From Dudresnaya verticillata (Eukaryota), in NCBI GenBank assembly GCA_977862235.1, contig OZ374562.1, positions 2,728,001 to 2,792,000 on the forward strand: a stretch of DNA of 64,000 nt, in the 5' to 3' direction. Every line of letters begins with the position of its first letter. Within the stretch, counting starts at the first letter, position 1. The notes under the pieces are model-generated. The model worked only from the letters and a program-made list of their open reading frames with translations. It was not told the origin of the DNA and did not search any database. Shown one piece after another: positions 1-64,000 of this stretch. The translations under genes and the position numbers were made by a program.

Positions 1-178
1 AGTGCAACGGGAATGGAATTTTTCTGCACGCCTTTCCTATGATATGTTTATTTCTGGGGCTATTGGAGCTTCCCGCCACGTTTCCACCGCATGTGATGAG
101 CGCCAGCTCCACTTTTATCCGTGTTTTACTTTCACATCCTTATCAGATAGACTTCACCCCTTTGTTTGGGCCCTCTGA

Positions 179-549
179 TGTTACAAACAGTAGCAAAACT
201 GCACAGTGGCAAAATTACAAAGCGCCATAATAGCAGCTGACCTCAGCATTTTTTAATGAATTTTCAATCTACAAACGTGTTAGTCTTTATTGTAGTCCTT
301 TACTTAGTCTATAGACTAATAGCTAGTTTTAGTAAGTTCCATCAAGCTTTCTCTAACCACTAGAATTCTATAAAGGAGGTCTGCTCTGAACTCTCTCAGA
401 GAAAGGGGGGCAGGCCGCAAACGTCTGAAGCAAAAACCTCTGAGTCGGCGAGTTGCAAGCAGTGTATCAAAAGAACCGCGTGCTTTCATCAACCACCCAA
501 AAAACCCAACAGTAAGTTTATTCATTACAGTGCAATCTGAGCCGCGACA
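179..549 (+). repeat. 5' LTR of element A
   Basis: TGTTACAAAC...GCCGCGACA (TG..CA), followed by AAT-TGGTACC; first ~300 bp repeated at 6797-7098. Confidence 0.9.
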
Positions 550-551
550 AA

Positions 552-1196
552 TTGGTACCATCGCCTACTCGGTCGTTAAAATGTTTTTTCTTGTGCGCAG
601 TGAGCGCCAGTCCGCCCAGCAGTGAGCCAAATAAGGCTGAGCAGCCTCTGAAAACAGCAGCACAGAATACGTCAAATACCGAGAAAACAATTGAAAAAAC
701 AGAAAGTGAAAAACCAGGAAAAGAGAAGCTAACAAACGTGGAAAATAAGGACAAACTTTTGGCAAAATTACCGAGTGCTTTAACGGGACCTACATTCAAT
801 ATTACCCCCAAGCCTAATTACAGTAACAAAAAGTGTTTCCAGTGCGGTCACACTAAATTTGCCAACCAATCCTGGGACGACCATAACACATCCAAATTAC
901 ACCTGGAAGAAATATTCAAGAGAGAAGGATTTAATACGGCTGTAAGCCATTTAGATCGCCAATACGACCGTTTTGTTAACATTAACTGCGACCTTTGTGG
1001 AACGCGTTAGAGTAGCAAAATATTGTTCAAAAATCACCAGTACGGTGGGGAACATATTAGGCGAGGAAATCAGCTTCGTGACCTAGTTAAGTCAGCTGCT
1101 GAGAGTGGCTATATTGAGAAGTGGCACATCATAGCTAAGCCACGAAAAGTCTACGTTCGGGAGATTTCTAAGGTGCTCAGAAACTGCAAAAAATAA
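552..1196 (+). pseudogene. Accessory ORF upstream of gag with two C-x2-C-x12-H-x5-H (U1/matrin/JAZ-type) zinc fingers; one in-frame TAG at 1008-1010; no in-frame ATG
   Basis: CFQCGHTKFANQSWDDHNTSKLH and CDLCGTR*SSKILFKNHQYGGEH; frame stays open after the TAG until TAA at 1194-1196. Confidence 0.7.
553..570 (+). promoter_or_regulatory. Putative primer-binding site of A (tRNA not assigned)
   Basis: TGGTACCATCGCC 3 nt after the LTR end; not the canonical tRNAiMet TGGTATCAGAGC. Confidence 0.6.
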
Positions 1197-1248
1197 GAAA
1201 TAAATTGATCTTTGTGGGTTTGAGAAAATATATATTGCAACTACGAAA

Positions 1249-2244
1249 ATGGACACCACACAACAGGTCCAAAATTTACAGAATCAAGTAGCCGCCTTAC
1301 AGCAACAGCTTGGACAGGCTAACCAGACCTTGCAAGAAGCAACACAGACATATCAAAATGTGACGCAATCAAACATCGGCAATAACCTAAGAACGGGTAA
1401 ACCTGATAAGTTCAGAGGTAAATTTGCTCGGAGTTGGGTTAAAAGCCTTGAAAATATTTTCAATAGCCAGAACAATCCTGTAACTGAAGATAAAAAGGTT
1501 AAGTATGCCGTAAGCTATATGACTGGTGCTGCAATACAATGGTGGGAGTTAATAAGTTTAAATAACATTGATATACCAACATTTGAGGTATTTAAGACTA
1601 AATTGTTGGAACACTTTGAATCTGTAAACAGAGAGTTGAATGCACGTAAGATGCAAAATGAATTAAAACAAATGGGAAGCCTCAACACAGTTAGAAAATA
1701 CAACCAAGAGTTCTCTAAGTGGTTGTTACAAATACCGAGCATGGCTCCAGCAGAACAGATATTTCACTACAGTCAGGGCCTGGAACACAGGACCAGGGTG
1801 GAAGTGGAAAGGGCTTACCCCAATACCGTACAAGAAGCTATGCAAATAGCGGATAGACTAGACAGTCTATATACTCCACGATTTGGGGGCAATGGTTTCC
1901 GCAATGGAAATGGAAATGGAAACCCATCAGATGGGCCAGTACCTATGCAGATTGGAATAATACCCCAGAGACGAGGAAATCGCCTATCACCAGCAGAATG
2001 GAAACGCTATATGGATGAAAATCTTTGTTTCATCTGTGCACAAAAAGGGTGTTATGCAAGAAAACATTACAAAACTGGGGCTAGGCAAGCCGCAAAACAG
2101 GAAGAAAAAACTAATTGCTCCGTTGAGTCACTTCAGCACGGCGACGGGGAAACAAACAATGGCCGAGGGTCAAGAAAAAGATACAAAAAATACAAAAACA
2201 TTGCAAAAACAAGAAAAAGAACAAAAAGAGGGAGTAGTAGGTAG
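1249..2244 (+). CDS. gag: Gag of element A (retrotransposon capsid domain, degenerate zinc knuckle)
   Basis: KPDKFRG, YMTGAAIQWW, GPVPMQIG, CFICAQKGCYARKH. Confidence 0.9.
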   Translation: MDTTQQVQNLQNQVAALQQQLGQANQTLQEATQTYQNVTQSNIGNNLRTGKPDKFRGKFARSWVKSLENIFNSQNNPVTEDKKVKYAVSYMTGAAIQWWELISLNNIDIPTFEVFKTKLLEHFESVNRELNARKMQNELKQMGSLNTVRKYNQEFSKWLLQIPSMAPAEQIFHYSQGLEHRTRVEVERAYPNTVQEAMQIADRLDSLYTPRFGGNGFRNGNGNGNPSDGPVPMQIGIIPQRRGNRLSPAEWKRYMDENLCFICAQKGCYARKHYKTGARQAAKQEEKTNCSVESLQHGDGETNNGRGSRKRYKKYKNIAKTRKRTKRGSSR

Positions 2245-4707
2245 TATAAAAGTATGTGCATTTTCGCCATACAAAAAGAGAAGGAAGTCCAGGCGACAAG
2301 CATTGTTAGTCTACAATGGGACAGTACGAAGTAGTGCCAGTAAATTCCATTGCAAGACGCTGGTAGACTCTGGTTGTGAAGAAATAGTAATATCAAAGAA
2401 ATACGCAGACGGGTTGGAACTGCAGAGAGAAAAGACTGATCTCAACGCAGAATTATTGGACCAGACACTTGTTCCGATGGAAAGGTGTGCGGAGGATCTG
2501 AAATTGCGGATTGGAGAGACCGTTATAATGGTCAGACCATATATAGTTGATTGGATCGCTTACGACTTAATCCTAGGCAAGACGTGGCTTTCTAAAGCTA
2601 ATCCAATAATCAACTGGAAGTTGAACCGCATGCTCCTTAAGCAAGAGGAAAGGTTAATAGCTCTGGACGCAGAGGCTTGTAATCATGGGGCATCCCTCCC
2701 GACATATGTGCTTACAAGTAAACAATTTAAGAGATTAGTCAGAAGAGAAAAAAGTGTGATATATCACGTATTGGTCAAAACGCCAAAGAACAAGAAAAAG
2801 AAGCAGGTAATAGTCCTGAAAGTTCATCAGGTAATAGCCCTGAAGAAGATGAATATAAAACAAAACTAAATAAAATATTGGCGGAGTACAAAGATGTATT
2901 CCCAGTCCAACTACCAAAGGGTTTACCCCCGGAGAGGGTAGTGGAGATGAAAATAAACTTGGAAGAGGGTGTGAGACCAAAGATGGGACCACTCTACAAG
3001 TTATTAAAAACAGAACTTGAAGAGATGAAAAAACAATTAGAGGAAGCCCTCACGCAAGGGTTCATCCGACCAAGCATCAGTCCTTGGGGCAGTCCAGTAC
3101 TGTTCACTCCTAAAAAGGATGGAGGACTGAGAATGTGTATTGACTATAGGGCACTGAACAAACAAACTATAAAAATTCAGGTTCCATTACCGAGAATTGA
3201 TGAGGTGTGGGATCAGATTGGGGGAGCGCAATACTTCTCTACGGTGGATCTAAGATCAGGATATCACCAAATTCGAGTACATGAGAATGATATTGAAAAA
3301 ACTGCATTCCGCACAAGATACGGACAGTTTGAATACCTTGTAACACCATTTGGGTTAACTGGAGCACCAGGGTGTTTCCAGACTTTAATGAACATTGTTT
3401 TCCAACCCTATTTGGACAAATTCGTACTAGTGTACTTGGACGATATACTTATCTACAGTAAGACAAAAGAAGAACACCTAGACATATCAAAGTAGTGTTG
3501 AAATTACTAAGAGAAAATAAGCTTTATGGGAAACTATCAAAGTGTGAGTTCCTAAAACAAAATCTTGAATATTTAGGACACATAATAAGTGATCGGGGAA
3601 TACAAGTTGACCAAAGAAAAATCAAAGCAGTACAGAAATGGGAAGTTCCCGAAACCGTAACACAAGTCCAGAGTTTTCTAGGACTTTTCAATTATTACAG
3701 GAGGTTCGTGAAAGATTTTGCTACTATCGCAGCTCCTTTAACGGAGCTGACGAAAAATAAAAATGCCTTTGTGTGGGGTGAAAGAGAACAAATTTCCTTT
3801 GAACAGTTAAAAGAAACTTTAACGAAAACACCTGGGTTACGTTGTGCAGATCCAGGTTTACCCTACGATATAACAGCTGACGCTTCTGGGACAGGAATAG
3901 GAGCAGTATTATCACAAAAAGATGAACTGGGAAGCCGACCAGTGGCATATGCATCAAGGAAATTGAATCCTGCAGAGCAAGGTTACAGTACCCATGACCG
4001 AGAGTTATTAGCTATAGTGTATGCATTACAGACGTGGAGATCTTATCTACATGGAGCTAAGTTCAAGATACATACAGACCACCATCCACTGAAGTACTTG
4101 GATACAGAAAAGACCCTATCACGTAAACAAGCGAGGTGGGTTGAGTTTATGCAAGAGTTTGATTGCGAAGTACACTATATCAAGGGAAAAGAAGACAAAG
4201 TCGCAGACGCTCTTTCTAGGCAGTACAAGGAAGTGTATTAGACATCCACCTCCTTCATATCAAAATTAATGACGATAACTACCGTATCCGTCTCAGAGTG
4301 GATGCTTAAACGATTAGAAAAGGAGTATCTCGAAGACGAGAAATTTAAAGAACAATACAATAAGCTATCAGAACCGTATAAGCGGAAGGACAAGAGGCTT
4401 TATTTCGAAAATAGATTATGCCTACCAGAAGGCGAGACAAGAAAAACAGTGCTACATGATAACCATGAGTCCTTAATTGGAGCACAAGTCGAACCGCCTT
4501 CGGCGGGGGCGGAGCTGCACGTCGCTAGACCCCGCGCCTTCGGCGCGGGACGGCATTGAGTGCTGGTATGATAGGCCCCGCGCCTTCGGCCCGGGGTGTA
4601 ACGGCGGTCGCGCGCGCACAAAAGTAAAGGACCAAATTAAGAAATCAGGCGCACAGCAAAGGTGTCGGATGTAAGGAGCACCATCCCGCCAATCAATGGT
4701 GAGGTTT

Positions 4708-4731
4708 GCTGCTGCTGCTGCTGCTGCTGCT
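4708..4731. repeat. (CTG)n microsatellite
   Basis: Direct inspection. Confidence 0.9.
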
Positions 4732-5304
4732 GATTTTTTTCATTGGCGGCGCGGTACTGTATTTTAGATATAATTGGGGGGCGTAGAAACTATTTGTAGC
4801 GCGAAGTGGCAGCATTGGCGCAGCGATGTAGAATTTTGTTTAATTTTGCAACCCTACCCTGCCTAATACTACCCTTTGGGCGGTCATACCCACATAAATT
4901 CTTACTATAAGGTTAACAAGGGCAACGACGCGGTGCTGCGCGCCGCTATGCGCCGTGCAGCCGCGCCGAAGGCGCGACCGAGTTTTGTATCCTCTGTGGC
5001 AGGATGGGATACTGTGGGATACCGGGGTAGCTTGGGGTCGCTTGATAACGACAGGTGTCTTACAATTTCTTTGGAATGATATTTGTTTCCAAGCCGTGAG
5101 ACAGGTGCGGTTTTAATCACATAAGTTAGGAATGGAGGCGCACGGCGGGACTTTAAGATCGTATCACTGTAGCGCGGCGGCGCGTCTGTCAATTTACTAT
5201 CAGAAAATCGGAGCGCACCAATGCGCGCGCGTTGATTTGGTACCGCGGCAAAATACAGCCAATCGGGTGGCACGGCTTGGCGGTCAGCCAATGGGGTTGC
5301 AGCT

Positions 5305-5373
5305 TTGCTGCTGCTGCTGCTGCTGCTGATGCTGCTGCTGCTGATGCTGCTGATGCTGCTGCTGCTGCTGCTG
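5305..5373. repeat. Interrupted (CTG)n microsatellite
   Basis: Direct inspection. Confidence 0.9.
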
Positions 5374-6784
5374 AATTTTTCTATTAGGCGTAAAAGGGTG
5401 ATCTAGTAATATTTTTAGGCGTGCGTAGAAATAGGTTTGGCGGCAAGGGATGGCAATGGCGGGCGGATGTTAATTTCTACAAAATGTTTACGTGTACGAA
5501 GCCCTCGAGGGGCCTCGTACACTGACTAATCATTACTATGGGGAGAACACCGAGGTTACAAACGGACGCTTCATAATATATCGAGCCATTACTTCTGGCC
5601 AAACATGAAAAAGGAAGTTTGCAACTATGTAAAGAGTTGCCAGAGGTGCCAGGAATCGAAAAGCAGAAACCAAAAGGCACCAGGAACTAGTCGACCATTC
5701 CCTCCGCCAACATGTAAGTGGGAGGAAATATCCATTGACTTCATTTTTGACCTACCTAAGACGAAACGGAACAAAAACGCCATCATGGTTGTGGTGGACA
5801 AATTATCGAAACGAGCGCACTTTCTCGCTCTAGAACCCAACTTTGACGAGTCAACGCTGCGCAGGTATTTTACGAAGAAGTATACAAACATCATGGAATA
5901 CCGAAAAAATTATATCAGATAGAGATACCCGCTTTACGGGGATTTTTTGGCAAGAGCTAATGAAATTGCTGCAAGTTAAGCTGAACCGTTCAACCGCATT
6001 TCATCCACAGACAGATGGCCAATCCGAGCGATCGTTTAGGACGCTTGTAGAAATGTTCAGATGCTTCATCTCTAGTACACAGAAAGATTGGAACAAATAC
6101 CTACCCGGAATTGAATTTGCATACAACAACTATACAAACGAGACTACCAAAACACGAGCATTTCTATTTGGAATACAGACAACATACATTAACAGTTTCC
6201 GAGATACTACATACGGAACACTCAGTTAATGACCAATCCCAAACCTTCTTGGAGGACATGAAGAAGACAAATGAGATGGCCCGACAAGCAATTAGAGATG
6301 AAAACTTGCATACACAGGACACAGAAAATGTAAACAAAAAATACAAAGTCGGAGACCACGTGATGTTATCAACTAAGAACCTACCGAAACCACTCGGTAA
6401 AATCAAGAAATTCCTTCCGAAGTTCATTGGGCCATTCACCATCGTTAACAAAGTAGCTGACGGCAGAGCCTATCGACTAGAACTGCCATCCGAATATAAG
6501 GAGCTACATCTTACATTTCATATTTCGTTACTCAAGCCTTATGTGGAAGACCAAAATCACAGAAATCTTCCACAAAAGCTTCATTTAGGAAGATCACCTA
6601 CAGGAAAACGCATTGAGAAGATAGTCGCACACCGCCTACGTGAAGGTTAAGGCGAGTTTCTAGTGCATTTTAGCAACACTGATGCCATTGAAATACATGG
6701 GCACCTAAACACGAAGTCGCACAGCTTCCAGCGCGTATCCAGGACTACTTCACCAAATTATTCGAGGACGAATAAGACGATTAT

Positions 6785-6795
6785 GAGGGGAGGAG
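6785..6795 (+). promoter_or_regulatory. Polypurine tract of A
   Basis: GAGGGGAGGAG just before the 3' LTR TGTT. Confidence 0.85.
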
Positions 6796-6796
6796 T

Positions 6797-7098
6797 TGTT
6801 AGAAACAGTAACAAAACTGCACAGCAGCAAACTTACAAAGCGCCATAATAGCAGCTGACCTCAGCATATTTTAATGAATTTTCAATCTACAAACGTGTTA
6901 GTCTTTATTGTAGTCTTTTACCTAGTCTATAGACTAATAGCTAGTTTTAGTAAGTTCCATCGAGCTTTCTCTAACTACTAGAATTCTATAAAGGAGGTCT
7001 GCTCTCAACTTTCTCAGAGAAAGGGGAGCAGGCCGCAAAAGTCTGAAGCAAAAACTTCTGAGTCGGCGAGTTCCAAGCAGTGTGTCAAAAGAACCGCG
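6797..7098 (+). repeat. 3' LTR of A (left part only)
   Basis: About 94% identical by eye to 179-480; breaks after GAACCGCG where the LTR of B starts. Confidence 0.9.
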
Positions 7099-7741
7099 TG
7101 TAGTAGTATGGCCCGTCAAGGCAGAAACCCGCCAACCGGCAAGGACAGCTGTCCTGACGGTGCACAACACACTAGCTTGGGTAGCTCGGGAAAAGGTTGG
7201 TAGAGACTTTGAAAGGCACAGAGCCTAAGGGAAAAGGGGGAAAAGGGGCGGCGCCACCCAGCTCGCACAGAGCAACCGTCGTGTGGAGGCAAGGCTCGTA
7301 AAGCACCTGAAAGGGAGGTTACGGTGAGTCCGTGAATTCCAGAAAAAGGGTAAAGACCCGACACCCACCGTAGGTTCTATTCAGGAGGCCCCTGCTACTC
7401 AGGGGCCTATTAAGTATACAGAGCCGAAAATGCTCTTACCTCCTATCAGCTATTCTAAGCTATTCTAACTGTCATTATTAATCTAATTGTACTGTTTTCA
7501 GTTATAATTACGGATTAGTGGTAGTACCGCGTCGGGACGCTTGAGCGGCCACAATAAATTACCCAATGGCAATTTGCCATCAATTTTGGTGCCAGCAGGG
7601 ACGCCAGCGAGGCGCATCGCCCTTACAGCGCACGGTGCTTGTGCGCGCCTTACAGCTTGATGCGCGTGGGCGTTTTACACCTTAATGCACACAAATGACT
7701 TACAGTGCGCCAGCACTTCTGCTGCGGCTCATTCTTCCACA
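7099..7741 (-). repeat. 3' LTR of B
   Basis: TGTAGTAGT...TTCCACA; about 97-98% identical by eye to 42264-42897. Confidence 0.92.
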
Positions 7742-7751
7742 CGGCCCCCTC
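7742..7751 (-). promoter_or_regulatory. Polypurine tract of B
   Basis: GAGGGGGCCG on the minus strand abutting the LTR; equivalent at C 19261-19271. Confidence 0.8.
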
Positions 7752-8283
7752 GTTAAGGCTGAGAGACCCGCGAAGCCAGCAAGGCTGTTTCTATTGGCCC
7801 CGTCTTGGGCGAGCTTGAAATCCCAGTGGATTATTGGGCCAACGGTTCACTTGTAACCGCCGCCACTGGTGGCCGGTGTGGAACCGTTCGCAGTAGTGAC
7901 AAATCACTGACTTCGCCGTCCCAGTCTCGACGGCGAACATCTGGCTATTCCGACGACCGGTGTGCCTTCGCGCGGAAAGCCCCAAGCGGCTGCATACTTC
8001 AGCGACATCACAGCGGCTTCCGCTACAGTGTCGTGTGCGCACCCACTCTGCTCACCACCATCTCCAACCATCTCCGCGCCCTGCGCTTTCCCTCCAGCTC
8101 CAACCTACCGCCACGCGGTGCCGTTTTCATTTCGACGCGCCGCGGTGGCTGTGCGCGCGGTCGAGTGCCAGCCTTCGGTCGTTATCAACGGCGCCTTCGC
8201 CTGACATCCACTACCCTATGGCATTGCCGTTCAAGATCTTCGAGGAGAAGTAGTCAGTGTGACTCTGTCGGGAGACTTGTGGG

Positions 8284-10605
8284 ATGAACAACAGCCATAT
8301 GGCTTATGGAGCCGCCGGTTCTAGCAACGGCGTGCTAGGAATCGAGGTCGATGAGATGGGCGTGCCCCTCACTGTCAAGGAGAGCCGCGACTGGAGAGTG
8401 CGCACCGACCTCGCGCATCTCAAAGCGCGTGCTGGCGCTGATCGCACCGACATCCGCCGTCGCGGAGCGCGCCAAGCCCAACGTCGTACTTGGAATACTC
8501 ACGCCCGGGCCCGTCTATCCCCGCTGACGGGTCTTACCCGTCGCCTGCCCGCCCTCGCGGGTCCGTGGCAATGGGACTTAGCGCACCCGCGCTTTCGCCA
8601 TGAAGTGCGCTACACCGCCACATTGTGCGACAAGCTCAACTTCGAGCTGGAGCAGATGCAGAGCGTGCACGACGCTGGGCAGTACGATCTCGGGATGGTT
8701 GCGCACGAGCGCCCACTGATTCGCAGTGGTAGGGACAATTACCCTTACACCATGGCGCGCGTGGTCCGCTGGGACGAGACATCCAACTTCAAATTCGCGA
8801 TGGATAATCCCCAAACGGCCATGCCGTCAGACTTGGTGCGGTTCGAGCACCGTAATCTACATCGCACTGGGTGCTACGTCCCGGCACATTGCCAAGATGT
8901 TACCTCTATCCGTCCCGAGTTGTACAGGGTGAAGTACCCTCAAGTTACAGGAGACCATGCGGAGCTCGAGGTATCTTACTCCATGCCCGTGGGCACTCCA
9001 ACGATCATAGCCTATCTTGGCTTGGAGATGATGGACACCAATACAGACGATAGCGTCTTGTGGCCCATTTTCCGCCACGAGTGGATAGTCTTGGTGACTC
9101 AAGTATTCGTATACGAAGCCCGTCGGGGCTTGTTGTATTTCATCAATGCCCCACTTCGTGCGTCCATCCGCTCCATAGGCTCCGCCGCCTTTACCGCGAC
9201 TTCGGCTGATGCCGACGATTTGGACCAACCCCTGGTCTTTGTGGAACGGATCCGTTGGAGTGGAGTCTCAAAGCGCAACAGGCACTTGCCTGAGAATACC
9301 GGCCACATTACACCGGTATTCGATCGCGGCGACGGGGTCGAGTTTGACGCCGTCAAGTGGAACCCAGTCCTTCCCGACTACTTAATGGCGCCTCTACCCT
9401 CCGAGGGTGAATCGATCCAATTGGATGAAGGCGAACGTCGCACCGGGTACACCAAAGGTTGGGTGAGCGTGCGTTAGCGCGATGAAGGGCCTAAGCACCC
9501 TGATGAGGTGCCCCCCTTCGACGACACTGTCGATGGGGAGCCGCAAGGTCCGTACACTCCAGTGCTGACACACCACTACCGGGCTGATGCCGAGATCCGT
9601 GACCTATTTGGCCGTCGTGGGTTGGCCATCCGCTTGGCTGCCCACTGGGGCATCTTTTCCCTCAACCTTCGTAGTCTTGCTGACTGGGTTGAGGATGTAT
9701 TAGCCGAATATGAGGCTCACTGGATTGGAACCCCGGGCAACATTGCGCGCCTTCTGGCTCATATGGATAAGATGCCCCCGCTTGGGGGGACCGGGGCTAA
9801 GGCGGAGCCGAGGGTCCAAGTTAAGGACGAGACTGGTATCCTGTCTACGAGAGAGCCTGGCTCTAAGGTGCGTCGCGGAGTCGGATATGGTAAGCCGGGT
9901 TCTTCAGCCCAAGGCTCATCTGGAGCCATTCTGGCGCCTGACGCTCGTGAAGCCAATGCGGCTGACGCGTCTAAGATTCCGCGTGAAGAGCCGTCGGCTG
10001 GGGCCTCTACTGAGGGTATAACTGCCGGGCCGGTGGCTGCGGCAGCTATATCGTCCAAGACCGGCGGTCCGGCTCAGCCATCGGCTTCTCGAGTTGGCGT
10101 CCCTCTACGCTCAGTGCTTCCAGGCAACGTGCCTACGCCTAGCGAGGCGCGACTCGGGCCTTTACAGCCGAATCTGTCTGGCACCGGCGAGGCAGTGGAG
10201 GTGACGTCCGGGCCAGGCCCTATAGTGACGCCGTCGCCTATGCCGGCTCAGGCTGAGTTGCCTTCCGCCGGAACCAAGGAGGTTACCACGGAGCCGCTGC
10301 ATGAGGCGTCGAAGCCTACTGACGACGTGCTCATCAAGACGGAGCTGATCCTCAAAGAGGAGGAGGAGTTGGAGGTCAACGAGGGCGGAGGTGCTACACC
10401 TGAAGCAACGCCGATGGACGTTGAGCTTCCAGCCAGTGAGGCTCGTGGTGCCGCAATGGAGGGTATGCGCCGAGGCCGCGGTCCGCGTCGTGGTCAAGGT
10501 CGGCGAATTGTTCGCGAAGTTCGTCGCATCGTGACGGCACGAGCTCCCGCGGCTCCGAATCCGCCGCTTGACGGCGACGAAGTCATTGACCTGCTCTCAG
10601 ATTAA
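8284..10605 (+). pseudogene. Antisense accessory ORF of B (~773 codons, single in-frame TAG at 9475-9477); unknown N-terminal domain, Ala/Pro-rich linker, SUMO/SIM-like tail
   Basis: Track ORFs 8284-9477 and 9508-10605 share a frame; strongly homologous to C 19880-22224; the TAG aligns with a Trp of C. Confidence 0.88.
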
Positions 10606-11621
10606 CTGAACCAGGTTCTTAATGGCTTGAGGCATCGAGCCTAATGGGTTAGAAGCCTATCCCAGCGGCTTAACCGCTTCACAATAAACCTCGTCTTGTA
10701 TGTTTAACCCAACGCCTCTTGTAGACTTCGAGCCTTCACGTCCGATGCCAGTTTCCTCCCTAGTGGGACAGTGGTGCCTTCGCCTGTTCAAGCATCGAGG
10801 GGCAACCTACTATTGGTTGACCAATACGCCTCCACAGCCTCTGTCGCGGCTTGAGAGCGTGACAGCAATGTCAGCAGTTGCTCTACAGTACAAAGCCACG
10901 CACTGTAGCGTATTTTGGCGCGAAAGCCATTAGGGCTTTCAATTGGCCATGCCGTCCCGCCGCCTTGCTGTAGCCCCACCGTGGGCTCTGGTCTCTCGTT
11001 GCAAGCATAATTTGGGTGCCAGTGCCAGGGCTTTACCCATCGCCACTACCACAGGGTAGAGGTCAGCGGCATCGGCTTCAAGCCCGCACGGCCTCCTGAG
11101 TTCTCAGCGTCAATACGCTTCGCGCTTCTCCTCCCATATCAAATGGGGTACGCTTTCCCGCGGTTGTCCCAACCGGGGTGAGAGTCATGGTATCAAGACT
11201 CATGAGTCTAGTTTTGGCGTCTTTTTGGCTTTGCGCCCTCGCGGGGTTTGACGCTAGCGCCCTTTTGGTGGGAGGTAGTTAGCAACCCTCCGGGCTCAAT
11301 ACCTCGTCCAGTTTGCAGCGTCGGCATCGCTTTTTGGCAGCCCAGCTGCCCTTAAGCGCCATCGTGCTGGTAGTTGTTGTCATTATAAATTACAAGTTAG
11401 TCATCGGGGCTGGGAACCACCCACATAGAGGGGGGAAGCTGCCTCCCTAGCTTGGGCCTTTCAGGAGTGTTTCCTTGAGGTAGCCAGGTTTTGGCAACTT
11501 TACCCTTCAAGGTATTAGCCTTACACAGCGTTATTTGCTCCTCGGATAAATGGTCGACTCCTAAGTCCAGAGCGTGCGCTCGCCTTAGCAACACCTTCTT
11601 TTAGAGTTCACCTCTTGATTA

Positions 11622-11740
11622 CATCTATCCATGTTATACATCTATCCATTTCCATGCATCTATCCAGAGTCTTGACTTTTCTTTCATCTATCCATTTCCA
11701 TGCATCTATCCAGAGTCTTGACTCTTCTGTAGCCATCTAT
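11622..11740. repeat. CATCTATCCA motif array including a ~38-bp tandem duplication in the non-coding spacer of B
   Basis: Motif at ~11622, 11639, 11657, 11685, 11703 and partial at 11734. Confidence 0.85.
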
Positions 11741-12021
11741 ATTGCCTCCTCTTTTGAGAGGGTAACCACTGCTTCTGTGCGCCCGGTCATGGGCGAATCC
11801 CACACATAGCCCATAGGCTGCATTCGTATTTACGCGAGGGCGTCGGTTTCGGCACCCAGAACCAAAGTTCTACCTCCACTCATATGAGGTGAATCTTAAC
11901 AATCGGGAGATCTGACTCCATACAGCTTAACTGCTGTTTTTGGTGGGGCGCACCCGATTGAGACCGGTCTCAGTGGCCACTTGTAGGCCCGGTGCCTTAC
12001 TCAGCGCGCGTGCTCGCCACG

Positions 12022-15000
12022 CTAATTGTCAGGGAGAGGTATCCCTTTTTGGCGGTGATACCTTACAACCAAATTGTGAGGGAGATGCCCATTTGGCTCC
12101 CAAGTGTCCTTTGAAGCCGGGCTCTGGAACCACCGCACACGATAAAGGTGTGTGTCGGGGTCATAGGAAACGATCCTTTCGTACACGTGTTCGCGTGGTG
12201 GTGCCTTCTTGAAGCGCGAGAATTTGCGGCTTGACGTCCCTTCAGCCACTGTCGGCGGAGGTGATGACGCATCCACACCCTCATCTCTAGGAGCATTCTC
12301 CTGTCGTTGGGGGACAACAGGCGCGGTATGGGCCCCGCTAGGTTGCGCATCCCCACCTGTGTCAGCCAGTGTCTCACCTTCAGCACCAGGTGCTTCAGGA
12401 TGGGCCGGTTCATTACCGCCTGATGCGGTGTTCATCGAGGGCCCAGTGCCGTTTGTGTTGGGCCCGTCGGTTGGCCCAGTTGGACTACTTGAGAGTGCTG
12501 CACCTGTCTCCGGTGGCATTTCCACTACCGTGGGAGTCATGTCTAGTGCCAGCGGCGCTTCGTGTGGCGATGGATCCAAAGTGACTCGGTCCAAAGAGAT
12601 TGTTTCTCTGTCGCCCTTGATGTCGAGAACCACCAGATGGGTTCCTCTCTCGAGGACCTTATATGGCCCAAGGGCTTTCGGGAACAGTTGCCCTTCCCTC
12701 GCCACGCCTGAAGCGTCCTTCACTTTAGTTTCCCGTTCGAGGAATACCCACGACCCGGGACGTGCCCTTTTGTTAGCCGGTCGAATGCGGCTATTAAAGT
12801 TGGTTTCATAGCGCTTTTGCTCTAGTTGCATCCTCGGCAGAGCCGTATCCATGAGCTTTTCCAGCCGAGCGGTTAGGCGCTTCTTGACGTTCGTAGCGGG
12901 TATCCCGTCAATGTCTACAGTTTCCGCTTGTTCCAGTAGTAGGGAAGTCGGCGGATTTGACAAAACCAAGTCAAAAGGGGCTAACCCTGTAGCGCGATGT
13001 ACTGTCGTATTGTAAGCGTACGTGAGCGCTGAGGTGAACTCGTCCCAGTCCCTCTGATCTTCCGCTATGAAGTGGCGAAGGCCCGCTAGGATGGTGCGGT
13101 TGAACCTCTCGGTTTGCCCATTAGTTTGGGGATGGTATGTCGACGTGAACATATTCCGAATCCGTAGGATATCGCACACGGCGAGGAAGAACTTAGAGGA
13201 AAATTGAGACCCATTGTCTGAAAGGACGTAACGGGGCGGTGCATAGATAAAGACCCAATGGTCACAAAACGCCTTCGCCACTGTATAGGCGGTTACCATT
13301 TTCATCGGTATTGCTCGTGTCAGCTCTGAGAAGCGGTCCGTCATAACCAACAGGAACTCGTTTCCTTTCCCGGAGCGGGGTAACGGGCCCAGTATATCGA
13401 TTCCTACGAACTCTAACGGCATGGTTGCCGGGAAGAGTTTCATCTGCGAAGCATGTTTCCGCAACTTCACCCGCTCTTGCGCGCACTTGACACAATTACG
13501 CACTGTGGCGTACAAATCCAATGCCATCTCTGGCCAATATACCTGTCTTCGTAGGTTATGATACATCCGGGTTCCACCTGGGTGTCCCGCCATCTCGGGG
13601 TAGTGGGCTAGGTGTAACGCCCTTTCCTTAAGAGAATGAGGTATGAGAACCTGTATCGCCTTGTCGATATACGACTTCCGGACTAGGAGTCCTCGTTCGT
13701 CCTCGAGATAGCAACCAGGCTTCCCGGCCTCGAGGTTCCTTCGGACCCAGATACAGAATTCATCTGTCTTCTGCTCACGGAGCAACTCTTCTGTGGTGAT
13801 GAGGGATAGTCCCTTTTGTCCAGATTCCTTCTCGGCCACTTGGGCGATGACCACTTCGTCATCCGAATCGGACTCATCGACGGGTTCGATTTCCCATACT
13901 TCCAACGGTCGCGTGTTGGGCTCCGGTCGCGACCTTTCGCAGGGTTCGTCCCTCGGATCAGTCTCGAGGACTAGACACGGGATTTCCAAGTCCGGTTCCC
14001 ATGGCGTGAAGCCATACGTAGGCAGCCGAGATACGGCATCAGCAATCTGATTCTTTTTTGCCTTTTCGGTACTGGACCGTGAAGTCGTATTCCAGAAGGC
14101 GTAATCTCCAACGGGCCAACCGTCCAGAAGCATCTGTCATGCTCATCATCCATTTCAGCGCTTGATGGTCTGTATACAGGTCAAAGTGGGACCTTTCTAA
14201 ATATGGTCTGAGCAATTGTGCCGCCCAGACCACTGCGAGGCACTCCTTTTCACCTACAGAATAATTCTTCTCTGCCTTCGTCAGTCCTCGGCTCCAGAAG
14301 CCTATTGGGTGTCGAGTCCCGTCTTCTTCGGCTTGCATCAGCGCGCAACCAATTTGGTAGTCGCACGCGTAGGTATCCACCGATAGGGCCTTACCCTCTT
14401 GTGGCAACCTAAGAATAGGAGGCGCTATTAGCGCTGTCTTCAGCAAGTCGAACGCCTCGCGCTGACGTTCATTGAACTGTGGCAGTTCAAAGCCCACTTC
14501 CTTCTGAAGGAGGGCATTGAGCGGAGCTGCCACGCGAGCGAAGTTAGGCACGAATCGCCTGTAGACGTTGCATAGACCGATGAAAGACCGCAACTGGGTC
14601 TGGGTGTTCGGCTCCTTGAATCCTTCGATGGCTTGCGTATTCTTAGTCGCCACTTCTAATAAACCCGGACGGATGACGTGCCCTAAGTAGTCGACACTCT
14701 TTGTGAAGAAGTTACACTTCTTCAGTTTCAAGGAGACCCCTGCTTCTTGTAATACAGCGAGAATCTCTCTTACATGCGTGACATGCTCGTCGACAGTCGC
14801 GGAGAATACGATAATATCGTCGAGGTATACGAGGCACGACTTCCATCGAAATCCTAATAAGAGGATGTCAACCGTTCGCTGAAAGGTCGCCGGAGCGTTG
14901 CATAGCCCAAAGGGCATCCTGCAAAATTGGAAACAGCCCGCGTGGCATGTAAAAGCAGTCTTATGCTTATCCGCCGGGGAAACCGGAATCTGCCAGTAGC

Positions 15001-16546
15001 CTGAGTTGCAGTCCAAGGTCGTGAAATATTGGGCTTCGCCCAAATTGTCCAGACACTCGTCCATGCGTGGCAGAGGATATGTATCCTTCACTGTTATCGC
15101 GTTAAGCTTGCGATAGTCAACGCAAAAGCGGAGTGACCCGTCGGGCTTCTTAACCAAGACGACGGGGCTCGCAAACTCAGAGCGTGCAGGCTCTATAACG
15201 CCTTCTTTGAGCATTTTGTCGACCTCATCCTGTTTTGCTTGACGGGCTTAGGGCCCGACCGATACGGTTGCGTAAACACAGGTTTCGAACCTTCTTGAAG
15301 CTCAATACGGTGTTCGGTCACCTTAATGGTTCCGATTTGTCCGTCCCATATACCGGCGAACGGTTTAAGCATTTTGCGCACGCGACGCCGATCCGAAGTG
15401 GACAGGTGTTCCAGCGCGAGGTCATCGACCGTAATAGCGGTTGTCGCTGATGTCGCGATTTTGATTCCAGGCTTAGAGTCTATATCCGTCTTCAGAGCAG
15501 CAGCAAGCCCCGCCCCCCCTACATCGGAAAATGTTTCGGACGAGGGAAGCGTGTCACTGTCAGGAACATTATCCTCGATGGAGACAGTGTAGACCGGCGT
15601 CTGTGTGGGTGCCGGTACAGCCTTTCCAAGGCTTTGATTCTTGGAAAGCCGTTGAGGACGCGAAGAAAAGTTCGCGACCTTGACGTGAAAGAGCCGGTTC
15701 TCTTGAATGTTGACGATTCCATTCGTCAACACGACTTGTCGGCGCTCGTATAAGCGGGGTAGGGATTCCAGGAAATGTGTTCCTTTGGCGGAACAGGTAA
15801 CAGGAACCCATGACTCACTGCCGGGCAGTAAGGTAGTAGTTTGTGCGACGCGAAGGAGTCGCGAGGTAGGTAACGGGGGAACGTCCATTGGTTCGTTAGA
15901 CCTGCCCTCACGGGGTATACCGCATCGGCGGCGTGGAATTGGGTGAATGGACCCATCGCGAAGAACCATGTTCTGTTGGCGGACGCGTAACCCTTCCACG
16001 TGGGTATCGATAAACGTGCAACCCAATATGGCATCTACTGCCAATGCCCTTACGACAACAAAAGGTTGCCGAACCGTGTAGGACCCGAGCCTGATTATTG
16101 GGGAGACTGTTCCCAGTGTAGTTAGACGGTGACTTGACGCAGAGGTCAAGTTCACAATTGACTGCGTTGTAGAAATCTGTTTCTTGTCTTTCGGTGATAG
16201 AACATCCGCGCGTATGAGATTAGGGCCTGCCCCTGTATGCAGTACGGAGAGCACACGAGTAAGATCGTCAACAGAAGTCCCGATGGACGCAGCTACTTTA
16301 TAATTGTAGCGCGACAAGGAGCAAACGGGATCCTTACAATACTCGTGATACTTCCGTCCGGGGGGTAAGCCCACGGCACGCGCTAAGATCTTCTTGGGAA
16401 GAGAAGTGACAGATTCACTAACAACCGGTCGATTCGTTGATGAGAAGCTTTCGAAGCTGTAGCTCGAGGAGCTGGATTCAACGCACCGATCGGGGGTTCC
16501 GATGTCACCTGGGATATGTGGTGTACCGAAACCGGTTCCCCCCTCG
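12022..16546 (-). pseudogene. pol: Pol of B (PR-RT-RH-IN-chromodomain), frameshifted
   Basis: VLHTGA (catalytic Asp replaced by His), YLDD, EKECLAV, GHPG..CVKC, HPQTNGQTER, GPY, YRVRW..DTWEP. Confidence 0.93.
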
Positions 16547-18667
16547 CTAGTTTTTTGCCTTCATTGCGGGCGACCGCGGTAGCGGTGGAGGTGGTGGAAA
16601 GGGACGAGGCCCTTGGCGTGGTGACCTGGGCGTTTGCCTCGGAGCGTCGATGGGGTGGTTCAGTCGAGGTTGAAATTGAACCTGTCGATTTCCCCCTTGA
16701 CTTGCACCCAAATTTTGACGGGGATCCATCCGTTGCCCCATGGGCGGCCCGGCGGACACTCGCTCATTAGCGAACTCCGGCAGTCGGCCAACTGTCGCCA
16801 GCCACGCTTTTTGCTCGTGTGATAGTTGATGAAACTGTCTTCTTTTTAAAGTCTCAAAAGACTGCTCATCGGTTCGAGCCAAATGCGGACAGTTGGGCTT
16901 TTTATAGCCAATGCCGTAGCATTCGAAGCAGATATCATTGGGTTGCTATTCAACCGTCACCCACCCAGGGCGTTGAGACCTGGTTGGCTGTGCCCAGGCT
17001 GGGAGCCTATTATTGTAGTTCTGCAGTACCACGTCAACTTCACCGTGATACGGTTGGTCGTAGCAATACTGTGTCGACCACGAATCCGATTGGGTCGCGG
17101 TTGATGGTGGCGCTTCGTTAGCGATGGCAGCCACGACTGCGTCTTCGCTTTCCGCATCAGAGCTGCTGCTCTTTGAAGTATCCGAATCGGAGGCGGATGC
17201 ATCCTTCGCCTGGCGAATTAGGAGCGCCCGCCCTGACTTGTGGGTACGAACCTTCTTTAAGGTCCTCCATGGTAGCGTCCTAGTCGCTTTTGGCGTTCGT
17301 CCGCCACCCACTAGCGCCCGATGGGAATCTCCCTGCGCAGTCGTGAGCTCGACGTAATCCGCCAGTCTGGCCGTCCTTGGGTCCAATGACGACGTACTTA
17401 AAAGCGGCTTCACCACTGGTAACAACCCCCGAATAAACCTGGTTATCAAGTCTTGTTCGGTGTACACCCCAGCGACTCGACGCGCTTTGTTCTTCAACCT
17501 TCTCGAAAAGGTTACTTCGTCCTCATCTGGCTCCTGCGCCATGGTGTCCATCTCAGAGGCAATCCTCTCAATATAGACGTCCTTGGCATATGTCCGAAGA
17601 AGGTAATTCACGGCTTCGGGCCATTCGGTGAAACCACCATTGTCGTCACCCGCAGCGTCAAAATTCGCTTCAAACATATCCTTCGCATCCTTCTCGAGGA
17701 ACTCGGGGATGACGAGGATAGCGGCACCTTCGCTGATATGGGCTTGATCGAGCTGCCTCTTAAGCGTGGCTAAGAAGCCAATAATTGACACCGGGTCACT
17801 CCCGTCAAAACGGCGACTCCGCATAACGTACTTCACACGTTTGATTTTCTTCGTGGTCGCCTCGGTCACCTCGGGCCCGCGGTAATCATCCAGGTTCAAT
17901 AACCTATATCTTCTATAGGACAGTACCTGTATGAAGGCGGGATTCCTAGGAGTCAACTCCTTCACACCTGACCGTCGGGGACCCCTCCAGGAACACCATG
18001 ACGGTCTAGAATGCGAACGGGAACCCGGTCCTTCTTCATCCGAGGGACTCGGATTAGGGTGAGACCCTGACCGAGGATTCTCCTCGTGACTATGGCTTGA
18101 ATATCTGTCACGATGAGAATCAACTTGGTCGCGGTGTGCAGAAGACCCAATTGGTCTGGTGCACTTGCAACCCTGTTGGCAACGGCCTCCATCTCCTTCA
18201 CCTTGGGACCCACTGTCCGACCCCCTATGGGGTAGCCTCCTACGCCTATCGCGCGTACCGCGAGGCACTGGTGAGCGCCGTCTCATGACTTCAGGGATAT
18301 TATCCCTCTCGCGGATTACGCGCCGCATCTGCAATTCCAGAAAAGCGACACGACGCTTCTACTCATCGAGTTCTTTCCTTAGGACCTCGATGGCTCTGTC
18401 CTGTTCAACGCACCGTGCGTTGTCTACGTTAAATTGAACGTCCGCAATAGCCATTGCGGCTTCTGTCCTGGAAAGGTCGGCAGCCTTCGTGGTTTCATCT
18501 AATTCAAGATGAACCGATTCCAACTGGTCCCCCATTGAGTCCACTTGGGCTTGTAGGGTCTCGACCCTTTCCTCTTCTAAACCCCTCAAGGGGCGTGGTT
18601 GGCAACGAGAATTGACCATTTCTTGGCACTTAGCCAGTAGCTGGTCGTCTCGACGCGCGGTGGCGTC
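16547..18667 (-). pseudogene. gag: Gag of B, main part (5' part displaced by C and D)
   Basis: LSYRRYRL, FDGSDP, YLLRTYA, decayed zinc knuckle near 16890-16935, ends KN*. Confidence 0.88.
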
Positions 18668-19260
18668 TGTAGCACAACGGGTCCAGCCCAGGAAGAGAAA
18701 AAAGAACAAAGGACACCTGTCCGGAACCGTCGTGCTCATAGGTAGCTCGGGTGTGGTAGAGGCTTGATAGAATGGCGCTAGGCCAGGAAAAAGGAAAAGG
18801 AAAAGGGGGACGCGACCCGGTATTCCGCAGGGAACCTGCCGTACGGTGACGAGCCTGTAGTTGGCGTCCAAAACGGGAAGCGCCCGGAATCCAGAAAATG
18901 GTCAAGACCGATAAACGCCCCGTGGGGTTCAATCAGGGGTGCCCTACTATTCAGGGGACCAATAAATAGGGCTTTTGCCCGTGCTAATACTAACTACTAC
19001 AGTGTACTGTACACGAATTACATTGATCAATGGGAGGCGGATCTACGCCCCTGTGGCGGCGTATAATCGGGAAATATCCCAACGCCGCACCAATGATCAG
19101 GCGCCAATTGCGCGTCTGAGGCGCAGATGACTTCGCGCCAGGCGCCAATCACGTGTCGCATCATGGCGCAGTCCAGCAATGCCAGTGCCTTACAGGGCAT
19201 TGGCCCGTTACGACTTACAGCGTCGAGCGCCCACTTGGCGCAAATCGCCGTTGTGCCACA
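18668..19260 (-). repeat. 3' LTR of C
   Basis: TGTAGCACA...TGCCACA; repeated at 30710-31307. Confidence 0.95.
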
Positions 19261-19879
19261 CGGCCCCCCTCGTAAGACCGAGAGTCCCCGCGAGGTCTGA
19301 GCCGTTTCTGTGCCACAGTTTCCAATTTTCATTGGCGTTCCGCCAGATTTGTCGGGCCAAAGCCGGCGCAGCGTAACGTTGCGACTGGGACGCCGTCGAC
19401 GAGAAGTCCCGCACTCTGAGCCAGCGCTCCAAAATCGTGAGCGTATATCAGGGTGTGTACCCGCGTCGGCGCAAGGTGTTGGTGCACCGGCATCCGCCAC
19501 AACTCTTGCGCGCCTGCTGCATCATCGTCCTCAAGCGCTGCAACAGCTCCCTGCCGACCTTCGCACCGGGTGCGCGTCGTCTTTCTTCCGAAGGTTCTCG
19601 GCGTGGGCGCCGTAGCCCTAGCTTTCGCATCGCCGCGCCTGGCGCTGCTGTTCGGCGTCGGTGTCGTCGTCGGTGGCGAGTGGTAACCGCATTTGTGCCA
19701 CGTCGCGCCGTTGCGCCCTCGGTGTTGCCAGAACCAACCCCGTCGAGGGGTGCGTGAGCGCAGCGAATCTCTGCCTGCTGGCCGCTGCGTGACCGATCGT
19801 CCAAGTGAAGGAAGAAGAGTTTTGGGCAGGGCCCTTTCAAGTGGAAGCACTCAAGCCGGAGCCCGTGCTCGTCATCACG

Positions 19880-22224
19880 ATGCCAGTGAATCCCAGCTTC
19901 CACTATGGGCAAGCCGGGTCGTCCGATAACGTGGCGCCGGTTGCTGTGGACGCGGGAGGGGTCCCTGTTGACATTGCGGCTAGCCGCGATTGGCGTGTAC
20001 GCACGGACCTAAACCATGTGCGACCCCGCGCGGGGGCGAACCGCGACGAAGTGCGCCACCTAGGCGGGAAGAGGGCGGAAGCCAAGGCTTGGAATACCCT
20101 ACTGAGGGCCCGTGTGAGCCACTTATCGTTTACGACTCTGCGCATTTCGACGCCGGGGCCATTCCCCTTTGATTTGACACGCGCCCGATATCGGTGGGAG
20201 GTCCCTTGGATTGAGAAGATGGCCCGTTTCATGGGCGAAGAGAAGTATGTGCTTGACGAGGTATTTGCTCCGAGGGCTATGACCTGAGGGCAGTTGGCCA
20301 TCCGCGCCCTTTCATCCGGGCAGGCAGGGACAATTTCCCGTACAACACAACCAGGATCACGCTTCCCAACAACCGCACCACCTATAAATACCATTTGGAC
20401 ACGCCGCAGACGGCTCTTCCCCACGAAGCTGCTCGCTTTGAGCGTCGCCAGAGGCACCGCACCGGGTGCCTGGTCCCGTTCCACTGCCAGGAGGCAACCG
20501 CTATTAAGCCGGAGATGTTCATAAGCAAGTACCCGCAGATCCCTCCGGATTACGGGTATTACGAAGTCTCGTACTCGATGCCCGTGGGGGTTCCGACCGT
20601 GGTGGCCTATCTCGGCTTGGAGCTGATGCAGTCCTCAAGTAACAGTTTGCTGTGGCTCAGCTACAGGCACGAACGGATCGTCCTCATCACCCAGGTCTTC
20701 ATGTACGAGGCGCGGAAGGGCCGCCTATTCTTCATCAACCAGAAGATACGCGATGATATTCGCGAGATAGGCTCGTCGGAGTTTACGGCTAATGCCGATG
20801 ACGCAGTTGACCTGGACTCGCTCCTACTCTTTGTCGAGCGTATCGTCTGGCGACGAGTGTCGAAGAAAAGCCGGTTCTTGCCCGCAGATACGGGCACTAT
20901 CACACCGGTGTTTGACCGCGGGGATTGGGTCGACTTCGACCCCGAAGCCTGGGCTCCCGACATTCCCGAAGATCTGATCAAATCCGTTCCAGTGGATGCT
21001 CACTCAATCGAGGCGGACGAAGGCATGCGTCTGCGGTCCGGTTTCACCGCGGGGTGGGTTTGTAACAACTGGCACAAGCCGAAGACTCCCGCTGAGGTGC
21101 CCGCGTATGACGCGCTTACCGATGGTCAGCCGTTAGGCCCGTACGCCCCGTCGGTGGTCCATGGGCGAAGCAAGGCCGATGCCGTAATTCGCAAAGTCTT
21201 TCGTCAGCGTGGTTTGACCGTGCGCCTCCATACCCATTGGAACATCCAGAACTTAACGGTCAATTCCCTGGCGGATTGGGTCGAGGCGACCATTGTCGAC
21301 TACGAAGCCTCTTGGCTAACAGTACCAGGCCCCATCCATCGGAGGTCGGAACATTTCCGGGGCTTGCCCCGTTTGGGCGAACAAGCCAAGGAGGAGCGAG
21401 AAGCGCCTGTCGCGCGAGAGGAGTTGGCCAATCCTGCGACCGGTGTGGCCCCGGCGGCACCTACAGCCATCGTTGCCGGCCCGGTGGGAGCCGCGTCGGC
21501 GGCTCCTGTCGGAGAGACCCGACTTAGGGGTCGTCATGGTATCGGCTCAGCGGGGCGTCGTGCCCGTCAGGAGGAGGAGATAGCGCAAGGCTTGGCAATT
21601 CAGGGCGTCACCATTCCTGGCAATAGGGGGAATGCCCCACTTGCGGCGAGGCGCGATGGTCGCGAGGATGACGCGGTAATGGCGTCTCTTCCGCCGGCTT
21701 CGGAAGCTGCCCTTGGGGCAACCCCGTCTCAACAGCCGACAACAGCGGCGGCAGCAACGGCACCGGCCAGCGAAAGGGATGAAGAGCGGATTGAGCCGGC
21801 GACTCCCGCGGCGCCGCCTACTCCAGCGTCCACTTCATCCCCTGGGTCAGTGGTGATGTCTTCCCCACCGACGGGTGAGGCGCCGCCGTCACTACCTATT
21901 GAAGGCAACGCGGCGTCCGGGCCTGGCCCGATCGAGGCTGACTCAGTGCAACTCGTCTCGAATACAGCAGCAGTGGACAGCTCCAGGGTGTTGCCGGATG
22001 AGGAGTCGCAAGTCATGCAGGAAGAAGGCGGGGGCCTGGTTAAGACCGAGCTCGTCATTAAGGAAGAGCTCGAAGAGGACCCAACTCCTATGGAAACGGA
22101 CCCCGTTCAGCCGCGAGTGCGTCGCATCATCCGCGAAGTGCGGCGTATCGTTCACCCGGTCGGTGCCGTGCGTCCAGCTAACGTGGAGAACGACGAAGTG
22201 GTTGACCTGACGGAGGATGAGTAG
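19880..22224 (+). pseudogene. Antisense accessory ORF of C (~780 codons, one frameshift near 20270)
   Basis: Starts MPVNPSFHYG; after the shift reads GYDLRAVGHPRPFIRAGRDNFPY, matching B QYDLGMVAHERPLIRSGRDNYPY; ends EVVDLTEDE*. Confidence 0.88.
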
Positions 22225-22979
22225 ACTCCCATCCTCCTGTTGCTCATTAGGGCGTTGAGCCCAAGAAGTTAGTGCGGGTTTGCCGCGTAGAAGTTAATGT
22301 CTGTGCATGAGTTAAGAATAAAAGTCACTGTTGACGGGGGAATTCGCCAAGCTAATGGCTGCCGCCAACATCGGTTGGGTTAGTGTTGAAGTTAAAGTGC
22401 GCGTCGTGCGCGAGTTAGCCTCGTTGGTTTGTACAGTAGGCCAGGGGCCTCAGCCTTGTTCCAGCTTCTTGGCATAGGAAGTGAGCCTCCACCCCGTGAC
22501 ACCTGCACCGTTTGGCAGAGAGAGAGAAGAGGGCAATTATCCTCGGATGCCAAGCGTAGCGGCGAACGGGTCGAGAACGCCCCTAGCGTCGCGTCGAGGC
22601 CAGCCTCAAAGGCAGGCAGCTTGCTGCCTTCCCCCTTCGCAGTGGGGATGGAGACAGTTGTTTCCAAAACGATGCTTGGCGTACGTGCGCGTACAATATT
22701 CGGTATCATACCGTCGCCAGACAGTGTCCTTTCCCACTTGAGATATTACTCCGCTCGCTGTACGGCCACAGTACGCCCAACGGCACCAGTTGCCAGCACT
22801 GTGCTATTTTGGCTTACACATCGGCCCGTGGCATCGGACGGTGCCGCCTCGTGTGTCGCCTCGCACTGTATCAGGCCGTGAAGCAAAAAGGGGGCGTTGA
22901 GGCCGAGATGGTAATCCGTCTACCGCCAGGCGCTTGCCAACTCCTGTCCCAACGGGGGAAGCTATGTCGCATACGCGAG

Positions 22980-25900
22980 TTAAAGGGGAATGCCCCGTTT
23001 GCGATGGTACCTCGCCACGAGGTTGTGAGGAAGGTTCTCCCGGGGTTCCCACGTGTCGTCAGAGGCCGAGCGCTGGTGCCAGCGGAGCTTATACCGTGCT
23101 GACTCAGGGTCATAGGACATGATCCGATCATAGACGTGCTCCCGCGGAGTAGGGCGCTGATAGCGCGAGAAGCGGCGCTCCGTTGGCGAAGTCTCAGGCC
23201 CTTGCGCAGGGCTTTCGCTCTCGACGGCGGGAGGAGTGGCGTTAGTGGGCTTCGCCGGTCCCGGCTGTAGTGCGGTCAAGGGCACGGTTCCCGCTTCGAT
23301 GGGGCCTGGCCCAGTAGCCGGATTCGCCTCCATGATAGTAGGGGCTTCACCCCGAGCATCCAGCGGCTCGTCAGGGGGAGGCGCTAGCGTTACCCTGTCT
23401 AGGGAGACTGATTCCCGTTCGCCCTTGACTTCAAGGACCACAACGTGCGTGCCACGATCCACCACCTTATATGGGCCTAGCGCCTTAGGAAACAGTTTGC
23501 CTTCGCGATCCACGCCATCCACGTCTTTCACCCGAGTCTCGCGCTCTAGGAACACCCCGCTGCCAACTCGAATATTCCGGTTCGCAGAGCGGACTCGTCG
23601 GTTGAAGTCCGATTGATAGCGCTTCGGCGCGAGCCTCAAACGGGGGAGAGCGGTGCCCATCAATCGCTCCAATCGCTCTGATAAGCGTTTCTTGACGTTA
23701 TTCGCGGGGAAATTAGCAACTTCCACCGTCTCGGATCGCTCCAGGAGCAGGGCGTTCGGGGGATTTGAGATCACCAGATCGAAAGGGGATAGCCCCGTGG
23801 CTTTGTGCACCGTAGTATTGTACGCAAACGTGAGTGCGTTAGAAACTCATCCCAGTCACGCTGATTCTCAGCGATGAAGTGCCTTAGCCCGGCTAGAATG
23901 GTGCGATTAAAGCGTTCGGTCTGGCCGTTACTTTGCGGGTGATATGTAGACGTAAATAGATTACGTACTCGCAGAATGCTGCAAATGTTCACGAAGAACT
24001 TCGAGGCAAACTGGGACCCATTGTCCGATAGCACATATCGCGGAGGTCCATATACATAGGCCCAGTGGTCGCAGAAGGCCTTAGCGACGGTATAGGCCGT
24101 AATCATCTTGAGCGGAACAGTCCGGGTTAGCTTTGAGAAGCGATCCGTGATCACGAGTAAATACTCATTTCCCTTGCTTGACTTGGTCAATGGACCTAAA
24201 ATGTCGATTCCGACAAACTCCAAAGGAGCCGTGGTGGGGAAGAGCTTGAGGAACGAAGTATGCTTCCTCAGCTTGACTCGTTCTTTCGCGCATTGGACGC
24301 AATTCCGAACGGTTGAGTAGACGGCCAAGGCCATATCTGGCCAATACACTTGCCGGGTTAGGTTGTGAAACATGCGGGTTCCTCCTGGGGAAGAGCTTGA
24401 GGAACGAAGTATGCTTCCTCAGCTTGACTCGTTCTTTCGCGCATTGGACGCAATTCCGAACGGTTGAGTAGACGGCCAAGGCCATATCTGGCCAATACAC
24501 TTGCCGGGTTAGGTTGTGAAACATGCGGGTTCCTCCTGGGTGGCCAGCTAGGGCCGGATAATGGGCCAAATGTAGCACCTTTCTCGAAGGGTCGCGGGTA
24601 TGAGAACCTGTATGGCTCCATCCACGTAAGCTTTGCGGGCGAGGAGCCCTCGTTCGTCTTCCAAGTAACACCCGGGGCTTCCCATATCAAGGCGCTTCTG
24701 CACGTCTTGGCAGAACGAGTCTCGTTTTTGCTCTCGGAGCAGCTCCTCTACAGTTACTTGTGAGACACTTGCCTCGTCGGCTCGCTTCTCCGCCGCGGTG
24801 GCGATGAGTATCTCGTCCATGTGACTGTAATCCTCGAGGGGTTCGATGTCCCACGCCTCTAGGGGCTCTATTTTGGTGGGTCTATCCGTGAACAACATTG
24901 TCTCCGCTGAAGTCATCCGGTCTGGACCGTCTTCCTCTTCGGCTATGAAGCAAGGTATCTCGAGATCAGGCTCCTTGTGGGTATGACCCCATGTCGGGAG
25001 GCGAGACACCGCGTCGGCAATCTGGTTCTTACGCCCCGTCCGGTATTGGACCGTAAAGTCATATTCCAAAAGGCGAAGCCTCCATCTCGTCAAGCGTCCT
25101 GAAGCGTCAGACATACTCATGATCCAGCGTAACGCTTGATGATCCGTGAAAAGATCGAAGTGAGACCGTTCCAAATAGGGTCGCAATATCTGTAATGCCC
25201 ATACGACGGCGAGAAACTCTTTCTCTCCGACTGAGTAGTTCTTCTCAGCTTTCGTTAGCGAACGGCTCCAGAAACCAATAGGGTGTCGATCACCGTTCCC
25301 ATCGGTCTGCATCAGGGCACATACCACTTGATAGTCGCACGCGTCGGTGTCGACTGATAATTGGCGTCCCACTTGCGGCAGTTGGAGTATGGGCGGAGCC
25401 ACGAGTGCTTTCTTCAGAAGCGAGAAGGAATCTCTTTGTTCCTCATTGAACGTCGGGAGGTTGAAATCCACTGTCTTCTGCAGTAATGCGTTAAGCGGCG
25501 CAGCAACTCTCGCAAAGTTGGGCACGAACCGTCTATAAATGTTGCACAAGCCAAGGAAAGAGCGTAGCTGCGTTTGCGTCTTTGGTTCCCTAAACCCGTC
25601 GATGGCCTGTGTGTTCTTCGAGGCGACCTCCAGGAGGCCAGGGCGGACCACGTGTCCCAGATAATCGACGCTCTTCGCGAAGAAGTTACATTTCTTCAAC
25701 TTCAGCGATACTCCTGCGTTCTGGAGCACCTCCAGGATTTCCTTTACGTGAGCAAGGTGCTCTTTGACGCTTTTGGAGAAGATGATGATATCATCCAGAT
25801 ATACCAAGCACGAATTCCATCTGAATCCAGACAGGAGAATGTCGACCGTTCGCTGGAACGTGGCTGGTGCATTACATAGCCCAAAGGGCATGCGGCAAAA

Positions 25901-27497
25901 TTGGAAGCATCCAGCGTGACAAGCGAACGCCGTCTTCGGCTGGTCTTCCTTGGCGACCGGTATCTGCCAGTAGCCATAATTACAATCAAGCGTTGTGAAG
26001 AATTGGGCATCTCCCAGAGAGTCCAGACACTCGTCCATACGAGGCAAAGGATAAGAATCCTTGATCGTTACTGCATTAAGCTTTCGATAGTCGACGCAAA
26101 GGCGTAAGGAGCCATCAGGCTTATTGACCAGCACGACTGGGCTCGCGAATTCCGACCGCGCGGGTTGTATGACCCCTGCTTCCAACATCTTGGCTACTTC
26201 CGCTTGTTCAGCCTGTCGAGCTTTGGGACCTGCCCTATAGGGTTGTGAGAAGACGGGCTTCGTCCCTGGCTTGAGCTCGATATGGTGCTCAGTGACTTTG
26301 ATAGTCCCGAGTTTACCACTCCACATTTCCGAGAATGGCCGGAGCATCTTGCGTACTCGACGCTGATCCTTTGGTTCCAGATGTGAAAGGTTTAGGTCTT
26401 CGACCGTCATGTTGGCGACCGAGGCCTTAATGCCGGGTTTTGGATCCGTATCCGGAGAGAAAGCAGCAGCAAGCCCTGCCCCCCCACATCGAGCGACGGC
26501 TCGTCGGGTTCGTGAGGAGCAGATGGGGCGTCCTCGAAGGACAGAGCGTAAACTGGGGTTGTGGAAGGAGCCGGAATGGCGTGTCCAATCTTCTGGCGTT
26601 TGGCCAGGCGCTTCGGGCCTTGAGAGAAATTGGCCACCTTGACCCGGAACGGCCGGTTAGGTTGCACGTCGATGATGCCATTTGTGGCAACTAGACCCTG
26701 TCGGTCGTAGAGCCGCTGGAAGGAATCCATGAAGTGTACACCTCGCGCCGGACACGTGACCGTGACCCATGCTTCTGACGCCGCTGGTATAACAACCGAA
26801 TGTGCCACGCGCAGGTGTCGCGGTTCGGGAGGACCTGTGGGGACCTCTTGTGATTCCTCGGGGCGCGAACCGCGGGGAAGTCCGCATCGTCGGCGTAATA
26901 TCGGGTGTATGGACCCATCACGCAAGACGGCGCGTTGACGCTTGATTCTCAAGTTATCGATATGGTGGTCGATGAAGGTACAACCCAGGATCACATCCAC
27001 GGCGAGTGCTTGGACGACGATGAAAGGTTGTCGGACCGTGTAGGTTCCGATTCGAACGTACAGGGAGATAGTCCCTAAAGTAGTTAGTTTGTGCCCTGAG
27101 GCTGAAGTTAGATTCACGATGGACCGCCCAGAAGCGATCTTCTCTTGATCCTCCGAGGAAAGAGCACCAGCTCGTATGAGGTTGGGGCATGCCCCTGTAT
27201 CCAGGACCGAAAGGACGCGAGAGAGTTCGTCAAGAGAGGTCCCAATGGACGCTGCCACTTTATAGTTATATCGCGACAGCGCGCATATGGGATCCTTACA
27301 ATACGCATCAAAAGTGCGTCCTCGAGGAAGCCCTAGAGGGCGAGGTAAGATCTTCCTTGGGAGAAGGTTTGCATCGGATTCTGGTTCCGGCCGATCCGGG
27401 AATGACGGGGACGGGTGGCCGTCCTCGCTCGATCGGTCGGGGGACCCCGGGTCGCGTAGCAAGAGCTGCGATTCGACGGGGTCCAAGGTCCCCCAGT
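22980..27497 (-). pseudogene. pol: Pol of C (PR-RT-RH-IN-chromodomain), frameshifted
   Basis: VLDTGA, YLDD, DACD, HPQSNGQTER, GPY, YKLRW..DTWEP. Confidence 0.93.
24239..24540. repeat. 151-bp tandem duplication inside C integrase
   Basis: GAAGAGCTTGAGGAACG...CCTCCTGGG present twice with period 151; TGGG microhomology. Confidence 0.93.
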
Positions 27498-30121
27498 CTA
27501 GTTTTTCGGCACACGGCCGTGTCTTGCTGATGGGGATGCCGGTAAAGGCGGAGGAGGTGGGAACGGTCTGCCACTTGGGCGAGGAGAGCGGGGGTTACTC
27601 CGCGGCCTATCCACAGGATGGTTGAGCGCGTCGGCGAACTGCACCTGGGGACTTGCCGGTCGGGGTGCCCCCCTGTTCTCCGGGTGCGGGCTGGCCGTGC
27701 CCTCGTTGAAATTTCGACGTGAATTTTGAGGACCTGGATCCGAGGGACGCATCTCATTCGCGAATGATGGCGAACGGCCCACGATGGACAGCCATTCCCG
27801 TTGCTCCCTGGAGAGTTGGGCATAGTGGTTACGTAGTATCTGTGAGAAGCCACGCTCGTCTGTTCGTGCCAGATATGGGCAATTGGGCTTTTTATGTCCG
27901 ATACCCAGACATTCGAAGCAGATGTCATTCGGCCTATCCTCCACCACTAACCAGCCGGGACGCTGTGTGCGAGATGGTTGGGCCCACGAGGGAAGCCTCG
28001 GATTCTGGTTGGATAGTACCGCACTGACGGAGTCATAATAGCTGTCCGTAGCGTCCGAGGGGCTGTGGACCAGACGCCCGAAGTTGTTACGGACGAATCC
28101 GGCGCTTGGCTGTCGATGGCCGCCAAAACGGCGTCCTCCGAATCGGAGCTAGTCCTTGTAGAGCCACCACTGTCACTTGACGCGACCTCAGTGTTGGGAC
28201 GTCCCTGTCTGACCAGTAGTGCCCGGCCGGCCTTCTTGGATTTAACGGAGGACTTCCCTCGCAACATTGAAGTACCAGAGACACGCTCTCGACGACCAGC
28301 GCCCATTAGGGCCCGGTGTGAGTCATCTTGGGTAGTAGCCAGTTCCACATAGTCGGCAAGCTTTGCCGTCCGTGGGTCCAAACCCGAATTGCTCAGTAAC
28401 GGCTTTGTGGCCGGCAAGAGTCCGCGGATGAACCGGGTAATAAGATCCTGTTCTGTATACACACCCGCGACCTTTCGAGCCTTATTCTGGAGGCGTCGTG
28501 AGAAGGTCACTTCGTCCTCATCCTCGGCTTGTGCCATACTCGATGTACACATCCTTCGCATATGTGCGTAGAAGGTAATTGACGGCCTCGGGCCACTCGG
28601 AGAATCCTCCATTATCATCCCCGGCCACGTCGAAGTTGGCTTCGAACATGTCTCGCGCATCCTTATCCAGGAACTCGGGAAGCACAAGGATTGCTGCTCC
28701 TTCGCTTATCCTGGCTTGGTCCAGTTGGCGCTTCAAGGCGGCTAAGTTCAGCAGACGATAGCGTCGACAAGAGAGAACCTGAATGAAAGCCGGGTTCTGC
28801 GGCGCCAGCTCCTTAACGTCCGAGCGTCTAGGTCCTCGCCAAGAGGGGCGCGATGAACTCCTCGGTGGGGAACTATCCTTTTCGGAGAACTGCGGCTGAC
28901 GCCGCTGCGCCGGCCGGCGTGGTTCATCCCGGTTTCGACGGGATTCAGTCCCTTGGCCAGTACGACAGGTTCTGCAACGTGAATGCGCAGCGCGCGGATT
29001 GTCAACCTCCGAATGGTCGTGTACCGATTCCACATCGGAGTCTCGCCTAGGCGAATGACGTCGTCGGTCTCGAGTTCCTTTCGGCACCGGGCTCCGGCGT
29101 CGCTCCACTTCAGGAGATAAGTCCTTCTCAAGAAGGCAAAACTGGAGACGAGTCTCGATTATGTTGATCCGATGCCGTTCGTCGGCTAGCTCCTTCCTTA
29201 AGAGCGCAATTGCTCGGTCCTGTTCTACGCACGTGGCGTCATTCCCATCGAGACGAAGGGCTCGAACTGCTTCGGACGCTTCTTCCCGTGAGAGGTCCAC
29301 TACTCGAGTGAGGGACTCAACATCTCCGTGGATCGTTTCCACCCGCTCCACGAGCGATTCTATCCTCGCATCGAGTGATTCCATTTCATCCGCCACTCTC
29401 TGTCCTGTATCGGAGTGGCGGATGCGGCCGGTTATTTCCTCTTGACACAAGGTCAGTATCCGCTCATCTCGGCGACCGGCTGACTCATCAATGTAGCGTT
29501 TTACACGCGTGAGCGTTTCATCAGCCTGTGCTGCGTAAGCGGCCTGATTTTGGTCGCTACGAGGTGACCAACACCATCAGCGACCATTAGGTGGATCTCC
29601 GATTCCGTAAAGCATCGGACATCCTCCGAATTGGTATCCGTTCGGGTCGGCTGCCCATATCCAGGCGCCGAGTCAACATCTGTCGGTGCCGCGTAGTCGG
29701 TCGATCGTCCACTGGGGAGTCGCCCTGATTCCGGCATCACTTCTGGACCCTGGTCCTCATTCCCATCCACTTGTGTGGATGTTTGCGGTTCTGGCCGGGT
29801 CATTTTTCCTTCTAACGAGGCCGAATCCCTTCCAGGGTTCGGCATTAAACCGGGGGTAGTCCCGAGAACAAGGTCGGGCCTAGAACTTCCAACCAATGGC
29901 GGTCGTTCGCGGTTTGATCTTGGTTCGGGATCGTCTTCATCGGGGGCGTCGCCGTCGGTATGGCGTCGCCCCAATCGCCCGTCCGAAGGGCTGCGCCTTA
30001 GCGCGGCAGTCCCAGAACGGGTGGTAACGCCCGAGATACGGACGGAGGAAAGACTTACGGCACGACTGCCACCACGGCCGATGAGGCTCGGCCTAGTTGT
30101 ATCGCCGTTCGATGTCGGCAT
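27498..30121 (-). pseudogene. gag: Gag of C (frameshifted, with internal deletions)
   Basis: MPTSNG start, YLLRTYAKD, CFECLGIGHKKPNC zinc knuckle, ends KN*. Confidence 0.88.
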
Positions 30122-30690
30122 CCTTCCGATGGTATGGGACTAATAACCCGTCCCAAAAATAGGTAGTAATTCCGGAAGGACCGGTGGGTCGATGGGACTT
30201 TTCCCGATGCGCCAACCGGCGTTCCGTAAGTGTTGTCGCACGAGGCGATGCGTCGAAGGGGAATCCTTTCCAGCTTGAGCACGGTGCTCGTACGTAAGCC
30301 TTGGTAGACTTCAGGGCTACCAGCGATTTCTCCAAGAGGACTCTCCAACTTGTGCGCTGGCACGGCCTGTACAAAAGGACGGTGTTTTACCAGGATGCAC
30401 CGATAACCTGTCGAAGCAGTCTTGAGGGGGGCGTCAGTCACGCCCTCAACGGCAACTTCTAAATGGCCACTAGGGCCGGTTGTAATTCCAAGAATAAACG
30501 TGCTCGCCACTGATTTGACGCTACTGAGCGGCTTGAGATGGAGCGTAGAAACCGTCAACAATCCTAACTAGGGTTTCAACACCGGTTGGCCGGGAAACTC
30601 GTCCTTGACACGAAACAACGTCTTGAGTCTTGTACTCGTTGAGTTAACCAACCAGGGTTGAGGAAGAAAGCGGAAACCAACCCAGAACAC

Positions 30691-30708
30691 TTCTAGGTCG
30701 GGAGACCA
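30691..30708 (-). promoter_or_regulatory. PBS of C (TGGTCTCCCGACCTAGAA), probably tRNA-Tyr
   Basis: Adjacent to the 5' LTR; identical 18-mer in B and D. Confidence 0.85.
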
Positions 30709-30709
30709 G

Positions 30710-31307
30710 TGTAGCACAACGGGTCCAGCCCAGGAAGAGTAAAAAGAACAAAGGACACCTGTCCGGAATCGTCGTGCTCACAGGTAGCTCGGGTGTGGTA
30801 GAGGCTTGGTAGAATGGCGCTAGGCCAGGAAAAAGGAAAAGGAAAAGGGGACGCGACCCGGTAATCCGCAGGGAACCTGCCGTACGGTGACGAGCCTGTA
30901 GTTGGCGTCCAAAACGGGAACAGGAAGCGCCCGGAATCCAGAAAATGGTCAAGACCGATAAACGCCCCGTGGGGTTCAATCAGGGGTGCCCTGCTATTCA
31001 GGGGACCAATAAATAGGGCTTTTGCCCGTGCTAATACTAACTACTACAGTGTACTGTACACGAATTACATTGAGCAATGGGAGGCGGATCTACGCCCCTG
31101 TGGCTGCGTATAATCGGGAAATATCCCAACGCCGCACCAATGATCAGGCGCCAATTGCGCGTCTGAGGCGCAGATGACTTCGCGCCAGGCGCCAATCACG
31201 TGTCGCATCATGGCGCAGTCCAGCAATGCCAGCGCCTTACAGGGCATTGGCCCGTTACGACTTACAGCGTTGAGCGCCCACTTGGCGCAAATCGCCGTTG
31301 TGCCACA
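30710..31307 (-). repeat. 5' LTR of C
   Basis: Repeat of 18668-19260 with ~10 substitutions and 2 indels by eye. Confidence 0.95.
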
Positions 31308-31312
31308 ACGTC

Positions 31313-31367
31313 GTCGAAATAGCGTTTCACCCGTGTGAGGGTTTCATCCTCCTGGCTTTCAAGCAGC
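31313..31367 (-). pseudogene. gag: Short continuation of B gag
   Basis: LLESQEDETLTRVKRYFDD joins ATARRDDQLL across element C; C has DETLTRVKRYIDE at the same position. Confidence 0.75.
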
Positions 31368-32024
31368 GCCAATACGCTCTTGCGGGCCGCAGGCGTCGAC
31401 CCGAGCGACCCGAGCGGCTCGCCCTCGGATTGGTGGGCTCGCGTCTTGGCGACGGTCCCAACTTCGGCAGCAACGCCTGTGCGGGGGTCAGCAGCTCTGC
31501 CGGTTATGGCGCCTAGTGGCGGGAGCGCGGTGGGCTCTTCGTCTACGACGATGCCTTCCAGTGGCGAAACGCCTACGGCGAGCAAGGTTTCCCCGACGTC
31601 GTCGACGGGGGAAATTCCCGGAGCGCCGAAGGCGATCATTTCGGAAGTTGCGCCAAAGGCGGTTAGCATTCCGAAGACGCCTGGGGCGAAGGACAAGGAT
31701 GTCTTGTTGACGCCTAAGGCGATTGCATCGCGCTCAACGCCGGTGGCGGAAGGGGCTTTGGGGTCGCCGAAGCCGGTGGCCGCAACAGTTGTATCTACGC
31801 CCAAGGCGACTGACCAGTCCGATACCTCGCCCAAGGCGCAAGTGGATGCCACAGCCAAGGCGGCGACGGTGGCCGGCGCCTCGCGGCCCGCGGCCACGCC
31901 GCCTTGTCCAGCTCCTACGTCACCGACAGATGATGATGGCTACGAGGCGGCTCTTCGCAAGTCCGCCGAAGGCGACGAGGCGGAAAGCCTTGGTACGCCG
32001 AAGGCGGCTGAAGGTAGCGGTTGA
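31368..32024 (+). pseudogene. Probable 3' remnant of an antisense ORF of D (Ser/Thr/Pro/Ala-rich, repeated xPKA)
   Basis: Open + frame at the position equivalent to the B/C antisense ORFs; APKA, TPKA, SPKA, SPKP repeats. Confidence 0.5.
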
Positions 32025-33244
32025 TTCCTCGTCTGTGACGGCTTGGCGGGCGCGAGAGTGCGTTTCATGAGCTTGGTCGCTCCTCGCGGGGCGACCCAAG
32101 CGGGGAAAGTAGGCGTCTAGCGACGATGACGGCGACGTTAACGTAGCCACATAGTTAGCGTAGGTACTCGAAGCGATGTTATCGAACGCATATGCGGATT
32201 AAACATCTTCGTTACTTTCGCATATTACCTTGCTGATCCCTCGTCGTTGTGAGCCCTGTGCCGTAACCCGCGCTCGCCGTCGGGCGTCCATTTGGGCGTT
32301 TGAGACGTTGAGGGTATGTTTCACGAGCGTCGTATTCCTCGCATAGTTCGTCCTTGACGTACTCACGGCCGAGGGGGTGGTCTACGTATGTTATCGTCGT
32401 AGACCGCCATTGGTGTTGTTGTTTGGGGTTCCTGCGCTGCGACTCGTCTTCGACGTTAGGGGCAACGCGCATAATCGGCCTCTCTCATTGCGCTTGGCGT
32501 CTTGTCGTGAAACTTGGGTGCGAGGCCGGCTCGTCGTTGACGGGAAAAGTTGTCCGCTCGTCTCGGACGTGGTGAGTGGAGGTAGCGTGCGATGTGAAAA
32601 ACGCCGTCTCCATCTTGACTCGTCCTCGACGTTGTTACGATGAGTTTGCTACGGCCTCGACGCGGAGGCATCGCTTGTTCTTCCTAGGGTGCGGCCGTCT
32701 TCCTCCTCACTTCGGGTGTGACGCATCGTGTACGGACAGCATAGCCGGGGTTATTCTCGTCTGCGACGCTCTCGCCCCAGAGTCTCGCGTCCTTACGTTG
32801 CCCTTTCCTGCGTAATCATTACGTCCCTTTCTTCCTTCGTGGCGCCTGCGGCGTGCGGTATCTCGTACCCCTTGTGCACGGCGGCGCATTTCCGCGAAGG
32901 CGGAGTGTGGTGGCGGCCGACGTGAGTCACGTAGCTTGCCGTCCGGGACGGCCAGCCGCGCGTCCTCGCGAGTAGTGGTAGCGTGACTTCCTTCTGACCG
33001 TTCGGAGCGACAATTGGCCATTCGCGAGGCGCCTTGGGCGAATAATTATTTTTTGTTATTTTTCCTATTTTCTTTCCATGCGCTGCCACCCGGGACCAAC
33101 GTCTGGTGCTTTCGTGGTGCCAGCGCTTCGGCTCATCCCGGCTGACAGCCCCATTGTGGGGTGTGCGTATGAGGATCCGCCCTGAGCGTGCTTCCGCCTT
33201 TGGCGTTCCAGGACGTCAGTCCGTGCGTGATCGGTCGGGGCGTA

Positions 33245-36200
33245 TTACCCTAAACGAGCGTCGTCAATATTCGGTGGAGGGTCCGTTCGCTTTTGGCGGT
33301 GGTACCGCACGATATGCGAACGGGGTAGATTCGACACCGGTTCCCACGTGTTCGCTGTGGGGGCATATCCGAACCATTTCACGAAGTAGAGGATCTCTCC
33401 GTCATCCGCGAACGCGTGCTTCTCGATCCGATTGATGACGTACTCCCCTTCGCTGCCGGCGACTGGTTGCTTACGTTTCGCCATGGGCGGGTCCTTCGGC
33501 TGCTTTGGTCCTCCGCCGTGGTCGTACAACGGTCCTGCGAAGCGTACTCGACGCGAGGATCGCCGTGGGCGGGTAGCATCCCGTATAGCCGAACGTACGC
33601 CTTCGGCGGGAGATGCGCTTGCTTCTGGCGTTTGCGTTGCCGACATGGTCGGAGTTTGTCCTTCGCTCCTTAGCGTAGCCTTGGTTACGTCGGTGGCGCC
33701 CTTAGTCGGGCCAGCCGGCGGCGTGGCCGGGGTATGCCTGGCGACGTCGAGTCGGGTGCGGATGCCTTGCGGTTCATCGTCGTCTGAGACGGACTGCGAT
33801 GACTCACTACCGGGCCCGGCCGCGAACGGAGCCAACTCGGCCAAGCCGCGAACGGACGCCTGTGGCGAACGGTCGCCACGCGTCTGTTGATCACTCCCAT
33901 TCGGGGGTGGCGCTGCAGCGGCGTTCGTCTCGTCGTTGACGACTCCTTGGTTTGGTGGCGCCCCATTAGACGGCGGACCCGCAGTCGGGGGGTGTTGATT
34001 GCGACGTGACCCGGAGGGGTCGGCGCCCAAACCACGCGGTCCCTTGACAAACGTTCGCGTTCGTTACGTCCTTTGTCGACGGTAATCGTACCGTCTTCGA
34101 CGCTGATCACTCGGTAGGGCCCATCCGCCACTGGCGCCAACTTTTGCTTGCGCTCCGCTTGATCCCTTGAGGTGCCTCTGGCGAAATACTCCTTGCGTAC
34201 GAATTCGAAGTCTCCTGCAACAATTTTCTCGGCGCACTTCCGTAGTCGGGCGTCGATGTTTCGCTTATAGCGGGCTTGCGTTTGCGCTAAGGTCGCTGTC
34301 GCGGTACTCATTAATGCGGTCAGCCATGCCCTCCACTTCGTGTAGTACTGACCACCGGTGGGGACGCTTTCCAGCGACGGTTCCGCTTGGAGCGACAGCG
34401 GGAGTGGTGGCCGGGAGAGTACCAACTCGAACGGCGATAACTGTGTGGACGAGTGAACCTGCGTGTTATAACCAAAGGTCAAAGCATCTGTGAACATATC
34501 CCAATCGTGAGGATGGTCCGCCATGTAATGAAGCAATGATGCGAGTATCGTTCGGTTAAACCGTTCTACCTGTCCGTTACACTGCGGTTGGTACGTCGTG
34601 GTGAAGAGATTCTCGACACCCAGTAGACGACAGACGTCCTGAAATAGTTTGGCGACAAACTGCGGCCCATTATCTGACAATAAGCGCTTGGGCGGGCCAT
34701 ACACGAATACCCAATGTCGGACGAACGCTTTTGCGATTTCTAAAGCCGTAACTGTACGCAAAGGTACCGTCCTGACCAGCTTCGAGAAGCGGTCGACGAT
34801 TACAAGGAGGAACTTGTTTCCACGTTTCGTGCGTATGAGTTCTCCAAGTATATCGATACAAACGAACTCTAGCGGCTCGGTAGCCGGAAACAGCTTCATC
34901 TCCTTCACGTTCCTCCGTAGCAGGACGCGGTTCTTCGCGCAAGTAACGCAGTTGCGAACAGTTGCGTAGCAATCTACCGTCATGGACGGCCAATAGAATT
35001 CGCGTCGGAGCGTCTGATACAACTTCCTTCCTCCGGGGTGTGCCGCTAACTTAGCGTAATGCCTGAGGTGCAGGAGGCGTGCGCGTAACGCGAATGGCAC
35101 AACGGTTTGTGGCCGGGCCTCTACGGTTCGTATGAGTCGTCCTTGCTCGTCCATCGCGAACGGTATCGACTCTCCGTCATCGAGACGCTTCCGAATTTCA
35201 GTACAGTACCCGTCATTGGCCTGGGCGTGGATCAGCTCTTCGTGCGTTACCTGACGTAAGAGCACCTCGTCCGTTGAAGGCGTGTTTGCGACGAGTAGCC
35301 GGTCGAACTCTTCGAAGTCTCTGTCTAAAAAGTCGACTCCGCCTTCCGCGCGGGTCGCACCGTCGGTTGACGTCTGATGTTCGTCCTCGACGTGTCCCCC
35401 ATGATAGCACGGCACATCGTCGTCAATCGGTTCAACCGTTTCCCCATTCGTCTGTAGACGCGAAAGGGCATCGGCCTGGGTATTCAAGTAACCCTTCTTG
35501 TATTTAACGACGAAGTCGAATTCCGAGAGGCGAAGTCTCCATCTCATCAAACGTCCCGAGGGGTCGCTGGTTTCCATCAACCACCTCAGCGACGAGTGGT
35601 CCGTGTGTACGGTGAACGACTCCATCTGGAGGTAAGGGCGCAACGTTGTAACGGACCACACTACCGCTAGACATTCCTTCTCAGAGACGGAATAGTTGCG
35701 CTCCGGAGCGGTAAGCGAACGCGACCAGAAACCGAGCGGCTTCCGCTCCCCATTGGACTGCGTCTGGAAGAGAGCGCACCCGACTTGATAGTCGCTGGCG
35801 TCACAATCGACGGAGTATTGTAAGCCTGGCTACGGTAACGCCAATACCGGCGGACTGGTTACGGCCTTGACGAGAGTGTCGAACGCGGCCGCTTGTACTT
35901 CGTCAAATGACGGTAGTGTGAACTCTTGCTCCTTTCGGAGCAACTTGAGGGGCGCCGCGACATGCGCGTAACGCGAGACGAATCGTCTGTAGACGTTAAA
36001 CAACCCGAGGAAGCTGCGTAGCTCCTTCTGGTCCCGCGGGTGCTTGGCTTCGCGTAGGGCGGCGGTAACCGTTCGGTCGACTTCCAATCGTCCCGGACGT
36101 ATCACGTGACCCAGGTAATTGACAGTCGGGGTGAAGAAGTCACACTTGGCCAGCTTCAGAGTCACCCCGGCTCGGTGGAGAGTTGAAAGAATCTCGTCAA

Positions 36201-37941
36201 CGTGACGGAAGTGCGTCTCCACGTCCTTGGAAAATATAATAACGTTGTCCAAATAGACGAGGCACGAGCGCCACTTATACCCGGCGAGTAATATGTCGAG
36301 AGTTCGTTGGAACGTGGCCGGGGCGTTGGTCAATCCGAAAGGCATACGCTTATAGCGGAAGAGACCGGCGTGGCACGTGAAGGCTGTCTTGTCGCGATCC
36401 CGCGGAGCAATCGGCACTTGCCAGTATCCGCTATTACAGTCTAGGGTGGTGAAGACGTTGGCATCACCTAGGCTGTCGATTCACTCGTCAATCCGTGGTA
36501 ACGGGTACGTATCCCGCACGGTTACTGCGTTCAGTCGACGATAATCAACACAAAAGCGAAGAGTACCGTCCTTCTTCGGGGCGAAGACGACTGGCGACGC
36601 CCAAGGCGATTGTGCGGGTTCGATAACCCCTTGACGCAACATGCGATCGACCTCCGCTTGAGCGAGCTGTCGTTGTTTCGGACCAGCGCGATACGGCGGT
36701 GAAGAGATCGGGCGGGAGCCGGGGAGTAAGTCGATGTAATGCTCCGTGGTCGCTATCTCTCCTAGTGAACCGTCCCACATTGACGAATAGCGGCGCAGCA
36801 TCTCCTTCAACCGGCCCTGATGCTCAGCGGACAGGTGAGTCAAGTCCAAATCGTCAACTGACGGAGGCTTGGCGAGCGTCGCTTCGATAGACTTAGCGAA
36901 AGTATCCGGCTTTGCCGCGACTCCATCGTTCGTTTTAAAACGAAAGTCTTGCTTGGCTTCCTCGTCCTGTGCTTGGTCTTCGGCGATACCCAATACATCG
37001 GCCAGACTTATGTGTCTGGGGAACACTGCTGTTGGATGTGGTAACGCCATGGCAACGACTTGCCCTTTTGCGAGCGATTGTGCCTGAGGCGAGAAGTTGG
37101 CCACCAGGATGCGGAACGCTTTGAGCGGCTCCACCTGGGCAATACCATTCGTAACGAGCATGCCTTGCCGATCATACATCGTTCCGAACGGCTGGATCGT
37201 AATCACTCCGGAACGTTCCGTGGTAACAGAGACCCACTTCTGCGCCTGAGGCGGGATGATGGTACGTTCGGTTGAACGAATCTTGGGCGAAGTACTTCCT
37301 CTGGCTTGGCCGTACTCTTGCTCCGGTGGTAACGGCGGGTACGACGGCGGTCGGCGAAGCGGACGGCGTGTGATCGGGACTCGGGTCCCGTCGTCCAATT
37401 CTACCTCGCGACTTCGCGGATATATCGCTTCGACAAAGCGGTCGCAAAAGTCGCAACCGAGTATGACCGTCGCAGCGAGCCGTTCACATACGATTAATTC
37501 CAATTTTAACGACCCGTCGTCCGAGACGTACGACCAAATCGATGGTTCCGCGCGTCTGTATTGCCTTATTGTTGGCATCGGAAATAACGGGCAGGCTCTT
37601 GGCGACAATATGCGAGTGCGCTTCTAGCGGGATCTCGTTAATACGGATGAAGTTAGGACCAGCCCCGGTGTCGAGGACAGTAAGTTTGCGGGCCAAGGTA
37701 TTGGTGGTGGTGCCAAGGTCGGCGTACACCTTGTAATTTCGCTTGTCCATTACGAACAACTGTCCTCGCCCCTTCGGGGGCTGGTACCTACGCCATGGGC
37801 GTTTCAGTGACGTCTGCGACGGTTCTATTCACCCTTCGGCGTCTTCCTTAAGGGGATTCGGGCCCTCCTTCCGTGTCAACACCCGAGGCGGGGGCCTCTC
37901 GTTTGGGTGTGACACCCCAGTGTCAGGAGTCGGTGCCCGGA
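33245..37941 (-). pseudogene. pol: Pol of D (PR-RT-RH-IN-chromodomain), frameshifts and stops
   Basis: VLDTGA, YLDN (mutated YLDD), HPGG..CVTC, QPQCNGQVER, GPY, EYVINRI..YFVKWFGY..NTWEP. Confidence 0.92.
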
Positions 37942-40500
37942 TTAGTTTTTCGCCTCCGGCGGTGGTTGTGCTATGTAGCGGTTTAGCATCGTCGGATGGC
38001 GTTCGGCTGCACGCGGGGCAAGTCCCGCCCTTGGCGATGATGAACGCGCGGCGCGACGGGTTGCTTCCTTCGTGGCTTGTTCCTTACAACGGTGGTACGC
38101 ATCAGCGGGTACTCCGTTCCTCTCAGTTTCCGTCAGGCCCTCGTAGTTGGCGACGACCTTCATGAAGTCACTCATTCGCAAAAAGCATTCCGGCGCAATG
38201 TGGCCGCGCGCATAGCACTGATGGCAAATGAGTTGGCGCCTTACGTCTTGACGAGGAGGCCCTCGGTCCTGCCATCCGGGCCTTGCGCGGTGAACATGCG
38301 GGGCGTATTCGGAATATGGTACGCGCGGCGCGGGTACGTTTGGGCGCCCAAAGGCGAGGGCGGGGTCCATATCTTCTTCGTCTTCGACGTAACTGTCTGT
38401 CGGCAATGCCGAAGTTGGTATCGAGAGTTGTTCGTCGGCTAGGTACAAGTCGCCCTCGGCGTGCGTTTCGACATCGTCGTCGCGGTGGCTAACGTCTCGG
38501 AATTCGACGGACGACTCCGCGAGCATGGCGCGTGCCGCTGGCTTTGGACTCTTCGTCGGTTGACGGTTGACCGCGACAGCGGGTCGTACGGTGCGAGCGA
38601 CTTGTGCCGGCATCGATATATCTTGTCGGCCCGAACTCTGTCCGGCCCTGCCGTGTCGTGCGCGATGCGCGTCGCCTTCGTCTTGCGCGAAGTGCACCAA
38701 TCGTTCGAACGATAGCTCCGCCCTTGGCATCTCTTCGCGGAAGCGGGCAACCAGCGATCGTATCGACGGGTCAAGTCCGTCGATGAATAGGGTCATCTTC
38801 TCCCAGTCAGGGTACACGTTACCGCAACGGATGCACGCTCCAGCGAGTCGCATGCCGTAGGCAGTTTCATCTTCGGACCGCTTCTGCGCCGTTGAGCGTA
38901 ACGCCAGTACGGCGGATCAAATCGCCGAAGGCGCTGCGTACGTACGCAGGAGGTATTGTACCGCCTCCGGGTATGAAGAGACCCCGCCTCGATGGCGTAT
39001 TGACGTCGACTTGACGGATCGGAACTGCGTTGACGCCGTGGCTCGTAGGAAGTATGGCAGCGCTACGAACGCTTGAGCTTCGCTCATTTCTAGCGTATCG
39101 GCCTCGTCCGCGAAACGCGTAAGGAACTCAAGGATTAGGACCGGGTCGTCGCCCGTGAAGGCGGCGTCCTTCATCGTCAACTCTAGACGTTTGATGTGGT
39201 CCTTGACCTTCCCTGTTTCACGTCCGGAACGTTTTTGCCCGACGTCTGTTAGACGGTAAGTACGATACGACAAGAGTCGATCGAAGAGGGGGTTGGAGGG
39301 GCGTAGCTCCTTCAATCCCTTGAACCGTTTGCCGCGTGGCCTTACGGCCCCGCCGTGGGTTGGATATTCTTCGTCATCCGTTGAAGTCCCTGACGACTCT
39401 CCGTCACTTGACGAGTCGGAGGAAGAGGAGGAATCTCCGTGGCGTCGTCGACGGTTCTTCTTTCGCTCGTGGCGTTTCTTTCGTTGGTCGCGGTGCTTGC
39501 GGCCATTTCGGCGACGACGACCTTCGTCGTCGCTTTCGTCCTCAGACGATAGTGGTTGTCCTTGACGCAACTTAGCGGTTTCTAATCGTTCCAAACGAGT
39601 CGCCAGGCGATTGAAACGCTCGTGCGAACCCAGTTCGGACTGCGAGTTGATCGTTACTGTAGCGGGTTGCTTGGCGTTGGTACCCGGGTTCGTCATCAGA
39701 CGGTCAAGGTCAGTTCGTAAACCCTGTAGGGCTCCGTCTCGACCTTCCTCTAACGTCTGTAGACGGCTGCAGATTCCCCCGACACTGTTGTCGAGCATTT
39801 CCGCGAATCGCGCTAACAACGCATCGTCCTCTATGACGCAGACTTCTCGAATGCGGTCGCGGGGAATCGTGAGATTACCCACGCGGGCGGACGCAGGAGA
39901 CGCCGCGGGCGAAGGTCGTGTTGGACTTTGTCCCGCCGGGCTTCGCCGCACCGGTGACGACCCTGCGTTGCCACTTTGACCGGACGGCTTTGCCGGAGAA
40001 CATTCGACACTGCCGTGAGGTGTGGGACAACAGTCCCTCGCCGCGGGGGAATCGTTGACGACGTCCAAAGGCGCTAAACGGCTTCCGTCGTCCTCGACGT
40101 TTTCGGTTGGTAGTTGTTGTTGTGACTGTGAAGCCGGGGTTGGTTGTTGTTGTTCCTCGGCAAGGCCGGCTTGTGTTCCGTCTACGACGCGTTGCTGCTC
40201 CGCCTGGACGGTGTCTGCGGAGTCAACATACGTGTGGTAGGTACGGAGGGCGGAGCCTTCCGGGACTGAAGTACGAACGACGATCGGATTCGGCGGGGGA
40301 GCAGGTTCTCCCCTGTTCAGCGAAGCGTGTGACACGTCATGGTCCGGCGGTGCCGTAAAGGCTGAGGCAATCTCCGGGCTGACGTGTCGACCAGATCGCG
40401 TCGTCATGGGTTGGGCCGGTCCCGACGGTGGCATTGCGCCGGGCGTCGAAGACGGGCGTCGGGAGGATCCACGCGATAACGGTGGTCGCGGTGGACCCAT
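37942..40500 (-). pseudogene. gag: Gag of D (frameshift near 38900)
   Basis: LLSYRTYRL, FTGDDP, YLLRTYA, CHQCYARGHIAPEC, ends KN*. Confidence 0.88.
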
Positions 40501-40606
40501 ATTTGTTTCGAAGAGGTAGGCGAACGTCGTGAACGATGGGCAGAACGTCAGGGTGACGGTTAAGCGATCGTCTCACAGACGTTAAAGTTCGTAGATACGT
40601 AGCAGC

Positions 40607-40624
40607 TTCTAGGTCGGGAGACCA
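40607..40624 (-). promoter_or_regulatory. PBS of D (same 18-mer as B and C)
   Basis: TTCTAGGTCGGGAGACCA on +, 2 nt from the LTR terminus. Confidence 0.85.
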
Positions 40625-40626
40625 GT

Positions 40627-41461
40627 TGTCGTGCAAACGTCGTGCTGAAGACGGAGAACACCTCCGGGCCGTTCGGGAGCCCGGTGGGTAGCCGCTAATA
40701 GCGAACTTGGTAGAGCAGGTTGAACACGCCTAGGGCGGACTGTAAACACCCAGAGCGAGCGGATAAAGGGGCAAAGAAACCCAAAAGGAAACACGTTAAC
40801 AACGGTTAGGAACGTGGAAACACGGATAGGTAGACGCTTATGCTTCCGGGCAGCGTTAGGGTGCGTGCTGTCGCGGAAGGGAAGTCTAGACCCAAACCGG
40901 CTTGCCGGGGCTTTACTGTTACGTCCTAGACGGGGTAGCTAAGTAATGCTATGGAGCCGCGGCGCGGCGGCTGCATGACGTAGTGCGCGGGAACCCGGGA
41001 CGCGTGTCGCGTGGGCGTGCGTCTGACACGTCCCGGGACAATGCAGCCGCCGTGCGCCGGCGCGTACGTCTTACAGAGGCGTACTCATCCGGTGCTGTAG
41101 GCGATCCGGATTCGGATCGCGATTGGCACCGTATTACAAGTGTATTTCCCTTACAGCGGATCCCGATGTTCGATCTGGATGTAGGATCCGGATTCGATCG
41201 GGATCCGGGCCAGCCTGACAGTCAATTCCCTTACACCTCGTTAATCCCGATGCATCATCCAGATCCGCTCTGCTGCGTCGCGCCGTACAGTGCGTCGGGC
41301 GTGCGTGGCGCTGCATTGTGGCACCCGCGCGTCTGTAACCAATCGTCGATGACGTGTTCTCGCCAACGGCGATTGAGCCGTTCCAGGCGACCGCCCGTCG
41401 GTCGACGAGGTTATCGGCGTCCATGGCGAGGAAATAAAAGCCCGGGCCCCCGTGCGCCACA
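40627..41461 (-). repeat. 5' LTR of D (only copy in the window)
   Basis: TGTCGTG...GCGCCACA, lying between the PBS and the resumption of B gag; CCACA end as in the B and C LTRs. Confidence 0.75.
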
Positions 41462-41756
41462 TAGGGTCCGGACCCTCATTCGCACCGATATTGGCGGTGC
41501 TTGCGGCTGCAGTCCGGACCGTATTTTCTCCTTCAGGGATCTGTCCCTTTCCATGGGCAGACGGGTCTTCGTCTCCTGGTGCGCCCGCCATTCGGGGCAG
41601 GCGTTCCACTTCTCCTACTGTAGGACCTCGAGCCAAACCGGCTATTACAGCACGGGTTCTTGCTCCCGTGGTCCTCACGGAGGATAAGCTGCCGGTACGG
41701 CTACCAAACCGGCTTGTTAACCCTGGGCGGGTGGTCTTACCGTTAGATGTCGGCAT
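41462..41756 (-). pseudogene. gag: N-terminus of B gag
   Basis: MPTSNGKTTRPGL..SLSSVR is homologous to C MPTSNGDTTRPSL..SLSSVR. Confidence 0.8.
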
Positions 41757-42244
41757 CTTCTAAACGGGGTTGTTATCGACAACCTTAAAACGTAGGATTC
41801 GGTCCTGTGGTTGCACTAATCGGGGAACGTCTCCCTAGGATGGCAAACTTCTCAGAACCGTAGTTCTCGGGGTTACGGGCGATTCTGTCCGCGTGGAACT
41901 CCCAGCGCGCGCGCCCGCACAGACCGTATACAGACGTGTTTTTGATGACAGGTGTCACGATAACCTGCAGGAAGAGTTACTCGAAGGGGCGTCATTCCAC
42001 GACCAGCATCTTGTTCCTTGTACACGATTAAAAACCGCAGAAGCGGTGGCAGTTGCTTGCCTCGAATTTGACGCAACTTCTAAGCTTGATATGAAGCTGA
42101 GAAACCGTCGACACTTGGCCGACTAGGATTTCACCCTCAGGAAGTAGTTCCTTAAATTCTTACACGGGGAATTCTCGTCCCGTGGGAAGGTCCGAACGAC
42201 GACTTGCGGATGAGGTAGTAAAAAGGGGCCGACCCTGAAAACGA

Positions 42245-42262
42245 TTCTAGGTCGGGAGACCA
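42245..42262 (-). promoter_or_regulatory. PBS of B
   Basis: TTCTAGGTCGGGAGACCA, 1 nt from the LTR. Confidence 0.85.
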
Positions 42263-42263
42263 C

Positions 42264-42897
42264 TGTAGTAGTATGGCCCGTCAAGGCAGAAACCCGCCAA
42301 CCGGCAAGGACAGCTGTTCTGACGGTGCACAACACACTAGCTTGTGTAGCTCGGGAAAAGGTTGGTAGAGACTTTGAAAGGCACAGAGCCTAAGGGAAAA
42401 GGGGAAAAGGGGCGGCGCCACCCAGCTCGCACAGAGCAACCGTCGTGTGGAGCCAAGGCTCGTAAAGCACCTGAAAGGGAGGTTACGGTGGGTCCGTGAA
42501 TTCCAGAAAAAGGGTAAAGACCCGAAACCCACCGTAGGTTCTATTCAGGGGGCCCCTGCTACTCAGGGGCCTATTAAGTATACAGAGCCGAAAATGCTCT
42601 TACCTCCTATGAGCTATTCTAAGCTATTCTAACTGTCATTATTAATCTAATTGTCCTGTTGTCAGTTATAATTACGGATTAGTGGTAGTACCGCGTCGGG
42701 ACGCTTGAGCGGCCACAATAAATTACCCAATGGCAATTTGCCATCATTTTGGGTGCCAGCAGGGACGCCAGCGAGGCGCATCGCCCTTACAGCGCACGGT
42801 GCTTGTGCGCGCCTTACAGCTTGATGCGCGTGGGCGTCTTACACCTTAATGCGCACAAATGACTTACAGTGCGCCAGCACTTCTGCTGCGGCTCATT
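42264..42897 (-). repeat. 5' LTR of B, lacking its terminal ~8 bp
   Basis: Matches 7099-7733, then diverges (ATAACCG instead of CTTCCACA). Confidence 0.9.
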
Positions 42898-42929
42898 ATA
42901 ACCGTCACAAAAATAAAATTAAGGACGTA

Positions 42930-42958
42930 AAACAAACAAACAAACAAACAAACAAAAA
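42930..42958. repeat. (CAAA)n microsatellite
   Basis: Direct inspection. Confidence 0.85.
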
Positions 42959-43212
42959 AACAACGACAAGCACGGCGACCACAGCACCCCCGGTCCACTG
43001 GACAGTCCACCAGGGTCTCGCGAACTGGTCCAGTCCGCGTCTGCAGGTCCCGGTCCAAATGGAATTTCTCCCCGTCCGTCGCGCCCCGCCGTCGCGACCC
43101 GTCCAATGCATCCCCTCCGCCGCGCGCGCGCGCCTCCCCATGCCACCACCGCCGCCAGCCCACGCCCACCCACCGCGGCGCTCGCGCGCGCAGCACTGTC
43201 GACGCGGCGCCG

Positions 43213-43213
<1 letters not shown>

Positions 43214-43242
<29 letters not shown>
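43214..43242. repeat. (GCC)n microsatellite
   Basis: Direct inspection. Confidence 0.85.
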
Positions 43243-43243
<1 letters not shown>

Positions 43244-43438
43244 GCCGACATAGCCGCCGCCACATAGCCCCCGGCGCGGCGCGCACGCGCGGCCCGCGCC
43301 GCGGCTATAGCCGCGCTTGCATGCGGCTGCGCGCCGCACCGCGTGGTGTACAAGTTCGTCCCGGCGCACGCTCGCGAGCGCGCCTGCGCGCTGACTCGAG
43401 AGACCGCCGCGGCGAGCGCCGTATCGCCCTGCGCGCTC

Positions 43439-43762
43439 ATGCGACCGCGCAACTGTGCCGCGCCCGCCGTGGCGCTGCTGCTTGTTGCTTGCTCACTTGG
43501 CGCTGTCGCTGCTGCTGGTGCCATTCGTACTGCTGGTGATGGCGCTGTGGCTGAGGGTTGGTGGTGGGGTGCTATCGATGGCGTCATGAGAAAGAAAGCC
43601 CCGAATGGTGGTGGAGCGCCAGGGGGAAAGATGGCGCAGGGGAAGGGAAACCCGGTTGGGAAGAAGCCCGCACCGCCGAAGAAACAGCAGCCTAAGAAAC
43701 AGCCCGGGAAGAAGCCTCCACCAAAGAAACAGACGGGGAAGAACTCCCCACCACGGCCGTCG
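43439..43762 (+). pseudogene. 5' fragment of a secreted Lys/Pro-rich protein gene, in frame with the egh-like fragment
   Basis: MRPRNCAAPAVALLLVACSLGAVAAAG signal-peptide-like; PKKQ/PGKK repeats. Confidence 0.5.
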
Positions 43763-44812
43763 TTCGTAATGTACAAAGCAAGGGCTCTCAACTATGCAAT
43801 AGAAGCATCTCCAGCAAGATCAATGGATTGGATTGTACACATTTAGACGAAGAAACACGCTTTGATTCGGATACAATATGGGCGATTTTGCAGCACTGTG
43901 GCAGGGAAACATACTTGATGAGGGTTACAAAATCACAGCAATGGCCACGAATAGGGCAAGGGCCGATTCTTTACGATTCTTTATGGACGTGCCCTAACAG
44001 ATAGATCTGTTGCTGGGGGCGACTTAGGAACTGGAAACTGGTTGACCACGCTCGCGGATTCGGGCCGAGTCTCCGACGACTGCGGGCGTTATCGGATACA
44101 GTATGAGTGTGGCGAGGTATGGGTTGGCATGCACGGATCGTTCGTGATTGCCGCGAATTGCGTGGAGCAGGAGGTGACGTTTGACCATGGGGTGGACGGA
44201 AGTATAGCGGAGGACGCGTTTTTCGCACTATTGGCTCGCGCGAAAAACGTGCAGTTTGCTTGGATTGATGCATTAATGTTCGAGCAAAGCCCGTTCACGG
44301 TGCAGGACTTTGTTAAGCAACGAGCACGATGGCTTGTTGGTGGGTTACGAGTTGTCTCTAGCAAACAAATCCCATTGCGCCTCCCGTTTCTCATGAAGAT
44401 GCTGACAGGGTTGTGGGCTCTGATGCCGCTGACATACACGGCACTGATCGTATCGATGCTCTTCGGAAGTGGGGAGGGGCAAAACTCCGCCGGAAACTGC
44501 TACTACTTTCATGTGCTACTGCCACTCTTGGCCGCGGTATCGCTCTGGAACTACATATATGGATTCTTCGTGACGTTTTCGATCTGCAGTCTCGGACCGA
44601 TCCGGTTCACAACATTGCTCTAACTACAGCTGGTGCTGTCGAAAGTTTTCGGTGTGATGGAGGTGGCAGCGGTATCGTACGCGCTGGTGAACTTTCGCAA
44701 AATATCTGGCACGTTCCACGTGGTGGAGAAGGACTGTCCACCGAGTGGGACGTCTCCCTCGCGAAGAGACAGCACGGGAATTGCAGGAGAGAAGACGCGA
44801 CTGCTGCCATGA
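43763..44812 (+). pseudogene. egh: Egghead-like beta-1,4-mannosyltransferase (GT2) C-terminal part, pseudogenised
   Basis: YKARAL, DWIVH-LDEET (frameshift ~43842), IGQGPILY, TTLADSGRVSDD, HGSFV, GSIAED, EQSPFT..QRARW, FHVVEK; in-frame TAA at 44621. Confidence 0.8.
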
Positions 44813-46229
44813 GGGCTTTCTGTCGTCGCGCTTGTAAACACAAAACAAAAGTCAAAGCATCATCCGAGACGTTGGGGATATGCAACCATCTCGAGGAGAA
44901 GAACCATTTCCCCGCTTGCTTCAAGGCTTGCACATAACAAACTCCTGCGCACGTGTAAGTGTCGACTCGTCACAGTCGCAGCCACGCCCGCCGTATCGCC
45001 AGTCGAACCAAGACGCTGTGAGCCAGACAAGTTCGAACGTACGGCAGCGAACGCATCGCCGAGACCCCCGCAGTAGCAGCATCGCCATCGCAACGACGGC
45101 CCTCCAAGGCACGCTAGCTCACGAGGCCCCTACACTCTGCCACTGGAGTATGCGCGCATAACACACATGTTGCAGCCGCATCACCTCCATCATTGAGACC
45201 ATGAAATTATCAAGCATTGAGGTGAATTTATACCTTCAGAAGGTACAGAGATGTCGCTGTACGCCGGGAGATACAAACTGGTTTTAAGTTGTTTCAGCAC
45301 CTGCCCCTTTCGAGACATGGGTTGAACCCGCGCGCGTACGGGTACGAGCCTGCAAGCCGTTTTGCAGTTGTTGGACTTTTGCTTCTCGTTCCAGCACTTA
45401 AGCCGTCGTGTGTGACTGCTTTGAGATGTTCCTACTCTCACCGCTGCGTTTTCCCAGTCCTTGTCTCACAGGTCTGGTCCAGAGCTGCCCCAATTGGACC
45501 ATTGGGCTGGTTGCGAGGGCAGCGTGCGGGGCTCCATGGGCCATCTGCTGGACTCCGCTGGATTGGTGGGTGGGGCGCTCCTAACATGAAATAAAACGAC
45601 GGATATGGCATCCATAAAAGGCAAGACATGTTGTGCGGGCTTTGGTGTCTATTGCGTCGGGTCGTGCGGTTGCGGCGGTGGGGGGAGCGGAGGCAGTGCG
45701 TGGTGCCAGCTGCTGGCTCAGGGCCGCTCGCGTCTGCGACGACACAGACGCGGGTGGCTTGGCCGTAGATGCGCGTGGTAGCTTGCCTGGTTCGACGGCG
45801 AACGGGGTTACTAGCATGGCTGGCATGTTGAGGTCAACTTCGCAAGCGCGGGCGCCGCCAGCTCCCGCTTTACGTCGTGTGCAGACGTCGGCTACTAGAC
45901 GAGGGCATGCCGACGCCTGGGTTCCTTTGCAGATTTCCAGTTGGCAACATCGGCGGCGGTGGAGGTATACTCGCCCCTGGTCCGGTACCAACTGGATAGG
46001 TCGAGTCGTGATGGGCAGGCCCCGTACCGTCTCCCATTTCCTGTGGGATCATATTGTTGTTTTCCATGACTTGTGCTGAGTATCCATGGGGCTGCTGCGC
46101 TGCGGTTTGGTTGGGAGGTGGGATGGCGTTGGTGGAAGCGCCTCCACCATCCTGAGGGGGAAGGGGATGGGGATGGGGATGTGGACGCGGATGCGGACGG
46201 GGAGGGCGATTGTCTGTATATGAGCATTG

Positions 46230-46690
46230 CTAATAAAAGAAGCAGAAGTCCCTGAAGACGGGGTATCTCGAGCAGTACCTTTTCCTTCGGGAACGCGAGC
46301 GTGACGTGCGCAGTGTTCTTCTCGCTGGCCCTGAGCTTTGCAATCTCCTTCGTCTCGCCCATTCCGATGACGAGCGCGTGTAGGAGGAACTACATCCCCT
46401 GCAACAACTGTAGCCGGTGCTGCCATCCGGAAGCTCGCACGACGCCAGCCCGCACAGCGACTTGTACCGGCGGCACTCGTGCTTCGCAATTCTTCTTTTC
46501 ACGCACTCGCGGGCACGGGCACGCGTTGGGCCGCAGGGATTGGCGCGTGGGCGGGGTGGCAAAGTCCGACGGCTTCCATTTTCGGACTGTTTTGTGGTGC
46601 GTGCTGGTCTGCGCTTCTGTTGATGGGAGCAGGACCACGGCCAGGACCAGGGCAAGGAGAAACGCCAGGGAGAAGGGTTTGCACTTTTTT
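46230..46690 (-). pseudogene. Decayed gene for a small secreted Cys-rich protein
   Basis: Hydrophobic AFLLALVLAVVLLP, then CPC and (other frame) ECRRYKSLCGLASC..GYSCCRGC; no clear ATG. Confidence 0.35.
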
Positions 46691-47965
46691 GTGTGGTGAT
46701 TTTCTCAGAGGGTGGGCTGCTGTGACTTTGCATTACTAGGCTCTTGAACGGGTATATACATAGCTGTGACGATTGCGATAGGAATATGCGCGCGGTATCA
46801 TAGTTGTTTTGTAGCTGCACGCAAGAAACGGGGGAGATACGCGTCGTTGCGGGGAAGATAGGGGCTGGTGTATCGTATTTGTAGGATGTACTGTATGTAA
46901 GAGAGGTGGTATATTGTTGTTCATGGGAATAGAACAGGGCGGTTTGTTGCTCGAGATGATTGGTAGGTAGTTAATTGAATAGTGAGTTGCGACGCGGTAG
47001 CGTGCGTTGCAGCATTGCGGCGGTTGGCGCGGGAAGTTGAGGTTGTATAGCATTGTAGCAAAAGTGTATAGGGGTTATAAGAAAATAGGTCCAGCGCCAG
47101 GGTACTCTTCGACATGAATCGGTCTTTATCGCTCTGTTCCCGGGCGGAGTTTAGTGCCTTGTTGATATTCAAATCGTTTCGCAACAAGTGCTTGTTATTA
47201 TAATTACCATAATAGTGGTCAGGTACAGCTTTTCTCTCTGGTAAAGCATGCGATGTATAAGCAGTACGGATCGCTGCACTTGCCAACCTGCGGCTTGAAA
47301 ATGGCGGGGTGAGCCACACAATGATATTGAGATTGCGAAACGAATATGCTCCGTATTACTTGCACAACTGCGGCTCTTATATCGTGGGTAATGTCAACAT
47401 GCTCATCTCGCCACGACGTCGTGCTCTTCCCAAACTACCTCGGAACTGGTTCGAGCACAAGTGGCGGAAACGAATACTATTGCACCACCCATCCGGACCA
47501 AGCCAGCATACTGCCGGCTAAATTGTGCATCGGAGCACATTCGTCTGTCTAACATCACATTCATCTCCCTGAACCGAGCACAAATTCAACAGCTTTGCTT
47601 TAACCTTTCTGAGGTCCAAGCAGCTTTGCACTTTTCACAGGCCAAGTAGCTTATGGGCTCTCTCGTTGTATTACAGTTTCAAGCAGGCCAGCGTAGTGTA
47701 GAACACTCAGCTCCATGCCGCATGTTGCACCTATGCTGCATGTTGCAACTCATTGCGTGTATGGATCGCGTTTCCGACCCCAGCAACAAATCCACCAACA
47801 TGCCGTGGCCTTGCACTTCTTGGACCAGTGTGCTGGCCCATATTCCTATGCTCCCGATATCTATGTTTTAGTTATGTTCCATTTCTAGAAAGCAATTAAA
47901 GCCCATTTCATCTGCTTTAGAAAAGGTAGCCTGTCTCCCCTGTCTCTTGCATTGCGGGAAATTCG

Positions 47966-48292
47966 CAGAAGCCCACTCTCGCCAACTTCCCAATGCACAA
48001 CTAATTCAGAAGCCTCAGTATCAGGCCCCAGCCTGTTGCGTGCATTACGAACCCCTGGCGCATCGACCTCACCATTCATGTCCAAACTCATCAAACACAC
48101 ACCAAACGCTCCCGCACCGAAACCCATCAGAAGCCGACTGTCGTCAACTTCCCAATGCACAACTAATTCAGAAGCCCCAGTAGCAGGCCCCAGCCTGTTG
48201 CGTGCATTACGAACTCCTGGCGCACCGACGTCACACAATTCATGCCCAAACTCAACAAACACACACCAAACACTCACGCACCAATCTCCCAT
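47966..48292. repeat. Imperfect 162-bp tandem duplication upstream of the glycosyltransferase gene
   Basis: CAACTTCCCAATGCACAACTAATTCAGAAGCC...AAACACACACCAAAC twice. Confidence 0.9.
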
Positions 48293-48372
48293 CTTACCTT
48301 CACTCACATGGTCAACTCGCGGTCACCTTCCGCACTGTCTCAGTGTACTGCAATAGACAAGCTCCCCATCAA

Positions 48373-49608
48373 ATGGCCACCGCAGCCTCGCTGCAAGCTC
48401 TGCGCAACAGAAATCCTACCCAGTTTGCCAAGACAGCCCTAATCCTTTTCCTCCCTTTGTTGTGTTTAGCACTCCTCCCTACACAGACGCAAGTCACAAG
48501 GGGGAGGCATCATGTCCTCCTGTTTTCCGACAGAGGTGTGTCGCATTTGACCGTTCGCGCCTTGCAAGCAAGTGGCTTTCTTGTTTCAGTCCGAACCCAT
48601 CGTCTCCGCCCGCGCGGATTGGACCCTCGCTGGGAGAAGGTCTTTCAGTTGAGAGAGGCTCTTTCAGATTCAAGTACAATCTCTACAATTACCTGGCTCG
48701 ATGATGACCTTATGCCAGATATGCATTGGCTGCGTCGCGCCATCACTTCCAAGCTCTACTACCCGGTCTTTGCAGGCTTTGAATACGGGAAACAAAAGCA
48801 CAAGATCATGTCCAATCTGCTTGTCTTCCAAAACAAGCCCGAGTCTTTGGATTTCGTCAACCGATGGGCAGATATTCATCCGCGCTACATCAACAAGACC
48901 ACCGGAATACAGGACCAAGACGCTATCAATGAGATTGCTACGTGCCATCAAGGAGGAGTAATGTGTATGACGCACAGCTTTGCCATGATGCACACGGGTG
49001 GCGCAAGCAGCAAAAGAGTGGCCGTTCTGGACCGGGGTGCTCGCGACTACCTCTGGAATTTCCATAATGTCTTGCCGAAACTCTTCCTCTGGACTGTTTT
49101 CGCGGTACTGGCATTGCGCGCAGCCGCAACGCACGACACTGGCTGTGCCTCTGTGGTAGGTCTTTTGTACAAGGGATGCACCGAGGCGGTATTGCATGTG
49201 AATACCATTTTGATTCTCATGGCTCTAGCTTGCCTCGGGCTGGAAAGCATCCTGTCCATCAACGTGATCGGGGCCGAGCCGTTTCTGTTCTGTCCAAAGG
49301 CCTCACAGGTCAAGAGGATTGGAGAGAGCTCGCTCTCACTTGGCGGGCGTTGGTCAAAAGCTCATGGTGCTCTTGTGTATGCAGATTGGCTGAACAGACA
49401 GGAGCTTTTATGCTTACGGGGGCGAATGAGGTGGTTGTGGTGGCCATGGGTGATTTGGGCAATGGAACGGAAGAAGATGCTGTGGCGGTACGCAGCATCG
49501 GCAGGGTGTGTTGCCATGGGTGCTTTTGTTGGGTGCGTTGTTAGGAGCGGGCGGTCTGCTATTGTTCCCGCGTGGGGCGAGGGAAAGGAGAGGCGACATG
49601 ATAGTTAG
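48373..49608 (+). CDS. Putative GT-A glycosyltransferase (GT34/GT77-like), N-terminal anchor plus C-terminal hydrophobic segments, 411 aa
   Basis: First in-frame ATG at 48373; TM segment; WEK, WLDDD (DxD), FQN...SLDFVNRW, QDQDAIN motifs. Confidence 0.65.
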   Translation: MATAASLQALRNRNPTQFAKTALILFLPLLCLALLPTQTQVTRGRHHVLLFSDRGVSHLTVRALQASGFLVSVRTHRLRPRGLDPRWEKVFQLREALSDSSTISTITWLDDDLMPDMHWLRRAITSKLYYPVFAGFEYGKQKHKIMSNLLVFQNKPESLDFVNRWADIHPRYINKTTGIQDQDAINEIATCHQGGVMCMTHSFAMMHTGGASSKRVAVLDRGARDYLWNFHNVLPKLFLWTVFAVLALRAAATHDTGCASVVGLLYKGCTEAVLHVNTILILMALACLGLESILSINVIGAEPFLFCPKASQVKRIGESSLSLGGRWSKAHGALVYADWLNRQELLCLRGRMRWLWWPWVIWAMERKKMLWRYAASAGCVAMGAFVGCVVRSGRSAIVPAWGEGKERRHDS

Positions 49609-50017
49609 AAGAAGGGGTACAACTTGTGAAAAGGATTGTATTAAGACAGACGTAAACGAGAGGTCAGGCTACCTTCGTCGGCGGGTGCGACCTTGTGCTA
49701 CTTTGGAGCAATTTGACCGCCTTGCACAAGTGTAACCGTGCAGCTTATCCGCGCCACATGCAGTCACACTTACCACGCTTGCTCACAAATGGTGCAGGCT
49801 GCTCAATAACGCTACTGCCAAGTCGGCGCCAGTGCCCTAATACTACATAGTAGCTTGGGCTCCATATCGATAATGGCCATATCGATAATGGTACACCAAC
49901 GAGAAATTTCCAATTAAGGCACGTTCAGCACCGTGGAGATTCCAATACAGTGGTTTTCCAGTAAATTGGATATAACTGCGCAGGTAGGTACAGCAGCGTT
50001 AAAGCGTTACATACCCC

Positions 50018-50199
50018 GAAATTTCTGTACAGAATTCTCTGCGCAGACAAATGTCTGTAAGCCTACTTTTTACTGTTTGTATACAAACATTCCTTTTCAA
50101 TCGCAAGATGGATGGATGTTCTGTCTGTCTGTACAGAAATTTCTTTCGTACTCGAATTTCTGTAGCGTACAGTACTGTCGCGTACAGAAATTTCTGTAC
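50018..50199. repeat. Inverted-repeat/palindrome cluster (MITE-like remnant)
   Basis: GAAATTTCTGTACAGA (50018-50033) is inverted at 50128-50143; perfect 18-bp palindrome at 50182-50199. Confidence 0.65.
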
Positions 50200-51415
50200 T
50201 GAATAGCAATTTCTGCTTCGCTCGCCGAACGGAACGATACGCTAATAGCGAAGGGCGTTACACCACACTTACTCATAGTGCGACACTGTCACACCCTTCC
50301 TGCTGCCTGCTTTTATTCTTCTCCCGCGATCGACAGAGGTGGAGCCTGCAGTTGACCATCATCACGCCGATCTTTTCTACTGTGCCCAACATTGTCGAAT
50401 GCTTCTGGCACGCTATTCAGCCTGACAGCTACAATCGAAGGCATGCCTCCAAGTACATCACCGGCACAATTTTGTCACTGCCCGTCACACGTAGTGTGTT
50501 AGCTCATAGGCCACTGCTGCCGAAGCAGACGCACTCTAAATCAGGTTGAGTAAAATTATACAATCACTGCCCGTCTGAATCACGTGCGTCCGCCGTCAAC
50601 ACAGCCGTACCACCACAAATTGTATTCGAGCAACCAGATGAATGCACCGAGCGCGCACGAGACAGCAATAATACAGCGGAAGAATGAAAGCCAACACATC
50701 TCACCAACTGACCGCTGCGAGCTAAATGGGCCAACAAGTCATTTCGCAAGCTTGATTCTTTGTACTTCAACATCCCGCAAGTTTCAGCCTCTCGTGGGCT
50801 TACGGCAATACACGTCGTATTGAAAGGGTACTTAAATAGTCGTTTGCAGTGTTCATTGGGTCTATTGGCCATGACGGTGTTGGTATGTTGTAGGCCAGAG
50901 TTCTATTCTCTTTCCTTTATATTAAAAGAAAGGGGGTGCTTCTATTCTATTCGCTTGGATACAGTCGCTAATATCCTGCACCCGACTCGCCGTGGCTGCG
51001 GATACAGTACTGTACTAGCCGGAGGAGTTGGAGTTGTCCACTACAGCTGCACGATCTCTCGCCACCGAAACCGCGCCGCCAAGGTCCCAGCGTAAACACG
51101 CCCGAGAAGTCCAGTGTTGCTGGGAGGACAACCAGTGAAAAAACATACATGAATACATCCCTTTGTTCCAAGATAACATTTTGACATCAACCACCTTAAC
51201 GGCGCTTAAGGTATCATTTCTAACCAGGCAACCGAGGATTATACGCCTGTTAAAGGTGGCCGCTACGAATTATAATACTAGGGAGATGACCCATGTCAGG
51301 AGCTCGGTCTTCTCCGTGGACGAGAGAGCGTCTTACGCACCTCAAACAATTGCAAAAGCGCCCAAAGAAAGCTGTCTAGCCACGCAAGTATACCACTCGA
51401 ACACAACTGCAGTCT

Positions 51416-52561
51416 TCAATGAACTTTGGCATGCTCGGCACGCTTGTTTGGGCACTTTTGATTGCGCCTGCGTGCAGGCCTGCACCGTATAGCGGCAGGA
51501 ACAACGCTTTTGAGCAAGTCCCCAAGGACCTCTGGGCGAAGGTCTTCCTTCTTGCCTTTGAGAACGTCATGGAGGTAGGCCCGCATCTCTTCATGAGCAT
51601 GAGTTACCGCGTCGAAAACACGAACGGTATAGACTTTCACACGGAGAGATCCATTATGGTGCACCCCTTGGTCCGTGACAAAAACGGCTAGTTCAGCTGC
51701 CTCAACCTCATCCCCAAACAACGACATCAGGTTCGAGTTGTGCTTGTTGTGTTTGTGCTGCAGAAAAAAGCGGGTCCACAGCGCCTTTGCCGTCTTGTCA
51801 CTCAAGGTCACATGGACTAACGTCTTCCGTATGCGGTTCACAACACCGAGCGATACGAAAGCCATTAGCTTTTTATGCGTATCTGTTTTCTTCATAACGA
51901 AGCCATCTTGAAACCCGCTGATTAGATCCGTCATCTTGACGTATTCGCTTTGGTCATATCGTTCGGATAGGTGGTCAAACAACTGCCACCCATCATTAAT
52001 CATCTGCTGCACCTCCTTGTCAACTGCTGCAGACTTTTCCCGCAGGTTATTTCGAAGTGTTCCATATCGGAGATTCAAAGACTCGATGAGTTTAAGCCGC
52101 ATCGCACGACATGACTCCGCGATGCGGTTCACAGCGTCATGAGACGCGGTGCTCTCCCGATCACGCAGATCCCGAAGGCTTACGCAAAATATGTTTCTTT
52201 CCTGGATCAGCTTGTCAAGCCCCGACACAGTAGCTCTGTTCAGGTCTTTGAAGTCCTCCAGCTCGCTCGCTTCTGCTGTTTCATTAGTTGTGAGTACAAC
52301 CAGCAGCATTGAACCCAGGGATTCTCCGAACAGTTCCTTATACTCATTTAGCGACTTGAAGGCACCATTTGTGATGCCACCGTCCACATTAACTGTCATT
52401 ATCAAAGTGCTGGCTCTCTGAAGTATGCGGATGTGATCTTCTATGGCTGACTGGTAAAACACATCCAGCCCATCTTTATCATTGAGGCCCGGAGTGTCAT
52501 ATATCTCAGTCATCCATAGTTCATTGTCTATTTCCTCCACTCGCTCGCCGCGCTCGATGCG
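51416..52561 (-). pseudogene. 3' part of AIG1/GIMAP-like GTPase gene split by the Copia element
   Basis: IYDTPGLND (G3), LFG..MLLVVLT (AIG1-like G4 region), helical C-terminus. Confidence 0.8.
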
Positions 52562-52566
52562 GATTG

Positions 52567-53599
52567 TGAAAAGGAATATGGAGAGGTTGGAGTTGAACAA
52601 GATGAGAAATGGAAGTCGCTTGACTTCGTTTACTGCAGTCGACAATCCGACATGGCTTATATCAGCTTTTCGGATGAGTTGCTGCGTGAACACAAACAAA
52701 ACAAATCATTAAAGATACGCCCAAAATCCCTATTATCAAATGGGCGGGAAAAAGTAAAGCAATTAAATCTACCAAATCATACTCTCAGCACACTCACATC
52801 CGCCACCAAAATGGGCGGGAACTTGCACACCAGTGTTGCTAACTGCTGACATCAGCAATCCCTCTTGCGACCGCATTTCCTGCCATCCATATGTACTCCA
52901 ACTTTGGGCGGGAACGTGAAAGTATCGAGTGTCCCCGCATAGCTGCTGTCGGACAACGCTGCACACCACGTGGCCGCACTTACCAGCTCAAGTCCGTCCA
53001 TGAATATCCAACTTGGATCATTGGCCACGTAATCACCCAGATTTGCCTACGTGGCAGCTGTAAACCAACGTGTCGGCCGCACGACAGCTACGTGGCAACT
53101 GTAAACCAACGTGTCGGCCGCACGACACCTACGTGCCAACTGTAAACCAACGTGTCGGCCGCACGACAACTGCATCTGCTGATATCACAAGCCAGGCTCC
53201 ACGTAGCGCAAGTCCCTGCAGTACCAACTCAGACGCCATCAGCACATTGCATGGCACGTTCATATGTACTTGTGGAGTACAGTGCGCGTCATACCAGTAC
53301 CATTCCATGCCATACCACGTGCATCCATGCGGTCCAATCAGATCGTTCCACTTGGCCGTTCCTGTTATAACCGCCAATTCCAGCACAACACTTGTAAGCC
53401 ATATAGACCATGGAGGCGGTTTGTAACAACCAATCAGAAGCCCGTTTCACGTTGCTTTTGCAAAAGGCCTAAATGCGCCGTGATTTTGGCAGCCCGGAAA
53501 AAGCGCTGTCGTCTCCGGAAGGTTTGGTGAAAGCGTGCCAGGGTACCATCTGGGGTACCTGACCCGTGACGTGAGGCGCCAGCGACCATGTCCTCAACA
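52567..53599 (-). repeat. 3' LTR of the Copia element
   Basis: TG..CA ends; copy at 58850-59882. Confidence 0.97.
53047..53169. repeat. 3 x 41-bp tandem repeat inside the Copia LTR (also at 59330-59452)
   Basis: CTACGTGGCAACTGTAAACCAACGTGTCGGCCGCACGACA unit, no spacers. Confidence 0.93.
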
Positions 53600-56500
53600 C
53601 TCCTCCTCGATGGCTCCTCCAAGTCCAACCCTTGGTAGAATCCTATTGAGCAAAGTGGGCCCGAGTGGCTTTGTCAGCAAGTCCGCGTCGTTGTGTTCTG
53701 ACGGCACATACACAACTTCCAGAACAGAGTCGGCGACAAGTTCGCGAATGAAGTGTACACGAACGTCGATGTGCTTGGCACGACCAGACGGACAGCGTTC
53801 TCCAGTAGCCCAATTGATGGCAGACTGGTTGTCTGATCTCAATGGAACCGGGCCTTCGACGTTCAAGTCGGCCTCCTTCAGCACTCGCGTGACCCAAACC
53901 GTCTCTTTCGCAGCCAGAGTCATTGCATAGTACTCCGACTCGCAAGTTGAGAGAGCAACAGTTGACTGCTTCTTGGATCCCCAAATACACACTGCATCTC
54001 CCAGTTTCACCATGTAACCAGACATAGATTTTCGGTCTGTGGTGTCACCGGCATAGTCAGCGTCCACATAAGCTTGGATACGAGTGGTTCCGGACTGGTA
54101 CGTAACTCCATGCTTGTGAGTGCCTCGAAGATATCGCAGAACCCTCTTTGCACCACGGTGACAGTACGCAGTTGGAGCCTTCTGGAACCGTGCGAGGATA
54201 AGCACAGAGGCCAAAATGTCCAGCCTTGTGCGAAGCCCCAAGTACAGAAGTGACCCGATCATCTGCTGGTACGTCTCAACCGACACGACGGCCTTGTCCT
54301 CTTCGGCGGCAAGTCCAGTGAAGAAAGACTCAACCATTGGCGTACAAGCCGGCTTAGAGTTCTGAAGTCCAAATCGACGAAGAACACTTTCCGTGTAGAC
54401 CTGTTGAGTCATCTTGAGGGACACAAATCTGCCATCAGAGTCTAGCTTCCATCCAAGCTCGACTCCGAGGAAGAGGTCAACCCCTTCAGACAGCCGTAGA
54501 TCGTAGAGGCCCTGCAGCTCCTTAACAATGGCGTCTCTCTCCGCCTTTGTGGGCGCGAGGATGAGCAAGTCATCAACGTACACCAAGATGTATGCGTATC
54601 CAGAAGACTTGGATTTGCGACGAAACACGCAAGGTGCACTTGGCAATTCCTCAAACATCATCCCAGCAAGGTCACCACACAGCTTGGTGTGCCAAGCTAG
54701 GTGAGCCTGTTTTAGCCCATACATAGCTTTCAGAAGTTTGTAACAGAGAGATTCCCTTCCAGGAATCCCACGCGGTGACATTACCCACACGTGTTCTGCC
54801 AGATCACCATTCAGGAAAGCCGTCTTCACGTCTAGCTGTGCAACAAACAGGTTCAAACACAGTACCAAGTATAGGAACATGCGCACCAGCGAGAACGACA
54901 CAACTGGGGCGTATGTTTCCATGTAGTCTTCACCATACGTCTGGAAGTTTCCACCAGCGACGACCCGCGCTTTGAAGCGCTCGACAGTCCCGTCGGACTT
55001 GCGTTTAACTTTCAGCACGGCGTGCGTTGGAAGCGGCTGTGCATCGGGACTGTCATCACGGACCCAAGTGCCTTTGGATTCCAAGGATGCGAACTCATCA
55101 TCAATGGCAGATTGCCACAACCCGCGCTCCTCCGGAGTGGCAGACATGGCCTCTCGAAGAGTGGGCTCATCTCCCGTTGTGAGGGCAACCTGTTGTTCAG
55201 CTTGTGCAGAGCTTGCCATAAACCATTTCGACGTCTGGCGACGTTGGCGACGAGGATATCGACTCTGTTGCTGGCGTTCTGGATCTGAACTCACACCAGC
55301 CGGAGGACTGTCAGAGACGTTTTCTTCCTCAGCCGTGTCATCAGATTCGAATGAGCTGGGTTCTGATGGAGGTAGTGGAGGTGAAGAAGGTGTGTCAACT
55401 TCAATCGCATCCTCTTCATCCTCAAAGTTACCCAGCGACACATCGTCATCAGAGTCCGAGTTGAAAATAGAGGCCTCTGAGTTAGAGTCGTAATCTTCAT
55501 CCGAATCTGCCTCGTCCTGCCCATATTCCAACAGGCTTGGAGCACCCGGGAATTTGGACTCGTCGAATGTGACATGCCGCGACTCAACCACACGAGGTAT
55601 ACCGTCACCGCCAGTGACCAATATCCTGTAGATCCCATGCTCTAGAGTCTCCAAGTGCACCCCCTCAAGTGCACGAGACTCGAACTTGGATCCGCGTGGG
55701 AGCCTTAGGACATATGCAGCACATCCAAACACTCTTAAATGTTTTAAATCAGGAACATCACCTGTCATGACCGAGTATGGCGTAGCCCCAACGGTTGAGT
55801 GTGGTACCCGATTGCGCACGTAGTTGACATGCTTCAGTGCAAACGGCCACAAACATCCCGGTAGATCAGCCTGGATCAGCAAAGTCAGGGCAGCTTCCAC
55901 CATGGTTCGGTTCACCCTTTCCGCGATTCCATTGAGCTCCGGAGTATAAGGTGGGGAGAAGGATTTGCCACTGTCTCCAACTCCTCCCAAATCTTTCTGC
56001 AAAGCCAAATACTCCTGAGCCCCGTCTGAGTGGAGTTTTGTTATTTCCGCTCCTCCAAGCTCGATAAACTTTGCTGAAGCTTGATCAAATGCTGCACTCA
56101 ACATACGGCGACTTCTCATACATGCGACGACCAAGAAACGGGATTTATCATCCAGAAACGTCGTGGCATACCGGAAACGATCGGGAAAGGAGATCTGGAT
56201 TGGACCAACAATGTCGGAATGCACGAGATCACCGACAGCTTTGGCCGGGCGGAAGTGCCCTGGGAATGATTGTTTGTGTGCTTTCCCAAGTCTACAAGCC
56301 CGACACACTTCATGAGTGGAGCCCAACCCCGGAACACCCTCAACATGCTCGTGCACTTTGGCCAAGTCCCGAAAATTAATGTGGGCAAGACGTCGATGCC
56401 AGAGCTCAGTAGTTTGCTGCGTGCTGGGGACAGCCAGTACTTGCTCCTCCGAAGTGTGCGGCTCGGGTTCTGGTAGCATGTACATTCCAGAACTCGCATC

Positions 56501-57913
56501 GCGAACACCGGATCCAATATAGTACCCATCAGAGTCGAGTATCAAGCGCACGTCCAAGCGGCGAAAGTGGGATTCAATTCCTTTATCTGCCAAACGCCCA
56601 GTAGAGACAAGATTGTATCCCATCTGCGGGATGAAGAGGGCCTTCTTGAGCCGAATATTGGCATGCTCAAACGGCAGAATCACATCTCCACATAGGTCTG
56701 AGGTGACAGACGACTTGTCCGCAAGCACTACAGTACGCTTTTCGCAGCGCGATACTGAGCTCGGTACAAAAGAAGTCATTGAGTGGAAGCAATGCACAGT
56801 TGCCCCACTGTCGGCATATGTTCCTTGGTCGTTCGGAGGAACAACAGTAGTCATCTCAACCGATGCACCGGCGATTTCTACCTTTGCAGATTTACCATTG
56901 TTCTTACCAGATGCAGCTACCGCCGAGTTGGCGTTGCCCTTTTTGCCCTGGTTGGTGAACATCTGTCGCACCTTTGGAGGAAGCTTGTTGTTAGGATTTT
57001 CCGGATTGAGATAGCATCGATCCGCGGTGTGTCCATCCTTGTCGCAAACATCACAGTGAAGGTGCCGGTTCGGGGTGGAGTGAGCCTGCTTGGCGGACTT
57101 GAGTGCAACCGCCAACGCACGGACGGTGGATTCAATATCAGAAGAGTCATCGGAGTCGTCGTTGTCATCCAGCGGGTTGTGTTGCTGGCGAGAACCTGAC
57201 GACGCGGACTTCTTTTTCTTCTTCCGACGACTCTTCGACTTACTGGATCTCCCACCTGCGTTTCCCTGAGAATCTTTGGCGTTGTACTCATCGATCAGCG
57301 TGGTTGCGACGTAGTCCCAAGTCAGCTCAGCAGCATCTTTGGTGCGAAGAGCGGCAGCTGTTGACTCCAGGTGGCAGGACGGATCAATGGAAGCAAGCAG
57401 CATAGGTGCCTTATGCGTCTCCGGTATCGCCGAGTCGTTGCCCATGCGGTCGAGTTGGGCGAACAGTGACGTGTACTGGTCGACATAGTTGGACATATTC
57501 TGACCGGTGTACGTCATACGGAATAGCTTGGTCTGTACGGCGATACGGGATACGGTTCGACTAGACGCATAGCGCGAGTCCAATAGCTCCAGCATGCGTT
57601 TGGGGTCATCATCAACCTCCATAACGACACGAAGCGGAGCATCACCAAGTGCGGAGATAATGATCCCGCAAGCCTTCTCACGTTTGGCCAAGGTTCTGGC
57701 GTGAAGAATGGAAGTATCCGCTGAGGCCTCTCCAGTTGACTGTGAGCTGCTCGGTGTGTCGTTTGAGGTGTGGAACACATTCCAAACCCCTTTGATGCGG
57801 CATGCGGCACGAAGGCGATGACGCCAGAGACCGTAGTCGTCACCTCTCCTGCCGTGGAAACGGGGTATCTTGACCCCGCTCGACGTATCCATCTCGGCTT
57901 CGGTATCAGTCAT
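53594..57913 (-). CDS. Copia Gag-Pol polyprotein, 1439 aa (Gag, CCHC, PR, GAG-pre-IN, IN, RT, RNase H)
   Basis: CDVCDKDGHTADRC, ADSGAT, LWHRRLAH, HSDIVGP..TPELNGIAER, KARVVAGG, QLDVKTAFL, YVDD, DADYAG, KHID. Confidence 0.97.
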   Translation of the reverse strand: MTDTEAEMDTSSGVKIPRFHGRRGDDYGLWRHRLRAACRIKGVWNVFHTSNDTPSSSQSTGEASADTSILHARTLAKREKACGIIISALGDAPLRVVMEVDDDPKRMLELLDSRYASSRTVSRIAVQTKLFRMTYTGQNMSNYVDQYTSLFAQLDRMGNDSAIPETHKAPMLLASIDPSCHLESTAAALRTKDAAELTWDYVATTLIDEYNAKDSQGNAGGRSSKSKSRRKKKKKSASSGSRQQHNPLDDNDDSDDSSDIESTVRALAVALKSAKQAHSTPNRHLHCDVCDKDGHTADRCYLNPENPNNKLPPKVRQMFTNQGKKGNANSAVAASGKNNGKSAKVEIAGASVEMTTVVPPNDQGTYADSGATVHCFHSMTSFVPSSVSRCEKRTVVLADKSSVTSDLCGDVILPFEHANIRLKKALFIPQMGYNLVSTGRLADKGIESHFRRLDVRLILDSDGYYIGSGVRDASSGMYMLPEPEPHTSEEQVLAVPSTQQTTELWHRRLAHINFRDLAKVHEHVEGVPGLGSTHEVCRACRLGKAHKQSFPGHFRPAKAVGDLVHSDIVGPIQISFPDRFRYATTFLDDKSRFLVVACMRSRRMLSAAFDQASAKFIELGGAEITKLHSDGAQEYLALQKDLGGVGDSGKSFSPPYTPELNGIAERVNRTMVEAALTLLIQADLPGCLWPFALKHVNYVRNRVPHSTVGATPYSVMTGDVPDLKHLRVFGCAAYVLRLPRGSKFESRALEGVHLETLEHGIYRILVTGGDGIPRVVESRHVTFDESKFPGAPSLLEYGQDEADSDEDYDSNSEASIFNSDSDDDVSLGNFEDEEDAIEVDTPSSPPLPPSEPSSFESDDTAEEENVSDSPPAGVSSDPERQQQSRYPRRQRRQTSKWFMASSAQAEQQVALTTGDEPTLREAMSATPEERGLWQSAIDDEFASLESKGTWVRDDSPDAQPLPTHAVLKVKRKSDGTVERFKARVVAGGNFQTYGEDYMETYAPVVSFSLVRMFLYLVLCLNLFVAQLDVKTAFLNGDLAEHVWVMSPRGIPGRESLCYKLLKAMYGLKQAHLAWHTKLCGDLAGMMFEELPSAPCVFRRKSKSSGYAYILVYVDDLLILAPTKAERDAIVKELQGLYDLRLSEGVDLFLGVELGWKLDSDGRFVSLKMTQQVYTESVLRRFGLQNSKPACTPMVESFFTGLAAEEDKAVVSVETYQQMIGSLLYLGLRTRLDILASVLILARFQKAPTAYCHRGAKRVLRYLRGTHKHGVTYQSGTTRIQAYVDADYAGDTTDRKSMSGYMVKLGDAVCIWGSKKQSTVALSTCESEYYAMTLAAKETVWVTRVLKEADLNVEGPVPLRSDNQSAINWATGERCPSGRAKHIDVRVHFIRELVADSVLEVVYVPSEHNDADLLTKPLGPTLLNRILPRVGLGGAIEEEC

Positions 57914-58835
57914 AGCTGTTGGGACTGATGGTGAGAAGAGATGACTTGAATAGTTTTAGAAAACTTGGGGAACTTGGGGCAGTGCTGTTAGTGCAACAGT
58001 GTCGATGCCCAGAGGGTAATAGTCGTGTTAAGCAGAGCAGTGCAGCTCACACAACGAAGACGTGACGACGAAACTGAGAAATGTGTCGAACACGTCGGTA
58101 ATATAATACAGTCACAAGCGGAGCACACTTTGCCAAGTAGCTCCCACGCTTGGAGTAATGAAACTCTCAGGTGATGATGGGATCACCTGGACTGAAGAAG
58201 AAAAGTTGAAACTTGAAGTTGAAAAGTTGATTCTTGATAGTTGAACGTCTTTTTGACGCGGGATGTTCTGGCACCAGGTTCTACCTAGTCACCCCTAGGA
58301 GTCGGACTCCTGGCCCCCGGATATGATTCTCCGGGTGAAATGCGTCTTTCAGCAGCCCTTTCGTGTCGTGCGCACACAGACACGAAGTATGCAATCCTTA
58401 CGAGACGTCCACCTTATGGGTACTAACTCAAAACGAGTGTTCACCACACGAACAGGTCCAGTCTCTTGCAGGAATGGAACTAGGCCCAACCGTGTCAAGG
58501 TTCTGGATCTTACTGGAGGTTGCTCCCCTAGGCCAACGAGGTCCTGACTTAACGAGAGTCACCACACACAACACTCAACCTCTCAGCAAGCTCACGGACC
58601 AAGACAACAGCGGACGAGAGCCTCGAGAACTCTCTCACAAAATCAGAGACACAAGCCGACACAGTGGGATAGGGACCACTTTCAACAGACAACAAGCAGA
58701 CAGGACAGGACACAAGCCGACAGGACAGGACACAAGCAGACAGGACAGGCCAGGACGGGACCGGACAGTATCAAGAATGAAAAGAAAAAGGGAGAAGGTT
58801 GCAGCGAAGCGATGAAGTCTGCGTAGGTCGACCTT

Positions 58836-58849
58836 CTGGGCCCATAACC
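58836..58849 (-). promoter_or_regulatory. PBS complementary to the anticodon region of tRNAiMet (half-tRNA priming)
   Basis: GGTTATGGGCCCAG directly after the LTR terminal CA, as in Drosophila copia. Confidence 0.88.
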
Positions 58850-59882
58850 TGAAAAGGAATATGGAGAGGTTGGAGTTGAACAAGATGAGAAATGGAAGTC
58901 GCTTGACTTCGTTTACTGCAGTCGACAATCCGACATGGCTTATATCAGCTTTTCGGATGAGTTGCTGCGTGAACACAAACAAAACAAATCATTAAAGATA
59001 CGCCCAAAATCCCTATTATCAAATGGGCGGGAAAAAGTAAAGCAATTAAATCTACCAAATCATACTCTCAGCACACTCACATCCGCCACCAAAATGGGCG
59101 GGAACTTGCACACCAGTGTTGCTAACTGCTGACATCAGCAATCCCTCTTGCGACCGCATTTCCTGCCATCCATATGTACTCCAACTTTGGGCGGGAACGT
59201 GAAAGTATCGAGTGTCCCCGCATAGCTGCTGTCGGACAACGCTGCACACCACGTGGCCGCACTTACCAGCTCAAGTCCGTCCATGAATATCCAACTTGGA
59301 TCATTGGCCACGTAATCACCCAGATTTGCCTACGTGGCAGCTGTAAACCAACGTGTCGGCCGCACGACAGCTACGTGGCAACTGTAAACCAACGTGTCGG
59401 CCGCACGACACCTACGTGCCAACTGTAAACCAACGTGTCGGCCGCACGACAACTGCATCTGCTGATATCACAAGCCAGGCTCCACGTAGCGCAAGTCCCT
59501 GCAGTACCAACTCAGACGCCATCAGCACATTGCATGGCACGTTCATATGTACTTGTGGAGTACAGTGCGCGTCATACCAGTACCATTCCATGCCATACCA
59601 CGTGCATCCATGCGGTCCAATCAGATCGTTCCACTTGGCCGTTCCTGTTATAACCGCCAATTCCAGCACAACACTTGTAAGCCATATAGACCATGGAGGC
59701 GGTTTGTAACAACCAATCAGAAGCCCGTTTCACGTTGCTTTTGCAAAAGGCCTAAATGCGCCGTGATTTTGGCAGCCCGGAAAAAGCGCTGTCGTCTCCG
59801 GAAGGTTTGGTGAAAGCGTGCCAGGGTACCATCTGGGGTACCTGACCCGTGACGTGAGGCGCCAGCGACCATGTCCTCAACA
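58850..59882 (-). repeat. 5' LTR of the Copia element
   Basis: Copy of 52567-53599. Confidence 0.97.
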
Positions 59883-60668
59883 GATTGTTCCTGTCATTCC
59901 TTTTGAAGTCTTGAACAATCCTTTTTGTAGAATCGCGTTTCCGAGCGTGGACTTGCCTGTGCGCGTGTCCCCGACGAGGAAGACGCGACGCATCCTGTCG
60001 CAATCGCTTGGGACATTATCGGTGCTCTCAGGTTGAAGGAGAACAATTGTCTTTGGGCCATCTGGATCAATACGAGTGTGGTGAGAGCTGCCGAGCTCAA
60101 CAGTGTGCGAGAGGTCGCAGACATCAGTTGCAATGGCCGTGAGCGCTGCTGCACAGAAGTTCTCTACATCGTTCTTGTACTTTCCGCGGATGCGGATGTT
60201 GACATATGTAGTTTTCTCAGCGGAGACAAATGAGAGGCAGCGCACGAAACGCTCGACCTTCTTGACGAGTTCCTCAATGGCGTCTGCGGACGATCCAGCG
60301 AAACCGAGCGTGGCGGCTAAGCGCCCGGCCTTGTACTTGACGACGAGGGCAAAGACGACGTTGGAAGCCCTCTGTTTGATGCACAACAGGAGCTTGATGA
60401 GGAGCTCCAGCTTGGCCGACGCAATGGCGTTGACATCAGGAACGCGAGAGCGGACCTCCACGACAGTGGCCAAGACAACTGCTTCCAGTACATTCTGCTG
60501 GGCGGCTTGAATGTCGTCGTGGAGGTTATCAATGGATTCGTAGACTTTGCGTATGGCATTTTGAATGCCATCAGCTTGTGCCTTCTGCGCAGGAGTGTTG
60601 AAGCCAAGGGCGTTTGCAATGGCAATGGAGTCTGCAAGGAAACCTATGGGGTCAAGTAAAAAGGCCAT
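59883..60668 (-). pseudogene. 5' part of AIG1/GIMAP-like GTPase gene (helical N-terminal domain plus P-loop)
   Basis: ATG at 60668; VFLVGDTRTGKSTLGNAIL (G1), MTGT (G2); rejoins 52561 in frame once the element and one TSD copy are removed. Confidence 0.82.
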
Positions 60669-63355
60669 GATAGAGCGGGGCACCAGCAAAGGACCTACCG
60701 CAGTGAGGAAAGAAGACGGGGAAGGCTGATCTGAACTCGAGGAAACGACAGGGGCACCGGCACTGCAGCTCAGAAAAGGAGAGCTTAAATAGAGAAGCGA
60801 TGATGGTTTTGGTTGTTGTCTGTTCAGAGAGAGGCATGAGTTTGAGACAATGCGATGGTTATTAGGACAACAGGACCTCGACAACATACTGTGATACTGT
60901 AGGCTCGAACATTTCGCAAGCCGTAACAGAGTTGCACATGACCTCGTTCCTTTCTGCCCATGGCATTACGAAAGCCCAAAGACTCCGCGATACACGTGAT
61001 CAGAGGGCCACAAGCAACAGCAGTAATGTTGTCGCGCCTTTATTACGCTCTCTCTTTTTCATACTTACGCTCTCGACCTGCGTAGCTATGGATATACACT
61101 ATATCTTACATATGGCTTATATTGGGCAGGTAATGAGCCGGATGCCTGGTATTGCCTGCGACACGTTGTTTATTTGTAAATGCTAATGGCTACAGACAAA
61201 GGTGTTACTCGTCACACCCAGAGGAGGGAGAGCCGGGAGAAGCGATGGACTGCGCAAGTGGGCCGCCGTCTTCTGGCAGCGCGCGCGGCGGCACTCATAC
61301 AGCGACGCACGGCCGCCGCCGTCGCCTGCGAGTTGCGGTCCGTTACCCGCAGTCACACGGCGGATCCGATACTGGTGCTCAACTACTTTCCAATTTCACC
61401 GCTGAAGGGATGGCAACTTGCAACGGTGGCATGAAGGAGGTCTTCTGGAAGATACGTCACGTCAGTGGGCCAACGCCCGAGATTGGCTTTAGGAACTCGC
61501 TGGCCACGTGTACAACGCGGCCGGCGCGACGGCAGCGCGACTTTACCACGGTGTATGAGCTCGCCCAGCTACTGGAGGGGACAGACGAAGAATAGCACAA
61601 CGTTGGACGTAAATCGTGCGCCTGGGCCCCTTCACCATCGCCAATAAAGTTTTGGAGTTTCATTTCCCACTACCCTCTCTCCCTACCGCTTTTGACTCTA
61701 CATGTACTGCGCGGGATTGTGCACGCGTCACGACAGTGCGGCACGACAGTTTAAATACTCATTTAGTGTCTTCAGTCGTCAAAAATGCGGCTGCGGCTGT
61801 AGGAATCAATATTCATATGGTTAGTCCCGTTTGAAGGGACACCGGCCCTACGGGCCATACTAGCAACGGCGCCCGACGCTGGGATGTTTAGAGAGATGAA
61901 AGGGAGGGAGGGGAGTGGAATATGACTGCGTAGTCGCTTTCCCACAGCCGCGGGTAGAGACAGTGTCGGATGAGATTGCCCTGAGTTTAGTCGCAATGGA
62001 GTGCTGGTCACAATGGAGTGCACTTTGTGCATGCCCGTAGACAATGAGTTGAGGGCCGTTCAACCAGGGGCGAGTCTATCACAACCTGTCCGGGAAAGCG
62101 TTATGGTCGTTGTCATGGCAACAGCACTTCTGCATATGGGTATACAAATCCATGCCCTACGCCCCGCCCCATTCTAGGGATGCTGAGTGCGGATTCCTTG
62201 CTTCTACGATACACGCAGCCACTCTTCCATGCCTTGTTTCATTCGCGCTGCAATGTTTCCTCACTAGGGAGTCTCTTCAGAATGCGCAAGGTATTTGCTT
62301 GAGTAAAACACTACAAGTAAGTCACGCTGTGAATTGGCAGAAGGACGCAGGAGCCCTGTGACTATACCGTAGTGGCGGTTATAGAATCGTCAAAGAAATG
62401 GGTTGTCGCGAACGTGATACAAAAAGCTAACGCCAACAACTCAGCCATCTACAAGGCGCCAGCTGACGCGAGCTTAGGCGCTGCTTTTTTGTCGGGCTGC
62501 GATATGCGGAGTGGCCGCTCTTGCGAGCTGGAAGAGGGCTATAGAATGTCGCAAGTCGTGCGGAAAGGGAACAGCTTGAAACCGGGCAAGCGCCATCTTC
62601 ATGATCGCCCATTGAGGCGCGCGAGGGAGGAGCCAACCTAGTCAGGTCGGTTTCACTACTCGAAGAAAATTCTTCGCAACTCTCTCGTGCGCGTATACTC
62701 CCGAGACGTGCGCCACCACATTCGAACTTGTCGGGAAAAATAAAAGACTGGCAGTCCTCTTTCGCAAGAAAAGGAAGGAATACGAAAAAGGGACTCACGC
62801 CAAGCAAATTGTAACATCACACACGAGAACCAGTTTCCTCAATAACACCCGCACCTTTCCAGCGGTATCCGAGTGTGGCCATACGCACGGGACAAAAAGG
62901 ATGAACGAGGCCAAACTCGAGCGCGGGTAGGCATACCGTGCGCAGTCACGTGAGAAAGGGCTGGACAACTGAACAATGAACCTAAGCGGACACTTTTTCG
63001 GTTGCGTCCGCTGCGGGTGAGAAGGGTTGTTGAAAAGATTCCGCGACGGACCCAAAGGCTTGGCGGTTTTAAGATGCGAAAAGAGATTTAGAAGGTTTGC
63101 CTTGTCCCCTTTTGGGTTGATGACTTGAAACTTGCGAGAGGGAGAATTTGAACGTGAACTAAAAGAACGTGCGCACATGAACAACATTAGCTGACATTCC
63201 GGTAGAGCGCTTTGTTCTGCCGCTGTTTGCTTCATGAAAAGGCCTCGGTGTTGTGAGATAGAAACTACGAACGGCCTCAAGCAACCCAGAGATCCCTGCG
63301 CCGGAAGACGACGAAGAAGTGGAAACCCGTACTTTCACAAGTCTTGAGACAAACG

Positions 63356-64000
63356 ATGGTGCAACGCTCTGAGCTCAAGGCGGCGGCCGCGGTCACCGCA
63401 ATGCTAGTAGTCTTCATCTCTGTTCTGCTCGACGTGGCCGCAGGCCAGTCATCAGGGGGCTGTGTGTTCAATACGACGCACTGCACGTGCAACACGGCAA
63501 TCCCGAACACGGGGCTGTGCACGCGTTACAGCCTTGGGACCGCTTTGTCAGCAACATGCCTGGTGGACAACTGCAAGGCGATGTCCGCCGGGTGCTCGTG
63601 CGATGGTAACGCGTTATGCTCTGTGAACAAGTGTGATTCGTGGCAGGCGGACGACCCGAGCTCTCTGGCGCTGGGCAACCTGGTGCCGTGCAAGTTTGTG
63701 GACAAGGCAGTTACGGGAGCCGCGACGTGCGTGACGCCGCCGACGCCGAAGGCGGCCGGGGAGACGTGCGAAACTGGGGTTGACCTTTGCACGACAGGGT
63801 ACGTGTGCGGGTGCGGCGGGGTGTGTCGCAAGGAGGTGAGCTGGGACGTGTCGATGGCTGGTGATGACTCTGTTGAGGTTTACGTGTGCGGAAGGCTGCT
63901 GGGGTCGACGCCAGGGCTGAGCCTGTCCGGGAAGTACTCATACTCCGGCGGGTGCGATGATGTGATGGTGCGGGTGAACAACTTTGGAGGGGAGATCGGG
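63356..64000 (+). CDS. Secreted cysteine-rich protein, runs off the window end (absent from the ORF track because it has no stop)
   Basis: 215 open codons: MVQRSELKAAAAVTAMLVVFISVLLDVAAG leader; CVFNTTHCTC..CSCDGNALC..CETGVDLCTTGYVCGCGGVC; then GDDSVEVYVCG. Confidence 0.75.
   Translation, partial: MVQRSELKAAAAVTAMLVVFISVLLDVAAGQSSGGCVFNTTHCTCNTAIPNTGLCTRYSLGTALSATCLVDNCKAMSAGCSCDGNALCSVNKCDSWQADDPSSLALGNLVPCKFVDKAVTGAATCVTPPTPKAAGETCETGVDLCTTGYVCGCGGVCRKEVSWDVSMAGDDSVEVYVCGRLLGSTPGLSLSGKYSYSGGCDDVMVRVNNFGGEIG

Follow-up and report, generated by a model that had tools for sequence, protein, structure and literature searches.

The question raised by the locus considered here is what a reading frame with two zinc fingers, interrupted by one stop codon and devoid of any ATG, is doing between the primer-binding site (PBS) and gag of a retrotransposon of Dudresnaya verticillata (assembly GCA_977862235.1, contig OZ374562.1, positions 2,728,001 to 2,792,000 of the forward strand; the whole stretch of 64,000 nucleotides that was analysed is called the window below). 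The reading put forward as a whole, to which a probability of roughly 0.4 is given, is that this frame, called ORF0, is a broken copy of a conserved gene, that the start codon of the gene would be made by splicing, and that its protein would favour the element's own unspliced RNA.

The carrier of the frame, element A, is a decayed Ty3/Gypsy LTR retrotransposon on the plus strand with ORF0 between PBS and gag, in which the LTRs, the PBS, the polypurine tract and the order gag-PR-RT-RH-IN are all present. The 5' LTR (TG...CA, 179-549, its 3' end set by the CA before the PBS) is 94.4% alike to the positions 6797-7100 over 179-482, with 17 mismatches in 304, and contains a TATA-like box CTATAAA (368-374), presumably the promoter element of the LTR, that is also found in both LTR copies of the related locus L018. 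The PBS TGGTACCATCG (553-563), which reads TGGTAGCATCG in L018 and in another related locus, L003, is taken by us to be likely of the initiator-Met type. The gag gene (1249-2244; Ty3 capsid, PF19259 at E 8e-14, also PF03732) starts with the ATG at 1249, the first downstream AUG in good context, and is followed by a pol region (2102-6692; protease, RT, RNase H, integrase, SH3 and a decayed chromodomain) with stops and frameshifts. The window pol aligns over the chromodomain region of L018, where the domain is recognisable at the integrase C-terminus (PF00385, E 1e-8), but is decayed there. An unrelated insertion of about 1 kb (4485-5535, strand unassigned), seen as a gap between the tblastn segments of the L018 pol, lies in the integrase zinc-binding region; it contains runs of (GCT)n and, towards its right end, a hairpin, and no second copy of it was found within the 64-kb window. 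The polypurine tract and the truncated 3' LTR (6785-7098) break off at 7099, where the LTR of another element sets in, and the remainder of the 3' LTR was not found behind the nested elements that start at this position.

These nested elements, at least three chromodomain Ty3/Gypsy elements of the minus strand, occupy 7099-42897, with the LTR pairs 7099/42264 and 18668/30710 being 97.8% and 97.2% identical, respectively; their PBS (TGGTCTCCCGAC) differs from that of element A, and ATG occurs at normal frequency in their long leaders. A Copia element (52567-59882) has LTRs of 1033 nt that are 100% identical and an unbroken polyprotein of 1453 codons, so that its insertion is very recent, and an AIG1-family GTPase gene of the minus strand apparently lies in two parts on either side of it (51419-52705 and 59880-60965). 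Three plus-strand open frames of 375-655 codons (8263-10605, 20257-22224 and 48184-49608) gave no Pfam match; the former two, antisense within the nested elements, may be accessory genes of the latter. A glycosyltransferase family 2 fragment (43955-44623; PF13632, E 1.5e-19) is likely a host gene.

The first-pass annotation, made from the letters of the window, had described at 552-1196 a frame upstream of gag with two exactly spaced fingers, the second of them reached through a TAG codon. Translation of this segment with X at the TAG (1008-1010) gives 214 residues and confirms both fingers in the frame 516-1196, each of the form C-x2-C-x12-H-x5-H: finger 1 at 834-902 and finger 2, broken by the TAG, at 987-1055, with 28 residues between them, before the frame closes at the TAA 1194-1196. 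Both are found by translation, six-frame scan and family alignment, and for finger 2 the fold of an intact homologue was matched as well. A looser finger pattern, in a six-frame read-through scan of the 64 kb, has four matches, two of which are the ORF0 fingers in one frame. The suggestion that the TAG is a point mutation is borne out, since all 20 rows of the alignment have a hydrophobic residue and no stop in that column, which makes it a lesion of the window copy; programmed readthrough of the codon was rejected, as the homologues are open at that place. While the frame upstream of gag is thus real, 552 does not hold as its beginning, because the frame contains no ATG and so offers no start codon at that position. 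The coding region is placed at 600-1196 (198 codons, broken in the window copy) and comprises a low-complexity N-terminal arm, the two fingers and a tail of basic C-terminal helices (1056-1193; conserved W, K, P and S), the latter recognised by the charge of the homologues and by predicted helices. A fusion to gag, for which the first-pass annotation had proposed a check, was not found: ORF0 is closed by a stop of its own, 52 nt short of the gag ATG, and lies in a different frame, and none of 625 longer candidate proteins was a gag-fused ORF0, which is weak evidence.

The relatives of ORF0 form a family of proteins of 116-414 aa, with 27 clusters matching at E<=1e-3 and 19 at E<=1e-10 (HMMER, 1.8 billion proteins). 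Identities are 25-36% across the matching clusters, except for the closest relative, which is 55% identical and open across the position of the window TAG. Common to them are a low-complexity arm that varies between members, the two fingers with a helical spacer, and a basic tail. Of 25 proteins examined, 16 keep both motifs intact, and in 11 of these the inter-finger spacer measures 28 residues; its range is 26-31. Loss of the Cys/His residues among the copies, which would have spoken against the first description, was not observed: of the 20 non-redundant rows (28 rows minus eight near-duplicate cluster mates), 18-20 retain each of the eight zinc ligands. A chance finger motif was therefore rejected, given the 27 clusters and the conserved ligands. 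The dN/dS ratio is 0.11 (bootstrap 0.04-0.21) for L003 versus L009, the one pair of ten in which it is measurable, synonymous sites being saturated in the other nine. None of the 22 clusters looked up contains a named protein, and no ORF0-family cluster was found in the Atlas, where small clusters lie outside the searchable set.

The linkage of ORF0 with gag was followed in 18 related loci fetched by gag patterns. The finger profile lies directly upstream of gag in nine of them (L001, L002, L003, L006, L009, L010, L013, L014 and L018), so that the frame is present in other copies; in two more (L005 and L016) the sequence begins, as judged by eye, within the last codons of the ORF0 tail, five have too little upstream DNA, and in L008 gag is 5'-truncated. 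In the remaining locus, L011, the PBS is followed by gag and ORF0 is absent, which means that ORF0 can be lost. The element of L011 (245-420 for the stretch considered) is 86% identical to L002 in gag and has the PBS 175 nt before gag; this locus might be a deletion derivative or a sister family, possibly relying on ORF0 in trans. Four pairs of finger and gag clusters come from equally sized contigs (6716/6668/12303/2396, 3190/5740, 2216 and 11236), and L003 is the 3190-nt contig bearing both ORF0 and gag, which confirms one of the four pairings in DNA. The own stop of ORF0 lies 52-366 nt upstream of gag in the nine spacers measured, and L001, L005, L014 and L016 make up a subfamily with a longer spacer of about 250-370 nt. 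The distances of ORF0 and Gag correlate weakly (Mantel 349/5040), and several contig copies of the ORF0 elements are decayed. It is nearly certain that ORF0 is a genuine gene, that purifying selection acts on it, and that it is distinct from gag and accompanies its gag lineage.

The nearly complete element of L018, with its C-terminal chromodomain, is a stray contig inside an Algimonas bin; L018 (1-6709) and L020 are retrotransposon contigs of eukaryotic origin that were sorted into the assembly of a bacterial genome and are host contamination of this bin. Algimonas lives on seaweeds. The only named relative of the Gag is from Chondrus crispus, and from this and the presence of L018 in the Algimonas bin it is quite probable that the host of the ORF0-bearing lineage is a red seaweed. 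Scans of metagenome and viral contigs with the finger pattern at the DNA level, as well as pol and gag scans of viral contigs, gave no match.

The first-pass annotation overlooked the lack of an ATG in ORF0, the nearly AUG-free leader around it and the conserved splice signals described below. The lack of an ATG belongs to a much wider depletion. The leaders contain one ATG in 851 nt in the window (11.8 expected), one in 879 nt in L018 (10.9 expected), none in 1032 nt in L003 (10.2 expected) and two in 797 nt in L002 (13.5 expected), where the expectations are from dinucleotide shuffles and none of 1000 shuffles per leader was as low as observed. No other of the 64 triplets is as strongly depleted as ATG (2 vs 33); the gag regions have normal ATG counts, and CAT departs from its normal count in one of the four leaders, that of L002 (5 versus 12.2). 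At the protein level, internal Met makes up 12 of 5160 residues (0.23%) in 26 ORF0 proteins versus 150 of 5210 (2.9%) in 20 Gags. Of the ORF0-gag spacers, 8/9 are ATG-free, as are the three counted in the longer-spacer subfamily. Decayed copies such as L006 and L009 have 4-6 ATGs in the leader; in two neighbouring elements, leaders of 1.1 and 1.7 kb contain 12 and 13 ATGs, respectively. The sole ATG of the window leader opens a 14-codon out-of-frame uORF (581-625, plus strand) that begins within the intron predicted below; it was rejected as the ORF0 start, being out of frame and absent from L018 and L003. The leader of 0.8-1 kb, ORF0 included, is purged of AUG in all frames, very probably for the sake of scanning to gag: with an AUG-free leader, ribosomes on the unspliced RNA would pass across ORF0 and go on to the AUG of gag, and selection for such scanning would be the simplest reading of the purge. 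Ribosomes have been shown to scan across the AUG-free ORFs I and II of RTBV, according to the accessible part of PMC5902531.

A gene without an AUG in DNA may still acquire one in RNA. A predicted splice donor A/GTAAGT (511-517, the slash marking the exon boundary), in which A511 would supply the first letter of the start codon of ORF0, has equivalents at the same place in L018 (A/GTAAGT, 1153) and L003 (A/GTACGT, 51), so that all three copies keeping the 5' end have a donor 34-62 nt before the PBS, preceded each time by A. A pyrimidine tract with the acceptor CAG/TG (584-602), in frame with ORF0, is present in the window as well as in L018 and L003, and a matching in-frame acceptor region is seen in the N-extended gene calls P0013 and P0060 of two further families. 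The predicted intron over the LTR end and the PBS would thus have 89 nt in the window (512-600, plus strand), 86 nt in L018 (1154-1239) and 91 nt in L003 (52-142). The ORF0 proteins of these three elements are 26-38% identical, yet the splice signals are shared. Per locus, the donor occurs in shuffles with a frequency of 0.005-0.063 and the acceptor with 0.0025-0.029, values that are optimistic because the patterns were defined on the same three loci that were scored. L003 carries ACTAACC, which serves as branch motif in every known intron of C. merolae, and L018 fits the general motif WCTRAYN (PMC2483917, accessible part); no good branch motif was found in the predicted intron of the window copy. 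On these signals, the AUG of ORF0 is probably made by the joining of the LTR donor A to the UG behind the PBS, with an A at position -3 in all three predicted spliced starts. As the PBS would be removed with the intron, the spliced RNA could not prime reverse transcription.

As to the protein, its assignment to the structural class of U1C/matrin/JAZ fingers, proposed in the first-pass annotation from the spacing, is supported by spacing, sequence, language-model and predicted-fold matches alike. The core of the intact ORF0 protein of L018 was modelled with a mean pLDDT of 84.9 and pTM of 0.61; in the full-length model the N-terminal arm is disordered, and the tail helices are predicted at a pLDDT of about 85-95. 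The hairpin and the kinked, extended second helix of finger 2 superpose on the top six structures with an rmsd of 1.0-2.0 over 35-46 residues, including the tRNA dimethylallyltransferase Mod5 (3eph; Z 5.2, rmsd 1.2 over 45), JAZ-dsRNA (2mkn; Z 5.1, rmsd 1.9 over 42), a chain of the pre-A spliceosome, which we take to be U1C (Z 4.7), and TUT1 with U6 and TUT4 with pre-let-7 (both Z 4.4). The ten best structural matches are all RNA-containing complexes or RNA-acting enzymes; with Z no higher than 5.2, such matches show class, not function. Foldseek gave no match at E<=1e-3 in the PDB and BFVD, the best PDB sequence match of the ORF0 profile is JAZ finger 3 (E 0.017), and in the Atlas its neighbours, at 0.91-0.94 and with a recognition value that stays under the threshold, are clusters of zf-met/zf-C2H2_jaz. 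The proposed HMMER comparison with zf-met and zf-C2H2_jaz gave no Pfam match for the window frame; among 26 family members, zf-met is matched by nine (best E 0.0038) and zf-C2H2_jaz, at E<=1, by three (best E 0.0094), P0002 reaching 10.8 bits for zf-met against a curated cut-off of 21.2, and none of the Pfam matches shown for ORF0 proteins attains such a cut-off. The finger pair has a net charge near zero, the arm is often acidic, basic residues are present after finger 2, and the net charge of the tail is +9 to +14 in 12 of 16 homologues. RNA binding by ORF0 is plausible.

If these parts are put together, the following circuit may be proposed. One LTR promoter would give one transcript. In its unspliced form, this would keep the PBS, lack an ORF0 AUG, be scanned to gag and be packaged; in the spliced form, the PBS would be lost and ORF0 would be made from the A/UG start with A at -3. 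Since the spliced mRNA would have the ORF0 AUG and no PBS, a single splice would switch between "genome plus Gag/Pol mRNA" and "ORF0 mRNA", and this spliced/unspliced architecture, taken overall, is likely, a little less so than the splice-made start itself. The near-consensus splice sites that flank the PBS imply that the element would need a means to keep part of its RNA unspliced. ORF0, as the product of the spliced form, would be a natural feedback signal and might block the splice or export the unspliced RNA, as Rev and CERV do. That ORF0 is a nuclear RNA-binding protein, with U1C/matrin-type fingers and a basic tail, acting in such a Rev-like feedback is the function preferred here by analogy, with a chance somewhat short of even. 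More speculative, and rather unlikely in its full form, is that the intron of about 90 nt over the PBS is a binary switch whose splicing is blocked by a U1C/SF3A-like finger protein, making up an independent Rev-like circuit in algal retroelements. As to an RNA target, single-sequence folds of three leaders have no conserved structure in common, as judged by eye.

The splice step, and this step alone, is rivalled by a weak start of ORF0 at an in-frame GUG behind the PBS on unspliced RNA, from which ribosomes would leak to gag. The acceptor reads as an in-frame GTG in all three copies, where gene callers start the proteins, and because of this a non-AUG start explains the purge of AUG equally well; precedents are an AUU start with about 900 AUG-free nt in RTBV (PMC5902531, accessible part) and upstream sORFs on the unspliced RNA of MDG1 (PMC11952523, likewise in part). 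However, the donor preceded by A, the spacing of 86-91 nt, the pyrimidine tract, the CAG and the branch motifs are left unexplained, and the GTG of L003 has T at -3, against the A of the three predicted spliced starts; this start is considered improbable by comparison with the splice-made AUG. Equally improbable is the function first suggested for ORF0, a sequence-independent binder of dsRNA or siRNA that suppresses the RNA silencing of the host. It would be consistent with the JAZ finger 3 and JAZ-dsRNA matches, the zf-met/zf-C2H2_jaz neighbours of the Atlas and the strongly basic tail, and P4 of RTBV, made from a spliced RNA, interferes with silencing (accessible part of PMC5902531). In JAZ-type dsRNA binding, a positive helix-kink-helix surface is used, as far as the accessible part of PMC9775027 goes; this feature, at the sequence level, is absent from the fingers of ORF0, the inter-histidine loop of which contains Asp/Glu in 14/16 proteins for finger 1 and 16/16 for finger 2, with K/R in that of finger 1 in 2/16, against two lysines between the histidines of JAZ finger 3. 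The match to zf-C2H2_jaz in three of 26 members points the same way, and the finger spacing, read at first as a pointer to dsRNA, serves for tRNA, U6, pre-miRNA and splice-site RNA in equal structural matches. Generic dsRNA binding of the JAZ kind is thus not supported by the sequences, and, because the loops are acidic, the suppression of RNAi, itself not supported so far, is ranked only as a rival.

An action of ORF0 on DNA or chromatin, as an LTR transactivator, an anti-silencing factor or a protein adaptor that does not bind RNA, would fit the near-zero charge of the finger pair and the disordered, often acidic arm and basic tail of a nuclear regulator, and there are weak matches to the fingers of ZFHX4, ZFAT and SALL4 and to Dbf4. 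Against it are the x5 spacing of the histidines and the helical spacer of 26-31 residues, unlike those of tandem DNA-binding arrays, the matches to which are of low probability and high rmsd, as well as the RNA linkage of all ten best structural matches; it is regarded as slightly less probable than the suppression of silencing. Finally, ORF0 could be a captured fragment of a host zinc-finger gene without function for the element, in line with the broken window copy, L011 without the gene and the decay of several contig copies. This reading is largely refuted by the selection data (dN/dS 0.11, ligands and spacer conserved at 25-40% identity) and is opposed by the constant position, the costly purge of AUG and the absence of any long or named host protein among the 27 matches in 1.8 billion proteins; its chance is put at next to nothing.

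A retroelement has one promoter from which to supply both protein-coding RNA and an intact genomic RNA, and outside retroviruses not many accessory regulators have been described. In searches of the open literature, no description was found of the ORF0 family or of a start-creating intron that spans the PBS, and neither the family nor this combination of features is in the accessible parts of PMC6317226 and of the red-algal preprint 10.1101/2025.02.11.637652. If ORF0 did suppress silencing, it would be a retrotransposon-encoded RNAi antagonist, of which none was found in a search at the level of titles and abstract beginnings. As ORF0 escapes both ATG-based ORF finders and Pfam cut-offs, other accessory genes of this sort may go unnoticed in transposon libraries, and the depletion of AUG ahead of gag offers a simple handle to search for them.

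Among the known systems, the U1C/matrin/JAZ fingers (ZNF346/JAZ, ZFa, Mod5, TUT1/TUT4; Pfam families zf-met, zf-C2H2_jaz and zf-U1) share with ORF0 the spacing and the hairpin with a kinked long helix, whereas ORF0 is distinguished by the acidic inter-histidine loop, the helical spacer of 26-31 residues, the conserved basic tail, the encoding by a retrotransposon and the lack of a shown Pfam match over its cut-off. The rarity of extra 5' ORFs in Gypsy elements was overstated in the first-pass annotation, since extra ORFs, in either position, are reported for 3372 plant Ty3/Gypsy elements in the accessible part of PMC6317226, in the main text of which the word "zinc" does not occur. The plant eORF-5'F (e.g., in Ogre, same source) and the two upstream sORFs of the MDG1 group are likewise separate ORFs before gag under selection; in MDG1, according to the accessible text of PMC11952523, the sORFs are carried by unspliced RNA, sORF2 being FAST-like, while the lineage of ORF0 has a chromodomain integrase. 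In the available portion of PMC10309623, a spliced mRNA encodes CERV of the C. elegans element Cer1, which contains a candidate zinc finger and is needed for the export of the unspliced genomic RNA. Both are accessory proteins of LTR retrotransposons, the spliced mRNA of ORF0 being predicted from sequence, but CERV is a protein of about 517 aa that comprises H/M/G domains and a C4-type loop, against about 200 aa, two C2H2 fingers and a DNA sequence free of a start AUG for ORF0. The env of insect ERVs of the springer subclade has an AU/G start assembled across a splice junction (PMC12992720, as far as accessible); it lies behind pol and its intron removes gag-pol, in contrast to ORF0, which lies before gag and would have an A/UG start and an intron of about 90 nt over the PBS. 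In RTBV and badnaviruses, the ORFs I/II, known for leaky scanning, resemble ORF0 by about 900 AUG-free coding nt before the main polyprotein and by an ORF I without AUG; these are pararetroviruses with ribosome shunting and an AUU start, and no splice-made start of ORF I is described in the accessible part of PMC5902531. Upstream extra ORFs, splice-made starts, AUG-free ORFs and Rev-like factors each have a precedent, and the lineage of ORF0 brings together, in a compact design, a candidate start-creating intron that spans the PBS and an AUG-free gene.

What the first reader, a model, noticed from the sequence alone, without database searches (positions are those of the whole stretch)
8284..22224. 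Conserved large antisense gene carried by two divergent Gypsy elements (B and C)
Seen: B (8284-10605) and C (19880-22224) each carry a ~770-780-codon ORF opposite to gag-pol, between integrase and the 3' LTR. Each is broken by only one lesion. Their LTRs are largely unalignable, yet the first ~480 aa are clearly homologous: RDWRVRTDL in both; HRTGCYVPAHCQ/HRTGCLVPFHCQ; EVSYSMPVG(T/V)PT; TQVF(V/M)YEAR(R/K)G; ITPVFDRGD; SLADWVE. Sampled differences are synonymous (B GAG GTA TCT TAC TCC ATG CCC GTG GGC vs C GAA GTC TCG TAC TCG ATG CCC GTG GGG). Known: antisense extra ORFs occur in some plant Tat/Retand-type Gypsy elements. I recognise no env, Transposase_28 or PMD-type signature here. Inference: a selected accessory protein of a chromovirus-like lineage, possibly undescribed.
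Basis: partly seen in the sequence, partly recalled or inferred. Interest (0 to 1): 0.9.

Follow-up and report, generated by a model that had tools for sequence, protein, structure and literature searches.

The report
Backward-facing retrotransposon gene, unknown protein fold
Two distantly related retrotransposons each carry an extra, backward-facing gene kept by selection; its protein belongs to a large unnamed family with a confidently predicted fold that matches no solved structure, and it likely works in the nucleus to help the element escape host silencing.

Summary
Gypsy elements B and C each carry a ~775-codon ORF antisense to gag-pol, between integrase and 3' LTR, with one lesion each, about what decay after insertion predicts. 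Over 470 codons they are 52% identical while synonymous sites are near saturation, so selection is clear. Both leaders are depleted of ATG on that strand only (1 vs 9.8 expected), and AATAAA follows both stops. A ~330-aa N-terminal domain defines a family of at least 247 clusters at 50% identity. None of the 150 retrieved passes a Pfam cut-off, and none of 30 clusters looked up is named. The model is confident (pLDDT 86; core 92) but has no structural match (best Z 2.7). No membrane segment: not env. Best reading (0.45): a nuclear accessory protein, likely counter-silencing; this step is inferred. The layout is known (Retand, Grande, Boty); the protein appears undescribed. Host, expression and the genomic context of the homologues are untested, and it could be the red-algal transposon gene PAG1.

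The parts
7099..7741 (-). 3' LTR of element B
   Evidence: 97.8% to 42264-42897 over 635 bp; ends at the PPT
7742..8283 (+). B: PPT (on - strand) and likely 5' leader of the antisense mRNA
   Evidence: 1 ATG vs 5.1 expected on +, 8 vs 6.4 on -
8284..10605 (+). Antisense ORF of B, 773 codons, one in-frame stop at 9475-9477
8356..9399 (+). Family domain in B (about residues 25-372), predicted compact and mainly helical
   Evidence: profile search, conservation, models
9790..10605 (+). Low-complexity tail of B, with a conserved end: two [VI]KxE-like sites, an Arg-rich stretch and a C-terminal [VI][VI]DL-acidic motif
   Evidence: the SUMO-site and SIM labels are recalled
10683..10688 (+). AATAAA 78 nt after the B stop, candidate poly(A) signal
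12022..18667 (-). B gag (3' part)-PR region-RT-RH-INT-chromodomain, broken in several places
   Evidence: Pfam, ORF list
18668..19260 (-). 3' LTR of element C, inserted in B gag (flanks GCGTC / ACGTC)
   Evidence: 97.2% to 30710-31307; flanks; B gag continues on both sides
19261..19879 (+). C: PPT (on - strand) and likely 5' leader of the antisense mRNA
   Evidence: 0 ATG vs 4.6 expected on +, 7 vs 5.0 on -
19880..22224 (+). Antisense ORF of C, about 780 codons, one frameshift between 20203 and 20278
22317..22322 (+). AATAAA 93 nt after the C stop, candidate poly(A) signal
22980..30121 (-). C gag-pol with chromodomain, several breaks
30691..31307 (-). C primer-binding site and 5' LTR
31386..32024 (+). 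Open low-complexity frame downstream of the integrase of a third element, D; possibly the remnant tail of an antisense ORF (unproven)
   Evidence: position; no significant similarity to the B or C tails
33245..41461 (-). Element D (gag-pol with chromodomain, same PBS, 5' LTR about 40628-41461), inserted in B gag; its 3' LTR is missing
41462..42897 (-). B gag 5' part, 5' leader, PBS and 5' LTR (cut 8 bp short at 42897)

Best explanation
Elements B and C each carry a selected antisense gene whose protein is likely a nuclear accessory factor that helps the element escape host silencing. Shown: the ORF, its position, purifying selection, a conserved ~330-aa domain and a low-complexity tail. Inferred: it is transcribed as its own polyadenylated mRNA from a promoter in or next to the 3' LTR. 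Predicted: the domain folds as one compact, mainly helical unit with a conserved basic helix. Inferred from motifs and analogy only: that helix would bind the element's DNA or RNA, while the tail would bring the protein into the nucleus and engage host chromatin factors, perhaps through SUMO in B and C.
For: Selection: pN 0.34 vs pS 0.73; ML dN 0.39, between RT (0.11) and close to gag (0.31), dS saturated, 2dL = 240 against omega = 1. One lesion each matches 0.81 and 0.88 stops expected from LTR divergence, so both ORFs were probably open at insertion. Own mRNA: 1 ATG in the two leaders vs 9.8 expected, 0 of 3000 shuffles, strand-specific, as in the gag leaders (2 vs 7.4); AATAAA 78 and 93 nt after the stops, in 3' regions that do not align. 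Family: 247 clusters at E <= 0.001, median core identity 26%. Soluble: best 19-residue hydropathy 1.28; 1 of 150 homologues reaches 2.0. Helix 182-195 has net charge >= +2 in 84% of 106 rows. Basic NLS-like runs in 21 of 80 tails vs 8.6 in shuffles, max 18. B and C keep [VI]KxE and [VI][VI]DL motifs in a divergent tail. Precedent: Grande GENE23 is nuclear with its own antisense promoter (PMC7264820, main text); VANC is a transposon anti-silencing protein (PMC13547354, passages).
Against: No direct evidence on function, location or expression. No similarity to VANC, PMD or TRP28 was found by Pfam. SUMO-type motifs are not family-wide: psiKxE in 8 of 80 tails vs 5.5 expected; SIM-like in 4-6 of 80, two of them in related proteins. 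Residues 200-370 are net acidic (mean -3.3), not typical of a DNA-binding domain. B and C themselves have no match to the NLS pattern used. That the homologues lie in retrotransposons is not shown: no DNA context was obtained. The AATAAA test was chosen after seeing the motif, and local shuffles give P 0.03 and 0.07.
Confidence: 0.45

Rival explanations
1. The protein acts later in the cycle, like retroviral Rev or Vpr: it binds the element's RNA or the pre-integration complex and helps export, packaging, nuclear entry or target choice together with the chromodomain integrase.
For: Conserved basic helix and basic N-terminus; soluble; Vicient and Casacuberta propose such roles for antisense ORFs (PMC7264820).
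Against: A separate antisense transcription unit suggests expression independent of the genomic RNA, which suits an activator acting before the element is on (inference). No interaction evidence.
Confidence: 0.25
2. The domain is an enzyme of unknown chemistry, for example one that modifies or cleaves nucleic acid to counter host defence.
For: Several charged residues are highly conserved across 122 aligned rows: D98 88%, E107 87%, E188 89%, R192 94%, E229 95%, D350 83%. Red-algal transposons carry DNA-modifying accessory genes (bioRxiv 2025.02.11.637652, passages).
Against: No column is invariant in 122 rows; the His and Cys candidates are kept in only 39 of 112 and 31 of 113 rows.
Confidence: 0.12
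3. The gene is a mobile accessory cassette shared with DNA transposons and already named, such as PAG1 of red-algal Plavaka elements. This is compatible with the best explanation but would lower novelty.
For: PAG1 has no InterPro or HHpred domain and PAG genes move between TE families (bioRxiv 2025.02.11.637652, passages). The window's long uninterrupted ORFs and 55% GC would fit a red seaweed (recalled, untested).
Against: The passages read name DNA transposons and Fanzor elements as carriers, not LTR elements. No PAG2 or PAG3 neighbour was seen in B or C.
Confidence: 0.1
4. A captured host gene riding as a passenger, with no role for the element.
For: The context of the homologues is unknown, so host copies cannot be excluded.
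Against: Kept at the same place while synonymous sites of both ORF and pol saturated. None of 30 clusters has an NCBI or UniRef source or a name. Clusters hold near-identical variants and split copies, as repeats do. Transduced genes are usually in sense (PMC7264820).
Confidence: 0.05
5. An env-like or movement protein.
For: Position between pol and the 3' LTR.
Against: Antisense orientation; no hydrophobic segment in B, C or 149 of 150 homologues.
Confidence: 0.02

Closest known systems
Retand/Tat antisense ORFs (TRP28 = Transposase_28), Grande GENE23, RIRE2 (PMC11963269 abstract and sections 3, 12; PMC7264820 main text)
   Same: Antisense ORF between pol and 3' LTR, conserved about as well as gag, function unknown; GENE23 is nuclear with its own promoter.
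   Different: Those are non-chromodomain plant elements; B and C have a chromodomain and no second RNase H. No TRP28 or PMD hit here.
Boty antisense gene of Botrytis/Sclerotinia (cited in PMC7264820; original paper not seen)
   Same: Non-plant Gypsy element with an antisense ORF at the same place. That Boty bears a chromodomain is recalled.
   Different: Sequence could not be compared; fungal proteins would normally carry NCBI or UniRef sources, which none of 30 clusters here has.
REM1 of Chlamydomonas (PMC2774666, passage; original not held)
   Same: Algal chromovirus with a reverse-oriented 3' ORF.
   Different: REM1's reverse ORF is an integrase remnant with GPY/F and chromodomain (a PHD finger is recalled). 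B and C keep a full sense integrase, and their antisense protein has neither domain.
VANC of VANDAL DNA transposons (PMC13547354, passages)
   Same: Working model: folded domain made by the element that counters silencing.
   Different: VANC is PMD/MAIN-derived and on DNA transposons; no sequence match here; anti-silencing is untested here.
PAG1 of Plavaka elements (bioRxiv 2025.02.11.637652, passages)
   Same: Transposon accessory gene with no recognised domain.
   Different: Reported on DNA transposons; homology could not be tested.

Membership tests
Ty3/Gypsy LTR retrotransposon | LTRs, PBS, PPT and order gag-RT-RH-INT | tested here: met
Antisense 3' extra ORF (aORF-3R) class | Long ORF opposite to gag-pol between pol and 3' LTR, conserved across elements | tested here: met
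Antisense 3' extra ORF (aORF-3R) class | Antisense transcript from its own promoter | tested here: inconclusive
   indirect signals only; no run was listed
Chromovirus | Chromodomain at the integrase C-terminus | tested here: met
   C 27 bits (cut-off 25.1), B 18.2 bits (below), D 39.2 bits
Chromovirus | RT/RH/INT phylogeny within the chromovirus lineage | not testable with these tools
   no reference RT set on hand; chromodomain Gypsy lineages exist outside chromoviruses
Tat/Retand | No chromodomain; additional RNase H domain | tested here: not met
   chromodomain present, one RNase H hit per element; definition from PMC6317226 sections 9, 13
TRP28 (PF04195) / PMD (PF10536) / Athila ORF1 accessory proteins | Pfam profile match | tested here: not met
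   none in B or C pieces; 0 of 150 homologues pass any cut-off
TRP28 (PF04195) / PMD (PF10536) / Athila ORF1 accessory proteins | Remote homology by profile-profile or fold | tested here: inconclusive
   no HHpred library or AlphaFold DB on hand; these families may lack solved structures
env-like ORF | Sense orientation and transmembrane segment | tested here: not met
VANC-type anti-silencing protein | Sequence-specific loss of silencing on its own element | not testable with these tools
   needs experiment
PAG1 (Plavaka accessory gene) | Sequence homology to PAG1 | not testable with these tools
   sequence not in the passages read; supplements not seen

The most novel reading that the evidence does not exclude
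An old, widespread and unrecognised family of retrotransposon accessory proteins with a new fold, hidden by repeat masking, that serves as a VANC-like anti-silencing factor for LTR retrotransposons and reaches host chromatin through a disordered tail.
Probability: 0.27. Interest if true: 0.86.

Novelty: new variant of a known kind. Interest (0 to 1): 0.66.

Why it matters
What antisense extra ORFs of LTR retrotransposons do is an open question; the reviews read call their origin and function unknown and their sequences heterogeneous (PMC7264820, PMC6317226). Here is one with a deep family, a confident model and naturally full-length members, so localisation, binding and structure can be tested directly. 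A compact ~330-residue domain with no Pfam or structural match is of interest in itself. If it counters silencing, it would extend a mechanism shown for VANDAL DNA transposons to retrotransposons.

Tried and rejected
No genome is held for the window. No sequencing run was listed; that says nothing on expression. Word-based protein searches found 1, 0 and 1 proteins; only the full HMMER scan showed the family. Context of homologues: two metagenome scans (97 and 216 pattern matches, none confirmed), three viral scans, and one prokaryote scan whose single 30-residue hit, L001, failed the family profile (E 0.29). Phage tblastn: none. PHROGs and NCBIfam: 0 of 12 homologues. PDB by sequence: best E 0.61 with the 3-row profile, none with 122 rows. 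Fold searches: Foldseek PDB best E 2.8 and 1.9, viral best E 1.2, VIA-align best Z 2.5 (rmsd 7.3, 112 aligned) and 2.7 (rmsd 7.1, 103 aligned) among 48,161 chains. A missing match does not prove a new fold; residues 1-170 and 398-500 were not modelled alone. Homodimer job: no answer, fold uncertain without the alignment. The Atlas gave no result. Rfam: none in 6700-43000. D's + strand tail is no closer to the B or C tail than shuffles (172 and 114 of 200 reach the score), so a third copy is not claimed. A family-wide SUMO link was considered and not supported. The first tail test used a profile that included tails and kept only 3 tails; one search replaces it. The opposite-strand frame in the same register has 10 and 11 stops, so the ORF is no shadow of another gene. 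Earlier findings: nothing.
Full report
Observation. The window holds a stack of LTR retrotransposons. B has LTRs at 7099-7741 and 42264-42897 (97.8%), and C at 18668-19260 and 30710-31307 (97.2%). Both have gag-RT-RH-INT-chromodomain on the - strand, the same primer-binding site and similar PPTs. C sits inside B's gag, whose reading continues on both sides; a third element, D, also interrupts B's gag and lacks its 3' LTR. On the + strand, B has 773 codons at 8284-10605 with one stop (9475-9477), and C has about 780 codons at 19880-22224 with one frameshift.

Selection. Over 470 aligned codons the proteins are 51.7% identical, with nucleotide identity 0.62/0.69/0.38 by codon position, pN 0.34 and pS 0.73. 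A codon model gives dN 0.39 with dS unbounded and rejects omega = 1 (2dL 240); gag gives dN 0.31 and RT-RH 0.11; the tail gives omega 0.19 (2dL 25). Because dS is saturated, omega is only bounded (about 0.17 or less). Neutral simulations aligned the same way never came close (0.39 at best, at least 4 stops, n = 200). LTR divergence predicts 0.81 and 0.88 nonsense changes after insertion, so single lesions are what decay of an open gene would give.

Signs of an own mRNA. Between PPT and start codon the + strand has 1 ATG in 1161 nt against 9.8 expected (0 of 3000 dinucleotide shuffles); the - strand of the same DNA and the spacers are not depleted, while the gag leaders are (2 vs 7.4). AATAAA follows the stops by 78 and 93 nt, although the 3' regions do not align; this test is weaker (P 0.007 and 0.014 with whole-spacer shuffles, 0.03 and 0.07 locally) and was chosen after the fact. 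No RNA evidence could be obtained.

Family. One distant hit seeded a three-row profile that found 247 clusters at E <= 0.001 among 1.84 billion representatives, 118 at 1e-10. I worked with the 150 listed. A profile of B residues 25-372 matches 149 of 150, and 77 cover the whole domain. Median pairwise core identity is 26%. B and C are sisters in a tree of 120 of 122 rows, 24-37% identical to their nearest relatives. The usual build is domain first, then a low-complexity tail (80 tails of 100 aa or more). No homologue passes a Pfam cut-off; the only hit is a sub-threshold phage E2 match in P0102. All 30 clusters looked up come from ENA, Logan or JGI assemblies, unnamed. One cluster has eight further members 97.7-99.3% identical to its representative, four of them the same full length; another holds a gene split in two. 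That suits a masked repeat, but many samples of one host would look similar. The DNA around the homologues was not obtained, so their place in retrotransposons is inferred from B and C alone.

Structure. AlphaFold2 with 122 rows models B 1-397 at pLDDT 86 and pTM 0.87; the core 170-380 with 132 rows reaches 92 and 0.87. The fold is mainly helical with long ordered loops and many conserved Trp, Pro, Arg and Glu. Searches of solved and viral structures gave nothing above noise (see Tried and rejected). There is no hydrophobic segment. Helix 182-195 is basic in 84% of 106 rows, while residues 200-370 are net acidic. No column is invariant and no metal-binding set is family-wide.

Tail. B and C share a C-terminal block within divergent sequence: two [VI]KxE-like sites, an Arg-rich stretch and a terminal [VI][VI]DL-acidic motif (score 91 vs at most 51 in 500 shuffles). 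From recall these resemble SUMO sites and a SUMO-interacting motif. Across 80 tails, basic runs are enriched (21 vs 8.6), SIM-like motifs barely (4 vs 0.2, 6 vs 0.8 with a shuffle maximum of 6), and psiKxE not at all (8 vs 5.5).

Mechanism. Shown: a selected, soluble, element-borne protein. Inferred: separate antisense mRNA, nuclear location, and binding to the element's nucleic acid with the tail recruiting host factors. I favour counter-silencing (0.45) because a gene with its own antisense unit can be expressed while the element's main promoter is off, and because the nearest functional precedents are nuclear (GENE23) or anti-silencing (VANC). A Rev/Vpr-like role (0.25) and an unknown enzyme (0.12) remain open.

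Comparison with print. Antisense ORFs at this place are known in Grande, RIRE2, Retand, PvRetro13 and fungal Boty, function unknown (PMC7264820, main text). In Retand 97% of clusters encode TRP28 (PMC11963269, abstract and two sections). A plant survey found extra ORFs typical of non-chromoviruses and split into 314 Gypsy groups (PMC6317226, passages and sections 9, 13). REM1's reverse ORF is an integrase remnant (PMC2774666, passage). Ten literature searches listed no paper that describes this family, judged from listings and the passages read; the library lacks most subscription journals and Repbase. PAG1 of red-algal DNA transposons also has no known domain and could not be compared (bioRxiv 2025.02.11.637652, passages; supplements not seen). 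The supplements of PMC6317226 listing extra-ORF groups were not read and may bear on novelty.

Verdict. A real, selected gene. The arrangement is a known kind; the carrier (chromodomain Gypsy with an intact-type integrase) and the protein family, with no sequence or structural match found, appear new. The host is not identified; a red seaweed is a guess from recall. Function is untested. New variant of a known kind, interest 0.66.

Noticed in passing
window 7099-42897: Nested stack: B sits in the 3' LTR of element A; C and D both sit in B's gag; D lost its 3' LTR with about 60 codons of B gag; B's 5' LTR is cut 8 bp short.
   Followed up: partly
window 30691-30708, 40610-40627, 42245-42262: B, C and D share the primer-binding site TGGTCTCCCGACCTAGA. 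From recall it fits a tRNA-Tyr 3' end rather than tRNA-Met; no tRNA gene in the window.
   Followed up: no
window 31386-32024 (+): D's open frame is rich in Ala/Pro/Ser/Thr with repeated [ST]PK motifs, 1.2 kb past the integrase stop, where B and C have their tails; both strands are open here.
   Followed up: partly
window 12022-12230, 22980-23190, 33245-33490 (-): D's chromodomain keeps the aromatic residues recalled for the methyl-lysine cage; B and C appear to lack two of them.
   Followed up: no
window 4241-5530: Element A (+ strand Gypsy, 179-7100) has about 1.3 kb between RNase H and integrase with two (TGC)n arrays and an acidic low-complexity stretch; no Pfam scan was run on it.
   Followed up: no
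window 52567-59882: A Copia element with 1033-bp LTRs that are 100% identical and an unbroken 1453-codon frame, inserted in an AIG1-type GTPase gene (51416-52566 and 59883-60965).
   Followed up: no
window 24235-24540: Exact 151-bp tandem duplication inside C's integrase; real duplication or assembly artefact.
   Followed up: no
window 43955-44623, 48184-49608, 63257-64000: Likely host genes: a GT2 glycosyltransferase piece (PF13632), an uninterrupted 474-codon frame without Pfam hit, and a Cys-rich secreted-looking protein.
   Followed up: no
window 7000-43000: AATAAA occurs 11 times on the + strand (5 in LTRs) and never on the - strand, the sense strand of B, C and D.
   Followed up: no

Follow-up and report, generated by a model that had tools for sequence, protein, structure and literature searches.

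Antisense accessory genes of nested Ty3/gypsy retrotransposons in Dudresnaya verticillata encode proteins with candidate SUMO-acceptor and SUMO-interacting motifs in their tails

Two LTR retrotransposons in a 64,000-nucleotide stretch of Dudresnaya verticillata DNA (contig OZ374562.1; hereafter the window) each carry an antisense accessory gene, whose protein ends in tandem SUMO-consensus lysines and a terminal SIM-like motif. Judging from their sequence, we consider it quite probable that these tail motifs engage SUMO. The fuller reading, to which we give about even chances, is that the tail serves as a SUMO-modified and SUMO-binding module of a nuclear accessory regulator that acts on its own element.

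Overall organization of the retrotransposon nest

The window contains a nest of LTR retrotransposons, and four of the elements in it are designated A to D. Pfam searches with the ORFs of the window detected RVT_1, RT_RNaseH, rve and Retrotrans_gag in Ty3/gypsy order. Element B lies on the minus strand between a 3' LTR at 7099..7741, which has TG...CA ends and a polypurine tract on its inward side, and a 5' LTR at 42264..42897, which adjoins the primer-binding site and is about 8 nt short at its outer end; the two LTRs are 97.8% identical. The 3' part of its gag and the pieces of its pol, coding for RT, RNase H, integrase and a chromodomain, are found at 12022..18667 (minus strand). Elements C and D are both located inside gag of B. 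Element C (18668..31307, minus strand) has LTRs at 18668-19260 and 30710-31307 with 97.2% identity and a 5-bp target-site duplication (GCGTC/ACGTC), and gag-pol of element D spans 40500-33248; the 3' LTR of D was not found in the window. An 18-nt primer-binding site, TGGTCTCCCGACCTAGAA, is common to B, C and D (42237-42263, 30683-30709 and 40607-40625, respectively), and its primer may be tRNA-Tyr. By their Pfam order, LTR pairs, the target-site duplication of C and the common primer-binding site, these elements are Ty3/gypsy LTR retrotransposons. Most of the RT relatives in the list of the best 120 are without names; the nearest named eukaryotic ones came from Chondrus crispus (71%, with 76% of the query covered) and from Agarophyton chilense, which points to a red-algal host.

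Chromodomains are encoded on the minus strand of all three elements, at 12022-12200 (B), 22980-23150 (C) and 33248-33450 (D). When the cage positions were compared by eye, they were occupied by H, W and S/R in B and C, versus Y, W and Y in D. The B and C chromodomains are without a full aromatic cage and therefore not of group I; they fit the description of group II in the available text of PMC3350952, which reports group II-like chromodomains from plant elements only.

The other features of the window are as follows. Element A (179-7100) is an unrelated Ty3/gypsy element of lower GC with LTRs at 179-482 and 6797-7100 (94%), and the 3' LTR of B starts where the LTR of A ends. The Gag of A contains a PMQIG motif, loosely similar to the PM[DE] island in the tail described below. 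A Ty1/copia-like element at 52567-59882 is intact and has an ORF of 1439 aa (53594-57913, minus strand); its 1033-bp LTRs are identical to each other, and it is a very recent insertion. It is flanked by ORFs matching AIG1-type GTPases (51416-52513 and 59877-60887) and probably splits a single gene. A host ORF of 411 aa (48373-49608, plus strand) contains a DDD motif but matches no Pfam family, and may be glycosyltransferase-like.

Antisense accessory gene of elements B and C

In both B and C, the accessory ORF is positioned between pol and the 3' LTR on the plus strand, with gag-pol on the minus strand. The ORF of B (8284..10605, plus strand) comprises 773 codons with one in-frame TAG at 9475-9477, and that of C (19880..22224, plus strand) contains one frameshift near 20255-20290. 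Both breaks are upstream of the tail, and neither copy in the window would yield a full protein. The B protein is composed of a folded core (residues ~20-397), a small helical unit (residues ~430-496; 9571..9771, plus strand) and a tail rich in Ala, Pro and Gly. The folded parts of B and C share 53% identity, with a pN of 0.32 and a pS of 0.74 at which synonymous sites are saturated, and third codon positions are conserved least; the antisense gene is under protein-level selection. Since both copies are broken, this conservation reflects past selection in active lineages rather than present expression. We rejected constraint from the opposite strand or another frame, since the other frames are stop-ridden or unconserved, and also rejected a 280-aa ORF from the ATG at 9763 as a real gene, since it is the part of the accessory ORF 3' of the premature stop.

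AATAAA, a candidate poly(A) signal of an antisense transcript, is present on the plus strand 78 nt past the stop of B (10683..10688) and 93 nt past that of C (22317-22322). This hexamer is scarce on the plus strand of the internal sequence, with 3 occurrences in 10.9 kb of B and 2 in 11.4 kb of C, and its presence past both stops therefore suggests a separate antisense transcript. No membrane segment was found in the antisense protein (top 19-residue hydropathy 1.28), and with its antisense orientation and without such a segment the protein is not Env-like. The frame 5' of the C ATG is also open (19793-19879, plus strand) and contains the further consensus-like VKEE and LKPE, which have no match in B. 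In element D, an antisense frame of 233 codons (31323-32024, plus strand) is rich in Ala, Thr and Pro with repeated TPK motifs, and is probably the tail of an accessory ORF whose 5' part was lost along with the 3' LTR. Its match to the helical unit of the family was sub-threshold only (E 0.1).

Several LTR elements are already known to carry accessory ORFs in antisense orientation (Retand, Grande and Boty). In the available text of PMC7264820 and PMC11963269, additional ORFs that lie antisense in the interval from pol to the 3' LTR are termed aORF-3R and include Grande gene23, RIRE2, Retand TRP28, PvRetro13 ORF2 and Boty. The gene of B and C is antisense, is located between pol and the 3' LTR and is conserved among elements, and it belongs to aORF-3R by position. 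It resembles these genes in position, orientation, protein-level conservation and a probable nuclear regulatory role; GENE23 of maize Grande is a nuclear protein whose gene has an antisense promoter of its own (PMC7264820). However, the Retand antisense ORFs carry TRP28 according to the available part of PMC11963269, whereas the B/C gene has no match to TRP28/PF04195 or any other Pfam family. The B and C elements also bear chromodomains and an RT whose nearest named relatives are red algal, unlike the angiosperm Retand. The product is also distinct, a protein of ~770 aa in which a separate core fold is followed by a tail with SUMO motifs; the available text of PMC7264820 and PMC11963269 mentions nothing of this kind.

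Protein family and core structure

The first ~400 residues of the ORF define a family of 162 matches at E<=1e-3 in a full HMMER scan. Word-based homolog searches with the C ORF and with an alignment of the B and C domains gave no matches, and the HMMER scan alone succeeded. Of these matches, 150 were listed, 146 of which fit the core profile and 75 of which extend at least 120 residues past the core. Cluster look-up of 20 of the 150 listed homologs gave no informative name. The AlphaFold model of the core reached a pLDDT of 82 and a pTM of 0.76 with a 116-row alignment, compared with a pLDDT of 29 with 3 rows. Fold searches with this core model found no match, although this result does not establish the fold as new, and sequence searches of Pfam, PHROGs, NCBIfam and PDB returned no credible match for the family. 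Pfam gave nothing for the antisense ORFs at E<=0.1, one unrelated weak match for 68 homologs at E<=0.01, and no credible match at E<=3 for a set of 68 homologs largely overlapping the first. Weak atlas matches of the C protein to SSO2105_N (0.76) were rejected as below the reliable range of the atlas, and the homolog P0134 gave none.

The core contains a conserved basic helix, R-x-E-R-x-x-R. Family equivalents of the helical unit resembled HeH (E 0.19) and Ish1 (E 0.21) in 1 of 13 rows each, far below the cut-off, and no member of the HeH/LEM/SAP clan was present among 39 weak PDB sequence matches for this unit. Locus searches with the integrase in viral, metagenome and genome contigs yielded four short loci, none with the antisense ORF, and searches with the antisense domain in metagenomes and with the homologs P0134, P0277 and P0171 gave no usable genomic context. 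The antisense LTR-element setting was read in B and C, and homologs were compared as proteins.

C-terminal tail of the accessory protein

The first island of the B tail (10330..10368, plus strand) contains the tandem SUMO-consensus sites IKTE (K685) and LKEE (K691) with an acidic flank; LIKTELILKEE at 10330-10362 corresponds to LVKTELVIKEE at 22036-22068 in C. It is followed on the same strand by TPMDVE (10408..10425), RRIVREVRRIV (10501..10533) and the terminal DEVIDLLSD (10576-10602) with the stop codon at 10603-10605, the last two together forming the feature 10576..10605. In C, the corresponding islands VKTE, IKEE, TPMETD, RRIIREVRRIV (22120-22152) and DEVVDLTEDE (22192-22221) extend with the stop codon (22222-22224) over 22036..22224 (plus strand). 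An earlier note on this DNA had described three islands behind an unalignable Ala/Pro linker, namely the tandem sites, a basic motif and the terminal SIM. These were located exactly as stated and exceeded chance in all tests run, and TPMDVE/TPMETD is a fourth that the note had overlooked.

First, alignment of the last 92 aa of B with the last 64 aa of C scored 115, against 36 ± 6 (maximum 61.5) in 2000 shuffles. The linker alone scored 85 against 68 ± 10, a value reached by 113 of 2000 shuffles and hence not significant. Second, of the 24 codons that specify identical residues, 13 have changed synonymously. The 31 island codons have a pN of 0.13, compared with 0.12 for RT, and a pS of 0.75; as the islands were picked as conserved, their pN is biased low, whereas the synonymous saturation is unbiased. 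Third, a tandem [ILV]KxE pair arose in 0.08% of composition shuffles of the B tail and in 0 of 20,000 of the C tail, and a [VIL][VIL]DL core within the last 15 aa in 0.16% (B) and 0.05% (C). Finally, the two consensus lysines are the sole lysines in the last 277 residues of C. BLAST did not detect the islands.

With two conserved psi-K-x-E sites in a low-complexity region, whose disorder was judged by composition alone, the B and C tails are putative SUMO substrates by the consensus in the available text of PMC8161396. DEVIDLLSD and DEVVDLTEDE, each with a V/I/L-rich core and acidic flanks, would be SIMs under the definition given there. Two details given for these motifs need adjustment. The count of two SUMO sites per protein holds for the conserved ones, but B has a third, unconserved VKDE at 9820-9831; and a (V/I)(V/I)DLT-type SIM describes C but not B, whose core is VIDLL.

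The supposed basic motif proved to be a lysine-free, predicted amphipathic helix that is confined to B and C, with a helical hydrophobic moment of 2.8 at 100 degrees that 0.5-0.8% of shuffles exceed. As it is amphipathic and without Lys, we rejected it as a classical NLS and interpret it instead as a short helix for docking. An R/G-rich stretch precedes it in B only. GMRLRSG in C (21023-21043, plus strand), which we take to resemble a herpesvirus nucleosome-binding motif, is likely a chance occurrence, being kept neither in B nor in the family and having no PDB match.

Recurrence of SUMO motifs among the homologs

Among the 75 homolog tails, 14 contain a SIM-like motif, 7 contain [VI]KxE, 6 contain both and 60 contain neither. 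Three SIM patterns were used here, two of them written after the tails had been seen, and the number with neither is an overestimate if copies are degenerate or cut. Conservation across family copies, proposed in the earlier note as a check, is partial: both motifs recur in 6 of 75 distant homologs, but SUMO engagement is not family-defining because 60 have neither.

With patterns taken from the earlier note, the [VILMT][VI]DL[TSV] core was found in 5 of 75 tails against 0.3 in shuffles (maximum 3), and VKxE occurred 8 times against 2.2 (maximum 7), whereas [IVL]KxE counted per tail showed no clear enrichment (8/75 vs 4.4, maximum 9). Five of the look-alike controls with rearranged K and E stayed within the shuffle range. 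The presence of [VI]KxE in 7 tails was reached by 7 of 300 shuffles. A similar excess was seen in the N-terminal parts ([VI]KxE, 8 vs 3.1, maximum 9; DL-type core, 5 vs 2.1, maximum 6). A SIM-like motif accompanies [VI]KxE in 6 of 7 tails and occurs in 8 of the 68 others (Fisher p 9e-5, with rows that are not independent).

A core tree was built with 71 rows, leaving out 6 of the 75 whose coverage of the core was too short. On it, the 8 proteins that combine both motifs require 5 changes, 3 of them forced by well-supported branches. Grouping these 8 as one clade was rejected (p-AU 3e-5, 32 rows chosen by hand), and the SIM-plus-site combination is present in at least four lineages. The SIM is positioned 11-12 residues ahead of VKxE in P0210, P0242 and P0277, VKxE is followed by xIDVD/VDID in P0141 and P0153, and the order in B and C is site, site and terminal SIM. 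Because motif type and order vary by lineage, repeated gain fits better than a single origin, although the tree cannot separate gain from loss. The complete island set of B and C was found in no homolog. The SUMO module is an add-on that was gained or lost several times, and it is probably functional but optional, not the core activity of the family.

NLS-like basic clusters were found in 18 of 75 tails against 7.6 in shuffles (maximum 16), and M[DE][VTI][DE], a pattern chosen after seeing B and C, in 12 of 77 family tails against 0.9. The homologs P0175, P0143 and P0223 end in short Arg/Leu motifs, which presumably resemble acidic-patch binders.

Proposed function and alternative explanations

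We suggest the following mechanism. The antisense gene would be transcribed on its own, as the AATAAA past both stops suggests, and the terminal SIM would bind SUMO in line with general SUMO biology. SIM-bound SUMO may then promote modification of the lysine pair located 80 residues upstream, SIM-assisted self-SUMOylation being a known process. Through the SIM, the protein may dock or be retained where SUMO is abundant, on chromatin or in nuclear bodies; the core and the HeH-like unit may contact chromatin or nucleic acid, and the net outcome would be control of element transcription, either activating or restraining, with the SUMO module tuning location or turnover. The nuclear regulator reading is supported by the gene anatomy, the selection, the family, the motif recurrence, the NLS-like clusters and the Grande precedent, whereas a classical NLS is absent from the B and C tails and most homolog tails are without the motifs. 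The earlier note had proposed a nuclear, TE-encoded factor that engages SUMO, either against silencing or to help target heterochromatin. The TE-encoded antisense origin of the protein and its selected, jointly recurring motifs agree with the SUMO part of this proposal, but SUMO is not a defining property of the family.

The tail resembles RNF4/STUbL and PIAS proteins, as covered in the available text of PMC8161396, in the V/I/L-rich core, the acidic flank, the low-complexity region and, as in RNF4, a nearby Arg-rich motif. However, it has one SIM rather than a cluster. Since there is no RING or SP-RING Pfam match and the first 503 residues of B contain only 3 Cys, the protein is not a ligase of the PIAS or STUbL type; Cys makes up 0.6% of the folded part, with none conserved.

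SUMO acts in TE silencing in animals, and a possible but rather unlikely alternative, the main idea of the earlier note, is a dedicated anti-silencing factor. Such a protein would bind the element that encodes it, and its SIM and SUMO sites would serve to displace repressors that depend on SUMO or to titrate them away. The recurrence of the SUMO module in the family favours this, and VANC of the Arabidopsis VANDAL elements is a family-specific accessory anti-silencer that works by other means (available text of PMC6719617). The likeness to VANC, drawn in the earlier note, is that both are accessory proteins encoded by a TE, with a possible action on the family they come from. However, VANDAL is a DNA transposon, and according to the same text VANC causes demethylation and depends on a short motif present in high copy. 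Five copies of CATCTATCC at 11622-11711, in the non-coding 3' region of B, might be such a motif; they sit in a 44-46 bp tandem repeat (11622-11728) between pol and the antisense ORF. C has no such repeated motif, with nothing above 3 copies, and the likeness to VANC involves no homology. The lack of Pfam homology and of the SUMO module in most family members also speaks against this alternative. Moreover, red-algal TE silencing has so far been tied to H3K27me3, in C. merolae, by the available text of bioRxiv 2025.02.11.637652, which describes macroalgal chromatin as unexplored and in the main text of which the word SUMO is absent. The Plavaka elements treated in the same preprint are likewise red-algal TEs with accessory genes of proposed chromatin roles, but they are DNA transposons with methylase, SET, ParB or oxygenase domains, none of which was detected in the B/C gene. 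In its widest form, a large red-algal TE accessory family of unmatched fold would have repeatedly evolved SIM-plus-SUMO-site tails against SUMO-dependent silencing, VANC-like and in the manner of viral antagonists; we likewise hold this to be improbable.

Somewhat less probable still is a Rev/CERV-like RNA adaptor, in which the Arg-rich helix and the core would bind genomic RNA for export or packaging and the SUMO motifs would only set nuclear location. The helix itself, the R/G-rich stretch of B and the basic core helix point in this direction. The available texts of PMC7264820 and PMC11963269 draw the analogy to retroviral accessory proteins, and CERV of Cer1 provides a precedent (available text of PMC10309623). 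However, no RNA-binding family or fold was matched, and among 77 tails the Arg-rich helix is restricted to B and C, apart from look-alikes within the helical unit of two homologs.

WDR5, a WD40 protein, reads acidic V/I-D-V/L motifs. The islands might dock a partner other than SUMO, for example one of this kind, or be chance look-alikes kept for other reasons, which we consider about as doubtful as an RNA adaptor. Short motifs are degenerate, and 4 of 75 tails have variants of the xIDVD type; against this, the family uses two distinct types of SIM interchangeably, both found together with VKxE, and both lysines remaining in the C tail are in consensus sites.

The least probable alternative is an integration-targeting cofactor, which as part of the pre-integration complex would guide it towards heterochromatin rich in SUMO and so offset the lost methyl-lysine cage. 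In favour, the first and third cage aromatics are missing from B and C, D has all three and the elements are nested in one another, but nesting is common without such factors, there is no sign of integrase contact, and only three elements are compared, of which D has lost its 3' end so that its accessory gene cannot be judged. These alternatives are not all exclusive of the regulator reading.

Significance

In our literature searches, we found no account of this family, nor of any transposon accessory protein that bears a SIM; Repbase-type libraries, subscription papers and preprint supplements were outside their scope and may annotate the ORF. No paper on red-algal SUMO machinery was found, and SUMO appears in PMC5741268 in the reference list only. 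What antisense accessory ORFs do for LTR retrotransposons is treated as a question still to be answered in the available texts of PMC7264820 and PMC11963269. To this question, the B/C gene brings a family of at least 162 clusters and a confident model without a matched fold. Because the motifs predict two lysines and one SIM, the question of function becomes testable with a peptide. If anti-silencing were true, the gene would rank among the few in which a retrotransposon encodes a suppressor that is a protein. If the repeated motifs do engage SUMO, they would make SUMO a contact point between transposons and chromatin in red seaweeds, in which TE silencing has been little studied.
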